Origin: a bacterium
GTDB lineage: Bacteria; Bdellovibrionota_C; UBA2361; CALJRW01
DNA: 64,000 nt
Assembly (NCBI GenBank): GCA_031385045.1
Contig: JANNBC010000016.1
Location: forward strand, 15,375-79,374
Direction of reading: 5' to 3'
Shown here: one piece after another, positions 1 through 64,000 of the stretch
Position numbering within the stretch: the stretch's first letter is position 1
How the letters are laid out: the number at the start of each line of letters is the position of its first letter
Program-made: the position numbers and the translations under genes
Notes under the pieces: model-generated
The model's database searches: none
The model's input: the letters and a program-made list of their open reading frames with translations, nothing else
Told to the model about the DNA's origin: nothing

Positions 1-252
1 AAACATGGCTTAACTCATCAAGGGTATAACTCTATTCCTGCTATCTTGCGGAAAGCACCTCAAGAAGAACAAGTAGTCGCCGCGCAGCCAAAAATTTATT
101 TAAATGAAAAACTTAAACTTATTCTTAAATCTTTACTAAATCGGGAAACGATTGAGGCCAAGCAACATGCCAAGGAGTTAATGGCCAAGATTACTAATTG
201 GTTTGAGCAAGATGATACCGTAGCACCTCGTTTTGATTGGTCTGTTAACTAA
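1..252 (+). CDS. 3' end of a gene entering from upstream of the window (hypothetical protein)
   Basis: Frame 1 is open from nt 1 to the TAA at 250-252, so the TTG at 46 in the ORF track is probably internal. No recognisable motif. Confidence 0.4.
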   Translation, partial: KHGLTHQGYNSIPAILRKAPQEEQVVAAQPKIYLNEKLKLILKSLLNRETIEAKQHAKELMAKITNWFEQDDTVAPRFDWSVN

Positions 253-483
253 TTTTAGTTACTATTACTGATTTGTAAACCTTCACGTATTTGTAAAAGT
301 TTCAAAGGAACAAATCCCCTTAAAGGGGTCAATTTACGAAGTAAATTGGGGGTGGAGACACTATCCGTTCACACTACTCGACAAAATCATTTCCGCCGTT
401 GCACCATGTGCTATGGCGGACAAGCTAGATTCTAACCAAGGAATAAATTAGTTTTTGCTCTAATAAAACCTTTTCAAAACACT

Positions 484-1530
484 TTAATCTTCGCCGTGAA
501 CGGATACACTGATTTTTCCTTGTTCAATTTTAAAGAGTGCTGTTGGGATACTTAAATATTGATCGTCCTTAGTTTTTACTAATCGTGAAGTACTGTGTGC
601 TCCTTCATAACCATCTATTGATAATATTTTAGCCATTAAGCTAGTAGTAGCTTGATTAGCAAGCGCCAGTGTTAAGATCCTTCCAACATCGTACATAATA
701 GCAACGGAGATGATATGGTATTGATCTGGGTGGGTAGCGGTATAGTTGTTAATGAAATCAGCACTCAAGGCTGACGAGAAAAAATAAATTGTTTTTTGAT
801 AATTTTTAGTAGCATCGAGATCCGCTGTAGCTTCGATAAAGTTACAGGCAAAAACTTCTGGTTGATAATCAAGTTGCTTTAATTGTTTAATGAATATTCC
901 GTTATCCCCTGGGTTTAGACAAATAGCAAAATTTTTGACTGCTTGGCTTTTAGCTCTGAGTATTAAGGATTTAAAATCTTGTTGCGAAGCAGGTAACTCG
1001 GCTAAAGATTTACTAGGAGAGTCATAGCGTGCGTATAATTCTTTCCCCCAAAGGGAGCTGTAGTTATGAGGATGAACTACTACTTGCAATGAACCAGTAG
1101 CTTTTTCATTTAGAATTTTCGCAGTTGCTAGAAATTCTTCCTCTGGTGTTGTGCCAAGTCTAATAACATAAGGATTGTTAAGAAAAATTGGCTCTTTGCT
1201 AGCCCAGATAATTGTTGGGATTTTAAATTTAAGAGCCAGGGGAGCAATTGCTGTGCCTGTGACCGTATCTCCCACAATCATGACTTGCACTTTATCTTTT
1301 TCAATTAGTTTGTGAAAAGAGGCAATTGTTTTAGCTGGAGCAAATTGGTCATCTTCATATATAAATTCAATTTGTTTTTTGGCGTCGGCCATTTGCAAGC
1401 CTTGGCGATAGGCATTGCCATAAGTTGACCAAGGGCCAGAGAACCCAGCGATTACTCCAACCTTTAATCTTTCAGCTTGTAAATTAAAAGTTGGCAGAAC
1501 TAGTAAAGTGAGCAGTAAGATTCTAAACAT
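484..1530 (-). CDS. periplasmic substrate-binding protein, type-I PBP / Leu-Ile-Val-binding (LivK-like) family
   Basis: 348 aa. N-terminal signal peptide (MFRILLLTLLVLPTFNLQA). 'LKVGVIAGFSGPWSTYGNAYRQGLQMA' is typical of the branched-chain amino-acid binding family. No permease or ATPase genes adjacent. Confidence 0.7.
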   Translation of the reverse strand: MFRILLLTLLVLPTFNLQAERLKVGVIAGFSGPWSTYGNAYRQGLQMADAKKQIEFIYEDDQFAPAKTIASFHKLIEKDKVQVMIVGDTVTGTAIAPLALKFKIPTIIWASKEPIFLNNPYVIRLGTTPEEEFLATAKILNEKATGSLQVVVHPHNYSSLWGKELYARYDSPSKSLAELPASQQDFKSLILRAKSQAVKNFAICLNPGDNGIFIKQLKQLDYQPEVFACNFIEATADLDATKNYQKTIYFFSSALSADFINNYTATHPDQYHIISVAIMYDVGRILTLALANQATTSLMAKILSIDGYEGAHSTSRLVKTKDDQYLSIPTALFKIEQGKISVSVHGED

Positions 1531-1536
1531 TAATTT

Positions 1537-2013
1537 CTACTTTAACAAACTAAGGTACTCAGCAAATAGCTTTCGTTCTAATCTTCGCATTCGATCTGCT
1601 TCTGATTTGCTAACATTTACATGATCGTACCCCATTAAATGCAAAAGTCCATGAATACTTAAACGCAGGACTTCGTGATCAAGAGAATGGTGATACTTTT
1701 TAGCTTGCACTTTGGCAGTATCAAGAGAAATAACTACATCTCCCAGTTGGTTATTGTGGGAAAAATCTGGGTCGATGATTTCTGGTATTTGTGATTCAAT
1801 CTGGGAAAAGGAAAGAACATCAGTTGGTTTATCTTTATTGCGATAGGTTAAATTTAAATGGTGAACCTCAACATCGGTTGTTAGCAAAAAAGATACCGAG
1901 TTAATTTGGCTAGGTATATTCTTCCAGTCCGAGTCGTTTAAGATTTTCGCCAGAATTTTCTTGAATCCCAGGTTTTTCAGTTTGATTGTTCGGTGCTTTT
2001 TTTGAAGAGTCAC
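1537..2013 (-). CDS. ybeY: endoribonuclease YbeY (rRNA maturation factor)
   Basis: 'NLTYRNKDKPTDVLSF' and the zinc motif 'HGLLHLMGYDH'. The ORF is open up to ATG 2160. A GTG at 2011-2013 gives a canonical ~158-aa YbeY; ATG 2100 and ATG 2160 are alternatives. The start is uncertain. Confidence 0.85.
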   Translation of the reverse strand: MTLQKKHRTIKLKNLGFKKILAKILNDSDWKNIPSQINSVSFLLTTDVEVHHLNLTYRNKDKPTDVLSFSQIESQIPEIIDPDFSHNNQLGDVVISLDTAKVQAKKYHHSLDHEVLRLSIHGLLHLMGYDHVNVSKSEADRMRRLERKLFAEYLSLLK

Positions 2014-3589
2014 CTGCCATTTCTTTTTCGTTAGGTTGGGTGACTTTTTCAGATTTTCTTTTTTGCCTGCTATCTTCAATGTTTTTGTCGGTTTTTTCAT
2101 TTTTTGCTGGGTGTTTATCGTCGTGTTCATCGTAAGAGATTCTTTGATGATAGATACCATTTAATGTTCTAGTAAAACAACGGGCAACTTTATGTAAATC
2201 TCTAAGTGTCAGATCGGTCTCTTCTAACTGCCCACTAGCAAAGATCTTATTAATCATCTTTTGCACATGCATTTGGATTCGGTCAACTGAAAACTCGGTT
2301 AATGTTCGGGAAGAAGATTCAATAACATCAGCTAACATTAAGATTCCTGCCTCTCTAGTTTGAGGTTTTGGGCCTGAGTAGCTGTAAAGACTCTGATCAA
2401 CTTCTGTTGTTTCACCATGCTCTTCAGATTCTTTACAGGCCTTGTTGTAGAAGTATTCAATCATCCCAGTGCCATGATGCTGTTGAATTAAATCAATAAT
2501 TGCTTGTGGTAAGCGATGCTCTTTGGCCATTTCTACACCATCTTTGACGTGAGCTCTAATAATTAGCGAAGACATTGAAGGGCTTAAACGATCGTGACGA
2601 TTCTCATTACCTTTTTGATTTTCTACAAAATAAATTGGTTTTTTTGCTTTGCCGATATCATGAAAATACGCACCAACTCGAGAGAGAACTTTATTTGCTC
2701 CAACTTCATCCGCAGCAGCTTCAACCATCATTCCTACAACCATGGAATGGTTCCAAGTTCCAGGGGCTTGAACACTTAGTTCTTTCAGGAGTGGATGATC
2801 TAATGTGGACATTTCGATTAATCGTAAATCTGTCACATAGCCACCGATATGCTCAAGGAGTGGAGTGAAGGCTGCGGCAATTGCGACGGCTAGTAAACCA
2901 GAAACTAGTGGGGAGAGGATTCTAAAGAATATTTCTGCGGTGGAAATGTAATCCTGATGAATAACTGCGACGATGCTAAAAGGTACCGCAATAATACCAA
3001 TTTTTAGTGCGGCCCGTAAGTATGTGGAGCGAGATCTTAAATCAGATAAGCTTAAGCAAGCGATTAAATTTGTTAACAGAACATAGGGGATAATTAATGG
3101 ATCGTTTGGTAAGTAAAATCCAACGATAATCGAGAAGCAAATTCCAAAAACTAATCCATAGTTTAAACCTTTTACCGCAGCAATTAACAGTCCACCAAAA
3201 GCAAATGGTACGGCAAAGCGTAACGCCTGAGAAGTTACACCAACTAAGCTTGGAAATTTAGAAGCAAAATATTCAGTGAAAGCTAGGGTGGTAATATTCC
3301 CAAACCAAAAAACGAATACGGAAAGAATTAACATCCCATGAATTAGGACCAGATCTTTGTATTGCGGACGAAAACGCACCATGCTTTGAATGGCGTAATA
3401 TTGAATGACAGAAAGCGAGATGAAAATTATTGCGACACGTCCGATAGTGGATTCAATGGAATTGTTTCCAATAAATTTCTGAAAAAGAAATTCTCCAAAA
3501 ACTGTCGTGAGCAAAGTCAGTAACAGCAGGCCTGAATATCTTTTAATTTCTGGATTATCACTAAAAAGATTATTGCTCATGATTCTCAA
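1910..3589 (-). CDS. membrane-bound HD-domain phosphohydrolase (7TM-HD, PgpH/YqfF-like)
   Basis: 559 aa with multiple N-terminal TM helices, followed by HD-domain motifs 'YFHDIGK' and 'QQHHGTGMIEYF'. Conserved position between phoH and ybeY. Carries a K/E-rich ~70-aa C-terminal tail. Confidence 0.85.
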   Translation of the reverse strand: MRIMSNNLFSDNPEIKRYSGLLLLTLLTTVFGEFLFQKFIGNNSIESTIGRVAIIFISLSVIQYYAIQSMVRFRPQYKDLVLIHGMLILSVFVFWFGNITTLAFTEYFASKFPSLVGVTSQALRFAVPFAFGGLLIAAVKGLNYGLVFGICFSIIVGFYLPNDPLIIPYVLLTNLIACLSLSDLRSRSTYLRAALKIGIIAVPFSIVAVIHQDYISTAEIFFRILSPLVSGLLAVAIAAAFTPLLEHIGGYVTDLRLIEMSTLDHPLLKELSVQAPGTWNHSMVVGMMVEAAADEVGANKVLSRVGAYFHDIGKAKKPIYFVENQKGNENRHDRLSPSMSSLIIRAHVKDGVEMAKEHRLPQAIIDLIQQHHGTGMIEYFYNKACKESEEHGETTEVDQSLYSYSGPKPQTREAGILMLADVIESSSRTLTEFSVDRIQMHVQKMINKIFASGQLEETDLTLRDLHKVARCFTRTLNGIYHQRISYDEHDDKHPAKNEKTDKNIEDSRQKRKSEKVTQPNEKEMAGDSSKKAPNNQTEKPGIQENSGENLKRLGLEEYT

Positions 3590-3655
3590 CCTTTTGGATC
3601 ACAAAAGTTCAAACTATTTAATTGCTTAGAAGATGAGTATCCCCAAAAGGGAGAG

Positions 3656-4645
3656 TTAAACATTATAACTATTATAAGCCCTAATAATTTCAGCAACAAG
3701 GCGATGTCTAATCACATCTGTTTCATCAAAATGAATAATTTTCATTCCGGAACAATCTTTTAGCACATGCAACGCCTGCTTTAAACCAGATTCTTCATGG
3801 CGTGGTAAGTCAATTTGAGTAATATCTCCCGTAACCAGGCATTTAGAGCCTTGTCCTAGGCGCGTCAGGAACATTTTCATTTGTCCACAGCTAGTGTTTT
3901 GGGCTTCATCTAAAATAACAACTGCATTACTTAATGTTCTTCCACGCATAAAAGCTAAGGGAGCTACTTCAATTGCGCCCTTCTCAATTAATTCATTTCC
4001 TTGTTCCACGCCAACTAAGTCATAGAGTGCGTCATAGAGTGGACGAAGATAGGGATTCACTTTTTCTGTTAAGTCACCTGGTAAAAATCCAAGTTTTTCA
4101 CCAGCTTCAACTGCTGGTCTTGTTAAGATAATTCTTTTGACTTCCTTATTCAGTAAAGCCGAGACAGCCATGGCCATTGCTAAGTAAGTCTTACCAGTTC
4201 CTGCTGGTCCAATACCAAAGACCAGATCGTACTGTCGCAAAGCTTCTAAATATTGTTTTTGGTTAACAGTCTTTGGAAAAACACTTTTATTGCGGCCATT
4301 AATATGAATTTTATCAGCCATTAACTGTGATAGCTGAGCATTTCGATCGCCAGATAATATTTTAATTGCTCTTTTTAGATCCCCTTCAGAGAAATGTTGA
4401 TCGCTGTCTAGGACACTTGTTAGTTGAGTGAAAAGATCGGTTGCTAAATCTACTGAACTACCTGGTCCCAAGATTGTAATTCCATGTGAAGTACTAGTAA
4501 GTTTAAGATCTAAAAGCTTCTCGGCTGATTTTAAGAGAGCATCTTGATTGGCACTAAGTGTTTTTAAATGATCGTTACTTAAATTAACAAAAGCTTCTTT
4601 TTTTGTTTCACTAATATTTTTAATCGACTTATCTTTATCTGTCAT
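3656..4645 (-). CDS. phoH: PhoH-family ATPase
   Basis: Walker A 'GPAGTGKTYLA' and 'VILDEAQN'. Conserved phoH-HD-ybeY synteny. Confidence 0.9.
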   Translation of the reverse strand: MTDKDKSIKNISETKKEAFVNLSNDHLKTLSANQDALLKSAEKLLDLKLTSTSHGITILGPGSSVDLATDLFTQLTSVLDSDQHFSEGDLKRAIKILSGDRNAQLSQLMADKIHINGRNKSVFPKTVNQKQYLEALRQYDLVFGIGPAGTGKTYLAMAMAVSALLNKEVKRIILTRPAVEAGEKLGFLPGDLTEKVNPYLRPLYDALYDLVGVEQGNELIEKGAIEVAPLAFMRGRTLSNAVVILDEAQNTSCGQMKMFLTRLGQGSKCLVTGDITQIDLPRHEESGLKQALHVLKDCSGMKIIHFDETDVIRHRLVAEIIRAYNSYNV

Positions 4646-4717
4646 TCATTATCCATATTACTCTACCAACTAGTAATCCACTAGGACTTTTCTCTAGCTA
4701 GTTAGAGTCAATTAAAA

Positions 4718-7354
4718 TTATTGATCACTTACCAAGGCAAAAAATTTATCCAAAGCAGGTTGTAGATCTTTTGGTTCTAAACCACCACCCTGAGCAAAAT
4801 CAGCCCGACCTCCACCTCGACCACCAAACAATTTTAAGCTATCACCCAGAGCTTTGCCAACGTTAATGGAATTCTTTAAATCTCCAGTCGCACCAGAGAT
4901 AACAATGTTCGTTCCATCAGACATTTGGCTAGCCAGAGTTACAACTCCACTGCCTAATTTGAGACGCACACGATCAACAAGTGTTCTAAGTGAGTCTTGG
5001 TCTAGATTATCGACCGTTCCAACAACGACCTTTAGTCCTGATTTAGTTATTTGTTGAGTTTGGCAGAGTTCGTCCGCCTCATTAACAGCAAGTTTTGATT
5101 TTAACTGCTGGATTTCACGCTCACCTTGCTTTAAGCGTTCCATTGTTTTTTGAAGTTTTTCCAAGAGGTTTGCTTGATCAACTTTAAGAATTTCAGCAAT
5201 CTGCAGGCGTTCTTCTGTTAATTCACTAAGTCTTTGTTCGGCAACAAGCCCAGCGACACATTCAATCCGACGAGTTCCCGTAGCAATCCCTGATTCAGAA
5301 GTGATTGTTAGAAAACCAATCTCTCCACTAGCTGAAGCATGTGTGCCTCCACAGAGTTCGGTTGAGTTTGGTCCAATATGTACAACTCGCACTTGATCGG
5401 AATACTTCTCATCAAAAAGTGCCATGGCTCCAGTTGCTTTTGCTGTCTCTAGATCCATGATTTTTGTTTCGATTGGATAGTTGTTTCGAATCTCTTGGTT
5501 AACCCAAGCTTGAATCTCTTGTAATTCCTTTGGCGTTACAGATTCAAAGTGAGAGTAATCAAAGCGAAGCGAGTTGCTATCGACTCTTGATCCTGCTTGT
5601 TTCACATGAGTACCTAAGAATTTTCTAAGTCCCGCATGTACTAAGTGAGTTGCTGAGTGATGAGCTCGGATTATTTGGCGACGAGTAACATCTACTTGTA
5701 GCTCAGCTTTTGAACCAAGATCTTTCTCTGAAATTGTCCCTGAAAGTAATTCGCAATAATGCAGGAAATATTTACCAGAGATTTTTTGAGTATTAAGAAC
5801 TTTTAAATTAGCATCCTTAAATTTAATTTCACCTGTGTCTCCGACTTGACCACCTGACTCAGCGTAAAAAGGTGTACTGTCGAAGAACAGGCTAAAGTTA
5901 CCTTCCTCATGAGTAATTAATTGTTTTAATTCTGAGGTGCTAGTCAAAGCCTCGTATCCTAAAAACTTTGTTTCCGGAGCTGAGACATTCACAGAGCTAT
6001 AGGTAATATTTTGAGATTCGCGATCTAAGCGAGAACGATCTTTTTGTTCATTCATTGCTAAATCAAATTCTTGACGATCAACACTAATGCCATGAATCTT
6101 TAAGGCATCTTCTGTTAGATCCAATGGAAAGCCATAAGTGTCATGCAGTAAAAATGCTGTTCTCCCAGAAAGGCTTTTAGCCTTCCCAAGTTTTTTAACT
6201 TCTTCTTCTAAGTACTCCAAGCCACTATCAAGTGTTTCGTTAAATTTCGATTCTTCCGCGCTAGCAATTCGTAGAATTAAATCTTTACTTGCTGCTAGCT
6301 CTGGGTAGGCATCTGACATAATGCTAATTAATTTCTCACAAGTCTTAGCTAAAAATAAATCTTTAAAATTTAAGACCCTGCCATGGCGAATTGCCCGGCG
6401 AATTAAGCGACGTAAAACATAACCGCGCCCATCACTAGCAGGGTTTACTCCATCAGCAATCAGAAAAGAAATAGATCTCGTGTGATCAGCAATCACGCGC
6501 ATTGCGACGTCTCGGGCATAGTTTATGTCCGTTTTTAAATCTCGAACAGTGTAGTCACGACCATCATACTTATAACCAGAGATTTCTTCACAAGTACTAA
6601 TCACACCTCGGAGAGAGTCAGTATCATAGTTTCCAGCGAATCCATTTAGAATAGAAACTGCACGTTCCAGTCCCATACCAGTATCAATCGAAGGTTTTGG
6701 AAGTGGATTCATAACGCCACTGGTATCACGATTAAATTGCATGAAAACTAAGTTCCAAAATTCAAGGTAGCTACCATCATCTTTTCGAAAATCAGCTTCA
6801 CACTGAGACTCTGGTTTGTTGCCAACATAGTAATGCAACTCGGAGCAAGGCCCACAAGGACCAGTATCGCCCATTGCCCAAAAATTATCAGCTTCTCCAC
6901 ATTTTAAGATTCGATCAGGAGAGACTCCAACTTCTTGCCAGAGTTTGCCGGCTTCATCATCATTTTCAAAAATTGTGATCCAAAGTCGGCTAACATCAAA
7001 TTTAAGATATTTAGTGGAGAATTCCCAAGCATAAGCAATGGCATCTTTCTTGAAATAATCACCAAAGGAGAAATTACCCATCATTTCAAAGAAGGTATGG
7101 TGTCGTGCAGTTACTCCAACATTCTCTAAGTCATTGTGTTTCCCGCTAATTCGCATGCACTTTTGAGCGGTAGTAGCCCGAGAATACTCTCTTTTTTCTG
7201 CTCCTAAGAATAAATCTTTAAACTGATTCATTCCTGCATTAGAGAAAAGCAAAGTTGGGTCATCCTTAGGTACTAAAGATGAACTAGAAACGATTTGGTG
7301 ACCTTTGCTGGCAAAGAAATCAAGATATGCTTGGCGTGCTTGTTTGGTATTCAT
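4718..7354 (-). CDS. alaS: alanine--tRNA ligase
   Basis: 878 aa. 'FFASKGHQIVSSSSLVP..DPTLLFSNAGMNQFK', the editing-domain 'HSATHL' motif, and a C-terminal DHHA1-like region. Confidence 0.97.
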   Translation of the reverse strand: MNTKQARQAYLDFFASKGHQIVSSSSLVPKDDPTLLFSNAGMNQFKDLFLGAEKREYSRATTAQKCMRISGKHNDLENVGVTARHHTFFEMMGNFSFGDYFKKDAIAYAWEFSTKYLKFDVSRLWITIFENDDEAGKLWQEVGVSPDRILKCGEADNFWAMGDTGPCGPCSELHYYVGNKPESQCEADFRKDDGSYLEFWNLVFMQFNRDTSGVMNPLPKPSIDTGMGLERAVSILNGFAGNYDTDSLRGVISTCEEISGYKYDGRDYTVRDLKTDINYARDVAMRVIADHTRSISFLIADGVNPASDGRGYVLRRLIRRAIRHGRVLNFKDLFLAKTCEKLISIMSDAYPELAASKDLILRIASAEESKFNETLDSGLEYLEEEVKKLGKAKSLSGRTAFLLHDTYGFPLDLTEDALKIHGISVDRQEFDLAMNEQKDRSRLDRESQNITYSSVNVSAPETKFLGYEALTSTSELKQLITHEEGNFSLFFDSTPFYAESGGQVGDTGEIKFKDANLKVLNTQKISGKYFLHYCELLSGTISEKDLGSKAELQVDVTRRQIIRAHHSATHLVHAGLRKFLGTHVKQAGSRVDSNSLRFDYSHFESVTPKELQEIQAWVNQEIRNNYPIETKIMDLETAKATGAMALFDEKYSDQVRVVHIGPNSTELCGGTHASASGEIGFLTITSESGIATGTRRIECVAGLVAEQRLSELTEERLQIAEILKVDQANLLEKLQKTMERLKQGEREIQQLKSKLAVNEADELCQTQQITKSGLKVVVGTVDNLDQDSLRTLVDRVRLKLGSGVVTLASQMSDGTNIVISGATGDLKNSINVGKALGDSLKLFGGRGGGRADFAQGGGLEPKDLQPALDKFFALVSDQ

Positions 7355-7507
7355 AGACTCGCCAATATAACAAGAAAAATCGGACAGGTCATCTTTTTAT
7401 TTCAAGAGTAGTTTTTAGTAGAAAAGCCAATCTGACGGAAATACTTTTGAAAATCAGAGTAATGTTTTATGGTAAGAATGCTTTCAACTTTAATTTTAGA
7501 ATTAACT

Positions 7508-8002
7508 ATGGCTCGATCAACAAACTTTCAAGGTAAGCCTTTAACATTACTTGGCCAGGAACTTAAGGTAGGTCAAAAACTTCCTACATTTAAGATCACT
7601 GCCAATGATATGTCGGATGCAACTAATAGTGATTTTGCTGGTAAAAAACTAATTATTGTTACAGTACCAAGCTTGGATACCTCTGTTTGCTCAATGGAAT
7701 CCAAGAAGTTTAATGATCAGGCGGCTAGCTTAGGGTCCGATGTTTTGGTGTTGGTCATTAGCCGAGATTTGCCTTTCGCCCAAAAGCGTTGGTGCGGAGC
7801 TGAAGGAGTAGAAAATATCAAGACTTTTAGTGATTATAAATATCGCAACGTTGCGGAAAACTTTGGTGTTTTAATAGAAGATTGGCAATTATTATCAAGA
7901 GCAATTTTTGTTGCAAATGCCGATGGCATAATTGAATATCTTGAGTATGTTCCTGAGATTGTAGCAGAGCCTGATTATCAAGCAGTTTGGAAGGCGATTT
8001 AA
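7508..8002 (+). CDS. tpx: thiol peroxidase (atypical 2-Cys peroxiredoxin Tpx)
   Basis: 'VPSLDTSVCSMESKKFN' and 'FAQKRWC'. The start is placed at internal ATG 7508, giving ~164 aa. The ORF track starts at 7469. Confidence 0.9.
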   Translation: MARSTNFQGKPLTLLGQELKVGQKLPTFKITANDMSDATNSDFAGKKLIIVTVPSLDTSVCSMESKKFNDQAASLGSDVLVLVISRDLPFAQKRWCGAEGVENIKTFSDYKYRNVAENFGVLIEDWQLLSRAIFVANADGIIEYLEYVPEIVAEPDYQAVWKAI

Positions 8003-9225
8003 CTTTTAGGGTTACTTTTTAATAGCAACCCAAGAGTATAATAACTGGCGAATCTCCTTACTTGCTCTCTTGTTCCGGAGAAGAAAATTTCCTTAGTAAA
8101 AGATCGATTATTGTCAGCGTATCCTATGTAGACTGTGCCAACTGGGGGTTTTTCATTTCCACTAGTTGGCCCAGCTATGCCAGTAACAGATAAGCCAATA
8201 TCTGATTGTAATTTTTTTCTGACTCCTAGAGCCATCTCCAGTGCGCACTCAGCACTTACTGCTCCATATTGAGTTATAATCTTTGAGCTAACTTCCAAAA
8301 TATTTTCCTTTACAGAATTATGGTAGCTGACAATCGAACCAAGGAAATATTCGGAGCTCCCCGCCTGATCTGTCAATGTTTTTCCAATTAATCCTCCCGT
8401 GCAAGATTCAGCGATAGCCAGAGTTTGTTTAGATGCTATTAGTTCTTGATGGATAACCTCTAGCATACTTTGCTCTCCACAAGTTATTAAGAATTCTTTT
8501 GCTGGAAGACTTAAGACTTGCTCAGATGCTCTCTGGAGCTCAGGCAGGTTTTTACTTTTTAAGATTAGCTTATTTTCCGGAAAGCTTGTTTCGTAAATTA
8601 CTTCAATTTCCTCTGATAGTTTTAATTTTGAAACTTGATCATTTAAAGCAGACTCGGGGATATTAAAAAACACAAAACGTTTTTGAGCGATCTTCTCAGG
8701 AGTAAAGATTCTTGAAATTAGTGGCAAAATTTCTTCTTGAAAAATACCTTTAAGCTCACTCGGAACTCCTGGTAGCGAAATTAGCCAACGATTCCCCTTG
8801 TTTACTAAGAAGGATGGCGCAGTACCAAAGTTATTTTTAATAATCTGGGAACCTATCGGAAAGGTCGCTTGCTTGATATTAGATTCTGGAAACTCTCGGC
8901 CCCGATCGGCATAACGTTTCTTTTGCTTGGCTAGCTCTTCGGGATCAATTATTAATCCTGTCTGGAAAAATTTAGCAACAGCTTCTCGTGTTAGATCATC
9001 TGTTGTTGGACCAAGCCCACCACTTGTAATCACTAAGCTGATATCTTGTTGATAGGCAAAAGTTAGTGCATCAACAATGCTATCGATTTGATCAGCGCAG
9101 GTTAAGATATTTGCCACTGAGAAAGAGTTTTGACTTAATCCTTTTGCTAGGTAGTTAACATTTGTATCTAGCGTTCGACCATCTAGTAACTCGGATCCAA
9201 TTGTTAGTAGGGCAACTTTAATCAT
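7999..9225 (-). CDS. cinA: CinA family protein (MoCF-type domain plus nicotinamide-nucleotide amidase PncC domain)
   Basis: 408 aa. 'GGLGPTTDDLT', and a C-terminal 'ESCTGGL..' CinA/PncC domain. Confidence 0.9.
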   Translation of the reverse strand: MIKVALLTIGSELLDGRTLDTNVNYLAKGLSQNSFSVANILTCADQIDSIVDALTFAYQQDISLVITSGGLGPTTDDLTREAVAKFFQTGLIIDPEELAKQKKRYADRGREFPESNIKQATFPIGSQIIKNNFGTAPSFLVNKGNRWLISLPGVPSELKGIFQEEILPLISRIFTPEKIAQKRFVFFNIPESALNDQVSKLKLSEEIEVIYETSFPENKLILKSKNLPELQRASEQVLSLPAKEFLITCGEQSMLEVIHQELIASKQTLAIAESCTGGLIGKTLTDQAGSSEYFLGSIVSYHNSVKENILEVSSKIITQYGAVSAECALEMALGVRKKLQSDIGLSVTGIAGPTSGNEKPPVGTVYIGYADNNRSFTKEIFFSGTREQVRRFASYYTLGLLLKSNPKS

Positions 9226-9252
9226 AAGAAGATAGTGGTTAATACAGAGAAT

Positions 9253-9297
9253 CCAAAAAAGAATTTCCGAAAAACTTTTTCGGAAATTCTTTTTTGG
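9253..9297 (-). terminator. near-perfect 45-bp palindrome, likely an intrinsic terminator downstream of the M23 peptidase gene
   Basis: CCAAAAAAGAATTTCCGAAAA(AC)TTTTCGGAAATTCTTTTTTGG. The A/T runs are built into the stem, so it could act in both directions. Confidence 0.6.
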
Positions 9298-9324
9298 GCT
9301 TACTATAATAATTGCTAGTAAGAG

Positions 9325-10707
9325 TTAGGCCAAGTCTTCTTTTATTTTCTCTCTTAGTAGTTTGAGGTAACGTTTAAATTTGGCGTCCTTGGAATCAACT
9401 TTTTGGCTATCAAGTACGGGCAATTCAATTTTCATTGGGTCAACATATTTGCCATCAACATAGAAACTGTAATGTAAGTGTGGACCGCTGGAAAGACCAG
9501 TTGTTCCCACATAGCCAATTACGTCTCCCCGGGCAACTTTAAATCCTTTTTTCACACCTGGAGCAATCTTAGAAAGATGGAGGTAGGCAGTCGAATAGTG
9601 TGGAGAATGTTTTAACTTAATCCAATTACCATTTGCACGATGATAGCTAGCTTCATCAACTTGCGCATCAGCTACTGCTCGCACAGGAGTTCCTGTTGGG
9701 GCTGCAAAATCAACTCCATTGTGTGGACGACTAATTTTTAAAACTGGGTGGAAGCGACTTGTAGTAAAGACTGAGGAAATTCTAGAAAATTTCACGGGAT
9801 ATCTTAAAAAGAAATTACCAATTGCTATACCTTTCTGATCAAAATATTGGTTTTTACCCTGCTCGTTCGGAATATTAATTGCAATATATGCTTTGCCTCT
9901 AGCTGTTACAGATGCCGCCCTAACCTTTCCAGGTGCTAGGATTTTTCCATTATCAAGAGAGCGCTGATCATAAATTACAGTAAATGTATCTCCTGGATGA
10001 ATATCTTTTGTGAAAGCAATTTTACTCCCAAAGATATCTACAATTTCATCAACAATGTCATAGGAGAGTTGATGGCTCTCAGCCGTTGCGGCAATTGAAT
10101 TTTGAATAGCAAAGCTTACTTTTACTTCTTCGACTCTAATTTCGGGGATAATTTGTTCTACTCGGTATTCTAAAAGTTCCGGATCGTAAAGTAATGAAAC
10201 CTTGGCTCCATCGCTGATCGTTTTAGAAAGCCGTGTAAGAACATTGTTTCGAGCTTCTATTTCTATCTTTGAACCTGATCGTAACAGTTGATTGATATTG
10301 AAGTCAGAGTCTTTAAAGGCCTTTTCAGCTTGCAGCGCAAGGCTAGTATCAACGCCAAATTTATTCCAAATTGTTGATAAGGTATCTCCAGGGCTTACAA
10401 TATATTCAACAAAATCAGGTCGATAGATCGATTGGAGGCCGTCAGTATTATACAATTGCTCGCTATCAAGGCTAGCTCGTACTTGATCAAAGTCAATTGG
10501 CAAATCGCTTTCCAGGCTTCCCCAGACGCTTTCAGAAGAAAGTAAGTCTTGATCTTCCAGATCTAGGAACTGATCTTCTTGGATTGCTCTTTGTTCTGTG
10601 CGTGTGCTTTGCTGATTAAGGGAACTAAGGTTATAATAGGCATTTAAGGCTAAGAATCCAAAAACTGAACCTATAATAAAGAAGATGAAACTTTGTCGAA
10701 ACGGCAT
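9325..10707 (-). CDS. M23 family metallopeptidase with an N-terminal membrane anchor and a LysM/OapA-like segment
   Basis: 'HNGVDFAAPTGTPV' and 'GPHLHYSFYVDGKYVDP' (LytM-type zinc site). 'YIVSPGDTLSTIWNKFGV' is LysM-like. Confidence 0.85.
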   Translation of the reverse strand: MPFRQSFIFFIIGSVFGFLALNAYYNLSSLNQQSTRTEQRAIQEDQFLDLEDQDLLSSESVWGSLESDLPIDFDQVRASLDSEQLYNTDGLQSIYRPDFVEYIVSPGDTLSTIWNKFGVDTSLALQAEKAFKDSDFNINQLLRSGSKIEIEARNNVLTRLSKTISDGAKVSLLYDPELLEYRVEQIIPEIRVEEVKVSFAIQNSIAATAESHQLSYDIVDEIVDIFGSKIAFTKDIHPGDTFTVIYDQRSLDNGKILAPGKVRAASVTARGKAYIAINIPNEQGKNQYFDQKGIAIGNFFLRYPVKFSRISSVFTTSRFHPVLKISRPHNGVDFAAPTGTPVRAVADAQVDEASYHRANGNWIKLKHSPHYSTAYLHLSKIAPGVKKGFKVARGDVIGYVGTTGLSSGPHLHYSFYVDGKYVDPMKIELPVLDSQKVDSKDAKFKRYLKLLREKIKEDLA

Positions 10708-10814
10708 GGAGAAATCGCTTTAATAATTTTCGATAATCAAAGCCTACTATAGTGGATTGCTGGAAATTAAGAAAGTTTTTGAGGAACTTCTCTTAAAAAC
10801 CACAAATATTTAAC

Positions 10815-11225
10815 ATGAAATCAAAAAAATACTTAGGACTTGATGTCGGAGAGCGAATTGTTGGTTTAGCAATTGGCGACTTGCAGTCAAAGTTAGTCTT
10901 TCCGCGTAAGGCCTTGGACTTAAAGCAAGTTGATGCGAAAAAAGTTCTCAGCCAAATGTTAATTGATGATGCTCTTACTGGTTTTGTCGTTGGTTGGCCA
11001 CAAAACAGCGATGGGAGCAAAAGTTTACAGTGTGCTAAAATTGAAAAATTTGTTAATAATTTAAAACTTCCCGAGCATTTTGAGGTACATTATATTAATG
11101 AGTATGCCTCTAGCTTAGAAGCTCAGAGTCGCTTTCGAGCCTTTGGGGTTAAAAAAGTCGGTCGAGAAATAATCGATTCAACTGCCGCAATTATTATTTT
11201 AGAGTCGTTTTTTAATAGATGTTAA
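10815..11225 (+). CDS. ruvX: putative pre-16S rRNA nuclease / Holliday-junction-resolvase-like YqgF
   Basis: 136 aa. 'YLGLDVGERIVGLAIGD' is the N-terminal RNase-H-fold motif. Confidence 0.85.
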   Translation: MKSKKYLGLDVGERIVGLAIGDLQSKLVFPRKALDLKQVDAKKVLSQMLIDDALTGFVVGWPQNSDGSKSLQCAKIEKFVNNLKLPEHFEVHYINEYASSLEAQSRFRAFGVKKVGREIIDSTAAIIILESFFNRC

Positions 11226-12373
11226 AGTTATTATTAAGAATTTTTGTTGTCTTAGGTATCCCGGCTCTAGTTGGTATAGCATTCTTTCTTTTTTTAAGAA
11301 GTTATTTTTTCACTCCTTTTATCCCAGAGAGTGATAAGGTGTTCTTAGTTGAACTGGCTTCCGGTAGTAGCTTTCGATCCTTCTGTGATCAGCTAGAGTC
11401 AAAAGGCATTATTCGAAGTGCCTGGATGCTTGATTTTATTTCTCAAGTTAAGAAAAGCGATACAAAAATTAAGGCTGGGGAATATCAACTTTCTCCGGCA
11501 ATGTCTCCGCAAGATATTCTAAATAAACTTAGCAAGGGCGAGGTCTTTAAAAGGATTCTGACTGTTAAAGAAGGAATGGATATATGGCAAATTGCTAAAG
11601 CTTTAGAGGATGCTCAAATACTACTGGGTACTGAATTCATCCAAGCTGTACAGGATCGAATGTTATTAGATAAATTGGAAGTTACTGCTCCTTCTCTGGA
11701 AGGTTATCTTTTCCCTGAGACATATCATTTCTCTGGCAAACAGACTGCTCTCGCAGTGATTTGGACCATGGTGGAGCAATTCTATAAAAAATGGAAACCA
11801 GAATATGATCAAAGATTAACCGAATTAAACTTATCTAAGCATGAGATAATTACGCTCGCTTCTATTATTGAAAAAGAATCAGGTAATCAATCAGAGCAAC
11901 CGCTAATTTCCTCTGTATTTCACAATCGCTTGCGAAGTGGCATGAAGCTAGAGTCTGATCCAACATTAGTTTATGGATTGCAAGATTTTAATGGTGTTGT
12001 GCTTAATAAGCATAAGGAAACTGAGTCTCCTTACAATACTTATAAAAATTTTGGATTACCTCCTGGACCAATTGCGAATCCTGGGCAGAGTGCTATTCGA
12101 GCTGCCCTATATCCAGAAGATAGCGATTTTTTATTTTTCGTAGCAGATGGTAAGGGCGGACATAAGTTTTCCACAAATCTTCGGGAGCATAATGACGCTG
12201 TTCGTGATTATCGCAATATGATTAGAGAAGCTAAGGAAGCTTCTGCCAATGCTGCTAGTGATGCACCAGTGGCAGAGCCCGCAGTAGTTACTGAAGTAGC
12301 AGAATCTGCGGTGGCGGAAGTTCCAGCCAGTAATGAAAATTTGGAGGCTAGTGAATCTCCAGCAACAAATTAA
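11219..12373 (+). CDS. mltG: endolytic murein transglycosylase MltG (YceG)
   Basis: N-terminal TM helix. 'LASIIEKESG....PLISSVFHNRL..GMKLESDPTLVYG'. Has an A/E/V-rich C-terminal extension. Confidence 0.9.
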   Translation: MLKLLLRIFVVLGIPALVGIAFFLFLRSYFFTPFIPESDKVFLVELASGSSFRSFCDQLESKGIIRSAWMLDFISQVKKSDTKIKAGEYQLSPAMSPQDILNKLSKGEVFKRILTVKEGMDIWQIAKALEDAQILLGTEFIQAVQDRMLLDKLEVTAPSLEGYLFPETYHFSGKQTALAVIWTMVEQFYKKWKPEYDQRLTELNLSKHEIITLASIIEKESGNQSEQPLISSVFHNRLRSGMKLESDPTLVYGLQDFNGVVLNKHKETESPYNTYKNFGLPPGPIANPGQSAIRAALYPEDSDFLFFVADGKGGHKFSTNLREHNDAVRDYRNMIREAKEASANAASDAPVAEPAVVTEVAESAVAEVPASNENLEASESPATN

Positions 12374-14252
12374 ATTACTACAAGATCGCTTTCTAAAGTT
12401 TAAGCGCCAAAACTTATTGGCCTTGATTTTGATTCTTGTTATAAATTTTTCTGCGCTGTTATTTTTTCTATATGTGTCTTACTGGCTAGGCCTCGGACTG
12501 TTTCTAGCTATTATTCCTAATGCCTATTTCTTAATTCGAAATTACCGGCGACTTAATACTCCGTCTGCCCAGCAGTGGGCCGTTTTGATAGATGAAGAGT
12601 GTCAAGGTGGAAGTCGATTGACTGCTTTAAACCAATTGCAAGAAGCGAGTTTGGAGGATTCTGATGTTGCTAAATTTATCGCCCAACAAGTCGTAGACGA
12701 GAAGATTTCTTTTGCTAAAGTTAATCAAATTTATTTTAAAAGATCTCGTAGTCTGAAGTTAAATCTTTATAGTTTACCAGTTCTTTTAATTATTTGTTTG
12801 ATCTTATTTTTTCTATTTAAGGATAACTTTATTGAGCCTGCGCTGGATAAAAGTCTTTTTGCTCCAGAAATTAAAGTTTTGCAAGAAATAGTTGCGGAGA
12901 AGCAACTACCACCGGAACTAAACGAGAAGTTAGAGAAGCTATTAAATAATTTAAGTTCAAAAGATTCCAGCCTAAGTGAGGTAAAGGAAAAGTTAGCCGA
13001 AGCTGAACAAAAATTAGCAGAGCAGCAATCTAAGGAAGAACAAGAAAAACAAATAGAAAAAAAAGAAGCTGAGTCGAAGGAAGAAAAACAAAAAAAATCT
13101 GAAGAACAAAAACAAGAACAGCAAGAAGAAGAAAAAAAGAAAGATCAGCAGGAAGAATCTGAAAAGCAAGATCAAAAAGAAGAGAGTGGTGAGAAATCTG
13201 AAACTGCTGCAGAAACTAAATCAGGCAAAAAAGACAATCAAAAAGGTGAGCAACAATCTGGCCAGGAAGACCAGCAAGGGGAAAAGGGAGGAGAGAAACA
13301 GTCCGATCAAAAATCTGCAGAAGGTAAAGAAAAGTCTGAAGGGGGAAGTGGGGATAGTAAAGACTCTGGAAAGCAAGAAGGTGGTCAGCAGGAATCTAAA
13401 GCTGAGCAAAAGGGTGGCGAGAAAGGCGAACAGCCAGGAGAAAATTCGCAGAGTGATAAGAAGTCGCAGTCTGCTAGTAAGGAGTCCCAAGAAGGAGAAG
13501 GATCAGATAAAAGTGATCAGACTGGTAGTCAGCAAGAATCTAAAGATGGAAAGTCTAAGGAAGATGCCAAGCAAGAAGGTGGCAAAGAGCAAGGTAATTC
13601 TCAAGAAGGTAAGGGTGGTAAACCACAACAAAAATCTGGTGGTGAAGGAGAGAAAAAAGCCGAACAGGTAATGGATCAACTAAAAGAAAAAATCTCTAAA
13701 CTAGAGCAGGAAAAAAAAGAATCTTCCACCAAGGAAGGAAAAGAGAATAAGCCAGAGAAGCCTCAAGAAGGACAGTCCGGTGAGGGTGGTGGTAAGGCCT
13801 CAGAAAAAAAAGACAAACAGGATCCCGCTAAGTCACCAGATAATTCTAAGAAGCAAGAGAGTCAGAATAAATCAGAGGAAAAATCTAAGGAGTCTTCTGC
13901 TTCTGGAGAAGGCGATGCTAGTGAACCTCCGAGTTCGGAGAATAAAGAGTCGGAAAGTAAAATGCCAGGTAAGCAAGGAGCCGCTGCCAGTGGAAAAGAG
14001 GGCGATCCAGGTGCGGGTGATGACGCTCCCAAGATTGATGAAGGAGAATTAAAGTATCAGGATGTGAAAATTACGGAAGACCCAGAAGGCATTGATCAAA
14101 AATTTGCAACTGGAGATGCTGAAATTAAAAAAGGCCAAGAAGGTCAAGAGTATCGCATTACTCAAGAAGAGTTAGAGCTCAGTCGTCCTACTGCTCCCAC
14201 TAAAAGCAAGCAAATTAAGATTCCAATGGAATATCAGGATATTCTAAAGTAA
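12333..14252 (+). CDS. membrane protein with a ~370-aa K/E/Q/G/S-rich low-complexity region (function unknown)
   Basis: 639 aa. Two N-terminal TM helices plus one more, then an extreme charged low-complexity tract at roughly nt 12950-14050. Overlaps the mltG stop by 41 nt, so the start is uncertain. Confidence 0.6.
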   Translation: MKIWRLVNLQQQIKLLQDRFLKFKRQNLLALILILVINFSALLFFLYVSYWLGLGLFLAIIPNAYFLIRNYRRLNTPSAQQWAVLIDEECQGGSRLTALNQLQEASLEDSDVAKFIAQQVVDEKISFAKVNQIYFKRSRSLKLNLYSLPVLLIICLILFFLFKDNFIEPALDKSLFAPEIKVLQEIVAEKQLPPELNEKLEKLLNNLSSKDSSLSEVKEKLAEAEQKLAEQQSKEEQEKQIEKKEAESKEEKQKKSEEQKQEQQEEEKKKDQQEESEKQDQKEESGEKSETAAETKSGKKDNQKGEQQSGQEDQQGEKGGEKQSDQKSAEGKEKSEGGSGDSKDSGKQEGGQQESKAEQKGGEKGEQPGENSQSDKKSQSASKESQEGEGSDKSDQTGSQQESKDGKSKEDAKQEGGKEQGNSQEGKGGKPQQKSGGEGEKKAEQVMDQLKEKISKLEQEKKESSTKEGKENKPEKPQEGQSGEGGGKASEKKDKQDPAKSPDNSKKQESQNKSEEKSKESSASGEGDASEPPSSENKESESKMPGKQGAAASGKEGDPGAGDDAPKIDEGELKYQDVKITEDPEGIDQKFATGDAEIKKGQEGQEYRITQEELELSRPTAPTKSKQIKIPMEYQDILK

Positions 14253-14254
14253 GA

Positions 14255-15286
14255 CTATTTGATTGGAAAGAAGCGTTCTTTAAATCTTGCTAAGTCGGCT
14301 GTGCTACCAAAATAACAAACCAAATCTTTACCGTAATTTTCTAAGAAAACAGGAGTTACTTTGATAGTAAAATCTTTACCAGCAATTAGTTTGGGAACTT
14401 CGATCTCCAGTAGATTACTAAAGTGTCTAGAATCTTCCTGGCTTGCTCCAGTAATTTTAGAAGCAATTGTAGCATGAGTCCCACTTACCGCTACTGTTTT
14501 ATCAAAAGTTGTGCTGCCAGCACTTTTTCTAAGGAAGCTTACTAAATCTGATTTAAGTGCGTATACTTGATCAGGAGTTTTTTTAGCTTCAGCTGTAAAT
14601 AAGTTTTTAATTCTTAACTCTACGGCACCACCAACTAGCTGGCGTTCTTTAAATTGTTCAGCTTTTGGAGTAGCGGCCCCAATCTTGGATAAATGTCCTT
14701 TAAAACCTAATGAGGCTTGATTTTCTAGATCGCTTGGTGAGAGTTCGATTGTAGGGTAACTTTTTTGAATTCTAGCAAGAACGTCTGGATCGCTTGGCTT
14801 AAGAAAAGCAATAGTAACAGCAGCTGCCTCTACTGTAGCTTCTCTGATTGGACGAAGCTCGGTCCGATCTTTTAGCGTCGCTAAGTAAAATCCTTTGTCT
14901 TCTTTTATGGAGACAGTCTCTGTCGCTTTTTCTAAATTACCTGGGCTTAATTTAGATTGTATGTCAGCAACAATATCATTTAGCGTACGACCATGGGCAC
15001 TAACAACCACTAAGCCTTGTTGTTGAGCTAATTCTAGATAATTTAATTTAGCAGTAACTTTGCCTAAGTCTTTTCCCGTTTCAACTTTTAAGTCATTCAA
15101 GTCGGACTGAATTCCTCTAGTCTTTATTATTAACCCGATAGAAGAAATAGCAGCTAAACTAAGGGCCGCAATAGTAACTCCCGTTACTACATTTCGAGCG
15201 TTGAAAGTCCCTTCAGACTTACGGTCAGCTCTAGGAAGCTGTCTAACTGGGTGTCCTTCTGCGTAAGGATCATTTGATTGAGGCAT
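14255..15286 (-). CDS. hypothetical membrane-anchored protein
   Basis: 343-aa ORF with a single TM helix (VVTGVTIAALSLAAISSIGLII). No recognisable catalytic motif. Confidence 0.55.
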   Translation of the reverse strand: MPQSNDPYAEGHPVRQLPRADRKSEGTFNARNVVTGVTIAALSLAAISSIGLIIKTRGIQSDLNDLKVETGKDLGKVTAKLNYLELAQQQGLVVVSAHGRTLNDIVADIQSKLSPGNLEKATETVSIKEDKGFYLATLKDRTELRPIREATVEAAAVTIAFLKPSDPDVLARIQKSYPTIELSPSDLENQASLGFKGHLSKIGAATPKAEQFKERQLVGGAVELRIKNLFTAEAKKTPDQVYALKSDLVSFLRKSAGSTTFDKTVAVSGTHATIASKITGASQEDSRHFSNLLEIEVPKLIAGKDFTIKVTPVFLENYGKDLVCYFGSTADLARFKERFFPIK

Positions 15287-15406
15287 GTTAAATCTCTGAC
15301 TGTAAGTAAAATGAAAAACAATGTATTCTATGTTATATCGCTTACTTAAGCAAAAACCTTAAGTAGTTTTTGCTAGTATATATTTTCCATATAAAGTTCC
15401 TAAGCT

Positions 15407-16396
15407 ATGAGTAATATTGAAGAAAGACTGAATAATTTTCGAGAGACCTTTGGTCAAGTGGAGTCCGAAATTAGCAAGGTTATTGTCGGACAAAAGGACA
15501 TTATTAGAGGAACGCTGGGAGCCATTTTTAGCGGAGGACACGTCCTACTTGAAGGTGTACCAGGGTTAGGTAAGACACTTTTAGTTAATTCAATCGCTAG
15601 GGCACTAGGCTTAAACTTTAAGCGGATTCAATTCACTCCAGATTTAATGCCCAGTGATATTACTGGAACAGAGATCTTAAATGAAGGTGATGACGGCAAG
15701 AAGCAATTTATTTTTATGCCAGGGCCACTTTTTGCCAATATCATTTTAGCTGATGAAATTAACCGAGCTACTGCCAAAACTCAGGCTGCTTTGTTAGAAG
15801 CGATGGAGGAAAAACAGATTACAGTCATGGGGAAAACTCATCCGCTCCAAACTCCGTTCTTTGTTTTGGCAACGCAAAATCCTGTTGAGCTAGAAGGTAC
15901 TTACCCTCTACCAGAGGCTCAGTTAGATCGTTTTATGATTAAGTTAGTTCTTAAGTTGCCGAGTGAGCCAGAGATGCAAGAGATCCTAACTAGAACCACA
16001 GGTTCTAATATTCCTCTAGCAACTGCGGTACTAGAAGAATTTAATCCGGCAGAAAAAATTAATGAATTAAAATCTTTAGTTCGTGAAGTGGTTGTACCTA
16101 AGCCCTTACAAGAAGTTTTGGTGCGAATGCTTTCTGCTTTAAATCCTGATTCCAATTTTGCAACAGAAAAAGTTAAGAAATATGTTAGGTTTGGATCAGG
16201 TCCACGCGGTGCGCAAGCAACAGTCCTTTTTTCTAAAGTGTCAGCTTTACTGGCCGGACGAATGAATATCGACTTTGTTGATTTGCAAACTGCATTAATT
16301 CCTTGCCTCCGTCATCGCTTGATTCTTAACTTTCAAGCTGAAGCTGAAGGCGTTACTGCGGAAGAAATTATTTCAGAAATTGTTAAAGCTAAGTAA
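15407..16396 (+). CDS. MoxR-family AAA+ ATPase
   Basis: 'GHVLLEGVPGLGKT' (Walker A), 'ILADEINRA' (Walker B) and 'ATQNP.E.EGTYPLPEAQLDRF'. Confidence 0.92.
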   Translation: MSNIEERLNNFRETFGQVESEISKVIVGQKDIIRGTLGAIFSGGHVLLEGVPGLGKTLLVNSIARALGLNFKRIQFTPDLMPSDITGTEILNEGDDGKKQFIFMPGPLFANIILADEINRATAKTQAALLEAMEEKQITVMGKTHPLQTPFFVLATQNPVELEGTYPLPEAQLDRFMIKLVLKLPSEPEMQEILTRTTGSNIPLATAVLEEFNPAEKINELKSLVREVVVPKPLQEVLVRMLSALNPDSNFATEKVKKYVRFGSGPRGAQATVLFSKVSALLAGRMNIDFVDLQTALIPCLRHRLILNFQAEAEGVTAEEIISEIVKAK

Positions 16397-16401
16397 GATC
16401 T

Positions 16402-17271
16402 ATGCCTTTGCCTGAATCCTTTACACCGCAACTCTTAAGACAGCTAGAGTTGCAACAAGTTAAAGCGCGCAAAGCTTTTCTAGGTTCACGGCAAGGAGCC
16501 CATTATTCTCCCAAGCGCGGACATGGAATTGAATTTTCTGATTTTAGGCAGTATCAACCAGGCGATGATCTAAGACATATTGATTGGAACTTAGTTGCTC
16601 GCTCAGAACGCTTTTACATCAAACGTTTTAGGGAAGAACAGGACCTTTTGGTGCATTTGATCCTCGATAATTCGGCCTCCATGTTTAATCCCGGAGCTGC
16701 CAAGTGGAATCGAGTAGTGGAGCTGGCTTTGGCAATTGGCTACTTATCTAGCATGCAACAAGATCGCTTGCAGTTAGCGGTTCCGGGGCATTTTATAGGC
16801 AAAAAGTATTCTGGTAAAAACTTAGTTTATAAATTAGCCGATGACTTGAATTTGGTTCGTAGTAACCCAACAGTGACATTTGATGCCGATTTAAAACTGA
16901 GCTTTACTGCCACAAATTTTCCAGGTGTTGCCTACTATATCTCGGACTTTTTAGATGATCCTGAAAAGATTAAAGCCAATTTCCAAACTTTACTTGCTCG
17001 TAATTTAGATTTGCGAGTGATTCAAGTTTTAACTCCGGAAGAAAAACTTCCTCAGATTGGCACAAAGATGATTGCCATCGATAGTGAGACTGGGCAGGAA
17101 GTTCCCTTAGAAGTAACCGCGAGTAGTTTAGTCGAGTATCAGAAGGCTTTTAATGCTCATCAAAAAGATTGGCAAGAGTATGCCTATCAGCGACAAATCG
17201 CTTGGTATAGTTGTGATACAAGTGAAAAGCTAGCCGATATTTGCAGGTCTGTTTTGGGAGTTAGTAAATGA
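16402..17271 (+). CDS. DUF58 domain protein (MoxR-associated)
   Basis: 'FRQYQPGDDLRHIDWN' is the DUF58 signature. Lies immediately downstream of the MoxR gene. Confidence 0.85.
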   Translation: MPLPESFTPQLLRQLELQQVKARKAFLGSRQGAHYSPKRGHGIEFSDFRQYQPGDDLRHIDWNLVARSERFYIKRFREEQDLLVHLILDNSASMFNPGAAKWNRVVELALAIGYLSSMQQDRLQLAVPGHFIGKKYSGKNLVYKLADDLNLVRSNPTVTFDADLKLSFTATNFPGVAYYISDFLDDPEKIKANFQTLLARNLDLRVIQVLTPEEKLPQIGTKMIAIDSETGQEVPLEVTASSLVEYQKAFNAHQKDWQEYAYQRQIAWYSCDTSEKLADICRSVLGVSK

Positions 17272-19058
17272 ATCTTGGTTTTACTGCCCCAGGATTTTTG
17301 TTATTAGCATTTCCTGCAATTGGGTTTTTAATTTTCGCCTATCTAAATCGTGGACAAGCAAAGCGCCAATTTGTATCCAGCACAATTATCTTTAAGCAAC
17401 TAAAGAATCGACCGAATGTGCGCGAGAAAGTAAAATTACCTTGGAGATTTTTTTATGAATTATTACTTTTAACATTATTACTTTTAGCAATTGCCGGATT
17501 TTATTGGCAATCACCTGGGAAATATTGGCAGGTGATTATTGATAATTCTTTAAGTCTTTCTGCTGTTGCTGATGCTAGCAGTTCTAGAAATATCTTGGCC
17601 TTAAATATTGCGCAATTAAAAAATGATCGGCAAGATCGCTTTAAGAATTTGTCAGGAATAAAAGTTTGTCTTACGGCTCCCAGCTTTCAATGTTGGTCCG
17701 AAGGATTTGAATCTTGGGAAGCGGTAAGCTCGAAATTAAATAATATTCCAGCTATTCCAGCGAATGATTCACTAGAAAGTGTCCTGGGATCCTTAACAAT
17801 TGCTCCCAAAGTAAATTTAACAATTTACAGTGATTACTTAAGTAATAGTCGACAATCTAATAATTTTAGACTTTCTACAGTTCGTACTGGAGAACTTGGT
17901 AATTTAGCGATTACAGAAATTATCTCTCGCCCGAATCATACAGTTAGTGTTGGTATTCAAGCATTCGTATCTACGCCAATTCAAAAAAAGGTTAAACTTT
18001 ATTCTTTAGTGGAAAATTCCAAAGGATTAGAAGTCGCTGAAATTAAAGAGGCGAACTTTAAAGCTAATCCAGAAGAGAAAGTTTTTGTAGATTTTAAGAT
18101 TTTTAATAACATTAGAGCTGTAATTGCTGAAATTGATCCTGCTGGAATAAGCTCGGCAATTGATGCTATTAGTGCTGATAATATTAGTTATCAAGTAATA
18201 AATCAGCAGGTAAGTGCTGCCGTATTATTAGTAAGTAAAAATTCCCTTGCTGAAAGTGGATTGGAGGCAGTCTTTCCTGGGAAGCTTAAGTTGCTATCTC
18301 CGGAGGAATATCAAGCAGTTCCAGAAGATGCTCAGAAATATTCTTTGATAATTTTTGATAATTATATACCGAGTAAGTTTCCTAGCTCCAATCATCTAAT
18401 TGTTGCCAGCAATGCTGAGCCTGGTGTGTTAGAAACAACTTTACAGAGGTCCCCGAAGATTACTAGTTGGGACAAAGAGAGTTCTTTGCTTCGGTATTTA
18501 TCCCCCGATAATTTTAGCTTTAAAAATGTTTGGTCAGCGAAGCTGCCGAGCTGGTTCCAACCTGTGATTACTAGTAATAATCAGACGATTCTGGCAACTG
18601 GTTTCCAAGGTCCGATTAGATCGATTTATTGGGGGTTTCCCTTATTGCCACTTGAGAAAAGTAATAATCAAGCACTAGCAATACTTAGTCTGAATGCCTT
18701 TAAGTGGCTAGAAGAAGAGAGCCAGTCTCCACTTAGTTTTCAGGGCGAAACTTTGGCCTATGTTTTAAAAGACCAACAGTTGGAATCTGAGAAGATTAAT
18801 GGCAATTGGGAATTAGCTGCTGGTATTATTCAAAGTGTCAGTGAAAATAAAGTTAATTTTATTGCTAAAAATTTCTACTCTGAAGAAGAATCTAATTTAT
18901 TGGCAGTTAGAAAAATTGCCCTTCCAATATTAACAAGAAACTCAGACAAATCCGATTTAATTAATACCAATCCCAATCTAAATCAGCTGATCTGGCTAGC
19001 TTGGTTAATGTTACTGGCGTCTTTCTTTATTTGGCGAAAGGGGAAAGCAAAAGCATGA
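17268..19058 (+). CDS. BatA-like membrane protein (aerotolerance-regulator N-terminal double-TM domain)
   Basis: The N-terminus 'FTAPGFLLLAFPAIGFLIFAYL' plus a second TM helix is typical of the BatA N-terminal domain. Has a C-terminal TM helix. Start and stop overlap the neighbouring genes, consistent with an operon. Confidence 0.65.
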   Translation: MNLGFTAPGFLLLAFPAIGFLIFAYLNRGQAKRQFVSSTIIFKQLKNRPNVREKVKLPWRFFYELLLLTLLLLAIAGFYWQSPGKYWQVIIDNSLSLSAVADASSSRNILALNIAQLKNDRQDRFKNLSGIKVCLTAPSFQCWSEGFESWEAVSSKLNNIPAIPANDSLESVLGSLTIAPKVNLTIYSDYLSNSRQSNNFRLSTVRTGELGNLAITEIISRPNHTVSVGIQAFVSTPIQKKVKLYSLVENSKGLEVAEIKEANFKANPEEKVFVDFKIFNNIRAVIAEIDPAGISSAIDAISADNISYQVINQQVSAAVLLVSKNSLAESGLEAVFPGKLKLLSPEEYQAVPEDAQKYSLIIFDNYIPSKFPSSNHLIVASNAEPGVLETTLQRSPKITSWDKESSLLRYLSPDNFSFKNVWSAKLPSWFQPVITSNNQTILATGFQGPIRSIYWGFPLLPLEKSNNQALAILSLNAFKWLEEESQSPLSFQGETLAYVLKDQQLESEKINGNWELAAGIIQSVSENKVNFIAKNFYSEEESNLLAVRKIALPILTRNSDKSDLINTNPNLNQLIWLAWLMLLASFFIWRKGKAKA

Positions 19059-21559
19059 GTTATTTTTCACTCAATAATTTTTGGATTTTGCTTTTAGTAA
19101 TTCCAACATTACTCTCGTTTTTTCTGTTAAAACAGGAAAAGAGTCTTCGCGTAAAGGTATTAGAAGCTCTAGCACTTCTAATGTTAGTCTTAGCCTTGGC
19201 TCAGCCTGTCACTAAGAAAGAAATTATCGCTAACGGCGTAATTGTAGCAGTTGATCGCTCTGCTAGCATTACTCCAGAACTAATAGCTAATTTTAAAGAA
19301 CGTCTAGCTAAGTTAGCTTTGCCGACAGACACTAAGTATCTTTCATTTGCTGGAGGCTTAGGGACTCTTGAGTCTAGTTTAAGTGATGCCTATCAAGGGT
19401 CAATTGATCAGCTAAAAGCCAGTAATTTTGAAAATTTAATTAATTATTTCCCACAGACACCACTCGTTCTGCTTTCTGATGGTCAAGAAAATTCAGGAAA
19501 TGCGCTCACTGCTTTACAGCTTCGGGGACGAGATGCCCCAGTCTATCCAATTGTCTTGGATGGTGAAGAGATTATTGCTGGCTTTGAAATTAAAAAATTA
19601 ACTGTCCCACTTTTATCTGATGCCGGTATTAAGCAGGATTTAAGTTTGTTGTTTAAGAATTTTACGGCCGGCCAAGTTTCTGGAAAAATTGTTATTAAGC
19701 AAGAAGATCAAGTCCTAAAGGAAGAAGAGAAAGAGTTATCTGCACAGGAAGTTTTAAATTATTCATTTACTACTAATGAGCTAAAGTCTGGCCTTAATAA
19801 GTTTAGCGTTGAATTTAAAGATGCTAATATTCTAATTGAACAACTTGTTTTTTATATTACAGGCAAAGAAAAAAATCAGGTCTTAATTCTTACATCTAGT
19901 CAGGCTGAAACCAAGATCCTAGAGCGAGCCCTAGTAGAGCAAAAATATCAGATTGTTACTCAAGATTCATCCCAGCAAGCTGTTGCCGTAGATGATTTAA
20001 GTAAGTTTCAAATTATTTTCTTAAATAATATTCCCTTCAAAGATTTGCCCAATAAATTGGTAGACTCGCTTACTACTTATCTAAAAGAGGGCGGAGCCCT
20101 GATGATGCTTGGTGGTAATAAAAGTTTTGGTTTAGGTGGATACAAGGGAACGATTGTAGAAGATGTCTTGCCGGTAGATCTACTTGAGCCAGAAAAAATT
20201 AAGCAACGAGTAAACGTGGCTGTTTCTTTGGTACTAGATAAGTCAGGGAGTATGCGTACGAGCCAGAGAATGGATTATACAAAGTTAGCCTCACGCTCCG
20301 TGATTGATGCCTTAAAAGATGATGACTACTTTGGATTAATTGGTTTTGATAATCAGCCTTTTATTGCCCTTAACATGCAACAGCTCACTGCTAGTAATCG
20401 AGATAAGGCTACCAAGCGTGTCGATCTACTTTTCCCAAATGGTGGTACAAGTTTATATCCTGCCATGGATGTTGCTAGGCAAGAGTTGGAATTAGCTAAG
20501 GCTGGCCGAAAGCATATGATTATTCTGACAGACGGACGACTACCAGATGAGGCTCAGCTAGGTACTAGTTATGTTAACTTAGCCCGAGAATTAAAAGCCA
20601 TAAATATTTCTGTTTCTACATTTTTAATTGGTTCTGATGATTCTAAGCTACTTAAAGAGATTGCTTCTTTTGGTGGTGGAACATTTCATCAAACAATGGA
20701 TGCTCAAAGTCTACCGCGATTATTTTTAGATGATGTGCGAATTAATACAGCTGAAAAAACTCAAAAAGAATTTTCTGAATATCCAGTTAAGAAGGATAAA
20801 AGCTCTGTTGGCCAAATAACTAAACTAACAGACTTCCCGAGTCTCTTAGGGTATGTCGAAACAAAGGTTAAAAAAGAAGCTCAGTTAGAGTTAGTTACTA
20901 CCGCAGTTAATGATGATCCAATTCTTGCTGGATGGAATTATAAAGGTGGGGGGCGGGTGGTCGCCTTCACTAGTGATCTTTCTGGACGTTGGTCAAAAAA
21001 CTGGATTGGATGGAAATCTATTTATGATTTTTTAGAACAAGTTTTAGCATACTTAACACCGACTCAAGATGGCAGATTGTTTTCTGATTTCGATTTTGAT
21101 TATTTGATTAAAGGGCAGAGATTACAACTTAACTTGACTACTTACCAAAGTGCTTTCCAAGTTGGTGATTTTCCTTTGCATATAACCTGGGCGGATAATT
21201 CAGAAGAAGATCTTAGCTTTCTTACTATCAATAAAGGATATTATCAGGCAGATCTGCAGGCGCCTGTTGCTGGCCTTGCAAAGATTAAGCTAGGAACTCC
21301 AGATGGTCGCGATCATCAGTTTATGATTGATATTCCCAATCCGGATGAAGTGGAAAAACCAATGGGAATTAACCAGGCTTTTTTAAGTTCATTAGCTAGT
21401 CTAAGTGGTGGCGAAGTTAATCCAACTGAAATCAAAGCTACTGCAACTGCTGAATCTAAAGTGGTCGAAAAATCTTGGCAGGCATTCTTTTTATTACTTT
21501 CCTTAGTTTTGATCCTAGCATCCATTTGTAGTCGTGAAGGAATTTTTTCTAGAAAATAA
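19055..21559 (+). CDS. von Willebrand factor A domain membrane protein (Bat-operon type, with a GATase1-like middle domain)
   Basis: MIDAS 'VLDKSGSM ... GGTSLYPAM ... ILTDG'. N-terminal double TM and a C-terminal TM. Start taken at the ATG overlapping the upstream stop (ATGA) rather than at 19001. Confidence 0.8.
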   Translation: MSYFSLNNFWILLLVIPTLLSFFLLKQEKSLRVKVLEALALLMLVLALAQPVTKKEIIANGVIVAVDRSASITPELIANFKERLAKLALPTDTKYLSFAGGLGTLESSLSDAYQGSIDQLKASNFENLINYFPQTPLVLLSDGQENSGNALTALQLRGRDAPVYPIVLDGEEIIAGFEIKKLTVPLLSDAGIKQDLSLLFKNFTAGQVSGKIVIKQEDQVLKEEEKELSAQEVLNYSFTTNELKSGLNKFSVEFKDANILIEQLVFYITGKEKNQVLILTSSQAETKILERALVEQKYQIVTQDSSQQAVAVDDLSKFQIIFLNNIPFKDLPNKLVDSLTTYLKEGGALMMLGGNKSFGLGGYKGTIVEDVLPVDLLEPEKIKQRVNVAVSLVLDKSGSMRTSQRMDYTKLASRSVIDALKDDDYFGLIGFDNQPFIALNMQQLTASNRDKATKRVDLLFPNGGTSLYPAMDVARQELELAKAGRKHMIILTDGRLPDEAQLGTSYVNLARELKAINISVSTFLIGSDDSKLLKEIASFGGGTFHQTMDAQSLPRLFLDDVRINTAEKTQKEFSEYPVKKDKSSVGQITKLTDFPSLLGYVETKVKKEAQLELVTTAVNDDPILAGWNYKGGGRVVAFTSDLSGRWSKNWIGWKSIYDFLEQVLAYLTPTQDGRLFSDFDFDYLIKGQRLQLNLTTYQSAFQVGDFPLHITWADNSEEDLSFLTINKGYYQADLQAPVAGLAKIKLGTPDGRDHQFMIDIPNPDEVEKPMGINQAFLSSLASLSGGEVNPTEIKATATAESKVVEKSWQAFFLLLSLVLILASICSREGIFSRK

Positions 21560-21711
21560 AATATCTAAATCTAATTATAGTAATGACAAAAAATAATTTA
21601 CGTTAGTAAATTAAACAGAGTTATTACGGCTAATGCAAATCTTGGATTCTTGTCAGGCCAAAGCATTTGCGGCGGCGGATATCCAAGTTTGCATAGCTAA
21701 AAACAACATAA

Positions 21712-21782
21712 ATAGTGAGTCCAAGCAAAATCGTTAGTTTTTAAAGTAATTTATTTCTTGGACTCACTATAATCTTTTTTTG
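21712..21782. terminator. 14-bp stem hairpin plus T-run between the convergent VWA gene and trxB
   Basis: ATAGTGAGTCCAAG (21712-21725) pairs with CTTGGACTCACTAT (21757-21770) and is followed by AATCTTTTTTTT. The 31-nt loop is atypical for a terminator. Confidence 0.5.
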
Positions 21783-21906
21783 AGTAGCATTAAAATTACT
21801 TGATCCTAAGCTAATGCTAGAAAATACATTTTTAACTTTCAAGATTTTCAAATCTGCAACATCCTATATAATATGAGAGCTACGCTGACGTTTATTAGCT
21901 CTAAAT

Positions 21907-22839
21907 TTATAAAGATTCTAGGTAGCGCTCGGCTTCGATTGCCGCCATACATCCACTACCCGCGGCAGTAATTGCTTGTCGGTAAACTTTATCTCGAACA
22001 TCACCACAGGCAAAAACTCCGGCAACTGTTGTTTTGGTGGAATCTGGAGCTGTAATAATGTACCCATCCGAGTCTAAGTCTAATTGATTTTGAAATAGTT
22101 GCGAATTAGGAACATGGCCAATCGCCATAAAGATACCTGTTAGCTCAAGTTCTCGCTTTGAATTATCTAGCGTGCTGGTTAAGATTACTTTTTGAAGTCC
22201 AGTTGGCTTTTCTCCAATTAGCTCGCTCACTCCACTGTTCCAAATCATTTCAATTTTAGGATTTTTAAAGACTCGATCTTGCATAATTTTTGATGCCCGT
22301 AATTGATCGCGGCGATGAATTAAATAAACTTTTTTGGCAAAGCGCGTTAAGAAAAGTGCCTCTTCGCAGGCTGAGTCACCACCCCCAACAACGGCAATTG
22401 TTTGTTCACGAAAGAATGCTCCATCACAAGTAGCACAAGTAGATACACCAAAGCCAATTAAGCTTTTTTCATTCGGAAGATCTAAGTAACGAGGATTCGC
22501 ACCAGTTGCGATAATTAAGGCATCGGCGGTGAATGTTTCCTCTGCCGTAATAATTTTATATGGACGTTGTAACAAATCAACTTTTTCAACTAATGTAGTT
22601 TGAAATGTACAGCCAAAGCGCTTGGCTTGATTTTCCATTTCAAGCATCAAATCAGGCCCTAGAATACCATCAACAAACCCAGGGTAGTTTTCTACCTCGG
22701 TAGTAGTTGTTAGTTGACCTCCTGGCATAGCACCTTGAATTAATAGGGGAGCTAAGTTAGCTCGTGCCGCATAGATCGCCGCGGTGTAACCTGCAGGACC
22801 TGAGCCAATAATAATAATCTCGAAATGTTTAGTAGTCAT
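21907..22839 (-). CDS. trxB: thioredoxin-disulfide reductase
   Basis: 310 aa. 'IIIGSGPAGYTAAIY', the redox-active 'CATCDG', and 'GGGDSACEEA'. Confidence 0.94.
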   Translation of the reverse strand: MTTKHFEIIIIGSGPAGYTAAIYAARANLAPLLIQGAMPGGQLTTTTEVENYPGFVDGILGPDLMLEMENQAKRFGCTFQTTLVEKVDLLQRPYKIITAEETFTADALIIATGANPRYLDLPNEKSLIGFGVSTCATCDGAFFREQTIAVVGGGDSACEEALFLTRFAKKVYLIHRRDQLRASKIMQDRVFKNPKIEMIWNSGVSELIGEKPTGLQKVILTSTLDNSKRELELTGIFMAIGHVPNSQLFQNQLDLDSDGYIITAPDSTKTTVAGVFACGDVRDKVYRQAITAAGSGCMAAIEAERYLESL

Positions 22840-22848
22840 ACCTATACG

Positions 22849-23556
22849 TTAATGATTCTTAATAAAATCCGCAAGGTAAGCGGGCAAGGGAGCAGTAAAA
22901 TCTATTTTTTTAGAAAATTGGTTTTTGGGAAGGCACAGACGATATCCATGAAGCAGGAATGAAGGAAAATTGTTGATCTGTAAATCAGTAAACGAGACTT
23001 GACTTCCATAAAGGGTATCGCCAATTAGTGGAATATTTAAATGTCCAGCTTGAGCCCGCACTTGATGTCGCCGACCAAAACTTGTGGTTGCTCTGATTAG
23101 AAAGATGTTTTTATTAATGATTGCTTTCTCTGGTGAATATAAAGTTTCGGCATAAAGTGATCTAGCAACGCCTTTTTCTAGGATTGATACTTTTTTACTT
23201 CCACGATATCGAGAGAATAGATAATTCTTTGCCCAGACTGGCTTGGCAAGTTTTTGATTACTTAATAGTAGGTACTCTTTCACAACCTGATGTTTCTTGA
23301 TTTGATCTTTAAAGAAATTAAAAGCTATAGAATTTTTGGCGACTAGCTGGCATCCCGACGTTTCAAAATCAAGTCTCTGAAGCAAGCCACCTTCATTATT
23401 AATTTTAAAGTTTTCTGGATAATCTTTTTTTAAAAAATCAGTAATTGTTAAATCTGTGTTTTTACCAGCTGTTGAATGAATTGCTGTTGGCTTATTAAGA
23501 ACTAGAATGCTTTCATTTTCAAAGATGATTTGATAGCTTGTATTTTTCTCTGACAT
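22849..23556 (-). CDS. RluA-family pseudouridine synthase
   Basis: 'LLQRLDFETSG' (catalytic Asp motif) and 'GRRHQVRAQAGHLNIPLIGDTLYG'. Confidence 0.85.
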   Translation of the reverse strand: MSEKNTSYQIIFENESILVLNKPTAIHSTAGKNTDLTITDFLKKDYPENFKINNEGGLLQRLDFETSGCQLVAKNSIAFNFFKDQIKKHQVVKEYLLLSNQKLAKPVWAKNYLFSRYRGSKKVSILEKGVARSLYAETLYSPEKAIINKNIFLIRATTSFGRRHQVRAQAGHLNIPLIGDTLYGSQVSFTDLQINNFPSFLLHGYRLCLPKNQFSKKIDFTAPLPAYLADFIKNH

Positions 23557-23568
23557 AAATTGACTATA

Positions 23569-24051
23569 ATGAAGAATTTAACTCTTAAGCAAGTGCTTCA
23601 AAAGTACTCCGAAGGTCCACAGACTGGAATTTTCACTGATGGTGGATCTCGTCCTAATCCCGGCCCAGGTGGGTGGGGCGTTGTTCGAGTGGACAATGGT
23701 GAGATTGTTAAACATCTTTACGGATCAGATCCAATGACTACTAACAATCGCATGGAGATGACGGCGATTATTAATGCCTTGAATTCTATTGAGCCAATGG
23801 AAGCAATCACGATTTATGCTGATAGCCAGCTTTGTATTAATACTTTAACAACTTGGGCGAAGTCCTGGGAGCGAAATGGCTGGAAAAAGAAAGGTGGAGA
23901 GATTAAGAATTTAGATTTAGTTCAAGAGGCCTACCAACTGTTTCAAAGTCGTCCAAATGTTCGCTTCGAATGGATTGCTGGTCATGGTGGATGGTTGTGG
24001 AATGAATATGTCGATTCACTTTCTGCTGCATGGGCAAGAGAAACATTATAG
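23569..24051 (+). CDS. rnhA: ribonuclease HI
   Basis: 'IFTDGGSRPNPGPGGWG', 'NNRMEMTAI' and 'W..GH.G...NE.VD'. ATG 23569 is preferred over TTG 23560. Confidence 0.9.
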   Translation: MKNLTLKQVLQKYSEGPQTGIFTDGGSRPNPGPGGWGVVRVDNGEIVKHLYGSDPMTTNNRMEMTAIINALNSIEPMEAITIYADSQLCINTLTTWAKSWERNGWKKKGGEIKNLDLVQEAYQLFQSRPNVRFEWIAGHGGWLWNEYVDSLSAAWARETL

Positions 24052-24061
24052 GTTTAGAGAG

Positions 24062-24940
24062 TTACTCTAGCTCGCGACATTCTTTAATAATTTTTTCTAA
24101 GTATTGATCAGCTTGCTCGGCATCTTTTGCTTTGCCTAATTTTTTTACTGCCTCATTCCAACTGCCTAAATCATCTTTCTTCTCTAGTAGTAGGTTTAGG
24201 CCAAGGCGAATATTGTAAATTGGATGGTATAAGCTAATTGCTCCCAAGAATGGTAGATCTATTTTCTTAGTAATTAGACGAGCTTCGTTCGGGTGAATTT
24301 GCAATAATCCCACTCGACCATCAGCACTCTCGGCATAACGATTAAAGCCAGATTCTTGACTGATTAAAATTGTTGTAATGATTGGATTAATCTTAACAGA
24401 TTGGCTTTCTGTAATGATAATTGTTGCTAGCTCTTCTGCATTTAAGTTAGCCAGTTTTCGGCTAGCAATAAAACTAGTAATGATTTTTTGATAGTTTTTT
24501 GTTTCATCAAATTCAAAAATCTGATTATTTTCTGGCGCAACTAAATCTATTGGCGTCTTTGCGTTAGTCTCTGTCGGTGGAGTTGTTGGAGTTACTTCCA
24601 CGCTAACATCAGATGGTGGTTCAACCTTTAGGGTGCTCGCTTCTTCCTCTAAAGCCTCAGCATCCTTTGTCGTAATATCTTTTGCTGGCAAGAAAACATC
24701 CGTTTCTTTTTTAAAGACTTTTTTAAATACTTCAGATTTTTCTAGCTCCTCAATCGATTTTTCCGTTTCGCTAAGAGTAGGATCTTCTGTGGTAATTTTA
24801 GGTGTAGAATCTTTTCTCTTCGCTAGAATCTTTACTGTTCCTAATACTAATGCTGACAGCACAAAACAAAATAAGCCTAACTTAATGATAACTTTAAGAT
24901 AAGGAATCGACTTATTTGGTTGATGCTCAAGCGAGGTCAT
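24062..24940 (-). CDS. membrane-anchored lytic transglycosylase (SLT domain)
   Basis: N-terminal TM helix. The SLT motif 'ISQESGFNRYAESADGRVGLLQI' contains the catalytic Glu. Confidence 0.75.
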   Translation of the reverse strand: MTSLEHQPNKSIPYLKVIIKLGLFCFVLSALVLGTVKILAKRKDSTPKITTEDPTLSETEKSIEELEKSEVFKKVFKKETDVFLPAKDITTKDAEALEEEASTLKVEPPSDVSVEVTPTTPPTETNAKTPIDLVAPENNQIFEFDETKNYQKIITSFIASRKLANLNAEELATIIITESQSVKINPIITTILISQESGFNRYAESADGRVGLLQIHPNEARLITKKIDLPFLGAISLYHPIYNIRLGLNLLLEKKDDLGSWNEAVKKLGKAKDAEQADQYLEKIIKECRELE

Positions 24941-24957
24941 TGGGACAATTCGGAGAA

Positions 24958-25821
24958 TTAAATTGTTTGCAGGATATTAATATCCTTAGAGCCAGAGTGG
25001 CGAATATACGCATTCTTCCAATTATCAGTTAATTTTTGAATTTTGGCACTGTAGCTTATGCTGATACTTGGAGGATTTTTCCCTTGTTTAACATTATTCG
25101 GTCCCCAGTTGTATGCAATCAGCATTTTATTGGTATTCCCAGAGAACATTTTCTTTAAATATTGGATATAGGAAATGCCTAGTCTAAGGTTAACAGTTGG
25201 ATTATCTAAGGTGTGCAGTCCTTTCCACTGGTAGTTAATTTTTCTGGCAATATATTCACCCGTTTTTGGCATGATCTGCATTAAGCCCCTAGCTCCAACC
25301 TTAGATCTAGCATGAGTACGGAAAGAGCTTTCCGAGAAAACCATCGCTGCTACAAAAAATGGGTCCTCATTTGCGATATAGCTCTCGCTAATAATTTTAA
25401 AAGCTAGTTCTTCCGGGTTAGAAATATCATATTTAGTTTTGCTAATAATTTCTTCACTAAAAAATGCAATTAGCTTAGCAAATTCAATTTGAGCCTGATG
25501 ATCTCCCGGTATATATACTGTCGGAGTATGACGGGAGATAAAGCCAGTGTTTAGTGTAAAATCTTCCCAGTAGTTATCTTTAGCAAAAATTTCTAATGAG
25601 GATGAAAGTTTATTATTAACTGCCATTGGTATAACGCAGATAATTAAACTGGCAATTAGTAAGAAGCAGCCTAAGAGGCTGAGATCTAGTTTAGTAATCT
25701 TAGGTTGGTTGGAATTATCAGCTTCTATTAATAATAGCTCTTCAACAACTAATTTATCATTAATAAAACCTGCTAACTCCATATAATAACATCGGATTTT
25801 GAATAGTATTTGCTTCAGCAT
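24958..25821 (-). CDS. membrane-anchored lytic transglycosylase (SLT domain)
   Basis: 'VFSESSFRTHARSKVGARGLMQIMP' and 'AYNWGPNN'. Several possible starts, including 25821 and 25782. Confidence 0.8.
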   Translation of the reverse strand: MLKQILFKIRCYYMELAGFINDKLVVEELLLIEADNSNQPKITKLDLSLLGCFLLIASLIICVIPMAVNNKLSSSLEIFAKDNYWEDFTLNTGFISRHTPTVYIPGDHQAQIEFAKLIAFFSEEIISKTKYDISNPEELAFKIISESYIANEDPFFVAAMVFSESSFRTHARSKVGARGLMQIMPKTGEYIARKINYQWKGLHTLDNPTVNLRLGISYIQYLKKMFSGNTNKMLIAYNWGPNNVKQGKNPPSISISYSAKIQKLTDNWKNAYIRHSGSKDINILQTI

Positions 25822-25902
25822 AAGTTTTCTAGTAAAATCAAGTATTTGTAACTACAATCGAACTTCAGAAAGTTAGATGACCCTTTTTGCACACCTAGAT
25901 TC

Positions 25903-27774
25903 ATGAATTATTCAGTTATCGTTATCGGAGGAGGCCATGCCGGAGTTGAAGCGGTTGCTTCCGCTTGTCGACTAGGAGCAAAAGTAGCCTTAGTAACTCT
26001 TCGAAAAGAGGGCATTGGGCAGATGTCTTGTAACCCGGCAATAGGTGGTTTGGGAAAAGGACAGCTAGTTAAGGAAGTTGATGCGCTTGGCGGTTTAATG
26101 GGCCAAGCTATTGATAATACTGGAATTCAATTTAGAATTTTAAATTCTAGTCGAGGCCCTGCAGTACAGTCTTCTAGGGCACAGGCTGATCGTAATCTAT
26201 ATAAAGCGGAAATTCAGCGACTTCTTAGCCTCCAGCCTAACCTAGATATTATTGAAGGCGAAGTTGCCGAGATCTTAGCGACAAATAATAGTGTCCAAGG
26301 GATTGTTCTTAAGGATGGAACAAGGCTCAATTCTTCAAACATCGTTCTAACTTCCGGCACTTTTTTACGTGGCTTAATGCATACTGGTTCAGAAATCACA
26401 GCGGGTGGAAGGCATGGGGATGTCGCTTCCAATAATTTGAGTGATTCTTTAAAAAATTTAGGGTTTGAGCTTGGTCGACTAAAGACGGGTACCCCTGCAA
26501 GACTTAGACTTTCCTCAATTGATTTCTCTAAAACAGAAGAACAGGCAGGGGATCTAGTTCCACAACCATTCTCCATGCTTACTAAGCAAATCCAACAAAA
26601 ACAAATTTCTTGTTGGATTACGAATACTTCAGAAGCAACTCATGAGATCATCCGTGTTAACAAAGAGCGTAGTCCAATGTTCAATGGTCAGATTAAATCT
26701 GGCGGGCCACGATACTGTCCATCGATTGAAGATAAAGTTTTTAGATTTACAGATAAAGACAGTCATCACGTGTTTTTAGAACCAGAAGGTTATACTTCCG
26801 ATATTGTTTATCCAAATGGAATTTCCACAAGCTTGCCACTAGATGTTCAGGACAAATTCATTCGTACAATTCCTGGATTAGAAAATGTTGAAATTATTGT
26901 GCCTGGATATGCAGTCGAATATGACATGGTAGATCCACGAAATTTAAAACCAACTTTAGAAACTAAATTAATTTCGGGTTTGTTTTTTGCAGGTCAGATT
27001 AATGGTACTTCAGGTTATGAAGAAGCTGCTGGGCAAGGTGTCGTCGCGGGAGCTAATGCCGCACTGCGCTCTAAGGAGCGATCGCAGCTAATACTTTCTC
27101 GTGCGGATGCCTACATTGGCGTGATGATTGATGACTTAATTAGTAAAGGTGTTGATGAGCCATATCGTATGTTTACCTCTCGTGCTGAATATCGATTAAT
27201 TCTAAGAGAAGATAATGTTACTCTAAGACTTTGTCCCTTAGCTAAAGAGCTTGGCCTACTATCAAGTGTCGCCATTAATCGCTTTCGGGAATTGCGAGAA
27301 TCTTATGTCACACTAGATGCCCATATCGAACAAGAAAGAATTTCACCAAAGCGACATCAAAAATTGATTGAAAGCCTGCCCGCTAATAGTGAAGTTAAGG
27401 TTGGGACGAAGGTTGCCGATTTAGTACGTCGACCAGAGTTAAAACTAGCGCAGATCTTAGAATATTTTCCAGAGTGGGGAATATTTCCAAATCAGATTAT
27501 TACAATGGTAGAAACTCAATTGAAATTTTCTGGTTACATTAAAAGACAAGAGTTGGAGATCGAACAATTAAAAAAAGCTGAGCGACAATTGATCCCAGTA
27601 AGTTTTTCCTATGAAAATGTTTCTGGTTTAAGAGAGGAGTTTAAGCAGAAACTATCGAAAGCTCGTCCACACTCTTTGGGACAAGCAATGCGGATACCTG
27701 GCATGACCCCAAGTGCCGTTAGCCTACTCTCAATTAGCCTTAAAAAGACATCAACTCAAGAAGTTGTTGCTTAA
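25903..27774 (+). CDS. mnmG: tRNA uridine-5-carboxymethylaminomethyl modification enzyme MnmG (GidA)
   Basis: 623 aa. '[13 protein letters not shown]' and '[21 protein letters not shown]'. Confidence 0.97.
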
Positions 27775-28095
27775 TAAAGTTCTTTAAGGAACACTTTTCG
27801 ATCGATATCAGGCAAGTTTTATCTATCTTAAAATATTTTCAATTAAGTATTTGAAATCATTAAAAAGATATAAAGTTTATCAAATCCCTTAGACTCAAAG
27901 TTAAAAATCAAATTTTTGATTATGGCAAACTCCTGTAGCAAGGTCCGAGTGGTGAAAATTAAATGCCTAAAAAGTAAAAATAACTTATTGCAATTATTTT
28001 TTAACGATGTATGTTACTGGTCAGATTCAGGAGCTACATGTCCAGCTTTGAATCCGGCCAATATTATTGTTCTTTTTTCGCTAATGGAGAATTAC

Positions 28096-29928
28096 ATGCC
28101 AAAATTTCATCAGAAATTTACTCTAAAAAAAATCTCATGTTTGATTTTTGCCCTACTTTTATCAATGCCAATTCAGGTATTTTCTGAAGCAGCAGAATCA
28201 TCAAAAAAACTAAGCTTTGAATTTAATGACACGAAAGAGTCAGTATTTACAGCTAAATCTGAAGCCGACGTCGACTATCTTTTTGAAAAATCAGCTAGTA
28301 GCGAGTATGTTTTAACTCTTAAAGACACTCCACTTCCGGAAGGTCAAGAAGAGTCAATTCTTGCTAAAGATACTGAAGCAGACATCCGTTCAGTTCGTTT
28401 TGTTACTAAAGGTGACGATCTTCAATTAAGATTCTTCACTAAGCCAAACGTTTTTCTACAAGCTAACCAAAATAAAGGTTCTATAGTTGTGGGCTCTGCG
28501 CTTAGCGAGATTGCTCCTGCTGATGTAATGGCTCAAGCTAGTGAAGTAGAGCTAGAAGGCGAAGTCACTGGTAAGTTTGAAGAAACTTTTAATGAAGGCT
28601 TTGACTCCAAGTATACTGGCCGACTAATCTCTCTTGATTTGCAAGATACAGATATCGATAACGCTCTAAGGATTATTGCTGAAGTTTCTAACTTAAACAT
28701 CATTGCTAGCGAAGATGTTCGTGGAAAAGTCACTTTAAGACTTCAAGATGTTCCTTGGGACCAAGCTTTGGATGTAATTCTTAAAACTAATGGATTAGAT
28801 TTAGTTCGCGAAGGTAATGTTGTTCGTATCGCTCCACTAGAAAAGTTAAGAGCTGAGCGCGAAGCATTAAAGCAAGCCAAGCAAGCAGAGGAAGAGTTAG
28901 AAGCATTAAGAGTTCAGTATCTAAGAATTAGCTACGCACGCGCTTCTGATTTACAACCAATGATTGAAAGCATCCTAACTGAAAGAGGAAGTGTAGCTTT
29001 TGATGAAAGAACTAACCAGTTAATCATTAAAGACATTTCTCGCGGTCTTACAAATGCTCAAAAATTAGTGGAAAAGTTAGACTTGAGAACTCCTCAGGTT
29101 CTAATCGAAGCTCAAATTGTTGAAGCAACAAGAACGTTTACAAGACGTCTTGGTAGCCAAGTTGGATTTAACTTCTTAAGAAGTCCAGATTTAGGAAATG
29201 CACTTCCATACAACTTCCCTAACTCTTTAGAGATTGGTGGTTCGGCTGTATCTCCTAGTGGTCAATCGAATAATAACGTATCTGAATTTGCTAACGGTGA
29301 ATCTTCAGCGTTAAGCTTTCTATTCGGTAGCGCAGATGGAACTAAGAACTTAAGCTTCCGCTTAACTCAAGCTGAAGAAGAAGGTATTGCTAAGATTGTT
29401 AGCCGTCCATCTGTTGCTGTTGCTAACAATACTCCTGCTGAAATCAAGAGTGTTAGAAAGTTAAGAATTAAACTTCCAGCCGGCGGTGGTGTTAACATCG
29501 GAGTAGGTGCTGGTGCTGCAGGCGGTGGCGGTGGAAACGTTGCTACTGAAACAATTGAAGTTGGTATCGTATTAAACGTTACTGCTCAAGCATCACCTGA
29601 TTACTTTGTTCTGATGGACATTAAAGCCAAATCAAGCTCAATCGGTACTTTTGATATTGAAGGGGTTCCGGAAGAGTTGGAAAGATCTGCTACTTCTAGT
29701 GTTCTAGTATCAAGTGGCCAGACTTTTGCAATGGGTGGTATTTATAAAATTGATGAGACTAACGGTGTCAATGGTGTGCCTTTCTTTAAGGATATCCCAG
29801 TACTTGGTCACTTCTTTAGAAGCTCAACAACAATTGATTCAGATCAAGAGTTGCTGTTTTTCTTAACTCCTCGAATAATCGAAGGTAGTTTTGATGACGC
29901 AGCTTTAGAAACAGAGTCAGAAGTATAA
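28096..29928 (+). CDS. pilQ: type IV pilus secretin PilQ (AMIN domain, secretin-N domains and secretin domain)
   Basis: 'DIDNALRIIAEVSNLNIIASEDVRGKVTLRLQDVPWDQALDVILKTNGL', and C-terminal 'GVPFFKDIPVLGHFFR'. Start chosen at ATG 28096, which is preceded by GGAGA and begins a signal-peptide-like sequence. The ORF track starts at 27916. Confidence 0.85.
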   Translation: MPKFHQKFTLKKISCLIFALLLSMPIQVFSEAAESSKKLSFEFNDTKESVFTAKSEADVDYLFEKSASSEYVLTLKDTPLPEGQEESILAKDTEADIRSVRFVTKGDDLQLRFFTKPNVFLQANQNKGSIVVGSALSEIAPADVMAQASEVELEGEVTGKFEETFNEGFDSKYTGRLISLDLQDTDIDNALRIIAEVSNLNIIASEDVRGKVTLRLQDVPWDQALDVILKTNGLDLVREGNVVRIAPLEKLRAEREALKQAKQAEEELEALRVQYLRISYARASDLQPMIESILTERGSVAFDERTNQLIIKDISRGLTNAQKLVEKLDLRTPQVLIEAQIVEATRTFTRRLGSQVGFNFLRSPDLGNALPYNFPNSLEIGGSAVSPSGQSNNNVSEFANGESSALSFLFGSADGTKNLSFRLTQAEEEGIAKIVSRPSVAVANNTPAEIKSVRKLRIKLPAGGGVNIGVGAGAAGGGGGNVATETIEVGIVLNVTAQASPDYFVLMDIKAKSSSIGTFDIEGVPEELERSATSSVLVSSGQTFAMGGIYKIDETNGVNGVPFFKDIPVLGHFFRSSTTIDSDQELLFFLTPRIIEGSFDDAALETESEV

Positions 29929-29949
29929 TTTTTCTTGGAGATATATCAA

Positions 29950-30555
29950 ATGAAACTACTTAAACTGTTTCTAATTACCCTTACAGTCTTTGCCGTATCT
30001 TGCGGAGATTCCGTCAGAAACGATAATGGCGTTAGCTTTACATTCTTTGGTTGGTTCCAAGATGATGCTGGTGATGTCAGTGCTACCTTTGGCAGATTTG
30101 CATTAGAAGGTAACGGTATTGCAACTGGCACTGAAGTTTATGCGGGATTACAAAACAACCTTTCTGGTCAATTCATCATCGTGGAAAGAGCCTACCATAC
30201 GTACACTGTTCCAGGCTCAGCAATAAGAATTCCTTCAACATCTGTTGGGGTATCTTCTTTAGTTCGCCCTGGCCCAGTTAGTACAACGATTGGGAACACA
30301 ACGTTACCAAACAATGCGCTTACAGACACTAATGCCACTTACGCCGGTACTAACCTTATGCCTGCAACAATTGGTCAATTTATCTCCCTAAACAGAGATC
30401 AGTTACCAAGACTTCCTTTTCAAATGGTTGTTTCAACTTATTTTGAAGGTGTAACTTCAGCCGGAAGAAGAATCAAATCAAATCCAATTCAATTTGAAAT
30501 TGAGGTTGTATCTGATATGAACATCGGTGGTGCAGCAGAGGATCCAGCGGCTTAA
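29950..30555 (+). CDS. lipoprotein, unknown function (immediately downstream of pilQ)
   Basis: Lipobox 'LTVFAVSCG'. GGAGA lies 8 nt upstream of ATG 29950. No recognisable domain. Confidence 0.65.
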   Translation: MKLLKLFLITLTVFAVSCGDSVRNDNGVSFTFFGWFQDDAGDVSATFGRFALEGNGIATGTEVYAGLQNNLSGQFIIVERAYHTYTVPGSAIRIPSTSVGVSSLVRPGPVSTTIGNTTLPNNALTDTNATYAGTNLMPATIGQFISLNRDQLPRLPFQMVVSTYFEGVTSAGRRIKSNPIQFEIEVVSDMNIGGAAEDPAA

Positions 30556-30611
30556 TTTTTTAGCAACTGATTATTTTAATGAAGAATATTTTTTTAATGA
30601 GGAAGGCTCTA

Positions 30612-31598
30612 ATGAATAAGAAATTATTTCTAATTCTACTTACCATGGTATCAGTGGCAACAGTTGCCTGTAACAGTGGTAAGACTGCTGATAGTGGGGA
30701 TACTGATTTGTCATCAATCTTTGTTTCGGACAATGGCAATACGGGTCGAGTTCAAATCGATCTCTCAACTACTGAGATTCCAGTAGCAGGTACAGCATCT
30801 TTTCATGTATCAGCAATTGGCGTTGATGGTCAGGCAGTTACTAATGTCAGAATTGTTTGTGATACAGAAAATGATTTAAGAATTATCGAGCCTAGCTCAG
30901 GTACCTTTTACACTGCAGGTTATGGATCTGCTAGTGGAGTTATTGGATGTGAAGACAACGGTAGCTTTCTTTTCGCTTGTAGTTTAGGCGATGGGCCAAC
31001 TTTAAGAGATACTGTCTTAGTTAAGTGCCAAGGAACAAGACCGATTGGATTCGCTGGATTTCCAGGATCGTTTGGTGGTGGTTTAGGCAATGGTGTTAGT
31101 GACATCGGTAGCGATGAAGAAGATCCAGACAATACCGGATTTACAGTTCGTTTAACTAGCGTTGAATTTATTGAATTGGGAAGCCCAACTAGCTCAATCG
31201 ATATTCAGCAAGGACAAAACTGTGATGGTGATGTTACAACTAATGATCCAGAGCCGTTCTCGGATGCTTCAGTAAGATTTACTGTAAGCAATAGCACGGA
31301 ACAGATTGTTCGTTATACCTCATACAGCTATGAAGTTTTAGACTTGGATGGAAGCGTTGTTGATGAGTCTCCAGTGCTAAATCTTATTGGTGAAGCAGTT
31401 GGTGGAGGTTCTTCTGGGACATTTACAGGTTTATTTGGCTTCGCTAATGGTGGTGTTAAATCTGTACCAGGAAATAGCAATTTTACTTCCGGATTTAAAA
31501 ATATCAGATTTACTCTGTATGGAACTCTTTCTGATGGAAGTCAGCAAGATATTACTGCTAGCCAGGCTGGAAGTTTTAACAATTTCAACAATTGTTAG
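30612..31598 (+). CDS. lipoprotein, unknown function, Gly/Ser-rich with beta-rich (Ig-like?) segments
   Basis: Lipobox 'VSVATVACNSG'. AGGAAGG lies upstream of ATG 30612. The ORF track starts at 30579. Confidence 0.65.
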   Translation: MNKKLFLILLTMVSVATVACNSGKTADSGDTDLSSIFVSDNGNTGRVQIDLSTTEIPVAGTASFHVSAIGVDGQAVTNVRIVCDTENDLRIIEPSSGTFYTAGYGSASGVIGCEDNGSFLFACSLGDGPTLRDTVLVKCQGTRPIGFAGFPGSFGGGLGNGVSDIGSDEEDPDNTGFTVRLTSVEFIELGSPTSSIDIQQGQNCDGDVTTNDPEPFSDASVRFTVSNSTEQIVRYTSYSYEVLDLDGSVVDESPVLNLIGEAVGGGSSGTFTGLFGFANGGVKSVPGNSNFTSGFKNIRFTLYGTLSDGSQQDITASQAGSFNNFNNC

Positions 31599-31635
31599 TC
31601 CTGCTTGAGTTTTAGGCAAAATTAAACTATTAATA

Positions 31636-31666
31636 AAAGCCGTTTCAACACGGCTTTTTTTATTTT
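31636..31666 (+). terminator. intrinsic terminator after the pilQ/lipoprotein unit
   Basis: AAAGCCG-TTTCAACA-CGGCTTT followed by TTTTTATTTT. Confidence 0.75.
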
Positions 31667-31678
31667 CCCTATCAGACA

Positions 31679-32161
31679 ATGAACTTAAAAGATTTACAAA
31701 AGATTATTGATATACTTAAAGAGAGTGACGTTAATGAATTCCATCTAGAAGAAGAAGGAACTTCGATTAAGTTAATTCGTGGTGTTTCTTTTGCGACACA
31801 GTCACAAGTAAATACCTACGCAACTCCGCAGTACGCTCAGCAACAACAGCAAATGCCCACAAGTGTAACTGTTAATGTTCCGGTCAATGCAGTTACTGAA
31901 GCGATCAAGGAAGATGAAGGTTTATTTAAGGTAGAGTCTCCAATAGTTGGAACTTTTTTCCGGAAGCCTTCACCAGATAGTCCATCCTTTGCCGAGGTTG
32001 GTAAGGTTGTGAAAAAAGGAGACAAGCTTTGTATCATCGAAGCGATGAAGTTAATGAACGAAATTGATGCACCAATTTCTGGAACAATTGAAAAAATCTT
32101 AGCGCAAGACGGACAGGTAGTGGAGTTTGGTGAGCCACTATTCTTAATTAGACCTTCTTAA
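31679..32161 (+). CDS. accB: acetyl-CoA carboxylase biotin carboxyl carrier protein
   Basis: 160 aa. Biotinylation motif '[12 protein letters not shown]'. Confidence 0.93.
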
Positions 32162-32181
32162 CCTGATCAAACAAAAATAAT

Positions 32182-33546
32182 ATGTCTGAACCAACTAAGT
32201 TTAATAAAATCTTAATTGCTAACCGTGGAGAAATTGCTCTTCGTGTTATTAGAGCCTGCCATGAGTTAGGAATTAAAACAGTAGCAGTCCATTCTCAAGC
32301 GGACGTAGATGCGCTTCACGTTAAGTTAGCAACTGAGTCTATTTGCATTGGACCAGCATCGGCAAAATTAAGTTACTTAAATATCCCATCGGTAGTTTCT
32401 GCTGCTGTGGCAACAGGGGCAGATGCGATTCACCCCGGGTATGGATTCTTAAGTGAAAACTCCAAATTTGCTGAGGTTTGTGCCTCTTGTGGTATTACCT
32501 TTATTGGCCCAAATGTTAAAAATATGCGCATGATGGGTGACAAGGCTCGTGCTCGTAGAGCCGCAGAAAAAGCAGGTGTACCAACAATTCCGGGTATTAG
32601 TGAAGGCTTAATTGATGCTAAATCTGCTCTGCCGATCGCTGAGGGCATTGGATATCCAGTACTATTAAAAAGCTGTGCCGGAGGCGGTGGTCGTGGAATG
32701 AAAATTGTTCATAATTCTGATGAATTTGAGAATTTATTTAATACAGCTGCTCGCGAAGTCGAAGCAGCTTTTGGCGATCCAAGTCTAATCATTGAGAAAT
32801 TTCTTCCACGAGTTAGACACATTGAAGTTCAAATCGCTGGTGATAAATTTGGTAATGTAGTTCATCTAGGAATCAGAGACTGTTCCATGCAACGTCGCTA
32901 TCAAAAACTAGTTGAAGAGTCCCCGTCAATCGGTCTACCAATGGAGCTTCAAGAGCAGATCCAAAATGCAGCTGTAGAGCTCGGAAGATCTGCCAATTAC
33001 ACCAATGTCGGAACGGTGGAATTTTTAGCTGATCTAGAAAACAATAAATTTTATTTTATTGAAATGAATACCAGATTACAGGTAGAACATCCTGTAACTG
33101 AGATGGCTACTGGAATTGATTTAGTAAAAGAACAAATTAGTCTTGCAGCTGGCAATCCTTTAAGTAAGACGCAGGATCAAATCATCCCAACAGGGCATAC
33201 GATTGAAGTAAGGATTAACGCTGAGGATTCCAGAACCTATGTACCTTCACCTGGTAAAATCACTAGTTTTCATGCTCCGGGTGGCTTTGGAGTTAGGGTT
33301 GATTCCGCGATTTATCATGGTTATGTGGTTCAGCCACACTATGATTCTATGATTGCTAAATTAATTGTCAAAGCAGATACTAGAGAGAAATGTATTAACA
33401 AAGCACTAGTTGCTCTTGATGAATTTATTATTGAAGGAATCAAGACAAATATTGAAATGCAACGTCGGATTCTATTAAACGCAGATTTCCGTAGCGGTAA
33501 TTTTTATACCAAATATTTAGATAGTGTTGATTTATTTGCCAGCTAA
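32182..33546 (+). CDS. accC: acetyl-CoA carboxylase biotin carboxylase subunit
   Basis: 454 aa. 'KILIANRGEIALRVIRAC', 'GGGGRGM' and 'EMNTRLQVEHPVTE'. Confidence 0.97.
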   Translation: MSEPTKFNKILIANRGEIALRVIRACHELGIKTVAVHSQADVDALHVKLATESICIGPASAKLSYLNIPSVVSAAVATGADAIHPGYGFLSENSKFAEVCASCGITFIGPNVKNMRMMGDKARARRAAEKAGVPTIPGISEGLIDAKSALPIAEGIGYPVLLKSCAGGGGRGMKIVHNSDEFENLFNTAAREVEAAFGDPSLIIEKFLPRVRHIEVQIAGDKFGNVVHLGIRDCSMQRRYQKLVEESPSIGLPMELQEQIQNAAVELGRSANYTNVGTVEFLADLENNKFYFIEMNTRLQVEHPVTEMATGIDLVKEQISLAAGNPLSKTQDQIIPTGHTIEVRINAEDSRTYVPSPGKITSFHAPGGFGVRVDSAIYHGYVVQPHYDSMIAKLIVKADTREKCINKALVALDEFIIEGIKTNIEMQRRILLNADFRSGNFYTKYLDSVDLFAS

Positions 33547-33553
33547 ATTACTA

Positions 33554-34576
33554 ATGAAGAATTTAAGCATTAGGTTTTTGGTATTATTTTCTCTATCGTT
33601 TTTTTTATCTTCTAAAGTAATTGCAGAGATAGAGCCATTAGTTTCCACAATTAAAGTTAGTAGCTCTAGTTTTGATTTTGGAAATGTCCTCGAAGGTGAA
33701 AAGGTTACCGCTCATTTTCAAATTGAAAATACTGGTAACGCTCCATTAAATATTATTAATTTTATTCCAAGTTGTGGTTGCCTAGTTGCAAAGCTTGATT
33801 CGCAAATAATTCCCGCAGGTGCCATATTACCTATCTCCGCTGAGTTTGATACTCGGGGGTTTTCTGGTTTTCAGTCACAGCAAATTGCTTTTAACACCGA
33901 TAACCTAGAGCAAAAACAAGTTCTTTTTACAATCCAAGGAAATGTTGAGCCAGAGTTACTAGTTGAGCCAGATAAGATTTTTATTTCTCAAATCGCACCT
34001 CAAGAACTACTAAATTCTCCTGAGCTTAAATTCAAAGTCTCTGTTAATACTAAGAGTAAAGCTACAATCACTGATTTAATTGATCTTAGTCAGCTAGTAG
34101 AAATAAAAGATTTAAAAATATCTTCAAAGCAAGCTACCTTTGTTGCTAAGTATTTATTGCCTACAAAATCAGGACTATTTCGTGACCGCCTATCAATTAT
34201 TTTAAAGGATGGTAGTCAAAAAAGCTATAACGTCCCAATTTTTATTAAGGTCGAGGATCAATTAGAGATTACACCGCCGGCCTTGTCTTTCGGACTAATT
34301 CAGCCAGGTGGTAAGATTACTAAGAAATTAAAAATTAAATTTCAAAAAGAATTGCAACTAAAGATCCTTAGTCTGACATCAGAAAACCCAGCTATTTCAG
34401 CAGAGCTTGATCCAAAGTTATCTAACGATAATACTTTGGTTGTAAACGTAACGATCGATCCGGATCAGGTTCAAGAGAATATTTTAACTGATTTGATACT
34501 TACTACAAATCAAGCTGATTTATCTGAGCTTCGGGTAAATGTATTTGCAACAATTCCTCCAATCTTGGAAGATTAG
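33554..34576 (+). CDS. secreted DUF1573-like (ASH/PapD-like beta-sandwich) repeat protein
   Basis: Signal peptide. 'FDFGNVLEGEKVTAHFQIENTGNAPLNI....PSCGC' is the typical DUF1573 core. Start taken at ATG 33554; the ORF track starts at 33524. Confidence 0.7.
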   Translation: MKNLSIRFLVLFSLSFFLSSKVIAEIEPLVSTIKVSSSSFDFGNVLEGEKVTAHFQIENTGNAPLNIINFIPSCGCLVAKLDSQIIPAGAILPISAEFDTRGFSGFQSQQIAFNTDNLEQKQVLFTIQGNVEPELLVEPDKIFISQIAPQELLNSPELKFKVSVNTKSKATITDLIDLSQLVEIKDLKISSKQATFVAKYLLPTKSGLFRDRLSIILKDGSQKSYNVPIFIKVEDQLEITPPALSFGLIQPGGKITKKLKIKFQKELQLKILSLTSENPAISAELDPKLSNDNTLVVNVTIDPDQVQENILTDLILTTNQADLSELRVNVFATIPPILED

Positions 34577-34616
34577 TTTTTAAAAGCAAAATCCTTAGTT
34601 GGAATTTGAAAAAGAT

Positions 34617-36278
34617 ATGTACTACTTGCGATCATTAATTTTATTATTATTGTTATTAGTCAGTAGTGCTAACTTGTCCTTTGCTGACAAAGTCACAATT
34701 TATAATTTAGATTTTGCATACTCGATTGAATCACAAATTGATTCTGAGCAGAAGGAAATTAAAATTGGAGACTACTCTAAGATTATTAAAATCAGTAATC
34801 TGCATGATTTTATTGTTGAGCACTATTTCTTCCACACTAATACCGAATATAGCTTTGCCGAGCTTCGCGATTTTCTAAAGGCTTCTGTAACTGATAACAG
34901 ACCCTCCTTGGTAGCTTATATTATTAAAAAAGCAACCTTACAGCGTGACTGGACTTTCGCTCAAGCATCGGAGATGTTCTCTCTCTTAACTCCAGAATTT
35001 ATCGCCCAAATTGCTAAAAAAGATCAGTTTGAACTTGATTATCAACTGAGTAAGCGGACCAATGTAGGCAAGTATTTTCTTTTAATTGCCACTGAACATT
35101 ACTCCGATAGCTTCTTAAGGAATTGTTGCTCTAAGCCTTTTAATTTATTACCTTCGGTCGCTTTCTACTTGAGGCAGAAGCTTTCACTAGGAAATTCCCC
35201 AGTAGAAATAATTAATGATTTTTACCGTAAGAAATCAGAAATCTTAAGTAATGAAGATTTAAAAACAATTGAAAAAATCCTTTCATATCTGCAGGTCATG
35301 GGTCAGTTAAACTCGAGCTTTCCAAAGACCTATGAAACTATCAAGAAAGAATATCCTAGCTATTTTTCTGAGCTGAAAGAATTTTTCTTGGTTCTTAGAC
35401 AACAAGCCCTAGATCAAGCAATTAAACTGAAGAACTTTCAGCTAGCATTTGATTTATTACTTTTGCAGGATGTTAAAGAGCGCACCGAAGATACCCACAA
35501 GCTTGTAAAAGACTTGTTACAAGAACTTGATTTAGGCTTTGCTCCGCTATTAATTATTGACCCCTATAAATCTTACCTTAAAACTATTGCCGAGAAAGAT
35601 TATCAGGTTAAAGAAGCTGTGATTGCCGCACTAGAAAAAGTAGTCAAAGGCCTAGTTGATTCAGGGAAAGTTTTTGAATCGAAGGAATACCTTCCCGAAA
35701 TCTTCTTGTATCGGGAGAATCCAAATTCTGAAAATACTAAATTAGTTTTTTTATTAATTAAAGAACTGGATCGGGGTGGGCTTCGAGATCAGATCTACCT
35801 ACTTCGAGATACTTACGAATTAAATTATTCGGTCGGGCAAAAATTTTGGTTTTTTAAGCGAGGCTATTATTTTAGCTTATTATTTATCTGGGCTTTCCTA
35901 GCTATAATTATTGCCTTCTTTATCCTTGTTTACTTTAAAATTATTAAAATAGATAAGTACCAGATTTTCCTTAAGAAGCTTTTAAAAGATTTAATTAGTA
36001 TTAAACCAGTTATCACAAAAGGCCCGGCGAATCAGTTTAATCACCAATTTGATCAGTTAAACAGTGATCGCCAAAAGTTCAAATCCATGCTGAAGTATTT
36101 TGAGATGACTGAAAAATCTACTTTAGAACAAATTAAAAGTAACTATCGTAAAAAGATCAAAGCTTATCACCCTGATTTAAATCCAAATCAAAGTGAAATA
36201 GATAAAGCAAGATTTCTAGAAATAACGGAACGCTATGAAGAATTGCTTGGCCTATACTCTCGTTTTGGTCCTAAGTAG
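34617..36278 (+). CDS. membrane protein with a C-terminal J (DnaJ) domain
   Basis: N-terminal signal/TM, an internal TM (YFSLLFIWAFLAIIIAFFILVYF), and a C-terminal J domain 'IKSNYRKKIKAYHPDLNPN' containing the HPD motif. Confidence 0.75.
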   Translation: MYYLRSLILLLLLLVSSANLSFADKVTIYNLDFAYSIESQIDSEQKEIKIGDYSKIIKISNLHDFIVEHYFFHTNTEYSFAELRDFLKASVTDNRPSLVAYIIKKATLQRDWTFAQASEMFSLLTPEFIAQIAKKDQFELDYQLSKRTNVGKYFLLIATEHYSDSFLRNCCSKPFNLLPSVAFYLRQKLSLGNSPVEIINDFYRKKSEILSNEDLKTIEKILSYLQVMGQLNSSFPKTYETIKKEYPSYFSELKEFFLVLRQQALDQAIKLKNFQLAFDLLLLQDVKERTEDTHKLVKDLLQELDLGFAPLLIIDPYKSYLKTIAEKDYQVKEAVIAALEKVVKGLVDSGKVFESKEYLPEIFLYRENPNSENTKLVFLLIKELDRGGLRDQIYLLRDTYELNYSVGQKFWFFKRGYYFSLLFIWAFLAIIIAFFILVYFKIIKIDKYQIFLKKLLKDLISIKPVITKGPANQFNHQFDQLNSDRQKFKSMLKYFEMTEKSTLEQIKSNYRKKIKAYHPDLNPNQSEIDKARFLEITERYEELLGLYSRFGPK

Positions 36279-36499
36279 TGCTCTGTTTCTAAGCCTTCTT
36301 GCCATATTTAAATTTGCTAAGCAGTACTCTTTTCTTGGTGCTAAAAGAATCCCTCGCCAAATTTGTTGCTGATTAGAGTAGTTTTCTGTTTCTAGTTTTT
36401 GTAAGTTATTCATACAATTTATATTGCAAAAAACATGCCAGTAATTAACCACAGCAAGCCTTATTAAACTGTATCTTCGTGTAGAAAAACTCCCCTATG

Positions 36500-36640
36500 C
36501 TGTTGAGTTTTTCAGCAAGTAAAGCTAGTCTTATCCTGGGCAAGGCGCGAGGTAGCTTGCGAAACTGGTCAGATTCGGAAGGAAGCAGCCATAAGCGAAT
36601 CCTACTTGTGTTGCTTTGCCCGCTTTCGCTGAAGCTTCAG
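36500..36640 (+). ncRNA. ffs: signal recognition particle RNA (4.5S/SRP RNA); boundaries approximate
   Basis: 36567-36590 GGTCAGATTCGGAAGGAAGCAGCC matches the universally conserved helix-8 motif (E. coli GGUCAGGUCCGGAAGGAAGCAGCC) with the GGAA tetraloop. Flanking arms pair: GGGCAAGG with CTTTGCCC, AAAGC with GCTTT, and TTCAGC with GCTGAA. It lies upstream of dnaX-ybaB-recR, a common position. Confidence 0.8.
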
Positions 36641-36826
36641 CGTGGTAAACCCGTTTTCTCACCTTTTGGTACACACTAGATTTTGCTATTCAATAGCTAG
36701 GTCTATTGTGTCCCAAAAGGGTAGAATCACGCCGAAGCTTGTTAGATTATTATATCTGCAAAAAACTTTAGAGCGAAGGCGGATTGCTCATAGTATATAG
36801 GTCTTTTCTTTTGTATAATCTTCCAC

Positions 36827-38473
36827 ATGTCCTATCTGGTAATTGCTCGTAAGTATCGTCCAGAAGCATTCTCTGAAGTTAGTGGTCAGATTCATGTGAC
36901 AAAAACACTGGCTAATGCGATTAATCGGAATAAGGTTGCCCATGCCTACCTCTTTTGTGGGCCTAGAGGAGTTGGTAAGACTTCCATCGCCCGTATATTT
37001 GCTAAATCTTTAAATTGTGAGCAGGGACCAACTGCCACACCATGTTTAAAATGTAGTAACTGTACCGAAATCAAAGCAGGTAAGAGCCTAGCAGTGAGAG
37101 AAATTGACGGAGCCTCTCATAATAGTGTTGATGATGTAAGAGATTTAATTGATAATTTCAGAACACTACCACCTCCCAATTCAAAGCATAAGATTTATAT
37201 CATCGATGAAGTGCACATGTTAAGCACCGCCGCATTTAATGCTTTGCTAAAAAGCTTAGAAGAGCCACCACCAAATACTATCTTTATTTTAGCGACAACA
37301 GAAGCTCATAAGATTTTACCAACAGTGCTTTCTAGATGTCAGCGATTTGATTTACGTGCATTACCAATTGATGAAGTCCAATCCTGCTTACAGGCAATTT
37401 GCCGCGAAGAAAAAGTTAAGATTTCTGGCGAGTCTTTGCGGATGATTGCTCGCTTATCAGATGGATCGCTTCGCGATGCTCAGTCATTACTAGAACGGGT
37501 CTTAGCATTTTCCAATGATGATGTCTCACTTGATGATACGGCGCTAGCCCTTGGGACAGTAGGTAAAAATCAATTGCTACTACTTTCTCAAGCAATTTTT
37601 AATCGTGATGTAGAAACAGCCCTTGGTAAATTATCAGAAGTATTTTCTACCGGCCTTGATTCCAGTTTGTTCTTAAAAGAATTTGTAACTCATTGGCAGG
37701 AACTCTTAATTGCTAAGTTTGCTGGCAAGAAAGAACTAGTAGCGCTTGGCATCGAAGAAGATTGCCAGGCAGAATTACTAAGACAAGTGGAGTCTATTAA
37801 TAAAAGTGATTTACAAGACTTGGTAGATCTAGCAAGAAAAGGTGCCGATCAAGCACTCCGCAGTTCTTATCTAAAATTTTCTTTAGAAAGTTTAATTGTT
37901 CGTTTGGCAACAAGAGTTCCAATCTTAGATTTCGCAGAAGTCTTAAATACACTAAGTACTGGGCAGTCAGTTCAAAAAAAAAAGCCAGTAGCAATTCCTG
38001 AGATTAAAAATAAGCCAGAATTTATTCCGCAATCTCCGATTACTTCACCTGCTCCGACACTTGTTCCACAACCAACTCCTAGTGTTACTACCGAATATAC
38101 CTGGAAAGATTTTATTGATTATGTTGGTAAGATTTCCCAACCATTAATGCTGGAGAGCCTAAAAAGAATTTCGGTAGAGCGGTTTGTGCACCCACAACTA
38201 CAAGCTAGTGGTAATGACTTAAGTCTTAGGTACTTTAACAACCAAGCAAATATTATTAAGTTAAAAACAATCCTTAAGGATTTCACAAAACTTGATGACT
38301 GGCACATTAAGTTAACCTTAGCCCAACAGGCAGATTATATTCCAGGCAGTGTTCAACACCAAGAAGCCAAAAGTCGCTTTAAGGATAAGCAAAATCGTAT
38401 AGCTGAAATCTTAGAAGACCCTAACGTTAAAGCAATGAAAGAGCTTTTTCCTGGAAGTGAAATCGATCGATAA
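36827..38473 (+). CDS. dnaX: DNA polymerase III subunit tau/gamma
   Basis: 548 aa. 'HAYLFCGPRGVGKTS', the zinc module 'C..C..C..C', and 'SRCQRFDL'. Confidence 0.96.
   Translation: MSYLVIARKYRPEAFSEVSGQIHVTKTLANAINRNKVAHAYLFCGPRGVGKTSIARIFAKSLNCEQGPTATPCLKCSNCTEIKAGKSLAVREIDGASHNSVDDVRDLIDNFRTLPPPNSKHKIYIIDEVHMLSTAAFNALLKSLEEPPPNTIFILATTEAHKILPTVLSRCQRFDLRALPIDEVQSCLQAICREEKVKISGESLRMIARLSDGSLRDAQSLLERVLAFSNDDVSLDDTALALGTVGKNQLLLLSQAIFNRDVETALGKLSEVFSTGLDSSLFLKEFVTHWQELLIAKFAGKKELVALGIEEDCQAELLRQVESINKSDLQDLVDLARKGADQALRSSYLKFSLESLIVRLATRVPILDFAEVLNTLSTGQSVQKKKPVAIPEIKNKPEFIPQSPITSPAPTLVPQPTPSVTTEYTWKDFIDYVGKISQPLMLESLKRISVERFVHPQLQASGNDLSLRYFNNQANIIKLKTILKDFTKLDDWHIKLTLAQQADYIPGSVQHQEAKSRFKDKQNRIAEILEDPNVKAMKELFPGSEIDR
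37974..38001 (+). other. putative dnaX recoding signal: an A10 run containing an in-frame A_AAA_AAG heptamer, with a -1-frame TGA five codons downstream
   Basis: The zero frame reads ..GTT CAA AAA AAA AAG CCA.. The -1 frame after the slip reads GCC AGT AGC AAT TCC TGA (stop at 37999-38001). Confidence 0.45.
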
Positions 38474-38618
38474 ATTTACTGTTTTTCTATTAAATTTACA
38501 CTTAATCAGTGGCATCTAGACTAGCCAAATTAATCCTACAGTGCTAAATTTTACTTACTGATGCAGGGCAAATTTTCTTTCTGCCATGCTTTAAATGATA
38601 ATTTTTTTGGTACTAGTT

Positions 38619-38966
38619 ATGAACAAAGGAAGAGGTGGATTTCCAGGTGGTGGCGGTGGTGGAGTTGGTGATTTAATCAACCAAGCCAAGCAAATGCAAG
38701 CTAAATTAGAAGCTGCGCATGGTGAAGCACAACAATATTCTGAAGAAGGTCAGTCTGGTGGTGGAATGGTGAAAGTTGTTGCTAAAGGTGACAATAAGAT
38801 CGTTAGCGTTACAATTAATCCAGAAGTGCTTGATCCCAATGATGTGGAAATGTTACAGGATATGATTTTAGCTGCAACTAATGATGCCTTAACAAAAGTT
38901 CAAGCCAAGGTTCAAGGTGTTCTAACAAACATCACTGGCGGGATGAGCATTCCAGGGCTATTCTAA
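38619..38966 (+). CDS. ybaB: nucleoid-associated protein YbaB/EbfC
   Basis: 'MQAKLEAAHGEAQ...GGGMVKVVAKGDNKIVSVTINPEVLDP.DVEMLQDMILAATNDAL'. Start at ATG 38619; the ORF track starts at 38595. Confidence 0.9.
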   Translation: MNKGRGGFPGGGGGGVGDLINQAKQMQAKLEAAHGEAQQYSEEGQSGGGMVKVVAKGDNKIVSVTINPEVLDPNDVEMLQDMILAATNDALTKVQAKVQGVLTNITGGMSIPGLF

Positions 38967-38971
38967 ACTTA

Positions 38972-39568
38972 ATGCAGTATCTTCCTAAATCATTACAACG
39001 TTTAATTTCAGAATTAAACAAATTGCCAAGCGTCGGTGGTAAATCTGCCGCTCGCTTGGCTTATCACTTAATCAATTTCCCTCAGAACGCTGATGCCCTA
39101 GCCGCAGCCATGCGCGACGCCGCAGGTTCATTGCAACAATGTCAGCAATGTTATTTCATCACTGATGAAAAACTTTGTACTATTTGCAAAAGTACTAATC
39201 GAGATCATTCCGTAGTTTGTATTGTGGAAAAACCAGCCGATCTAATTGCCATTGAACAAGCTGGAGTTTTTCGTGGTTACTATCATGTCTTACACCAACT
39301 TTGGTCTCCAATTCGCGGACAAGGATTAGATGCCATGCACTTATCCGAGCTAGTCGAGCGTGCTAAAAAAGAAGAAGTTACCGAAGTTATTATTGCAACT
39401 GGTGCTACCGTAGAAGGTGAAGCAACCGCACTTTACTTAGCAAGATTGTTAACTGATAGTGGAATTAGAGCAACAAGATTAGCCCAAGGATTACCAAAGG
39501 GTGGAGATTTAGAATATCTTGATGATGTAACTCTTTCCCGCGCCCTTTCTGGCCGTACGATAATTTAG
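38972..39568 (+). CDS. recR: recombination protein RecR
   Basis: 198 aa. HhH 'LPSVGGKSAARLAYHL', the zinc finger 'CQQCYFITDEKLCTICKS', and a Toprim domain. Confidence 0.95.
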   Translation: MQYLPKSLQRLISELNKLPSVGGKSAARLAYHLINFPQNADALAAAMRDAAGSLQQCQQCYFITDEKLCTICKSTNRDHSVVCIVEKPADLIAIEQAGVFRGYYHVLHQLWSPIRGQGLDAMHLSELVERAKKEEVTEVIIATGATVEGEATALYLARLLTDSGIRATRLAQGLPKGGDLEYLDDVTLSRALSGRTII

Positions 39569-39751
39569 TGTTGTTTCAATTAAATTTTTTATATTAAAGT
39601 AATAACACTATCCACCGTAGCTAAAGCTTTGGTAAGACAAGTCCACCGTAGCCCATAGGGCGAAGGAGGATTATAGGCTCAGATATAAGACAAGCTTTAT
39701 TTAAGTAACTTAAATCACAAATAAATCTACCTATTTTGTACCGGCAATCTC

Positions 39752-39779
39752 TTGACTTTAATTTATTTTAAGGTAAATT
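39752..39779 (+). promoter_or_regulatory. candidate sigma70-type promoter for tRNA-Asn
   Basis: TTGACT (39752-39757), a 16-nt spacer, then TAAATT (39774-39779), about 17 nt upstream of the tRNA 5' end. Confidence 0.35.
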
Positions 39780-39795
39780 TTCAGTCCACAACTAT

Positions 39796-39868
39796 TCCCC
39801 GGTAGCTCAGTTGGTAGAGCAGTTGACTGTTAATCAATTGGTCGTAGGTTCGAGTCCTTCCCGGGGAG
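39796..39868 (+). tRNA. tRNA-Asn (anticodon GTT)
   Basis: The cloverleaf folds by hand: acceptor TCCCCGG/CCGGGGA, D arm GCTC-AGTTGGTA-GAGC, anticodon loop CTGTTAA, T loop TTCGAGT. One U-U mismatch in the T stem. CCA is not encoded. Confidence 0.93.
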
Positions 39869-39886
39869 TTTCTTCCTTTTTTATGA

Positions 39887-40237
39887 CTAGAAAAAACTAA
39901 CAGGATTTTGAGAGTCGAAATTATTTGGGAAAAGATTCTTTCTTGATTTAGTAAAATCTTGATTGATTTTTTGTTCTTGGATTGCAAGGACCATCGAAGC
40001 AACCTCAGGCAGCATATTCTTTAGGCTAATCTGATAAGTGGTTTTTAAGCTCTCAATAGCTGTAATAAACTGATGAGTAAAAGATCTGGATATAAAATTA
40101 ATATCTGTAAAATCAATAATAATTTGTTTTTTTGAGTCTGATTGAGAAAGGATTTCTTGAAGGATTAGATCTGTAGTTGTTCTAAGTGCAACCTGACTGG
40201 AATTTAGTAAATTCTTTAAGTAAATTGTTCTTTCCAT
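39887..40237 (-). CDS. DUF4325-like (STAS-like) small protein
   Basis: 116 aa. 'KKQIIIDFTDINFISRSFTHQFITAI' matches the core of STAS-like DUF4325 proteins as recalled from family knowledge, not from a search. Co-oriented with the GHKL ATPase 53 nt upstream. Confidence 0.55.
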   Translation of the reverse strand: MERTIYLKNLLNSSQVALRTTTDLILQEILSQSDSKKQIIIDFTDINFISRSFTHQFITAIESLKTTYQISLKNMLPEVASMVLAIQEQKINQDFTKSRKNLFPNNFDSQNPVSFF

Positions 40238-40290
40238 ATTGTTTATAATACTTCTTCTAAATAAAATTCGCTAGATAAATATATAATGAG

Positions 40291-41178
40291 CTATTTGGAT
40301 ATATATTTTAGTATATCGACTCTCGTTGTTGGGCGCATTAGCCTAGCACTAATTATTGTCCCCTGCCAATTAATCGGTATTGTTCCAAGTTTTGGTTCTA
40401 CTATATTTGAAGAATTATGATAGCAAGCATTCCCGCTAATCAGTGTAAATTCGCCTTGAAGTTCACTCGAGCAGAAAAGATTAATATTCGTCCCAATTCC
40501 GTATCCACGTTCATTTGGTGTTTCTAATTTAGAGGATTTGCCCTCAATCGCTTGACTCAAAGCATCGTAATGACTTGAGGTTCCAATTCCTCGCCGATCG
40601 TAACACCCTTTAAGACCAAGCCCATCGTCTAACAAGCAAATTTCAAGTTCTCCGCGAGTTGGCCAAAATTGACTGAAAATCCAAAAGTTTTCTGCTTCGG
40701 AATGTTGGATAACATTATCGCAAAGTTCAGAAATCAAGTATGAGATTGACCCTCGATAGTTTTCGCTGACTTCTTGATTCCTTTTAAGATATTCAATAAT
40801 GAAATGATCATATTCTGTTGAGATTCTCTCGATCAGGTTGATCCGATTCATTTCTGGTTTAATTAAATTGACATGGCAAATAGGCATTTGATTTTTATTG
40901 TCATCGGCGATTGGAGTTGTTGTACCTTCTGGAAAAAATATTGACGATAAAGAATTAGGAGTATTGAGGGATATATTGCAGTTTTCACTGAGTTTCGTAA
41001 TTTTAGCAGCTATAGGAAGTATGGTAAGAGGGGTTAGATAATGAATTTCTGATAAATCAATATTACTAGCAAACTCTTCCAGTGTTTTGAGATTATTGAC
41101 AAGCTCTTGTATTCTTTGAATGGGGTCTCTTTCTTGGGTTAATGATAGCTTGATCATGTTAGAAAGCTTAAGCGTCAA
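40291..41178 (-). CDS. GHKL-superfamily ATP-binding protein (RsbW/SpoIIAB-like HATPase domain with a ~140-aa unknown N-terminal domain)
   Basis: N-box 'ISELCDNVIQHS', G1 'LLDDGLGL', G2 'ERGYGIGTNI'. Start is either TTG 41178 or ATG 41157. Confidence 0.65.
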   Translation of the reverse strand: MTLKLSNMIKLSLTQERDPIQRIQELVNNLKTLEEFASNIDLSEIHYLTPLTILPIAAKITKLSENCNISLNTPNSLSSIFFPEGTTTPIADDNKNQMPICHVNLIKPEMNRINLIERISTEYDHFIIEYLKRNQEVSENYRGSISYLISELCDNVIQHSEAENFWIFSQFWPTRGELEICLLDDGLGLKGCYDRRGIGTSSHYDALSQAIEGKSSKLETPNERGYGIGTNINLFCSSELQGEFTLISGNACYHNSSNIVEPKLGTIPINWQGTIISARLMRPTTRVDILKYISK

Positions 41179-41232
41179 AATAGGTAAAGTAAAGTGGTTT
41201 TTAGTTGAAATGCTTGTTCTTATTTAGAGCGC

Positions 41233-41270
41233 TAGGTTTCGAAGCTCGACCGCCACGGGGAGTTTCTTTC
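41233..41270 (+). repeat. degenerate direct repeat of the tRNA-Asn 3' end (att-like copy 1)
   Basis: TAGGTTTCGAAGCTCGACCGCCACGGGGAGTTTCTTTC compared with tRNA 39845-39875 TAGGTTCGAGTCCTTCCCGGGGAGTTTCTTCC. They share the exact 13-mer CGGGGAGTTTCTT. Confidence 0.65.
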
Positions 41271-41280
41271 TACCGTCTTT

Positions 41281-41586
41281 TCAGCCAAGCTTTTCATTGA
41301 ATGGCGCACTCACTGAAAAGCCTAGCTTTTTATCTCTTAATGTTGTGTTCTGAATTAGATAATTAATAAAAGTCCTCTTTTCACTTATCTCAGAACTTTC
41401 AAAAATACGCTTAGCTCTTTTTGCTAAAGAAAAGACAGTGTTTGCAGTTAATAAGTAGTCCTGATCAGCCTTAGTAAAGATTTCAATCTCAATGTTTAAT
41501 TTTTGTTGATTAGATTTTAACTGGTACAGTTTTATTTCATAGTCTTCCTTAGCAATGCTCCAGTTTAAGAGTCTATCGTTAGACAC
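41281..41586 (-). pseudogene. C-terminal remnant of a large serine recombinase
   Basis: The 101-aa ORF has the coiled-coil/C-terminal pattern 'LLTANTVFSLAKRAKRIFESSEISEKRTFINYLIQNTTLRDKKL', familiar from large serine recombinases. The catalytic resolvase domain is absent. It lies directly next to att-like copy 1. Confidence 0.5.
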
Positions 41587-41695
41587 ATCATCATTAATGG
41601 TATCACCTAGCCAGACGTAAAGTCCAGGTTGATCATAGGATAAAAGTTTGCCCTACAATGTTTTTTGTAATGAGCCCCAGATTTTATAAATCTTA

Positions 41696-42850
41696 CTACT
41701 CAGCTACAATTTTGTTTATCAACTTCTTAAGTGCTCTAAGTGCTTTTGACTTAAGTGGAACGAAATTACTTTCGGATCGTTTTGCCGCAAGTGCCGCAGC
41801 ATTAACTGCTTTGACAGCAAGTTCGCTCGAAAGAATTAATTCATCTACAGTTTTATCTGTTCTTAAAGCTAGCTCGCCAGCAAAAGTATCGACATGACTA
41901 TCGGCAAGTTGCGTGGCACTTTTAGCTGCTTTTCCACCTTTGCCTACAGATAGTTTTTTTGTTTTATTAATCGCATCACTGACCAATGCTCGATAATCTG
42001 CTTGGCAATCGGTGAATCCAAAATTTGCGATAGTCGCTTTAACCTCAGAGGTTAAATCCCCAAAAAGATTGGCGGCATTTACTGTTGTCATTGAGCTAAA
42101 AACAGCAGCTCCTGTTGCGGCAAGCTCATTTGTTGAATTCAATTGAACAAATGAAGCGAGGCGCTTAGTTTCACCTGGTGCGAGCTTGAATGTGAATCTT
42201 GTAATAAGATTATCGGAGATTTGTATCGCAAGATCTGTCCTACTAGATAGACAACTTGGCCCTTGAGCGATAAAAGCGACAGCTGGATCACTTGGGGTAG
42301 TTGGATTATCACTTGTTACAATCCAACTATCATTATTAAAAAAACTTGTATCGCCGGAACTGCTGTATCTTTTTGCCGTACTTTCATCAGATCCAAGGTT
42401 GCCATAGATAAAGACTTCTGCAGTTCTAGCTACGGCGGTAGGATTTTCAATCGCAACTAAGAGTCGTGCTGTTGGAGAACCTCCAACGAGGTTACTAAAA
42501 AATAGGTATTGCCCTGTTACATTTAAACCGTCAATTGCTATTTTTTCAGCAGTAATAGCTGTTCCAAATGGGTTACCTTCCACTGAAATGTTAGACTGAT
42601 CTGCAGAACTACTTGGTATGTAGTCAACATTATTAACGGTCACTAAAAAGAACTCATCGAAGGCATCAGAATGACTGGGAATGCTTGCATCGCCAATATT
42701 GAAAGCTGGATTAAAATCAATTGAGGTCCATGTCGCCCCAGCCTCATTAACGGAGTCAACGGGCAATGATATTGGAGTGGCACTAGCAATTGAGCTAATC
42801 ATTAGCACTGCTAATAGACCTTTAATTTTGATAGCGGTTTTAATCTTCAT
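41696..42850 (-). CDS. secreted protein, unknown function (island cargo)
   Basis: 384 aa counted from ATG 42850 (GAGGA upstream). Signal peptide 'LLAVLMISSIASA'. Ala-rich helical C-terminus. No motif recognised. Confidence 0.6.
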   Translation of the reverse strand: MKIKTAIKIKGLLAVLMISSIASATPISLPVDSVNEAGATWTSIDFNPAFNIGDASIPSHSDAFDEFFLVTVNNVDYIPSSSADQSNISVEGNPFGTAITAEKIAIDGLNVTGQYLFFSNLVGGSPTARLLVAIENPTAVARTAEVFIYGNLGSDESTAKRYSSSGDTSFFNNDSWIVTSDNPTTPSDPAVAFIAQGPSCLSSRTDLAIQISDNLITRFTFKLAPGETKRLASFVQLNSTNELAATGAAVFSSMTTVNAANLFGDLTSEVKATIANFGFTDCQADYRALVSDAINKTKKLSVGKGGKAAKSATQLADSHVDTFAGELALRTDKTVDELILSSELAVKAVNAAALAAKRSESNFVPLKSKALRALKKLINKIVAE

Positions 42851-42931
42851 ATTTTCCTCAATTAACATTGATTGACAAAATGGGAATAACTAATCTGACC
42901 TTCGCCACATTTCTGGACAGGAGTCTCTCGG

Positions 42932-43078
42932 TTATTGACCAGCATAAATTAACTTAAATTTATATGGACTACAATCCCCAACAGACGAATGGATTCTTGT
43001 AGTAATATAGAAGTTTTCTATCAACCAGTAATAGCTGAACCATACGACAACATCAAGTAAAATTTTTTTTGATAAATA
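42932..43078 (-). pseudogene. remnant of an rve (DDE integrase/IS3-like OrfB) C-terminus
   Basis: The translation '..WLIENFYITTRIHSSVGDCSPYKFKLIYAGQ*' resembles the conserved '..YN..R.HSSLGY.SP.EF' end of rve-domain proteins. There is no upstream catalytic domain. Confidence 0.4.
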
Positions 43079-43570
43079 AGTGTTGAAACTAGAGCTAGGT
43101 GACTTTTTTAACTATCTTGTCATATTTTATCTAGAGTCAGGCAACTTTTGCGTAGCAATTTCTTAATTCATAATCACTTTAGTTCCTAAGCAACAATTTC
43201 TAAAAATTATCGATAAATCATAATAAAATTTTATGATAATTTAACTATGGAGATAATCAAAAAATACCTATAATCTATCTAAGTTTTTGATATCAGCAAA
43301 GTTTAGACAAGAGATCCTAACTTCAAATCTCAGTTATGTCCTAAGCAGAAATGGATAGGCAGAGTATGTGGTGCATAATCTAGAAGCTTTCCAACGGCTT
43401 TATGGGCTAGCAGATTATGCAAGAATTCGAATTGAGTCAGAGCGAACTGATTAACTAAGGAAGAGAAGCCAGATAACTGAGTAGGCTTTTTTAAAAAACT
43501 AGCCTGGTTTTAGTTTAAAAAGTTGAAAGATAGTTTTCTTGCAGAGAAACTTTAATCTTACCCCAATCAA

Positions 43571-43608
43571 GAGTCCTGAACTCTTTCAACTTGGGGAGTT
43601 TCCCTTTT
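43571..43608 (+). repeat. att-like copy 2 (weak)
   Basis: GAGTCCTGAACTCTTTCAACTTGGGGAGTTTCCCTTTT. It shares GAGTCC and the 10-mer GGGGAGTTTC, plus the downstream CTTTTCTAG, with the tRNA 3' flank. Confidence 0.45.
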
Positions 43609-43745
43609 CTAGTCAGATTCTGAATTTCATAAATGTCTTTAGTCAATTTGAGTAAGCTTCTAACATAATTTGAGTAGAAAGTGACCTGACTCTATTTGTA
43701 AGTAACGAGCTTAGTAAAAATATTGGATGGGAATCCCTATCAACA

Positions 43746-43858
43746 CTACAGGTGAATTTCTTCAAATTCATCAGGACTATAATGCCCCAACAAAGAATTC
43801 AATTTAAGGGTATTTTTATCCAGCAAAATAGTAAAGTTCACTTTTAAAATGTTAGGAG
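43746..43858 (-). pseudogene. second remnant of an rve-type integrase C-terminus
   Basis: '..KLNSLLGHYSPDEFEEIHL*'. The DNA GGACTATAATGCCCCAACAAAGAAT is about 80% identical to GGACTACAATCCCCAACAGACGAAT at 42967-42991. Confidence 0.35.
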
Positions 43859-44224
43859 TTATTCTAGTTTGCCTAATGCATACTGCATACCCGCCGCAAA
43901 TCCTCCCATCGCAACTAATGATAGGCTCATTAATCCCAATAGTTTTGCCACAGCTACAGACTTTACTGCAATCGTGTCATGAGAATGAAACTTCATCGAT
44001 TTCATAAAGTCAGTCACAGTGTCGCCCGTTTTTGGGGTCAAATTACTGTTAGTATGCAAGTCGGCAGAACGCTCTTTACTTGAACCACCACTCCTGGAAT
44101 ATTTAGCAATATTTTCTGGGCTAGAAGGACTTCCCATTCCAGGTGGCAGGGCATTAGCGTTGCCTATTCCAAACGAGGCAGCGGCCAATCCTGTTAATAA
44201 TAGTGATTTTTGAGTTTTTAGCAT
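43859..44224 (-). CDS. small secreted/membrane protein, unknown function
   Basis: 121 aa with an N-terminal signal peptide and a C-terminal hydrophobic helix. Confidence 0.45.
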   Translation of the reverse strand: MLKTQKSLLLTGLAAASFGIGNANALPPGMGSPSSPENIAKYSRSGGSSKERSADLHTNSNLTPKTGDTVTDFMKSMKFHSHDTIAVKSVAVAKLLGLMSLSLVAMGGFAAGMQYALGKLE

Positions 44225-44403
44225 TTAATCATCTTTTTTGAATATTATTATACAGGGTTATGTAGCTACTCTCCTCTGGTGTGATATGAATTATTTACCG
44301 TAATATTATTAAATGTTGAGTATTTGTATGTGTGAATTTTTAACGTAAATTTTGATAGGCTACTAACTTCTTCCAGATAAGTATTTGCGATAGTCTTTAA
44401 CTC

Positions 44404-44440
44404 TAAGTTTCGAAGCTTGACCGCTAAGGGGAGTTTTTTA
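44404..44440 (+). repeat. att-like copy 3
   Basis: TAAGTTTCGAAGCTTGACCGCTAAGGGGAGTTTTTTA, closely similar to copy 1. Confidence 0.6.
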
Positions 44441-44593
44441 CTACTCAGCATTCTGACAGAGTCCAAGTTCCTATAGTTTTTAAAATATAATAGTAGAATT
44501 GAATTGATGTCTATTGATTGCTTCTTCGCAATAACTCGATAAAGCTACTCAGCCCCATTTTAAATCTTGAGGAATTTAGTTGAAGAAGGTTTA

Positions 44594-45117
44594 TTATTCC
44601 TTTAAGGACTGGAACCCTAATTTTCTTTTTTTAGTTTCAATCGGTTGTTCAAGCTGGGAGATCACAAATCTGATCTCCTGTAATTCCTCGCTATGTTCTG
44701 AGAATCCTTTGGAGACTTTTTGTTCAAGTGCCTGTAACCGTTGTTTCAAATCAGTGTGTTCCTGTGCAACTTCCTTTAGTTTGAAAAAACTCGAACTAAC
44801 ATAATGCTAGCTTGAATTGCGATCTTACTGTTTAGCACATTAGCAGCCATAACTGCTCCATATTCAGTAAAGACTCTTGGAGATTTCCTTCTTCCGCCGT
44901 GGGCATAACTTGAAGTCGCAATTTGCGACTTCAAGTCTGTAACTTCTTGAATATTAAGAGAAAACATAAAGTCAGAGGGGAATCTTTCCAAGTTTCTAGT
45001 AACCTGTTCATTTAGGCGTTTTGTGTTGACACCATAAAGATCCGCCAAGTCGCTATCTAAAATAACCCTTTGACCTTTAATTATAATAATTCTTGATTCA
45101 ATCTCTTTAGTAAGTTT
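44594..45117 (-). pseudogene. ORF6N (KilA-N-like) domain protein, frameshifted and lacking a start codon
   Basis: 'IIIIKGQRVILDSDLADLYGVNTKRLNEQVTRNLERFPSDFMFSL...SQIATS..GGRRKSPRVFTEYGAVMAANVLNS' is the typical ORF6N core. The C-terminal half ('KEVAQEHTDLKQRLQALEQKV...ETKKRKLGF') continues in another frame after the A6 run at 44784-44789. There is no ATG, GTG or TTG after the upstream TAG until the internal TTG at 45048. Confidence 0.7.
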
Positions 45118-45383
45118 AAGTTTTGGTCTGGAACAACCCTACATGGCTTTAACTGCTTTACTGATACCAATTGCTACTATGATCATGATTAAAAAAGTGA
45201 AACCCACTTAGTTCAAAGTAGGAATATTCTCTGAGAAGAATTTTATGTTACTTGTTCCATCTTTCCCTCTTGTGCCACCCAACTCTAGTTCTAAGAGTAG
45301 CCGGTCTCTCTCGCCACCATTAACTTCTCAGTCCTTAGGTCAATGAATGTAAAAGACAGGCTACTTACTTATTGAAAACTAGT

Positions 45384-45974
45384 TTAAAAAACTGCAGCTG
45401 GAGTTTGCGTCATTGCCCAAGTTCCCCAAGCATAAAAATTAACACCATTTGTTTCATTGTAACCATATAGCGCTCCACCATAAATTGAGGATGTCGATAT
45501 GTCACCAGTCCCAGCATCAATAGCGTTATATAAGAAATACCTGTCCTCAAATTGTGTATCTAGATTATCTGCCAGAGTTTCATAGATACACAAGACTCCT
45601 TCTGGGGCAGTTGGGTTACTGAACGAACCAGTGCAGGTAGCATTCCAGGTATCTTTTTTTACAAAGACAACGGAACTTGGGGCTGTTTGTAGCTTAACGG
45701 GAAAGGAGATTTGTGCAGCAGCATAATTTTCGGCGGTTCCACCTGATAGATTCCAAACGCCAGTTTGAGTTACAGGAGCTTTATTTAAATCTGTTAAGGA
45801 AGAATAGCCTGTTGGACAACTTGAGCTTTCTATGGTGATGAGCTTTGGTGTTTTTATATTTACCTTGCCATTAACTACGCTAGCCTTTTTAGAATTTTTA
45901 AGGCAGATAATTTCTGCTTGCAAATTGCTGGCTAGAAGAAACAATCCTAAAGTAAGTAACGCTAAATTTTTCAT
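45384..45974 (-). CDS. secreted Cys-containing protein, paralog A (unknown family)
   Basis: Signal peptide. Shares motifs with 46460-47038: 'C.KN', 'KTP.L.T', 'CP.GY', 'WNL.G', 'CTGS', 'APTAP.GVLCIYE', 'YA.GTWA.T'. Confidence 0.65.
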   Translation of the reverse strand: MKNLALLTLGLFLLASNLQAEIICLKNSKKASVVNGKVNIKTPKLITIESSSCPTGYSSLTDLNKAPVTQTGVWNLSGGTAENYAAAQISFPVKLQTAPSSVVFVKKDTWNATCTGSFSNPTAPEGVLCIYETLADNLDTQFEDRYFLYNAIDAGTGDISTSSIYGGALYGYNETNGVNFYAWGTWAMTQTPAAVF

Positions 45975-46218
45975 TTTTATTTTCAAGAGTAAAAGATTGA
46001 GAGTTTTGGGTTATGCCCAAATTTTTTCAGATTAGATGATAGAAATATGAAAGTAAACAAATAAGTATCTTGCCCTAAGTTAGAGGGTAGGAGTGGAAAA
46101 CCACTTTGCCAAGATGGCTGTGAGAGTCAGGTAACTTATTACTAGAAATGCCAATCCAGCTTTTAATGAGTTTTATCAGATATTGGGACCCCCTAGAATG
46201 AATATCTGGGCTAGGATT

Positions 46219-46259
46219 ATAGGTTTCAAAGTTCGACAGCATTATAAAGAGTTTTGTTC
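46219..46259 (+). repeat. att-like copy 4 (most degenerate)
   Basis: TAGGTTTCAAAGTTCGACAGCATTATAAAGAGTTTTGTTC. The left half matches copy 1 at about 18 of 21 positions. Confidence 0.45.
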
Positions 46260-46459
46260 TTTTATTAATAGATTTTCCTTCCTAAATTCAAACACATACT
46301 AAACGCGATTTTTTAATTGTTAATACTACTAGATTATCGTGCTTCCAGTATCTTTCTTCGAATATTGCAATTCTCAATTAAGATTCCCTTCATGTATTTT
46401 ATTGCTTTAATATCCTAAAGGAAGTTATATTATTTTGCCAAGATTTATATGGAGACTAT

Positions 46460-47038
46460 ATGAAAAAAATTGTTCTAATATTACTGAGTATTATTTTCTG
46501 TACATTTAATATTCAAGCAGAAGTGGTGTGTATGAAAAATATCAAAAGATATAAAGTATCAGCTACTAGTAAAGTAAAAGTGAAAACACCTCAATTGTTA
46601 ACGACTGAAGATTTAACTTGCCCTGCTGGATATACTCAATTAGTAGAAGTTCCAAGCAAACCTACTACCTTTATTGGCTCATGGAATTTGGCAGGACAAG
46701 GAAATGGTAGCTATGGGGCGGCAAGTATTTCTTTTCCAGAACCTTTAGATTCCGATCCCAGCGAGGTTATTGTTGTGCAGTTTGGAACTAACAATGGGAC
46801 ATGTACAGGATCGTCTACCGCACCAACTGCTCCAGCAGGCGTGCTTTGTATTTATGAAGGTTATCAGAGTGGACTAAGGAGTGATTTTAATAATCGATAC
46901 AATGCCTTTACACCAGTCGATGACAGTGGTTCAGGGAGAAGCGCCTCAAGATTTGGAACAGCCTTATTTGGCTATCCAACTATTGCTTCGTCATTTGAAT
47001 ACTATGCTTTCGGTACTTGGGCGGTAACAAAACCATAA
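46460..47038 (+). CDS. secreted Cys-containing protein, paralog B (unknown family)
   Basis: 192 aa with a signal peptide and GGAGA upstream. Motifs shared with paralog A are listed under that feature. Confidence 0.65.
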   Translation: MKKIVLILLSIIFCTFNIQAEVVCMKNIKRYKVSATSKVKVKTPQLLTTEDLTCPAGYTQLVEVPSKPTTFIGSWNLAGQGNGSYGAASISFPEPLDSDPSEVIVVQFGTNNGTCTGSSTAPTAPAGVLCIYEGYQSGLRSDFNNRYNAFTPVDDSGSGRSASRFGTALFGYPTIASSFEYYAFGTWAVTKP

Positions 47039-47095
47039 TTTAAACTTTTACAGATAAGTAAAGGGTTACGCTAGCTAAAATGCGTGATAAATTAT

Positions 47096-47323
47096 TTTGT
47101 ATATACTAAAACACATTAAGTTTTTCCTTACGGCATGGAAAAATGCGAAGAGCATTTTCCGCTCATCGTGTTTTAGTATATTTGTTTTCCCCAATAATTA
47201 ACCTTATAAAATAAGGTTAATTACCTTAGCGACCCCCAAGGGTCGCCGCAAGCACTTCGTGCTTGATATACTAGGCGATTAGATTTGGACGGTAATTATC
47301 AATGTCGCCTAGTATATACAAAT
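47096..47323. repeat. 228-bp nested inverted-repeat element (MITE-like or structured RNA)
   Basis: Outer 13-bp inverted repeat TTTGTATATACTA (47096-47108) / TAGTATATACAAA (47311-47323). Inside are a 14-bp IR (47101-47114/47168-47181), an 11-bp hairpin (47196-47222), a GC hairpin (47229-47246), a UUCG-loop hairpin (47249-47266) and a 13-bp IR (47266-47278/47305-47317). Confidence 0.55.
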
Positions 47324-47474
47324 ACTTAGAGTTGGTAGTTGCAAATTTGAATCGGTGCTTCTAATTTGCAACAAATATTAATTGGCATTGGAAGGTAGGA
47401 GAAGTAGGCTCGCTCTACAGGCATTAAATTGTTTATTACTTTTATGCCATCGGTTAGTTTGTTACTTTAATAGC

Positions 47475-47771
47475 ATGAAAACAGGGCGTAACTTCAAACT
47501 ATCCTTTTTAGTTGTTGCAATCTTGAGTTACATTCTTTATTTGGCTATTGGACAAAAGCCTCCCACCCAAACTAAGCCCCAATATCTTAGCTATGTAGTT
47601 GATCCAAAATTACAGGAATTAAGATTTTTTTCGAAAGACGACCAAAACAAAAAACTTCTAAGCATTAGAAGGTTGCTAGAATATTTAGTTGGGAGCGGTC
47701 AAGAATTAGTATCCGCTATGAATGGTGGGATGTATCAGATGGATTTTACACCCAAATTGATCTTCTCCTGA
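47475..47771 (+). pseudogene. truncated DUF2233/phosphodiester-glycosidase-like gene (N-terminal ~98 codons only)
   Basis: TM anchor, then '..LRFFSKDDQNKKLLSIRRL...GQELVSAMNGGMYQMDFTP', which resembles the N-terminal third of DUF2233 proteins. The ORF stops right after the 'MNGGMY' motif. Confidence 0.45.
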
Positions 47772-47809
47772 TTTTTGGACTCCTAAGTCTATAGTTGGGG
47801 GTCCAAAAA
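47772..47809. terminator. hairpin with A/T-run arms, a possible bidirectional terminator
   Basis: TTTTTGGAC(TCC)...(GGG)GTCCAAAAA: a 9-12 bp stem with a 14-nt loop. Confidence 0.4.
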
Positions 47810-47931
47810 TCTGGGAAAGGTCATGATGTCATACAGTTTTCCTCCTATTGATAGCCAAATGGTTTTGCTCATAAACAATTTCTTGACAAAGTTTATTCCA
47901 ATTCGAGCCAGGCACAAGTTCAAAAATAGCT

Positions 47932-49011
47932 TTAAGGAGCTGGTGCTAATTTGATAATATTACCTTTAGAATACTCTCTAGCAACTACTTCAAATTTTGC
48001 TTTTTGATTTTTAAAATTTACAACCTCATCCCAAGTAGCAATGTCTTTCATTTCTGAAAAGATTGTTTGAAAATTACTATTGTCAATTTGATGTCTTTCG
48101 CAGGCTTGATAAATTGCTTCGCTTGTTAAGTAGCAACTATAGCCCATGGCAGAAGGCTCTTTGCCGTTAGTTAATTTTTTATACTGCAAGGTGAAATTTA
48201 GCTTTTCTACACCAGTTTCAACATAAGTAATTTTGTCTAGTAATTCTTTAGTAAGTCCCTTTAGAACATCTTCATAACGAATCATAAATGTTGTGTAGAT
48301 TTTTTGTTGCATCCCAGCGGAGCGAAATTGCTTGATAAAAATTGCTAATTGATTTGGAGCTAATCCAACGAAAACAGTGTCGGCATTACTTTGCTTAATT
48401 TTCAGGATGATACTTCGAAAATCATTAAACTCAGGATCTACATGCTCAGTTTCACGAAGACTCCCTCCTAATTCTTTAAATTTTTTAATTAGTCCTTGTT
48501 CAAAGGATAATAACCAGTCATCTTCTCTGGTTAGAGAATAAATATTCTTTATGCCATCTTGAATCATGATCTGAGCAAGTAAGCTTGATTCATCATCAGT
48601 GCTAGGCCAAAACTGATAAGCATAGGGGTTCTGTTGAATAAACGCTGGTATTGCTACTGCGCCAAGGATTGGAATCTGCATTTGTTTAGAGATTGGGTTA
48701 ATCGCCAGGCCAACGGGCGCGCGAACTAATTGAACTGCTTGAACTCGATCAACTTCTACTAGTTTCTTAAATAGGCTAACCCCTTCTTTCCCTTGAGCCT
48801 TAGAATCTTCGACAATAAATTTTATTGGCAAATTTTTACTAGCATTTCTTTCTTTTGCCAGTTCGTGTCCAGCCAAACATTCTTGTCCAGCACTGGCATA
48901 TTCACCTGAGATTGGAATCAATAAGCCAAAATTACATTCAGCTATTAAGGATGAGTTACTAATTAGTTGGACAAGGAATAAATTGAAAAAGACTTTAAGT
49001 AAATTTTTCAT
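47932..49011 (-). CDS. periplasmic substrate-binding protein, type-I PBP / LivK-like (second orphan copy)
   Basis: 359 aa with a signal peptide. 'FGLLIPISGEYASAGQECLAGHELA' is the family-typical N-terminus. No transporter partners adjacent. Confidence 0.7.
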   Translation of the reverse strand: MKNLLKVFFNLFLVQLISNSSLIAECNFGLLIPISGEYASAGQECLAGHELAKERNASKNLPIKFIVEDSKAQGKEGVSLFKKLVEVDRVQAVQLVRAPVGLAINPISKQMQIPILGAVAIPAFIQQNPYAYQFWPSTDDESSLLAQIMIQDGIKNIYSLTREDDWLLSFEQGLIKKFKELGGSLRETEHVDPEFNDFRSIILKIKQSNADTVFVGLAPNQLAIFIKQFRSAGMQQKIYTTFMIRYEDVLKGLTKELLDKITYVETGVEKLNFTLQYKKLTNGKEPSAMGYSCYLTSEAIYQACERHQIDNSNFQTIFSEMKDIATWDEVVNFKNQKAKFEVVAREYSKGNIIKLAPAP

Positions 49012-49169
49012 GCTATCAAGATAGCTTATAATGAAGACATTTTCTACGAATATAATAAGCTAAATTTAAGATTAATATTAAAAGACTTGTTTCAAATCTA
49101 CTTAAGTAGCTTCAACTGAAAGAAGACTAAGGTTAGACTAGGGTACTGACATCCAGAATTGTAACATTA

Positions 49170-49412
49170 CTACTTGGTGCGTTTATAGCCCAGGCATAAC
49201 AGCACTTTATTCTTTATGGAATCTTGAGGATTATATTCTTCCTTTATGAGAATAACTTGAATATTCCGATGAGTCACACACCCAATAAATATGGAATCTT
49301 TCAATCTATATGATTCGTAATATAGTGCTTGAATTCTCTGGATATTGCTGGATAAATCTACCAAGGACCTGTTTCGATTGCCGAGCGAATTTGATTGTAT
49401 TTGAGAGCACAA
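49170..49412 (-). CDS. hypothetical small ORF, possibly the frameshifted 3' part of the upstream ORF
   Basis: 80 aa. Overlaps the 49358-49870 ORF by 55 nt in another frame. Confidence 0.25.
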   Translation of the reverse strand: MCSQIQSNSLGNRNRSLVDLSSNIQRIQALYYESYRLKDSIFIGCVTHRNIQVILIKEEYNPQDSIKNKVLLCLGYKRTK

Positions 49413-49870
49413 CTTTCAATTTCATTTACAGGTATGGCATGAAGTCCATTAGAGCAATTTACTAATGCAAAATCCTGGAGTTTGATCATATTGCCTTGCA
49501 GAATATCCTTGCCATGATCTAGCTTATAAAGCATTTGGGCGATCGTCAGTAGCTCAATCTCTGTTATTTTATCGCATTTTGAAACTGATTCGAGATTTGT
49601 TTGCAGATAGATTCTTGTACTTTGCTTAATTGGAGTTGTGAAATTTGGATCGCTCCTCCAGAGGTCTAATTGACTTTCTGCCACAAGTGGCTTGCGATGC
49701 ATTTCGAAAGATAGTCGGTTTGCTTCTAGAACAATTCCGAGTGGAGTTCTATTAATTGGTAATTGCATCGTGATTTCGGTGTCCGATCTACCGATAAATC
49801 TACAATCTAATAATAAATTAGCGACCGCATCTTGTGGTGAGATGGAAGGAGCAGAGGATAATACAGGCAT
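49358..49870 (-). CDS. hypothetical protein
   Basis: 170-aa ORF with no motif recognised. May continue by frameshift into 49170-49412. Confidence 0.45.
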   Translation of the reverse strand: MPVLSSAPSISPQDAVANLLLDCRFIGRSDTEITMQLPINRTPLGIVLEANRLSFEMHRKPLVAESQLDLWRSDPNFTTPIKQSTRIYLQTNLESVSKCDKITEIELLTIAQMLYKLDHGKDILQGNMIKLQDFALVNCSNGLHAIPVNEIESCALKYNQIRSAIETGPW

Positions 49871-50353
49871 GAGTTATGTTGATAATAAAAAGTTGTGAAA
49901 AATTATCATCTTTTAAGCCTTAGTCAATTAAAGCTTTCCAAGGCTATATCTAGGTAAGAAAAGATATTTTATACTGGCGAAAATCAGAACCATACTTTTT
50001 ATCTTGGAGATAATTTCTTTGACGTCAGTATTTATCCTTGGTCTCAGGACTTAGGATTTAGCTCTGAAATTAGCGAACGTTTTGCCAAGACGCAGGTTTT
50101 AGAAAATAGTGTGATCCGCGGGTTTTGTCGGCTTGGAGATTTGATTCAAATTGATCCAGAAAGTGATAAGAGCAAAATGTGTTTTATTAAAGAAAATATT
50201 TTAGAGATCGCTGAAAAGCATTTGTCTTATAAATTATTTTTTGGGAGGCCTATTTCAGAATCTAAGTTAAATGAATTGGGCGTTGCTAGAGTTACCCTTG
50301 ATCATTATATCTACCATTGGATGTAGTTTTACTCTGGTTTGAAAGTGGAATGT

Positions 50354-51121
50354 TCAAATCAATAACTCAGTAACTATCGGCACATAGTTCTCGGCATATC
50401 GAATTGGCGCAGGAATTAGTCCTTGTGAGAAAAGAAGCTCGGCGCGTTCCTCGTATCGTAATGGTTGATTCTCCTCTCTCAATGTTAGTGGATGTCTATG
50501 CTTTACTGCAGATTCACAGCGAGCCTTCTCTAATGTCACTGTGGTAAGCAACTCTCCCATTTGTTTGGAGAGTTCGGTGTAGATCGTATCGCGAGCAGTA
50601 ATCTTATTCGCTACTTCGCTATCTGAAAGTTTAACGCTCAATTTATTCTGGCTTCTTGAACCAGGAACTTGTTGTAGCGTAAAACCAGAAGCTTGTGATT
50701 TATCTTGATAAATTAATGGAATCTCAAAAATTTCAACATCTTGTCTTTTAACGGCTGACATAACTAGGGGAAGAGCGATGTCATGTACCGGATTGTAAAA
50801 CTCAACAGCGTCACAAAAAACTTCGGAAGGATTATGTTTTGTAATCCAAGTAGCAATTTGAACTGATACTGTACGATAAAAATCTGCATCGCGTTCAACT
50901 AGTGCGTCGTAAAATTGCTGCTCGGAATGATTTAAAAAAGTTGCTTGATCTAAGAGACCAATAGAGCTTAGTCCTTGCTTAGTTTGTTCCACACGTTCTT
51001 CCGCACCACCGTCAGTTAAATATAATATTCTTGGACGAAATTTTTGTAGCATTCCAAAAACTGCTAATTCATGATTTGGATGGCTAAATACAAAACATCT
51101 TTGGGTTTGCTTATCATTCAT
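50354..51121 (-). CDS. PIG-L/LmbE-like putative deacetylase
   Basis: 255 aa. The N-terminal 'CFVFSHPNHELAVFG...LYLTDGG' resembles the PIG-L family 'AHPDDE...TDG' motif but is divergent. Overlaps the upstream GT2 gene by 8 nt. Confidence 0.5.
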   Translation of the reverse strand: MNDKQTQRCFVFSHPNHELAVFGMLQKFRPRILYLTDGGAEERVEQTKQGLSSIGLLDQATFLNHSEQQFYDALVERDADFYRTVSVQIATWITKHNPSEVFCDAVEFYNPVHDIALPLVMSAVKRQDVEIFEIPLIYQDKSQASGFTLQQVPGSRSQNKLSVKLSDSEVANKITARDTIYTELSKQMGELLTTVTLEKARCESAVKHRHPLTLREENQPLRYEERAELLFSQGLIPAPIRYAENYVPIVTELLI

Positions 51122-52034
51122 TAGTCAGCTCCTTTATCTTTGTTTCTTTATATAAATTTGGGTCAAATTTGGGAGCATTCTTAAAGAGATAGCGCTCACT
51201 CCACGGCTCAGAAGTATCCCAGATATTATCATTAGTAACTCGCTTAAGTAGCTTTTGGGACGGGAAACAAATATCTTCTGGACGAATTGTTACACGCTTA
51301 TCGTGCCAGCCGTCAGCAAGTTCCGCTTCACAATATTGTTTCTGACAATATTTTTCAATAGCATGCTTTCGTCCTAAAGCGTAGTAATGACGTTGAATAA
51401 ACTGTATCGGTGCTAGTTTTCTGTCATTAAAGCTTAGATTGTGCCCACCTGTATCTTTTAGGTTAATTTCTTGTCCGAAATTTTTCCAAAGTTTCACCTG
51501 GTTTGTAGATCCGCGATTAAAGTAATAATAATACTTCATTCGCTTTAGAAAATCAGGGGCATCAAAATCATTTTCTTCTTCTGTGGGAAGAAAATCAAAG
51601 ACATCAAAGTCGATAGCATTGTAGCCTAAATCATCCATCGCACGAATTCCTGCCGCGAGTGTCCGGTATGGATTGGGCGCATAGCGAAATTGATCTGCGT
51701 CGTGATGTAAATACCAATCTGCACCGAGCTCTTTATGTAGCTCTTCGGAGCGCTGAAGCAGTGCTCGTAATTCAAATTTACCGCGACGCGGAAAAGTCTC
51801 ATATCCAATAACTCCTCGGCCCATAAATGATTTCACAATATCAAGTGAGCCATCAGTAGACTCATTATCAATAATGTAAGCTTGTAATCCTTGTTTCGCT
51901 TGGTGTTTAAGTTGTGCTGGTAAAAAACGGGACTCGTTGTAAATGTGGAAAATGGAAACGATTTTGAGTGGATGTGGACGTCGGAATCTAGATCCGAGAT
52001 AGGAAAGAACTGGTTTAATCTTCTCAATACTCAT
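51114..52034 (-). CDS. family 2 glycosyltransferase
   Basis: 'VSIFHIYNESRFLPAQLKH......YIIDNESTDGS' is a typical GT2 N-terminus with a DxD-type region. Confidence 0.75.
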   Translation of the reverse strand: MSIEKIKPVLSYLGSRFRRPHPLKIVSIFHIYNESRFLPAQLKHQAKQGLQAYIIDNESTDGSLDIVKSFMGRGVIGYETFPRRGKFELRALLQRSEELHKELGADWYLHHDADQFRYAPNPYRTLAAGIRAMDDLGYNAIDFDVFDFLPTEEENDFDAPDFLKRMKYYYYFNRGSTNQVKLWKNFGQEINLKDTGGHNLSFNDRKLAPIQFIQRHYYALGRKHAIEKYCQKQYCEAELADGWHDKRVTIRPEDICFPSQKLLKRVTNDNIWDTSEPWSERYLFKNAPKFDPNLYKETKIKELTNE

Positions 52035-52272
52035 ATGAGATTTCTACAAAAATGTTTAGGTAAGTATAACTTGAAACAATAATAGCTATTGTTTCTTAAC
52101 TCATTTTTTAGCAAAAGCATATCATTAAGAACTAGTAGTGGTTTTAACAGGAGTTAGGTTATTCTTTAGTCCGAATCCAAGGTAGATTGGTTTCAGCTTT
52201 AGATATCCCTAGCAAGGATTAATAAACTTTTATATATTACACTTTAATAATTGCTTATACTTAATAATTTAG

Positions 52273-52761
52273 ATGTCTGAAACAATTAAAACCTTTGCTA
52301 ATAATACGTCTGTTGAATTTGATAATGGACGTATTGATAGGTGGTGTGTATATCACCGAAAATCGAGATCTCTCCGAATTGCCGTAACAGATTTACAAAT
52401 ATTTTCACAGTTAGATAAGCTTGCGACTAAACTCAATGATCCTCTTGGTCTTTACCTAGATTTTATTAAAATTTACCAGCTAACTTCAGCAAAGGTGAAC
52501 AATAAAATTCTTGATCGAATTACTAAGATGTCCAAAAAATATGATGACTCTGGTGATAAGTTTGATTATCTGATGACTATCCTCTATCTGGGAATGATTG
52601 CGGAGGAAAATAAGAAGAAGGCGAGGGTCAAAAAAAGAATCAAAAGGCTTGGAGTTCACCAAATTCTTATTGAGGATCGTTCTCCTTCGTTTGCTGCAAA
52701 TTTTAGTAGAGGCAAAATAGCTGATATTATTAAATTGGAATGTAAGTTAAGAGGCTTTTGA
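52273..52761 (+). CDS. hypothetical protein
   Basis: 162-aa ORF, K/R-rich in the centre. No motif assigned. Confidence 0.5.
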   Translation: MSETIKTFANNTSVEFDNGRIDRWCVYHRKSRSLRIAVTDLQIFSQLDKLATKLNDPLGLYLDFIKIYQLTSAKVNNKILDRITKMSKKYDDSGDKFDYLMTILYLGMIAEENKKKARVKKRIKRLGVHQILIEDRSPSFAANFSRGKIADIIKLECKLRGF

Positions 52762-52864
52762 TCTAATACTCACACTTTACCTAACTGCAGGACTCTTATG
52801 CTACTAGCATAGATATATCTGAAGATCGAAGCCCCTGCCTAGAGCTTCGATCTATTTCAAAAAG

Positions 52865-53347
52865 TTATTTAGATTTACCACTAGCAATCAAGATTGATCG
52901 ATCTATATTTTCTGGAGAAATTCTTACCAGATTTCCAAAATCGGTTTTCTTTTCATAGTTATAAAACCAGTAAGGCGTGCCAGTGTCTTGATCGTAAATT
53001 AAGGTGTAGACATAACCCTTTTGTGAAAATGGTTTAATTGCATTATTAAATTTTATATTAAATTTTATCTCACCTGCATATATTGTACCAATATTTTTTG
53101 ATGCTAGGATCTTGTTGTAGTAATAAGTCCCACCGGTATATTGTCGCTTAACAAAGTAGGTAATAACCGAAAGGTTTATATCTCGATCTGAATTATTAAC
53201 GATATGTTCAATTTTTGTTTTAGTAAGAAATTTATCATTTTTTAATATCGTCCTATAACTTCCATCTCCAGCTTCAATAGACTGAGAATACGCTTGAGCG
53301 CTCAAGCAGAACATCAATATTAGTACCGTTAATATTTTTTTAATCAT
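52865..53347 (-). CDS. secreted hypothetical protein
   Basis: 160 aa. Signal peptide 'LTVLILMFCLSAQAYS'. Confidence 0.5.
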   Translation of the reverse strand: MIKKILTVLILMFCLSAQAYSQSIEAGDGSYRTILKNDKFLTKTKIEHIVNNSDRDINLSVITYFVKRQYTGGTYYYNKILASKNIGTIYAGEIKFNIKFNNAIKPFSQKGYVYTLIYDQDTGTPYWFYNYEKKTDFGNLVRISPENIDRSILIASGKSK

Positions 53348-53383
53348 TTTTTTTATCGTTGTTAAAGTTAAAATAAAATCTAT

Positions 53384-54196
53384 TTAGCTTTTTAGGCTTT
53401 TAATTGTATCTGGAATTCTTTGTTCAATTCGTTCTGCGCGATCTTTGCTTTTTGGATGAGTAGAGAAAAATGAATTACCACTTCCCACATTCTTCGCCTC
53501 CATTAATTTCCATAGTTTGACAGCTTCGTTTGGGTTATATCCAGCTTTTGTCATGATACTAAGTCCAATGTCATCAGCTTGATATTCTTGAGTACGGCCA
53601 TACGATTTAACAATGGCGCCATATCCGACAACATTTGTGCTCACCGAAGTTACTTTTCCAGCTAGATCCCCTGCATTGCTGCTTCCGGTGTAATAGGCAG
53701 TAGTTACATTGGCAATTGTGCCTAAGAAGGCACTTCCAACCTTTAAAAATTTGCTACGTTTTTCTTCTCCCTGATCGTTGTGATGCTCTGCTAGTACATG
53801 ACCAAGTTCATGGGCTAGAACAGCAGAAAGCTGGTCATCGTTCTCAACTAAATCTAATAAACCTTGATAGACAACAACAGTTTTACCGGCATAGACTCCC
53901 GCATTTAAATCATCAGATTCTAAAATTAAAATTGGAAAAGTATTGGTAGCTAAGTTTGCAGATACCAAAAGTTTATTCATCACCTTCTGAACTCTTGAAT
54001 AATTTTTGCCAGATTGATGAACTTTAATTCCTTCTTCTTTAAAATGGCTAGTTAAGCCTTTGGCTAGTTCTTCTGAAGATTTTTTATCACTGATTTTAGT
54101 TGTAGGTATTTCTCCCGGTTGATAAACTTTGGAACTGCAGGAAGTAAAAAATATTAGAAACGAAGTAATTAGTAATTTAAATAGAATCTTGGTCAT
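53384..54196 (-). CDS. M48-family zinc metalloprotease lipoprotein
   Basis: Lipobox 'IFFTSCS'. 'AVLAHELGHVLAEHH' (HExxH) plus the downstream 'E..AD..G'. Confidence 0.85.
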   Translation of the reverse strand: MTKILFKLLITSFLIFFTSCSSKVYQPGEIPTTKISDKKSSEELAKGLTSHFKEEGIKVHQSGKNYSRVQKVMNKLLVSANLATNTFPILILESDDLNAGVYAGKTVVVYQGLLDLVENDDQLSAVLAHELGHVLAEHHNDQGEEKRSKFLKVGSAFLGTIANVTTAYYTGSSNAGDLAGKVTSVSTNVVGYGAIVKSYGRTQEYQADDIGLSIMTKAGYNPNEAVKLWKLMEAKNVGSGNSFFSTHPKSKDRAERIEQRIPDTIKSLKS

Positions 54197-54622
54197 TGAC
54201 TAAATTGATATTAATTGTCCTAAGTGCATCGGGCGAAATATTAGCTAACTTTAGTTTTTTGTTGATTTTAGCCTGTTCTAGCCTTCCTCGTCTTATTTAA
54301 GTTTAATAAAACTAGAATTGAATATGTGAGAGAAATCTAAATGATGCCAAGTGTTGATTTGCTTCGGCTAAGAAAAATAATAAGGTATATTATGTAGTCC
54401 TACATAGACTTCTAAGTCAAAGAAGTTTTTAGAATCTATAAATTGATTTACCTCTAGTTGCAAATTATGACATTTTTTATTTGAATCTAGCTTAGTCCTT
54501 GTTTATAAAACTTAGATTTCTAGGCTCAGTAGGAGCTCAAGTAATTTAAAATATTTAATAATTTTATATGAAGAAAATACTTGCTTAGCTTCAGATTTGA
54601 TATTGAAAACTAGTTTATTTAA

Positions 54623-55235
54623 GTGCTTATGATTGTTTTTATTGCCAGACACGGGGAGACAGATCTTAATAAAAGTAAAAGAATTCAAGGGCAAACTAAT
54701 CCGCCGTTAAATGAAACAGGATGGGAGCAAGCAAGGAAGTTAGAATTACGCTTAGCTGATGAAAGAATTCAAAGAATTGATTCTAGTGACTTGTTTCGAG
54801 TCACTTCCACAGCACGACAAATTCAAAATTCTCATCCTGATATTCGTGAATCAATACGAAGCCCTAAGGGAAAGGGCTATGGGGATTTATGAAGGAAGGC
54901 CAAATGTAGAGTATCAGGCAATTGTCAAAGAAGCTAAGCGAATACAACAAGTGCCAGTCCACCAATTAAAGATTGATACTGTAGAAGAAATACCAGTAAT
55001 GATTAATCGTTTAATCCCCTATTTGCAATCTTTGTTTGCTCATGATTACGAGACAGTATTAATCGTAGCCAGTCATGTGGTAAATCTTGGGCTCATTCAC
55101 CTATTAACAAATACGCCTCATGAAGAGTTAGGAAACTACCCTCAACCTCAGGCTTGTCTTAATAAAATTGATGTATCGGAAATTGGTAATGGTAGGATTA
55201 TTTTTGCAGGTTCGACCGAGCATTTATTAATATAA
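54623..55235 (+). pseudogene. histidine phosphatase (phosphoglycerate-mutase superfamily), split by a frameshift
   Basis: 'VFIARHGETDLNKSKRIQGQ.N.PLNETGWEQA' (RHG motif) is in frame 1. The remainder ('EALRERAMGIYEGR...VLIVASHVV') is in a second frame. The junction is near 54845-54860. Confidence 0.7.
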
Positions 55236-55469
55236 TCTTAGTTTTTAGTTCTAGTCTTTAGGCATGCAATCTAATTTTTCAATTTAGTATCACTAAATTG
55301 ATTAACTACGGTAAGTCAGATTGATATCAAACATTGAGTATAAATATAAGTTTGTCGAAGTTTATTACTAAATATTCTGCCTATGTCACTAGTATCTTTT
55401 CTTGCATGTCGCACGTATTAGTGTCTTTATATAACAATCTTTAAGTCTTTCATGAGACATCGACAAAAG

Positions 55470-56669
55470 CTATTTATTTGCTAGCCACTCTCTGAGAGTC
55501 CAGACGATGTGCTTTTCTACAGAAACAGGATTAGAAGCATCCATACAATAGTGCTTAAAATAATAAGTTAGAAATTGAGCATCTTCAACATAGTTGAGTT
55601 TTGGTAAGGGACAAAGAAACGCCGGCTTTAAATCCTGTTCATCATCAACTGAATTCGTACCCCAATGGTAGTCTGAAAGTCCTGCGGAATAAACTGGCTT
55701 GCCTTGAATCAATGCCTCAATTCCAACACCAGAATTAATGACAACAACACTTTGCGCTCCAGCAATCAGATCGTGAATATTACCTTTAGTAAGAATCACG
55801 CTAGGTTGCTGTTCAAGCTTTGCAATTACTTGATCTACTTCTGGAGTTTTGCATAAAGGATGTCGCTTAACGACGAGGGGAATTCCAGTTTCATTAGCAG
55901 TACGAATCAAGTTTTTTAATAAGCTAATATAATTAATTCGAGCAAAGTGTTGCACGGGATCTGTTGGAATTTGCATCGCATGGAAGACATACTTTGCAGG
56001 TAAGGGATCTTCCGCAGTTTCCACTTGGGCATACTTTGTTACCCCATTTTGATTAATCCAGTCTCTTAGTTCTGCGACAAAGGCTAATGCTTCTTCTTTG
56101 GGAATTAAGCGACTACTTTGAAAAAGTTTCTCAGAGCTGGATAATTCTGCCCAGCCACTAAAGCCTGAGCGATCAAAAGTAAAATAGGGTGGCAAGTAAG
56201 ATTCCTTTATTCGCCAAATATTTGGCACGTCGCCAATGCTATGCCAGGATAAAGAAACCTCATCTGGATTTACAAATCTTGGGATCGCATGTGTTTTGCC
56301 ATGGACAGGTGTTAGTTGTAAGGGGATGTTTAGTTGAGATAAAATAGTAATCAGATTAGAAAACATCATACGATTTTCATTACCACTTCGATCGGTAGTA
56401 AGTTTTAACCAAGGAATAGGTTGCTCCACATTAACTTGCTTTAGGCCATTTGCTAAGACTTCTTTGGCAAGTTCGATCGCTTCCGGTGATGCTATGTAAG
56501 TATAAGGATCATGTTTTTGCGAGGAGCATTTTGTGGCCTGCAAGAAAGAGGTCGCGTAATCACTTTGGGGAATAACATCAAGAGCAGGTTTTGGTGGCAA
56601 CGAACCGTCGAGGCCACAAGGTATTCCATCTAGTGGAATTATGCCCGGTTGGGCTATCTGAGGTTCCAT
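55470..56669 (-). CDS. capsule-polysaccharide-biosynthesis-like protein (KpsS/KpsC-type domain)
   Basis: 399 aa. 'LVVKRHPLCK...VVINSGVGIEALIQGKPVYSAGLSDY' resembles the capsule synthesis family. The assignment comes from motif memory only. Confidence 0.5.
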   Translation of the reverse strand: MEPQIAQPGIIPLDGIPCGLDGSLPPKPALDVIPQSDYATSFLQATKCSSQKHDPYTYIASPEAIELAKEVLANGLKQVNVEQPIPWLKLTTDRSGNENRMMFSNLITILSQLNIPLQLTPVHGKTHAIPRFVNPDEVSLSWHSIGDVPNIWRIKESYLPPYFTFDRSGFSGWAELSSSEKLFQSSRLIPKEEALAFVAELRDWINQNGVTKYAQVETAEDPLPAKYVFHAMQIPTDPVQHFARINYISLLKNLIRTANETGIPLVVKRHPLCKTPEVDQVIAKLEQQPSVILTKGNIHDLIAGAQSVVVINSGVGIEALIQGKPVYSAGLSDYHWGTNSVDDEQDLKPAFLCPLPKLNYVEDAQFLTYYFKHYCMDASNPVSVEKHIVWTLREWLANK

Positions 56670-56861
56670 TTTACAGCTTAATACAAAAGTGCCGACATCT
56701 TAGCGAATATCTTTTGGGAGTCAATAAAATTAAGCAAAAAATTAAAGATTTAAATACTCATAATGCTATTAGAATAACATTAAATCATTTTAAATCTCAA
56801 ATTTTGAACAAGGCAATTTTATTGTTCGTAAGAGACTTGAGATAGTTTAAGATTAAACTTC

Positions 56862-57263
56862 TTAGCTCAGATTGCAGCTGGTATTAATACGATTTTTTAA
56901 ACGTTTGTTTTTTTGCTCAAGCTTTTTAATACGTGCAATTAGGTGACGTCTTGTTGGCCTGTGAGCATTTTCACCGCCTAGGTCAGATTGAAAGATTACT
57001 GCTAAATCAGGGCAATCATTTGTAATTAAAGTTAACTCTTCAGAAGAGGAGAGGCCCAGTTGTTCATACTTCTCTTGACACTCTAAACTTAATTCAAATT
57101 CAGAATCAGTCATGCTTCCCTCAGGGTAACATTCTAGTTCTAACTGTAAATAATCATTATTATTAGACTGAATGAAGTCGTTATAGCGCTCATCACAACT
57201 AATATCTGCTAGAGCTAAGTTGGCTGAGGAAAATATTAGTAATACGATGATTAATTTATTCAT
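56862..57263 (-). CDS. small secreted Cys-rich acidic protein
   Basis: 133 aa with a signal peptide, six Cys residues and a basic C-terminus. Confidence 0.45.
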   Translation of the reverse strand: MNKLIIVLLIFSSANLALADISCDERYNDFIQSNNNDYLQLELECYPEGSMTDSEFELSLECQEKYEQLGLSSSEELTLITNDCPDLAVIFQSDLGGENAHRPTRRHLIARIKKLEQKNKRLKNRINTSCNLS

Positions 57264-57494
57264 AATAAATTTACTCTAAATTATAAGTTGAAATATAAGA
57301 TAATAATTAGTTTATTAACTTATATTATGGAAATCAACTAAATTTACAATGTTTAACATATTAAATTGTTAAGCTTCTAGAAATACCAAGATTACTTCTT
57401 TTTCTTAATAGGGCTCATGAGGCTTGCCCTTGATCTGTCGCTTTTATTCACAGCTAATTCCTATAATTTGACTTAGCTAGACTTCATTAGGTTT

Positions 57495-58823
57495 CACAAG
57501 TGTCCCGTTAAGAACTGAATAAATTCAACTGCTTATCTCCGTCGTCTTCCTTTTCAACCTCATCAATCTCCTGAAACGCTTGTAAAATGGGAGTTTTCTC
57601 AAATAATCCAATACTTAAAAACTGTAGAATTGAGTATAAACTTTGCTCGATTTTTAGTTGTTTTTTAACAATTGCAACTAACAGATAAGCGGAAACTGCG
57701 ATCCAAATTTGAGTGTAAACAGCATTTCTAGATTTCTAGAATTACCAAAAAATGACTTAATTCTAAGATGTTGTTTAATCCACTTGAAAAACAATTCTAC
57801 CTGCCATCTGGATTTATAAAGATCTGCAATTGTCATAGCAGATAAGGTAAAGTTGTTCGTTAAGAAAATTAAATAACGTTCATGTTCCGAATCGTAATAT
57901 TTAATTCGCCTTAGTTTCTCAGGATAATTTCTTGCTGATTCTTGTGAAGTAAGTTTTATTGTTTGATCAGATCTTATGCCTGTCTTTTTATCAACTCGAT
58001 TTGAGTAAACTCTTTTGTAAGCTAATCCCTTCTTAGCTCTGATAATAAAAAATGCGGAACAAAGTACAAATCGATAGAGCCTTTTAAAATCAATATAACC
58101 ACGATCTAAAATGTAGATTGAGCCAGCTTCTAAGATTAAGTTATCTAAGGCAACAACATCCGCTTGTGTTGCTTCAGATAAGTCAATAAATACTGGGATA
58201 TTCCCATGTAAATCTAATTGAGTATGTAACTTAATTCCACCTTTCGTTTCTCTAAAATGTGCCCAGGGGAAGACTGATAAACATAAACTTATTATACTGG
58301 CATCAAACGCATAAACTGAATTTTCAAGTTCCACTCCAAAAGGCTCATCAACATAAAGTTTTTAAGCTTTCTGGATTAGCAGCCCTGCAAAGTCTCGATA
58401 AATTCTCCAGTCACGTTTGTTGTTAGCGACTGCTAATGTATTGCGAGCAATCTTATTGCGGATACCAACATGATAAATTTTCTTACCAAAAGATCTTAAG
58501 CAAATTTCAATATCACGAAGACTTTCTCTGTGTGTTAATTGTGCAAACAGCATACACAAAAACTGATCCCAACAAGAAAAGTTTCTTACACGATAGTTGC
58601 CTTCATATTTATCAACTATCCTACGAAACTGTCTTTTTGGAAGGAACGAAATTAACTGTGAAAAGATTAACTTACCTTCATTCATCCTTGCCTCTTAAAT
58701 TTTCTTTAAGAAACAAATATAGATATTTTTTAATTTCAAATCGCGGACAAGGAAAATTACTCGATTTAATAGTCAATTCGATAGGTTATCTGCTTTTAGT
58801 GAGTTTTAAACGGGACAGTAGTG
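57495..58823 (-). mobile_element. IS4-family insertion sequence (1,329 bp) with an inactivated transposase
   Basis: Imperfect ~25-bp terminal IRs: CACAAGTGTCCCGTTAAGAACT at 57495 and, at the other end, the reverse complement of CACTACTGTCCCGTTTAAAACT. It is flanked by the 9-bp direct repeat ATTAGGTTT at 57486-57494 and 58824-58832. Confidence 0.85.
57518..58685 (-). pseudogene. IS4-family DDE transposase (DUF4372 N-terminus) with one in-frame stop and one frameshift
   Basis: 'FSCWDQFLCMLFAQLTHRESLRDIE', 'YAFDAS', 'YILDRGY' and 'YKSRWQVELFFKWIK' (the Y-R-E-K signature). There is an in-frame TAA at 58362-58364 and a frame change after 'FFGNSRN' near 57700. The C-terminus continues in another frame to 57518. 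Confidence 0.85.
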
Positions 58824-60055
58824 ATTAGGTTTAGACATTTTAGTTGCTCATATTTCTTTACCCAGTTGATTTGTTTATTGTGTTGATAGCGCCAGACTAT
58901 CTTTTTATTTGGATCTACTTCTAATACTTGACCATAATAATCCAGCGAAATTAGCGTGTTCCCATTTTTTAATCTCTGCGCACTTCCACCTTGATCGTTC
59001 ATTAGATCAGGAGTGCTATATTCCCAAACTATTTTTTTAGTCAAAGGATCAATCTCTATAACTCGGGCTGGAACGGCATACTTTCCATTGAAATAATATC
59101 TTCCATTTGGGTCGTTATAGGAATTATCCAAGAAAATAATATTACCCTCGCCAGGAAAATCTTTGGGAATTAATTTTGCCTCATGGGGCCCTGTTAGATT
59201 GAGTAAGTCTCTCTGGTCAAGAGTCCAAAGAACTTTATTGTTTAGGATATCTAAGATAAAAATCGTAGTAATATTTCTAGCCGTAATTAGTAAATTGCCC
59301 GGTAAGAATTCTGGATGATTTTTTAGCCTGGTAGGTAAGGTTTCTTCTTCAAATAAATCAATTGAATTGGCGTGAGTCCAATCTAGTAAGTTGCTATCCA
59401 TATGCGAGTAAAAGAAATCTCTGTTAATGCTCTGACATGGAGCAAGTCCACAAGTAAAAGGTTTCCAGCTATTACTAAAATTCCATTTGATAGCTTGCTG
59501 GTTATTGGAGTCAAACTTAATAATAGCATCTTCAATAACATTATAGCTTACATTTTTGATCTTAATTTTTTTCTGAGTATCGTTTTCAGAGATGGCATAG
59601 ATCTCGCCAGTTTTATTTTTTAATAAATCATGGTGGAAATTTTCTCCTTCTATACTGTGTTCGATATTAATACTTTCATTTAAATTATATTCTTTAATGG
59701 AATTAAGATTTGTCAAAAGGTTACAGTTATCTAGCAGATGAGCACGATGGGCAATTTGATGCCAAGTCTTGATTATTGCTCCTGTGTTATCGATCAGCTC
59801 GATTTGAGGTGTTTTGCTTGTTACAATCAGAGTCAATCCAGGCGAGGTTTCTAGCGGGGCAATTTGTTGTATCTCTCTTGTCCAACAATCATGTTGAGTG
59901 CAACGAGCAAAATTTGTTTTTTTGCTGATTGGTTGGGGTGTTTGGTTTTGAAGGGTGTAATATTGTTGAATGCTAGCAATTCCTAATAGAATAAATACTG
60001 CTGATAGTACCCACCAAGCATATTTAAGTAGCAAAAATTTGTTATTAGAAAGCAT
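58796..60055 (-). CDS. arylsulfotransferase (ASST)-like beta-propeller protein, with the last codons replaced by the IS end
   Basis: 419 aa with an N-terminal TM helix. 'LLDWTHANSID' and repeated propeller-like segments. The final 9 residues (ITTVPFKTH) are encoded by the IS inverted repeat. Confidence 0.6.
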   Translation of the reverse strand: MLSNNKFLLLKYAWWVLSAVFILLGIASIQQYYTLQNQTPQPISKKTNFARCTQHDCWTREIQQIAPLETSPGLTLIVTSKTPQIELIDNTGAIIKTWHQIAHRAHLLDNCNLLTNLNSIKEYNLNESINIEHSIEGENFHHDLLKNKTGEIYAISENDTQKKIKIKNVSYNVIEDAIIKFDSNNQQAIKWNFSNSWKPFTCGLAPCQSINRDFFYSHMDSNLLDWTHANSIDLFEEETLPTRLKNHPEFLPGNLLITARNITTIFILDILNNKVLWTLDQRDLLNLTGPHEAKLIPKDFPGEGNIIFLDNSYNDPNGRYYFNGKYAVPARVIEIDPLTKKIVWEYSTPDLMNDQGGSAQRLKNGNTLISLDYYGQVLEVDPNKKIVWRYQHNKQINWVKKYEQLKCLNLITTVPFKTH

Positions 60056-60190
60056 TGCTTAATTTTTGAGTTATCCAATTCTGAAGATAGGACAACTAGT
60101 ATTAATTAGCCACGATCAACATCAAGATGATATTGATTGGCTAGAAAAGTTAATACTTTTTATAAAACTGAGAAAAACACTATTAAGTAC

Positions 60191-60868
60191 TTAATCTTGC
60201 AAGATTCGAACCAATGTATAAAGGCCAATTTCTCCTGCCACAAAGAGCGAATATGATTTGCCACTTTCTAAAGTTAGATTTTGACTTATCACTTGTCTTG
60301 AATCAACGGAGCGTGTCGCTGAAAAATTCAAAGTTGAGCTAGGATCTAGACTAATTATTTGATACTCTGAATCACTGCCAAAGCTAACCCTACCTGAATT
60401 AGCAGAGTTGAAGCTGAAATCTATTGTCGTAGCTCCTACGGTAGCATCAATAACGCGAACCGCAATCTTTCCTTCAGGAATATTACCACTAAAACCGTCT
60501 GTTAAAATTTTTGTTCCAGTACCAAGGCCACTTCTGTTGCCAAAGACTAATAGTGAGTATTTACCATTCGGGTTGACGTTAAGTGTCTTTTCCGAAATAG
60601 CATTTAAGGCGTCTGCACGACGAAATAGTTGAAGAGTTTGATTTCCTTCTGGTAGTTTAAAATATCGAAAAACTTCAGCAAACTCAGCTTCTGTAAGCAC
60701 TTTTCCGTCTGCCAGTTTAATACTTAAAGGTTCTAAATCAAGTACTCCATGCAGGATGCGTACTCCACTATCAGCACCACGATCTGAATTAGTAGATTCT
60801 CCACCACCACCGCCCCCGCAGGCAGATAGGACAAGCAAAGTAATAAGCAAATAAATTCGGCTAAACAT
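60191..60868 (-). CDS. lipoprotein with a DUF4397-like domain
   Basis: Lipobox 'LVLSACGGGGG'. 'GVRILHGVLDLEPLSIKLADG' is DUF4397-like. Confidence 0.55.
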   Translation of the reverse strand: MFSRIYLLITLLVLSACGGGGGGESTNSDRGADSGVRILHGVLDLEPLSIKLADGKVLTEAEFAEVFRYFKLPEGNQTLQLFRRADALNAISEKTLNVNPNGKYSLLVFGNRSGLGTGTKILTDGFSGNIPEGKIAVRVIDATVGATTIDFSFNSANSGRVSFGSDSEYQIISLDPSSTLNFSATRSVDSRQVISQNLTLESGKSYSLFVAGEIGLYTLVRILQD

Positions 60869-61659
60869 TATTCAGTTTCTCCTGTAAGTTCTGGTTTAAC
60901 AATCACTGTTCCAGGCTCAAGTCCTAATTTTGCTTCTAATTGTGCTCCGCCATCCGGAGCAAAAATATTAACATCATAAATACTTGCTAAAAAAGTTTGG
61001 CCAATTACATCATATCCAGTATTGTTGGGATGAAGTCCATCTGGAATATTAAATAAGTAGCATGCTCGATCTCCGGCACAAGTGGTGATCCAGGCTTTTT
61101 CAATATCAGCAAGCACTACTTGATTTCGAGTGGCAAGCTCTCTAATAATTCGACTGAATTCTGCCGTAAAAATATCTCGCCCAGAATGGTTGCAACAGGT
61201 TGGTAGGATAGTAAACAAAACTACCTGCTTCCCTTGAGCTTTAGCAATGTTAATTGCTTTTTGCATTTGTAGTAGGTATTCCGAAGTGCTGACTTGAATT
61301 ACTAAGTCATTAGTTCCCTCTAAGATTCCAACAATGTCCGCATTATTATTAGCAATTGAACTAGGAAATCTAAAGATGCCCTCAGTGGAAAATACTTCAC
61401 CACGCACTGAGGCATTCACTGTCGCTAGTCCTGCTAGTTCGCGCACTCGCTTTAGATATCCGGCACTTCCATTTGTTGGATCAGGATCTTCAACTATCTC
61501 CCCAGGTAGTTCATAATCACCTTGTCCAAAGGAAATACTATCTCCAAAGGCAACGACAGTAACCAATCCATCCCCATTCACATCCTGCAGTATGCTTTGA
61601 GCGGCAACAGGATTTACGAATAAAGGTATAAACATAAAAAGGCTAAAGATCTTTTTCAT
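60868..61659 (-). CDS. secreted SGNH/GDSL-family hydrolase
   Basis: Block I 'VVAFGDSISFG', block III 'GTND', block V 'DGLHPN'. N-terminal 'DVNGDGLV' is dockerin/EF-hand-like. Confidence 0.8.
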   Translation of the reverse strand: MKKIFSLFMFIPLFVNPVAAQSILQDVNGDGLVTVVAFGDSISFGQGDYELPGEIVEDPDPTNGSAGYLKRVRELAGLATVNASVRGEVFSTEGIFRFPSSIANNNADIVGILEGTNDLVIQVSTSEYLLQMQKAINIAKAQGKQVVLFTILPTCCNHSGRDIFTAEFSRIIRELATRNQVVLADIEKAWITTCAGDRACYLFNIPDGLHPNNTGYDVIGQTFLASIYDVNIFAPDGGAQLEAKLGLEPGTVIVKPELTGETE

Positions 61660-62015
61660 ATTTAATTATTTAGTAAAAAGAGTGGGAGGTAGTAACATTA
61701 TTGGGGTTTTTCTTACTGTTTGGAGAAATATCAATCATACTTTTATTTTTAGTATTTTGGCGATCTCCAACATTTATCATCGTAAAATAAAACTAAATAC
61801 CCTAATTTGTCGCCATGATTTGTTTTTAGGTTCGAGGTCGTGGCAACTAGGAACTTTTAATATAGTTGGTTATATAGCCTTTTTATATTAGTTTTTAAAG
61901 TAATTCTTTCCTCTCGAAGATATCCTTATTTTTGAATACTCTTATACCTCCTAGGCAAGCAATCTCATGATGGCTTGATTATAAAACAGCTCTAAGCTAA
62001 ATTTTTGGCGTCATA

Positions 62016-63074
62016 ATGAAATTAAATCGTATGCCTATAAAACCATTTCTGCTTTCAACTGTTGCATTGTTAATTGGCATTATGATCTCTTTGGCTGTAG
62101 TCGAAGTTGGAGTTCGAAGCTTTAATTTGGACGAACAAAAACTCCCTGACTGGGAAGATCGACCACATAAATATTTCTTGCATGAGGGTGTACATAGTCT
62201 ACAGGATCAGCACCAAGCCTTATTAAAGAGCAAAGATACCTTAAGAATTGGTGTGATTGGTGATTCCTTTACATTTGGACCTTATCTGCAGGTTGATGAT
62301 ACATTTCCATCTAGATTAGAACGGTGGTGGAATCTAAATAAGGAACAGCAAAAAGTTGAGGTCATTAATTATGGAATTACGGGACTTTCTACTTGGCAAG
62401 AAATTGAACTTGTAAAAAAAGCTCTAAGCGAAGACGTGGATATGCTAATATTAGCAGTGACTCTAAATGATCCTGAGCTTGTTAACTATAACCCAAGCGA
62501 TAATAAAGTTAATAAGTTTGGTCAACCAATTGCTGATACCTGGCTTCGAAGAGAATGGAAAACATGGCATTTGATTCAGGATCGATTGGAAAATTATAGG
62601 TCTGTTAGTAAATATAAAAATTATTTTCATGATCTTTGGTATAATAATGATACCTATGGCAGGTTTCAAAGCTCAGTCAAGGAAATAGCCGAACTTAGTC
62701 AGCAGCATCAGGTTCCTATTGTTGCTGTAATTTTTCCAACATTTGGATTTCTAAATGATCAAAGCTACCCATTCTTTGATCTTCATAGCCGTGCTAAAGA
62801 AGCCATGGAAGCTGTCGCAATTAAAACCTTAGATCTTTTTAAGGGCTATCGGCATATTCCACTTGATCGCTTGACCGTACTTCCCGGCAGAGATCGGCAT
62901 CCAAACGAGATTGCTCATCGGATTGCTGCGGAGAAAATTTATAATTGGTTGCGGCACAAAAATATTTTACCTAAAAAGATTTTTGCTAAAACAGTTTCTC
63001 CCAACAGGACTTCACCGCTGTTTCAAACTAATAGAACAAGGTTAAAGATCGCCAGTGCGGATGCTGCAACTTAA
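62016..63074 (+). CDS. membrane-anchored SGNH/GDSL-like hydrolase
   Basis: N-terminal TM helix. 'IGVIGDSFTFG', 'LNDPE' and 'DRHPNEIAHR'. Confidence 0.7.
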   Translation: MKLNRMPIKPFLLSTVALLIGIMISLAVVEVGVRSFNLDEQKLPDWEDRPHKYFLHEGVHSLQDQHQALLKSKDTLRIGVIGDSFTFGPYLQVDDTFPSRLERWWNLNKEQQKVEVINYGITGLSTWQEIELVKKALSEDVDMLILAVTLNDPELVNYNPSDNKVNKFGQPIADTWLRREWKTWHLIQDRLENYRSVSKYKNYFHDLWYNNDTYGRFQSSVKEIAELSQQHQVPIVAVIFPTFGFLNDQSYPFFDLHSRAKEAMEAVAIKTLDLFKGYRHIPLDRLTVLPGRDRHPNEIAHRIAAEKIYNWLRHKNILPKKIFAKTVSPNRTSPLFQTNRTRLKIASADAAT

Positions 63075-63206
63075 CACCCTTTTTGGTCAGCCTGTGTTCA
63101 ATTAATGTGTCCATCGAGCTTTAAGTAATTGACGAAATTTGTAGTTTACATTTTAAGCTGAACAAGTATAAATTAAATCCAAATTAATAAATCTAAGGAA
63201 TTAGTC

Positions 63207-64000
63207 ATGAAATCAATAATATTATTAACTGGCATACTCACTTGCTTGGCATTCTCAGCCTGTAATGGAGGCTCTAGTGATGGGGGCTTACTAGATAATT
63301 CTGGTGAAAGTAAAGTTTACTTAGTCGAGGCTAATGTTGTTAGTGATAATTGTGGAGAGCGGGTTGCTCCTGTTAGACAGTTTTTTACCTTGGAAGGTTC
63401 TACCTTAGATACCTCAATTATTAAGTTGGGTATTCAAGAAATCGATGGCGTATTGCAAGGAGGGTTCTCAGAATCAAACGGAGATTGTGCTAGGGAATAT
63501 GATATCGCTTGGACTGGCGCAGAGATATCTCTTTTTTCACGTTCTGTTTGTGGAAGCTTTACTTGTGAAACTAAATGGCAAGGAACGGCTACGGAATCTT
63601 CGCAGTTAGAAAAAGATAGTGAGAATTCTATTAATCAAAAGGTGCGAGGAGAGAATTGTAATGGGAATGTTCCTTTGAGTCTTGGTTATCGACCATCATC
63701 ATTTGAGTGTAATGGAAACGCTAGTCTTCTGCTAAGGGGCGATGCCTTAAGAAGTAATTATAGCGTTGTGGTTCGTCGTGATGGTCAGTTTAATGACCGC
63801 GATCCAGGGAATCCAACCTGCGGAACAAATTTTTGCAGTCCTTATAAGACTCAAAAAAGAATTGAGTTGCCTGAGTATCAGGTGAATTGTTTAGGTGATA
63901 GTGGTTATTCTGCAAATTATATCCCAGTAAAACGTATCTCAATTAAATTCTCAGCTTTGGTAACTAATCCAAATGATATTTCACAGTTTGAACAATATTG
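63207..64000 (+). CDS. Cys-rich lipoprotein, 5' partial (runs off the window end)
   Basis: AAGGAA lies upstream of ATG 63207. Lipobox 'LAFSACNGG'. The frame is open to nt 64000. This ORF is absent from the ORF track because it has no stop within the window. Confidence 0.6.
   Translation, partial: MKSIILLTGILTCLAFSACNGGSSDGGLLDNSGESKVYLVEANVVSDNCGERVAPVRQFFTLEGSTLDTSIIKLGIQEIDGVLQGGFSESNGDCAREYDIAWTGAEISLFSRSVCGSFTCETKWQGTATESSQLEKDSENSINQKVRGENCNGNVPLSLGYRPSSFECNGNASLLLRGDALRSNYSVVVRRDGQFNDRDPGNPTCGTNFCSPYKTQKRIELPEYQVNCLGDSGYSANYIPVKRISIKFSALVTNPNDISQFEQY

Follow-up and report, generated by a model that had tools for sequence, protein, structure and literature searches.

A probable decayed tandem array of integrative elements at a tRNA-Asn gene, with repeats resembling large serine recombinase attachment junctions

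Tandem accretion of ICEs and IMEs together with decayed elements (CIMEs) is known for systems of the ICESt1 type, at least as the review PMC5704250 cites Pavlovic et al. (2004). IMEs that employ a serine recombinase are described in that review as integrating inside protein genes and disrupting them (PMC5704250). In the tycheposon arrays of Prochlorococcus, older elements are displaced inward by each newcomer, and broken integrases and incomplete tRNAs remain; a minority of the elements carry a large serine recombinase, or LSR (bioRxiv 10.1101/2020.12.28.424599). Within LSR attachment sites, the zinc-ribbon motif lies 5 bp nearer the centre in attB than in attP (PMC3783163). Here we describe a region of the window (the whole stretch of 64,000 nucleotides that was analysed) that is probably a decayed tandem array of integrative elements, which entered the 3' end of tRNA-Asn by means of LSRs belonging to a family that targets tRNA 3' ends.

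The tRNA-Asn gene is the single gene of its kind in a genome-wide ARAGORN run on this uncultured Bdellovibrionota genome. The original prediction placed four repeats downstream of it, on one strand, and all four were recovered at their predicted places. The anatomy of the region is listed below; G001 is the sister species, the sole congeneric genome compared (94% amino acid identity in recR).

39796-39868, plus strand: tRNA-Asn(GTT), by ARAGORN and Rfam RF00005 (70.5 bits), in the role of attB or attL left arm
39862-39877, plus strand: core and, directly against tRNA-Asn, a 9-nt scar left by the 3' end of a recombinase; antisense reads stop, KRKKLPGKDSNLRPID, stop
39887-40237, minus strand: segment 1 cargo, 116-aa STAS-like/DUF4325 protein (weak Pfam match below the gathering cut-off)
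40291-41178, minus strand: segment 1 cargo, 295-aa GHKL-type ATPase-like protein (weak Pfam match below the gathering cut-off)
41226-41586, minus strand: LSR pseudogene reduced to some 120 C-terminal aa and interrupted by an in-frame TGA (41281-41283)
41232-41273, plus strand: copy 1, arm 41232-41255 and core 41256-41268; its minus strand is the final 14 codons of the recombinase pseudogene
41696-42868, minus strand: segment 2 cargo, 390-aa secreted orphan protein (ORF list), a single genomic copy
42895-43080, minus strand: IS3-family fragment A, terminal inverted repeat and transposase C-terminus (tblastn, blastn)
43561-43617, plus strand: copy 2, consensus-type arm 43561-43592, core GGGGAGTTTCC 43593-43603, flank 43604-43617
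43701-43801, minus strand: IS3-family fragment B, terminal repeat and transposase C-terminus
43859-44224, minus strand: 121-aa secreted orphan protein (ORF list)
44403-44444, plus strand: copy 3, arm and core AGGGGAGTTTTTT at 44427-44439; minus strand reads SSKKLPLAVKLRNLEL
44590-45048, minus strand: frameshifted ORF6N/KilA-N-like gene (Pfam PF10543, E 2e-22)
45384-45986, minus strand: 200-aa secreted protein B, 87% nucleotide identity to G001
46220-46259, plus strand: copy 4, arm 46220-46240 well kept, core degraded with a 2-nt insertion (nhmmer E 2e-6)

The 13-mer CGGGGAGTTTCTT, predicted to be exact in copy 1, was found at the tRNA end (39862) and in copy 1 (41256) and nowhere else in the 2.83-Mb genome; over 16 nt, the scar at 39862-39877 and copy 1 agree at 15 positions. 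The same scar at the tRNA of the sister species translates in antisense as KRRKLP. The shorter GGGGAGTTTC has seven sites genome-wide, three of which lie here on one strand (39863, 41257 and 43593). Copies 1, 3 and 4 constitute one family of 42 nt with 86% identity (86-90% in the 21-nt left half), located at 41232-41273, 44403-44444 and 46220-46259. Two whole-genome searches, one with a pattern tolerating 3 mismatches at most and one with an nhmmer profile, demonstrated that this family is absent from the rest of the 2.8-Mb genome, the profile returning the three copies only (E 1e-11, 2e-11 and 2e-6) with the next best match at E of about 1. The family is confined to this locus and is not a generic dispersed repeat. 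Similarity had been described as decreasing from copy to copy, and it does not strictly fall with distance from the tRNA, as hand counts over the 16-nt core gave 15, 11, 13 and 9 matches for copies 1, 2, 3 and 4; the likeness of copy 4 does lie mainly in its left half, as predicted, with almost no core.

The repeats were originally taken to be degenerate ends of tRNA-Asn. In copies 1, 3 and 4, however, the left half resembles tRNA-Asn no more closely than it resembles other tRNAs. The proposed search for tRNA fragments was negative, in that the Rfam tRNA model detects none in the repeats, and no Rfam family matches the motif. The evidence instead supports a reading in which each repeat would be an attP-type arm, the core and a recombinase 3' end (the P-O-P' junctions of a tandem array) and not a decayed tRNA end. 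The suggested GC plot showed no departure from the surroundings, with a G+C of 0.33-0.40 inside the island and 0.33-0.42 in the flanks; atypical base composition is frequent in tRNA-linked islands and is not obligatory.

Analysis of the debris at copy 1 bore out the predicted serine-recombinase C-terminal remnant. The 101-aa ORF at 41281-41586 matches residues 414-487 of an intact 499-aa LSR paralogue on contig C44 (BLASTP E 1e-10) and has 838 homologues, the best full-length one being 55% identical; the same identity is found to the C-terminus of P0004, a protein with Resolvase, Recombinase and Zn_ribbon_recom domains. The remnant runs in frame through the TGA and across copy 1, where the minus strand reads APFNEKLG, stop, KDGRKKLPVAVELRNLAL, stop, and the spacing of PFN, 10 aa and (W/K)LP is, by our reading, that of the LSR family. 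No Pfam domain was found in the ORF: the N-terminal catalytic Resolvase domain, the Recombinase domain and the zinc ribbon are gone and the C-terminal coiled-coil/tail region is left. It is a pseudogene fragment of the LSR family and not a functional member. The ORF list and Pfam place no integrase domain in any ORF of 39.8-47.8 kb, in agreement with the predicted lack of an intact integrase, and in segments 1 and 4 the integrase remnant is limited to junction codons.

The association of this family with tRNA-Asn can be observed in intact homologues. The homologue P0024, present in L154 and L155, ends inside a complete antisense tRNA-Asn, while more distant intact homologues end in tRNA-Leu and tRNA-Glu. 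DSN-type tails occur in 35 of 122 homologue tails, and DSN was the antisense of the tRNA T-arm wherever the locus DNA was checked. The same genome contains a 6.9-kb LSR element at tRNA-His with its stop codon within the tRNA; occupied and empty forms of this site are both present in the assembly graph, and the element is apparently active.

As far as sequence goes, the reading of the repeats as an LSR gene 3' coding tail plus attachment site is demonstrable for copy 1, clear for copy 2 and made by homology to copy 1 for copies 3 and 4. On its minus strand, copy 2 codes for KLPKLKEFRTLDWGKIK, a tail that distant homologues also have. This tail scored 15.9 bits with an HMM built from 16 homologue tails (E 3.5e-7, single comparison) and is the second-best six-frame match to that HMM genome-wide. 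The copy 2 DNA is about 74% identical (28/38, hand count) to the arm in the unrelated contig L159, and its flank agrees with that of the G001 tRNA at 25 positions when one gap of 2 nt is allowed (hand count). Tails of copy 1 (0.8 bits), copy 3 (-0.9 bits) and the sister-species copy g1 (2.4 bits) score weakly against the family tail HMM; copy 3 is homologous to the single copy of the sister species, and both precede an ORF6N gene. The interval between the (T/C)TC of the T-loop-like motif and GGAG measures 18 nt in all arms and 13 nt in tRNA-Asn. By analogy with characterised LSRs, this 5-bp shift would match that expected between attP and attB, a reading drawn from one tRNA-versus-arm comparison and one analogous tRNA-His case, the arms being mutually homologous and not independent.

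The finished record of Legionella adelaidensis NCTC12735 (NZ_LR134433.1, about 241.5-254.0 kb) shows the architecture found here together with an intact element. Its tRNA-Asn contains the stop codon of an LSR annotated only as 'recombinase family protein', which is accompanied by 12.4 kb of cargo (an AbiE toxin-antitoxin pair, an Eco57I-type methylase, a helicase and a SpoVG-like protein). At 12.4 kb past the tRNA lie an arm, GGGGAGCCA and a 36-aa integrase stub that is 92% identical to the intact integrase, the tail switching from WLPGQDLNL and a stop in the intact protein to WLPLVSILRT... in the stub. Both loci therefore present tRNA-Asn, an LSR ending there, and then an arm, core and recombinase stub. 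In contrast to the window, in which every element is decayed, the proximal element of L. adelaidensis is intact; at the protein level, identity with the closest full-length relative of the window is about 34%.

The original prediction also looked to relatives in which tRNA-Asn would be followed directly by the flank at 47.9 kb. Synteny with G001 runs from 24198 to 39883 and breaks 14 nt past tRNA-Asn, with island DNA starting less than 20 nt from the tRNA end. However, G001 provides no clean empty tRNA-Asn site, its right flank mapping to contig C56 of the present genome, and homology returns only at about 50.35 kb rather than 47.9 kb, on another contig; the island may therefore extend to the right past 47810. 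Neither an excision product nor a circular junction nor an unoccupied tRNA-Asn site was observed, and two metagenome scans were negative. Downstream of the tRNA, G001 does not share the gene order of the window; it has different genes and only two common modules, A and B, which flank one motif in G001 and lie between two motifs here. Among 30 relatives the motif was present in one, G001, at the homologous place.

Results from the cargo elaborated on the composition of the segments. The 295-aa protein is without a counterpart in the sister species and, of 90 further genomes from the order, one contains it; the 390-aa protein has no Pfam or PADLOC match. The 121-aa protein is identical on independent contigs from two samples, and the internal order of the array is reproduced in independent assemblies from two samples. 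The predicted frameshift in ORF6N was verified against the intact 151-aa G001 orthologue, which matches in two frames (91% and 88%) and itself matches the PADLOC candidate family PDC-S05. The G001 orthologue of protein B also sits directly left of a motif copy, and a paralogue, B', lies at 46460-47038 (43% identical). Two rve C-terminal remnants are present as predicted, but not as debris of island integrases. The terminal repeat of fragment A, TGACCTTCGCCACATTTCTGGACA, resembles TGAGCTTCGCCAAAATGTTGGACA of a multicopy IS, fragment B is 77-78% DNA-identical to IS ends at six contig ends, and the intact OrfB of the multicopy IS is rve/rve_3. Both pieces are truncated ends of this IS3-family element, unconnected with island integration.

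The locus-unique motif, the synteny break, the adjacent recombinase debris and the intact relatives at tRNA-Asn support the proposed tandem accretion, for which the following history can be suggested. In this family the integrase gene occupies the tRNA-proximal end of its element and points at the tRNA; the codons with which it closes, (W/K)-L-P, are the antisense of the ...GGGGAG(CCA) end of the tRNA, where strand exchange would take place. At the real tRNA (attL) the frame would end within the T-arm (...LPGKDSNLRPID and a stop); in a free element, or with a newer element in front, it would end in the element's own P arm with a ...LP-LVDKFRTLNW-type tail. Because the frame would end in tRNA or P arm by state, each integration would leave a three-part internal junction, in which the newcomer's P arm is joined through the core to the older integrase's 3' end. 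All four repeats would be such junctions, the older ones pushed outward and decaying. Outward from the tRNA and its scar, the order is segment 1 (STAS-like and ATPase-like proteins) and copy 1 with its 120-aa stub; segment 2, which holds the 390-aa protein and IS debris, and copy 2; segment 3, with further IS debris and the 121-aa protein, and copy 3; and segment 4, with ORF6N and protein B, before copy 4. Integrases and most element genes would have been lost later, partly through IS3-family insertions. We infer the crossover position, the order of events and the former independence of each segment; segments 1 and 4 could instead be cargo modules rearranged among existing junctions and not separate arrivals.

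One or very few integrations followed by local duplication or rearrangement (segmental duplication, unequal crossing-over between arms, or IS-mediated events) would leave repeats that record no separate arrivals. Copies 1, 3 and 4 resemble one another more than any of them resembles an outside sequence, copy 1 alone keeps a sizeable integrase remnant, IS3-family debris is present, and duplication with deletions could yield the two arrangements of modules A and B. We nevertheless consider this history unlikely, as the flanks of the copies are mutually unrelated beyond about 42-75 nt, the tRNA flank has its own scar and L. adelaidensis shows real accretion giving exactly such a picture; moreover, the arm of copy 2 is of a different lineage, near arms in unrelated metagenomes, and at least two element lineages are therefore involved. 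A functional chromosomal element of the adjacent secreted-protein genes (regulatory site, small RNA or terminator), with a coincidental likeness to the tRNA end, would fit the intergenic position of the motif beside co-oriented genes and the one copy that is kept between the two species above the identity of its surroundings. This explanation is very improbable given the lack of an Rfam match, a motif that lies in frame with the recombinase pseudogene and completes it at family spacing, a 13-mer shared with the tRNA end that is found only twice in the genome, and arms with cores that adjoin recombinase ends in other phyla as well. That the repeats are a chance likeness or some generic dispersed repeat is scarcely credible: the cores are short, the DNA is A+T-rich and the 9-mer GGGGAGTTT occurs 28 times in the genome, but the profile search finds nothing more in 2.8 Mb, relatives besides G001 carry motif matches no more commonly than a reversed control pattern, and a scan of genome contigs totalling 596 Gb gave 82 matches, which come from unrelated organisms except G001 and are about as many as we estimate for chance. 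An integron-type cassette array was rejected, as there is no tyrosine recombinase (IntI) and the motif is a coding tail and not an attC-like imperfect palindrome.

Under the tandem-array reading, strand exchange would fall inside the integrase's own last codons, giving it two alternative C-terminal tails. We raise, as a rather doubtful idea, that the integrase carries one of them by state, a short tRNA-encoded tail when integrated and a longer P-arm-encoded tail when free or in tandem, the latter kept across phyla (WLP-LVDKFRTLNW...); that the tail may sense integration state and tune directionality or expression; and that integrase-less segments with arm and core are possibly mobilised in trans. 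If so, the tRNA-Asn locus would be a serine-integrase-driven cassette platform.

Comparison with the known systems places the locus among them. As in the accretion of ICEs, IMEs and CIMEs (PMC5704250), a newcomer enters the att site of a decayed resident at the 3' end of the target gene and co-oriented att repeats bound integrase-less segments; the integrases there are mostly tyrosine integrases, whereas an LSR is involved here. No conjugation or mobilisation genes are left in the window's island. Unlike serine-recombinase IMEs, the LSR of the window targets a tRNA 3' end without disruption. The tycheposons (bioRxiv 10.1101/2020.12.28.424599) likewise form tRNA-adjacent islands that grew as one element after another integrated at a single tRNA, but they belong to another phylum, and the window has no surviving replication module and bears scars made of attP-type arms and integrase 3' ends with no recognisable partial tRNAs. 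With the phage-type LSRs A118/LI, Bxb1 and phiC31 (PMC3783163), the intact relatives share the Resolvase, Recombinase and Zn_ribbon_recom domains, short sites and an outer motif whose distance from the centre is 5 bp shorter in attB than in attP. They differ in that the target appears to be the 3' end of a tRNA and that the integrase frame appears to span the crossover, so that the C-terminal tail would differ between the integrated and free states. The island is thus of a known and ordinary kind, and its history is unusually legible.

The asparagine tRNA gene (anticodon GTT) was identified by ARAGORN and Rfam as a single gene downstream of dnaX-ybaB-recR, and no second tRNA-Asn was found in the assembly (2.83 Mb, 61 contigs; the window corresponds to C45:15375-79374). 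The four repeats of the original prediction were recovered at the positions it had assigned to them, all on the plus strand.

39796-39868, tRNA-Asn(GTT)
41232-41273 (+), copy 1
41281-41586 (-), 101-aa open reading frame, serine-recombinase C-terminal remnant
43561-43617 (+), copy 2
44403-44444 (+), copy 3
46220-46259 (+), copy 4

Exact matches to the 13-mer CGGGGAGTTTCTT are limited to two places in the genome, the tRNA end (39862) and copy 1 (41256), and GGGGAGTTTC occurs seven times in the genome, three of them at the tRNA-Asn locus. Copies 1, 3 and 4 form a separate family (86% identity over 42 nt, 86-90% over the 21-nt left half) and were the sole genome-wide matches both to a pattern that allowed mismatches and to an nhmmer profile. 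Among 30 relatives a motif copy was detected in one, the congeneric sister species G001, at the equivalent place. A motif scan of 596 Gb of species-representative genomes returned 82 matches in unrelated organisms, by our estimate about the number expected by chance, with the exception of G001 (Bdellovibrionota MAG). Two metagenome scans, with the motif and with the tRNA upstream region, gave no matches. The motif is thus confined to this locus and its G001 equivalent, and these genome, relative and 596-Gb searches refute a generic dispersed repeat, the explanation that the original prediction had set against its own. Two samples yielded independent contigs with the same internal order, from the tRNA to the ORF6N gene. 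One Logan contig has its end within the tRNA; we judged this end uninformative because a tRNA common to co-occurring relatives would break the de Bruijn graph anyway.

The left half of copies 1, 3 and 4 was considered as a decayed tRNA-Asn T-arm and rejected, since tRNA-Asn had no advantage in local alignments against all 34 tRNAs of the genome and Rfam found no tRNA fragment there. For these reasons the left half is read as an attP arm (the P arm left of the core) plus a coding tail. The 101-aa open reading frame aligns to residues 414-487 of an intact 499-aa large serine recombinase (LSR; Resolvase, Recombinase and Zn ribbon domains) on contig C44 of the same genome, in agreement with the predicted serine-recombinase remnant. 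It has 838 homologues in 1.8 billion representatives, the best full-length one (P0004) being 55% identical. With a TGA read through, the pseudogene frame crosses copy 1 (APFNEKLG*KDGRKKLPVAVELRNLAL*), where the spacing of PFN, 10 residues and (W/K)LP is exactly that of homologues such as SPFNLVLELADNPNWLP... This in-frame continuation and exact spacing identify copy 1 as the true 3' end of the recombinase pseudogene. Copy 2, read on the minus strand, encodes ...RKGKLPKLKEFRTLDWGKIK, matching the distant-homologue tail WLPLVDKFRTLNWGVIK; this tail scored 15.9 bits against an HMM of 16 homologue tails, the second-best six-frame match genome-wide, and the DNA is about 74% identical (28/38, hand count) to the corresponding region of unrelated metagenome contigs. 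Copy 3 (SSKKLPLAVKLRNLEL), copy 4 (NKTLYNAVEL*NL) and g1, the single G001 copy (ERKLPLADKLRNMEL), are in translation clear homologues of copy 1 with weak similarity to the family tail HMM. The antisense tRNA flank reads *KRKKLPGKDSNLRPID* in the window and SD*KRRKLPGKDSNLRPID* in G001, and a few recombinase codons still adjoin the tRNA in both species. The best six-frame match to the tail HMM outside the window, C53:47358-47459 (+) (..SPNWLRIVDSF.., E 0.023), could represent a further LSR junction scar.

In Legionella adelaidensis (finished record NZ_LR134433.1), a complete antisense tRNA-Asn contains the stop codon of a 500-aa LSR. GAGTTC-N18-GGAGCCA is found 12.4 kb past this tRNA, and after it comes a 36-aa stub with 92% identity to the intact integrase's 3' end. 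At the tRNA the complete gene finishes in ...KWLPGQDLNL* and the stub reads ...KWLPLVSILRT... The pair points directly to exchange at the (W)LP codons, whose antisense is GGGGAG(CCA). The integrase tail is seen to be tRNA-encoded at attL and arm-encoded at an internal junction, and arm, core and integrase stub are what accretion leaves behind. The four repeats of the window are junctions of the same type at later stages of decay. The intact element (about 241.5-254.0 kb) carries an AbiE toxin-antitoxin pair, an Eco57I-type methylase, a helicase, a SpoVG-like protein, a tyrosine recombinase and the LSR; the 36-aa stub is missing from the collection's incomplete gene table.

The arms of copies 1, 2 and 3, g1, L. 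adelaidensis and two outside contigs (L158, L159) were measured, and the distance from the T-loop-like ...G(T/C)(T/C)C to GGAG is 18 nt in the arms versus 13 nt in tRNA-Asn (hand counts). In structural studies of LSRs, the zinc-ribbon-domain motif lies 5 bp nearer the centre in attB, the chromosomal site, than in attP, the element's site (PMC3783163). Because the 18 versus 13 nt matches this shift, the arms look like attP half-sites that would mimic the tRNA half-site with the expected 5-bp offset. A similar outward shift, about 6 bp in our alignment, was seen in an element at tRNA-His in the same genome. The C44 LSR belongs to this element and ends in tRNA-His, with its stop codon inside the antisense tRNA. 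Overlaps among C43, C27 and C44 place both occupied and empty tRNA-His sites in the assembly graph, and the element may therefore be active. It is a 6.9-kb integrative element outside the window (C43:41419-41629, C44:1-6921, C27 tail), whose cargo comprises a SpoVG-like protein, a 382-aa protein, a 1040-aa type IIG restriction-modification-like enzyme and the intact 499-aa LSR.

Analysis of 122 homologue tails revealed a DSN-type signature (...LRG.DSNLRP, ...LPGWDSNPRPIGY) in 35 and an ...LP.VD.FRT.. tail in 23. In loci with DNA checked, the DSN-type tail is the antisense translation of the tRNA acceptor and T-arm. In each of two independent contigs, the gene of the 497-aa homologue P0024 overlaps a complete antisense tRNA-Asn, its stop codon lying 27 nt within the tRNA; the genes of more remote relatives stop in tRNA-Leu and tRNA-Glu. 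Two human-gut virome records, MT837677.1 and MT836653.1, have LSR genes (31-35% identical to P0004) ending inside antisense tRNA-Leu(CAG) and tRNA-Glu(TTC), respectively. The tRNA-ending habit is broader than tRNA-Asn. A rule that the DSN tail always marks attL and the FRT tail always attP was right in part only: two outside loci, L152 and L153, break it, having a tRNA-Asn 3' fragment beneath the integrase end without the 5' half, so that attP of some relatives includes a long copy of the tRNA. For the relevant subgroup, the L. adelaidensis pair supports the rule. Members of the clade integrate at the extreme 3' end of tRNA-Asn, their integrase frame entering the tRNA, and relatives use tRNA-His, -Leu and -Glu; representatives of the clade were found in Bdellovibrionota, in Legionella and on many metagenome contigs, and the scars reveal its habit as widespread.

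G001, whose RecR is 94% identical to that of the window, is collinear with 24198-39883, up to 14 nt beyond the tRNA, and divergent thereafter. Beyond its tRNA lie a 377-aa orphan, a VIT1 transporter, an orthologue of a 200-aa secreted protein, motif g1 and an intact 151-aa ORF6N gene. The window order is copy 3, the ORF6N gene (its predicted frameshift confirmed), the secreted protein and copy 4; in both species the ORF6N gene is just right of a motif and the secreted protein just left of one. The right flank of copy 2 (GGGGAGTTTCC--CTTTTCTAGTCAGA) equals the G001 tRNA flank (GGGGAGTTTCCTTCTTTTCTAGTCAGA), so DNA abutting the tRNA in G001 sits 3.7 kb from it here. An empty tRNA-Asn site was sought in G001 and no clean one was found. 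The G001 distal flank maps to C56 of the window's genome and the window distal flank (about 50.35-52.1 kb) to G001 contig C9, so the island may extend to the right past 47810. The ORF6N gene contains a near-perfect palindrome of 30 nt (44907-44936), which is kept in G001 and at which independent short-read contigs stop.

As predicted, no intact integrase remains, no open reading frame with an integrase domain being present in 39.8-47.8 kb. The two rve pieces that had been taken for island integrase remnants are real, and are instead IS scars: ends of an IS3-family element (OrfA plus OrfB with rve/rve_3 domains; copies at many contig ends), each retaining a terminal inverted repeat at about 42895 and 43706. 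This multicopy element (OrfA 93 aa, OrfB 314 aa) breaks the assembly at the ends of C6, C12, C31, C32, C60 and C4, with an apparently complete copy at about C6:1-1300. Other repeats were noted: one of about 250 nt between the two IS fragments in segment 2 (43178-43426; matched at 70-78% identity by two copies on C42, one on C1 and another part of C45); one of about 171 nt at 21602-21772 (copies on C26, C36, C53, C60 and in G001, 84-90% identity); and a 228-bp MITE-like element at 47096-47323 with 22-nt inverted repeats at its ends and weaker G001 copies (47154-47318 matches G001 C46 at 66-73% identity). The cargo consists of orphans, with the STAS-like/ATPase-like pair of segment 1 under the Pfam cut-offs. 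The 295-aa ATPase is present in one of 90 other genomes of the order; an exact-sequence look-up gave no record, and in a PADLOC scan of the cargo proteins its non-significant match to DrmA was the sole match. Paralogues of a small secreted Cys-containing protein without family assignment (45384-45986 and 46460-47038, 43% identity, opposite orientation) lie on either side of copy 4, with a third weak relative on C9. G+C across the region, a check originally proposed, was not distinctive.

These results support tandem accretion at tRNA-Asn, refined in that the repeats are junctions of arm, core and integrase end and the rve pieces are IS scars. Segments 1 and 4 retain no integrase remnant except junction codons, so the separate arrival of each segment is inferred; we regard a history of fewer integrations followed by local duplication as unlikely. 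The value of tandem accretion at this locus lies in scars that point to an LSR-clade habit; no account of an LSR clade specific to tRNA-Asn came up in a limited literature search, and as far as that search goes the habit is undescribed. Such a clade would offer serine-integrase mining natural pairs of attB and attP at a target that is conserved and ubiquitous, and gives an annotation rule: a short ORF ending ...WLPG.DSN.. or ...WLPLVD.FRT.. marks an LSR att junction. Serine-recombinase IMEs usually insert inside protein genes (PMC5704250). As an island, the locus is ordinary, tRNA-linked arrays of decayed elements being well described: tandem accretion of decayed, att-bounded elements is established (PMC5704250), and arrays of degenerate elements at island tRNAs have been described for tycheposons (bioRxiv 10.1101/2020.12.28.424599).

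Follow-up and report, generated by a model that had tools for sequence, protein, structure and literature searches.

What can a kinase gene and a small STAS-like gene accomplish when, between them, they fill an island segment beside a tRNA gene? The question is raised by positions 39887–41270 of the window, the 64-kb stretch of bacterial DNA analysed here, in which the open reading frame listing and the sequence reveal two intact, co-oriented minus-strand genes, termed S and K. An earlier note, made from the letters alone, had compared the pair with sigma-factor partner switches and had read it as an uncharacterised conflict or addiction module. We revisited the locus, its two products and their relatives with profile, structure and neighbourhood comparisons.

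A two-gene island segment bounded by tRNA repeats

ARAGORN placed a tRNA-Asn gene (GTT) at 39795–39869 on the plus strand; this gene is the integration target, and its 3′ end points towards the island. It is convergent with S and lies downstream of it, with 18 nt separating the S stop codon (39887) from the tRNA end (39869) and no open reading frame in that interval. The tRNA 3′ end forms an attL-like sequence (39847–39877, plus strand) with a 13-nt core, CGGGGAGTTTCTT, at 39862–39874. An exact repeat of this core, for which 0.04 matches are expected by chance, occurs at 41256–41268, within the first degenerate copy of the tRNA 3′ end (42 nt, attR-like, 41232–41273, plus strand), which bounds the 1.4-kb segment about 55–75 nt from the K start. 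A second degenerate copy (44403–44444, plus strand), 86% identical to the first, bounds a second island segment of 3.2 kb. The open reading frame listing and the ARAGORN call agree with the earlier description of just two co-oriented genes between tRNA-Asn and the first copy of its 3′ end, and the 3′-end repeats corroborate a mobile-element, tRNA-linked site. On the reading favoured below, the K–S pair reached this tRNA-Asn hotspot by horizontal transfer.

Neighbouring island segments contain fragments, including a truncated ORF6N domain. Recombinase remnants had also been proposed next door; the 101-aa open reading frame at 41281–41586 had no Pfam, NCBIfam or PADLOC match above noise and no phage tblastn match, and we do not endorse that assignment. 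A promoter and terminator scan found fewer promoter-like sites than in shuffled sequence and none upstream of K. The 64-kb window contains no second copy of K, no second copy of S and no ClpP-like open reading frame, and no effector, PIN domain, ClpP-like gene or DNA-binding domain was found in or beside the pair.

K joins a putative STAS-like domain to a predicted serine kinase

K (40291–41157, minus strand) encodes a STAS-like plus GHKL kinase protein, similar to VapK and CapK, of 288 aa from the ATG at 41157. The length of 295 aa given earlier is obtained from an alternative TTG start at 41178 (40291–41178), but alignment with homologues supports the ATG, as does the 288-aa gene call in the database. 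The GHKL (Bergerat-fold) kinase domain occupies residues 126–288 (40294–40782, minus strand) and carries the motifs ELCDNVIQHS, DDGLGL and GYGIG, with N-box residues E144–H152 encoded at 40702–40728. Across 141 family members E144, N148, H152, G179, G218 and G220 show no variation, and D177 is kept in all but one of them (140/141). By itself, window K is a marginal match to Pfam HATPase_c (E = 0.06), the profile that the earlier note had named for this comparison; five of five close family members match it, with a best E value of 7.8e-8. Foldseek searches with an AF2 model of K (pLDDT 91.7) returned SpoIIAB structures (1l0o, 1til, 1th8 and 1tid) with probability 1.0 and TM scores of 0.61–0.66 normalised to SpoIIAB, the best solved-structure match of K. 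The resemblance to RsbW and SpoIIAB that had been read from the motifs holds for both the conserved residues and the modelled fold, and K is predicted to be a GHKL serine kinase of the type represented by the anti-sigma factors SpoIIAB and RsbW.

K also matches PHROG 3364 (E = 3.2e-31). Neither window K by itself nor the K profile produced a useful match in PDB sequence searches, and a viral structure library yielded one unnamed 233-aa match only. PADLOC-DB v2 contains no dedicated model for K, for S or for the ClpP-like protein encoded in some related loci (see below); S and the ClpP-like protein match nothing in it, and K proteins match a single DrmA model, PDLC02567, over N-terminal positions 24–270 (E = 1.2e-3 for window K, down to 5e-12 for its relatives).

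The N-terminal region of K had been described as a domain of about 140 aa that might hold an effector. Alignments with the S profile and with VapK instead point to a STAS-like domain at residues 1–100 (40858–41157, minus strand). In hhalign, the S profile aligned with K residues 33–91 of the K profile (80.6%, E = 1.3e-5), and the order of secondary-structure elements fits. A Foldseek search with the isolated N-domain model (pLDDT 90.8), a comparison suggested in the earlier note, gave no significant match; the STAS domains of MlaB, RsfB, RsbS and SLC26 recur in its list at E values of 0.8–2. The column of VapK F54 aligns with Y40 of window K (41038–41040, minus strand) and holds F, W or Y in 135 of the 141 K family members; VapK K181 aligns with R168, at a position occupied by K or R in 92 of the 141. 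A near-invariant Tyr of a YLxxIxFPxG motif (Y in 131/141) is absent from the window subclade, S69 standing there in window K. On the strength of these alignments, the N-terminal domain is probably STAS-like, the counterpart of one half of the predicted ssDNA-binding groove of CapK and VapK, and not a candidate effector.

S is a STAS-like protein with a conserved serine motif

S (39887–40237, minus strand) encodes a 116-aa protein that the Pfam and S-profile matches indicate to be DUF4325/STAS-like, the predicted substrate in the manner of VapS and CapS. It consists of a STAS-like core and a C-terminal tail of 25–30 aa. Window S matched DUF4325 (E = 1.5e-4; 21.8 bits against a gathering cut-off of 23.0) and STAS (E = 5.4e-4), each slightly short of the gathering score, and four of four S relatives matched DUF4325 (best E = 6.3e-6), supporting the DUF4325 assignment made earlier. 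Searched against the PDB, a 17-sequence S profile found VapS (9z7o_A, E = 0.0031) as its second-best match and, weakly, the anti-sigma antagonist TM1442 (E = 0.018). No helix–turn–helix (HTH) was detected in S by Pfam, and the profile coverage of K and S leaves no room for extra domains.

The alignments single out an ISRSF motif (I49–F53; 40079–40093, minus strand) as the region where phosphorylation might occur. Across the S alignment R51 and S52 never vary, and 22 of 24 S proteins have Ser or Thr at the position of S50. VapS was aligned by HMM in two ways, which differ by one position and set its motif serine (taken as S48) opposite S50 or R51; the phospho-serines of VapS and TM1442 align opposite window S50 or R51, whereas the invariant serine is S52. 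The tail of window S, LFPxxFDxxNPVxFF, is unlike the tails of the other S proteins collected here.

The pair is a distant relative of CapK–CapS and VapK–VapS

CapK–CapS and VapKSC are DNA-damage-sensing switches, each composed of a kinase and a STAS substrate, that regulate anti-phage immunity (Chambers et al., EMBO J 2026, PMC13373217). VapKSC comprises the kinase VapK, the STAS antitoxin VapS and the PIN toxin VapC in a vapK–vapS–vapC operon, and CapK is an HTH–STAS–GHKL kinase acting with CapS, a STAS–wHTH repressor of CBASS, Bub and Thoeris operons (PMC13373217). The aromatic residue of the predicted ssDNA groove is W68 in CapK and F54 in VapK, the N-box Asn of CapK is N218, and the VapK F54A substitution abolishes phage protection; activation of VapK by ssDNA is a prediction rather than a biochemical result (PMC13373217). 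K in these characterised relatives acts on S only, and either a third protein or the DNA-binding domain of S serves as the effector (PMC13373217).

We took the VapK sequence from the AF3 model (cif) of PMC13373217 and aligned it by hhalign with the 141-member K profile headed by the window protein. The two matched at 98.9% (E = 1.5e-17, 247 columns), VapK 26–285 lying on K profile positions 20–278 and both domains being covered. Window K and VapK share about 19% identity, and pairwise BLASTP was significant from the N-box to G1 only (E = 8e-5). Like VapK, window K has a predicted STAS-like plus GHKL architecture without an HTH and keeps the aromatic and basic positions (Y40 and R168); like VapS, window S has 116 aa, a STAS-like core, a short tail and the motif Ser; and K precedes S in both. 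VapKSC differs in the VapC/PIN gene that follows VapS, where the window has a tRNA gene. No PIN match was found in the scanned island open reading frames, and no PIN-sized open reading frame (around 130 aa) directly follows S in related loci. With CapK–CapS the pair has the STAS–GHKL core and the K-then-S order in common. CapK, however, has an N-terminal HTH whereas window K starts directly with the STAS-like domain, and CapS has a wHTH whereas window S has no DNA-binding domain and so cannot be a CapS-type transcriptional repressor. CapK–CapS adjoins immune operons, and relatives of the window pair adjoin immune operons and restriction–modification (R–M) genes, but the window has no downstream immune operon. 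Filing the pair as VapKSC was rejected for the absent PIN toxin, and filing it as CapKS for the absent HTH on K and wHTH on S. From sequence comparison, the pair is a real, mobile-element-borne, distant and effector-less relative of the CapK–CapS and VapK–VapS switches.

The K–S family is broad, patchy and sometimes found near defence genes

Word-index homologue searches recovered four K relatives and no S relatives, and a word-index search with the 141-sequence K profile recovered 10 proteins only; the family was revealed by an exhaustive profile search, which returned 303 K representatives at E ≤ 1e-30, almost all of 270–310 aa. K representatives number roughly 4,700 in all. The K family spans hundreds of 50%-identity clusters in bacteria, archaea and phages, with a patchy distribution. 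A narrower K alignment served to collect loci, 10 from genomes and 13 from metagenomes. Wherever a related locus extends far enough beyond K, the gene directly after K is S (24 distinct S proteins), so that the co-occurrence of the two genes, which the earlier note had treated as a test of the pairing, is confirmed. K modules are also found fused to defence-type helicases. One source annotates K relatives as 'anti-sigma regulatory factor (Ser/Thr protein kinase)'.

Bare K–S pairs occur in the window, in its closest relative and in several phages. The closest relative (L001; 67% identity for K, 52% for S) lies in a context unrelated to that of the window, between an ion-channel gene and cell-envelope genes, and L005 (50% identity) has no Clp gene upstream. 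Phage copies comprise those of BF1-TP2, psiM100 IFa, the KIRK prophage and 68 IMG/VR contigs, and bare pairs are approximately 100% identical across 60+ Bacteroides phage contigs. The viral-contig loci were recovered with the BF1-TP2 K query only; viral-contig scans with the narrower K alignment, window K or L022 K found nothing. Plasmid tblastn with K found one archaeal megaplasmid, and with a VapS fragment nothing.

Some K–S relatives lie beside CBASS–STING and a relaxase; beside type IIG R–M, a PLD–SNF2 helicase and DruE/DpdE-like helicases; and beside a tyrosine integrase and tRNA-Arg, with tRNA-Ser and tRNA-Gln at island edges. Defence neighbours are present in at least 5 of about 18 long loci, an anecdotal count without a background control. 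In Fodinibius a conserved backbone that carries an integrase ends with the pair, the pair of the archaeal provirus psiM100 lies in a fragment missing from psiM2, and a Francisella prophage pair lies between repressor and integrase. Many chromosomal copies, L001, L016 and L018 among them, have no element genes nearby. Neither a sigma factor nor a PP2C gene is present in the window segment, and no sigma factor was found in the Pfam-annotated genes of L001–L003 and L018–L022 or in scanned neighbours elsewhere (around 24 loci). The absence of sigma-factor and PP2C partners pointed out in the earlier note thus extends to the scanned neighbours of relatives, some of which, as it had envisaged, stand beside defence genes, integrases or tRNAs and none of which was seen with a sigma factor. 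Its conflict reading is reasonable, given relatives that adjoin R–M, CBASS, helicases and integrases and that reside within phages. The label 'uncharacterised' did not survive: over their full length the two proteins are homologous to VapK/VapS and to the CapK/CapS family.

ClpP-like genes precede K in a sister clade

In 11 loci a ClpP-like gene (PF00574, E = 1e-16 to 1e-22) lies directly upstream of K. These ClpP-family genes encode 186–210 aa, lie 2–35 bp 5′ of K and keep the catalytic Ser and His, and the S proteins of the triads finish in a conserved tail of their own, ...S(T/V)ANAE-h-h-(S/T)-h. The Clp–K–S triads constitute the nearest K (29–39% identity) and S clade outside the window's own subclade. 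They have domain architecture and invariant motifs in common with the window pair, which has neither the ClpP-like gene nor the triad-type S tail. The triads have no PADLOC v2 entry, and a full-text literature search found no description of them.

A stand-alone switch and its alternatives

The reading we favour, with somewhat better than even confidence, is that the segment is a stand-alone K–S switch of the CapK/VapK–CapS/VapS family, in which a stress- or ssDNA-activated kinase would phosphorylate S. By analogy with the characterised systems, the groove between the two domains of K would bind a stress cue, most likely ssDNA arising from DNA damage or phage infection, and binding would turn the kinase on. 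Active K may then phosphorylate S52 or S50, within the ISRSF motif where helix 2 begins. Unphosphorylated S would hold a partner through its STAS face and C-terminal tail, and phosphorylation would free that partner. Relatives encode the partner in cis: VapKSC has its PIN toxin, and in the Clp–K–S triads the ClpP-like protease probably fills this role. Since the window has no cis partner, the output protein would be encoded elsewhere, by the host or another element, or has been lost; with no effector in or beside the pair, the output step is unsupported for this copy, and any anti-phage role for it is an inference. The kinase–substrate, partner-switch logic of the earlier note is in keeping with the VapK/VapS homology, the motifs and the K–S coupling.

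Loss of the output is central to an alternative that we regard as unlikely, namely that the pair is a non-functional remnant of a three-gene system (Clp–K–S or K–S–toxin) whose effector and integrase disappeared as the island decayed. The 1.4-kb segment, with no integrase or effector and with att-like sequences tight around both genes, is consistent with such decay, as are the fragments in neighbouring segments (for example, the truncated ORF6N domain) and the ClpP-like gene of the next-closest K clade. However, neither open reading frame is disrupted and both retain all the catalytic and motif residues that never vary in the family, the closest relative likewise has only the two genes although its context is unrelated, L005 too lacks an upstream Clp gene, and bare pairs are maintained with near-complete identity in the Bacteroides phage contigs.

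K itself might instead be the effector of a self-contained toxin–antitoxin or partner-switch module, with S as a pseudo-substrate or antagonist occupying it; once S was phosphorylated or depleted, K would bind or phosphorylate a host protein, rather as SpoIIAB and RsbW bind a sigma factor, and growth would arrest. The closeness of the kinase fold to the anti-sigma factor SpoIIAB suggests this, two-gene modules without a third gene are common, phages included, and pairs of a large and a small gene in hotspots are typical of addiction modules. We nevertheless consider it distinctly unlikely, as K acts on S alone in the sole characterised relatives, with the effector elsewhere, and no sigma factor accompanies the pair in about 24 loci.

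It is very unlikely that the pair serves a mobile element rather than the host, sensing DNA damage so as to time excision or induction or to keep competitors out, with the chromosomal copy a leftover. Pairs do occur in the Bacteroides phage lineage, in the psiM100 provirus and in the repressor–integrase interval of the Francisella prophage, and those of Fodinibius end an integrase-bearing backbone, but S has no DNA-binding domain with which to control element genes, many chromosomal copies (L001, L016 and L018) have no element genes nearby, and prophage 'moron' positions suit host-protective defence genes equally.

A housekeeping RsbW–RsbV or SpoIIAB–SpoIIAA partner switch for a sigma factor encoded elsewhere is scarcely tenable. 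Those systems have a GHKL Ser-kinase of the same type as K and a STAS substrate with a serine where helix 2 begins, no solved structure matches K better than SpoIIAB, the S profile weakly matches TM1442 and one source uses the anti-sigma annotation. Against this, RsbW and SpoIIAB lack the extra N-terminal STAS-like domain of K, window S is a DUF4325-type protein with a tail and not a canonical RsbV, and the sigma factor and PP2C partners of those switches are found near neither the window pair nor, in the loci scanned, its relatives. K–S pairs are also mobile, with a patchy occurrence in islands that extends over bacteria, archaea and phages.

Implications

A bolder reading, possible though doubtful, is that the two genes by themselves make up a whole immune or addiction switch and act in trans: ssDNA or infection stress would lead K to phosphorylate S, and freed K or the S tail would then hit a host machine. 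Host ClpP is a candidate target because of the sister Clp–K–S triads. Were this so, a core protease or regulator would become an abortive-infection effector, and the ClpP-linked triads would represent an undescribed kinase-gated protease defence system.

Kinase-plus-STAS sensors that couple DNA damage to immune outputs were published only in 2026, as CapK/CapS and VapKSC, and the same sensor pair is far more widely spread than these two architectures, with at least three further ones: bare pairs, ClpP-like-protease triads and defence-helicase fusions. If bare pairs are active, the destination of the switch output becomes a clear question, and the ClpP-linked version brings to phosphorylation-gated defence a new effector class that can be tested.

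The pair beside tRNA-Asn

Two intact minus-strand genes adjoin tRNA-Asn(GTT) (39795-39869, plus strand): S (39887-40237; 116 aa), which lies between the tRNA and K, and K itself (40291-41178). K can be read as 295 aa from TTG 41178 or as 288 aa from ATG 41157; we took ATG 41157 as the start because homologues and the database gene call (288 aa) begin there. Alone, window K matched Pfam HATPase_c marginally (E 0.06), and window S scored 21.8 bits against the 23-bit DUF4325 threshold, with STAS also just below threshold. HATPase_c was matched by 5/5 close K relatives (best E 7.8e-8) and DUF4325 by 4/4 S relatives (best E 6.3e-6). The N-box, G1 and G2 residues listed in an earlier, sequence-only note are invariant in 141 K-family members, and an AlphaFold2 model of K (pLDDT 91.7) matched the anti-sigma kinase SpoIIAB in Foldseek with probability 1.0. 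That note had called K a GHKL kinase and S a DUF4325/STAS-like protein; both calls stand, the latter through the relatives though window S alone is sub-threshold, and the family-level assignments are solid.

The same note saw no recognisable motif in the N-terminal domain of K. Profile-profile comparison aligned the first 100 residues to the STAS-like core of S (80.6%, E 1.3e-5), making a STAS-like domain probable. Foldseek on a separate model of the domain alone (pLDDT 90.8) returned no significant structural match; the weak top matches include the STAS proteins MlaB, RsfB, RsbS and SLC26A7.

A word-index search found only four K relatives; an exhaustive profile search recovered 4,673 representatives at E <= 1e-3, of which 303 reached E <= 1e-30 and were, with few exceptions, 270-310 aa long and aligned over their full length. 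Wherever a related locus extends far enough past K, an S homologue (104-123 aa) comes directly after K, often with overlap, so the co-occurrence of the two genes across genomes holds. The 24 distinct S sequences from K-linked loci share invariant R19, D42, F43, R51, S52 and N74.

Relationship to CapKS and VapKSC

CapK is an HTH-STAS-GHKL kinase and CapS a STAS-wHTH repressor; single-stranded DNA (ssDNA) activates CapK, CapS Ser54 is phosphorylated and adjacent immune operons are de-repressed (Chambers et al., EMBO J 2026, PMC13373217). VapK (STAS-GHKL) phosphorylates Ser48 of VapS, a STAS domain with a short tail, releasing the PIN toxin VapC, and the VapKSC operon protects against phage Bas42 by about 2 logs, an effect that the VapK F54A mutation abolishes (PMC13373217). 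Using the VapK sequence from those authors' deposited AlphaFold 3 model, we found that both domains align to the K-family profile (98.9%, E 1.5e-17, 247 columns). Window Y40 occupies the VapK F54 column (F, W or Y in 135/141 K members) and R168 the K181 column (K or R in 92/141). When a 17-sequence S profile was compared with the PDB, VapS ranked second (E 0.0031); the matches also included a canonical anti-sigma antagonist (E 0.018). The VapK alignment, the conserved columns and the VapS match together place the window pair, on sequence grounds, in the CapK/VapK-CapS/VapS kinase-substrate family. This link fits a report of one VapC/PIN group 'transcriptionally coupled to DUF4325' genes (PMC5499597).

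The pair is neither published system. VapKSC is ruled out by the missing PIN gene and by the tRNA that occupies the vapC position, and CapKS by a K without HTH, an S without wHTH and the lack of a downstream operon.

The putative acceptor serine of S lies within ISRSF, where its position is ambiguous. S52 is invariant and position S50 is Ser or Thr in 22/24 S proteins; the VapS serine falls opposite S50 in one alignment and opposite R51 in another, and the TM1442 serine opposite R51.

Island and genomic contexts

Three att-like copies of the tRNA-Asn 3' half lie in direct orientation: one at the tRNA gene itself (39847-39877) and two degenerate 42-nt copies (41232-41273 and 44403-44444). The tRNA-terminal 13 nt, CGGGGAGTTTCTT, recur exactly at 41256-41268, inside the second copy (chance expectation, 0.04 matches); the second and third copies are 86% identical over 42 nt, and both have clearly diverged from tRNA-Asn itself. 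Because the first two copies flank K-S, the pair is the sole cargo of the first att-bounded segment, as the earlier note proposed and as the tRNA-end repeats and ORF positions bear out. The three copies suggest two or more integrations, either stacked or decayed.

A scan of island ORFs out to about 47.8 kb showed no intact integrase, and the 'recombinase remnants' of the earlier note could not be confirmed: the 101-aa ORF at 41281-41586 has neither a family match nor a phage match. The second att-bounded segment has as its main cargo a 390-aa ORF with a signal-peptide-like N terminus (41696-42868, minus strand), for which a Pfam scan gave no match; the 3' end of this ORF extends into the sequence upstream of the 101-aa one. 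The wider island comprises ORFs without Pfam match and a truncated ORF6N domain in a 90-aa ORF (44776-45048, minus strand; E 2.2e-22). ORF6N domains are typical of phage antirepressor/KilAC proteins. The match is limited to profile positions 17-86, so this ORF, which lies in the third segment, is probably a fragment of a prophage gene.

We surveyed genes within 10 kb of K-S in related loci. In a Cyclobacteriaceae MAG (L019/L020), a bare pair sits on an element with relaxase, RadC and HTH_17 genes, ~3 kb from a CBASS operon that encodes two SMODS cyclases, one E2-CBASS protein and a prokaryotic STING; a Mu-type transposase comes next. L008 and L014 have type IIG restriction-modification enzymes near K-S, with or without a PLD-SNF2 helicase, and L015 has DruE- and DpdE-like helicases. 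Other modules have tRNA genes close by: in L009, L011 and L014, about 2.2 kb downstream in L032 (two genes) and, as tRNA-Ser, about 270 bp upstream of a ClpP-like gene in L013. Such neighbours favour a mobile, conflict-related role but are examples: among about 18 long loci, at least 5 have them, a count made without a background control. The copies in L001, L016 and L018 lie among ordinary genes.

Viruses carry bare pairs as well. In Bacteroides phage BF1-TP2 the pair is annotated 'ATP-binding protein' and 'DUF4325'; K lies between an endolysin region and numerous small genes without known function, with the overlapping DUF4325 gene directly 3'. This K gene recurs at 95-100% identity in most of the 68 IMG/VR loci returned, over 60 contigs from uncultivated viruses, 30-70 kb long (L006, L036-L100). 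In Methanothermobacter provirus psiM100 (L007), fragment IFa (2.8 kb; 4728-7349), absent from phage psiM2, is made up of ORFB, which is homologous to K, ORFC, which is homologous to S, and ORFD; the first two are annotated as similar to chromosomal MTH315/MTH316, and ORFD, directly after the pair, matches PADLOC candidate defence gene PDC-M11A (E 1.7e-119). Francisella prophage KIRK has, by size and annotation only, a putative pair (a 293-aa hypothetical gene, then a 112-aa DUF4325 gene) in a gene block between repressor and integrase. K also matched PHROG 3364 (function unknown; E 3e-31).

Architectures among relatives

In 11 loci a ClpP-family gene (PF00574, E 1e-16 to 1e-22, 186-210 aa) lies directly upstream of K: L002 (1132-1716), L011 (9427-9996), L012-L015, L023, L024, L027, L030/L031 and L033. 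The ClpP-like proteins conserve the nucleophile Ser and the His, not the Asp position, and a distinct C-terminal tail ending ...ANAE-h-h-S/T-h is common to the triad S proteins. No dedicated PADLOC model matched any of the three triad genes. On the 4193-bp metagenome contig L031, S lies at the very start (5-334) and Clp-K at the very end (2785-4189); the contig may come from a small circular element, or the genes may be arranged in tandem, and no terminal repeat was found.

The window, L001 and L005 form a bare-pair subclade without the ClpP-like gene. The closest relative, L001 (67% identity in K, 52% in S), has an unrelated chromosomal context, and L005, also a bare pair, shows 50% identity. 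The Tyr of the YLxxIxFPxG motif, present in 131/141 members, is absent from window K (residue 69) and from the K proteins of L001 (P0002) and L005 (P0003), as well as from P0010.

Four Fodinibius-type loci (L008, L009, L010, L026) have a 206-aa gene upstream of K in place of the ClpP-like one. The Fodinibius/Aliifodinibius backbone runs from a tyrosine integrase beside tRNA-Arg through small HTH-like genes and 710-aa and 206-aa proteins, neither with a Pfam match, to K-S. What follows K-S varies from genome to genome (a type IIG restriction-modification enzyme, an HTH-rich block or a block with an 806-aa gene, judged by eye a putative heavy-metal ATPase), so the pair forms the border of a variable cargo region.

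P0076 (1266 aa) is a large RecQ/DpdF-like helicase that ends in a K module; its best PADLOC model is C3a193, 'possible alternative Cas3' (E 2e-163). K proteins match the N-terminal positions 24-270 of one DISARM DrmA model (PDLC02567). Predicted sensor-kinase modules are, by these matches, fused to defence helicases. P0029 (527 aa) is listed with P0076 under such fusions.

Proposed mechanism and alternatives

The best-supported reading runs from signal through K and S to a partner. K would be a signal-activated serine kinase, its signal probably being ssDNA that binds between the kinase domain and the STAS-like domain; K would phosphorylate the ISRSF serine of S, phosphorylation would change what S binds, and the output would come from the partner bound. 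Homology and residue conservation underlie the first three steps, whose chemistry we infer from CapK, CapS and VapS; the last step is hypothetical for the window copy, which has no partner gene in cis.

We consider it unlikely that the pair is a decayed remnant of a larger system: the boundaries sit tight to the att-like repeats and an effector is missing, but the K and S motifs are intact, the closest relatives are equally bare and bare pairs are conserved in phages. It is likewise doubtful that K itself is the effector in a toxin-antitoxin or anti-sigma-like switch, and improbable that the pair is a damage sensor serving the mobile element by timing its induction or excision. Least likely, and very improbable, is a classical sigma-factor partner-switch module, given the extra domain of K and the absence of a sigma factor or PP2C gene from every annotated locus.

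The analysis confirms what the earlier note observed and bears out part of its interpretation, but not the uncharacterised kind: the pair belongs to the kinase-substrate family of PMC13373217. The window pair is not a categorically new system; the stand-alone K-S pair is an architectural variant new to a kinase-STAS kind first described in 2026. The ClpP-linked triads and helicase fusions, found neither in PADLOC v2 nor in our full-text literature searches, are the most useful by-products and widen the modularity of the K-S sensor pair.
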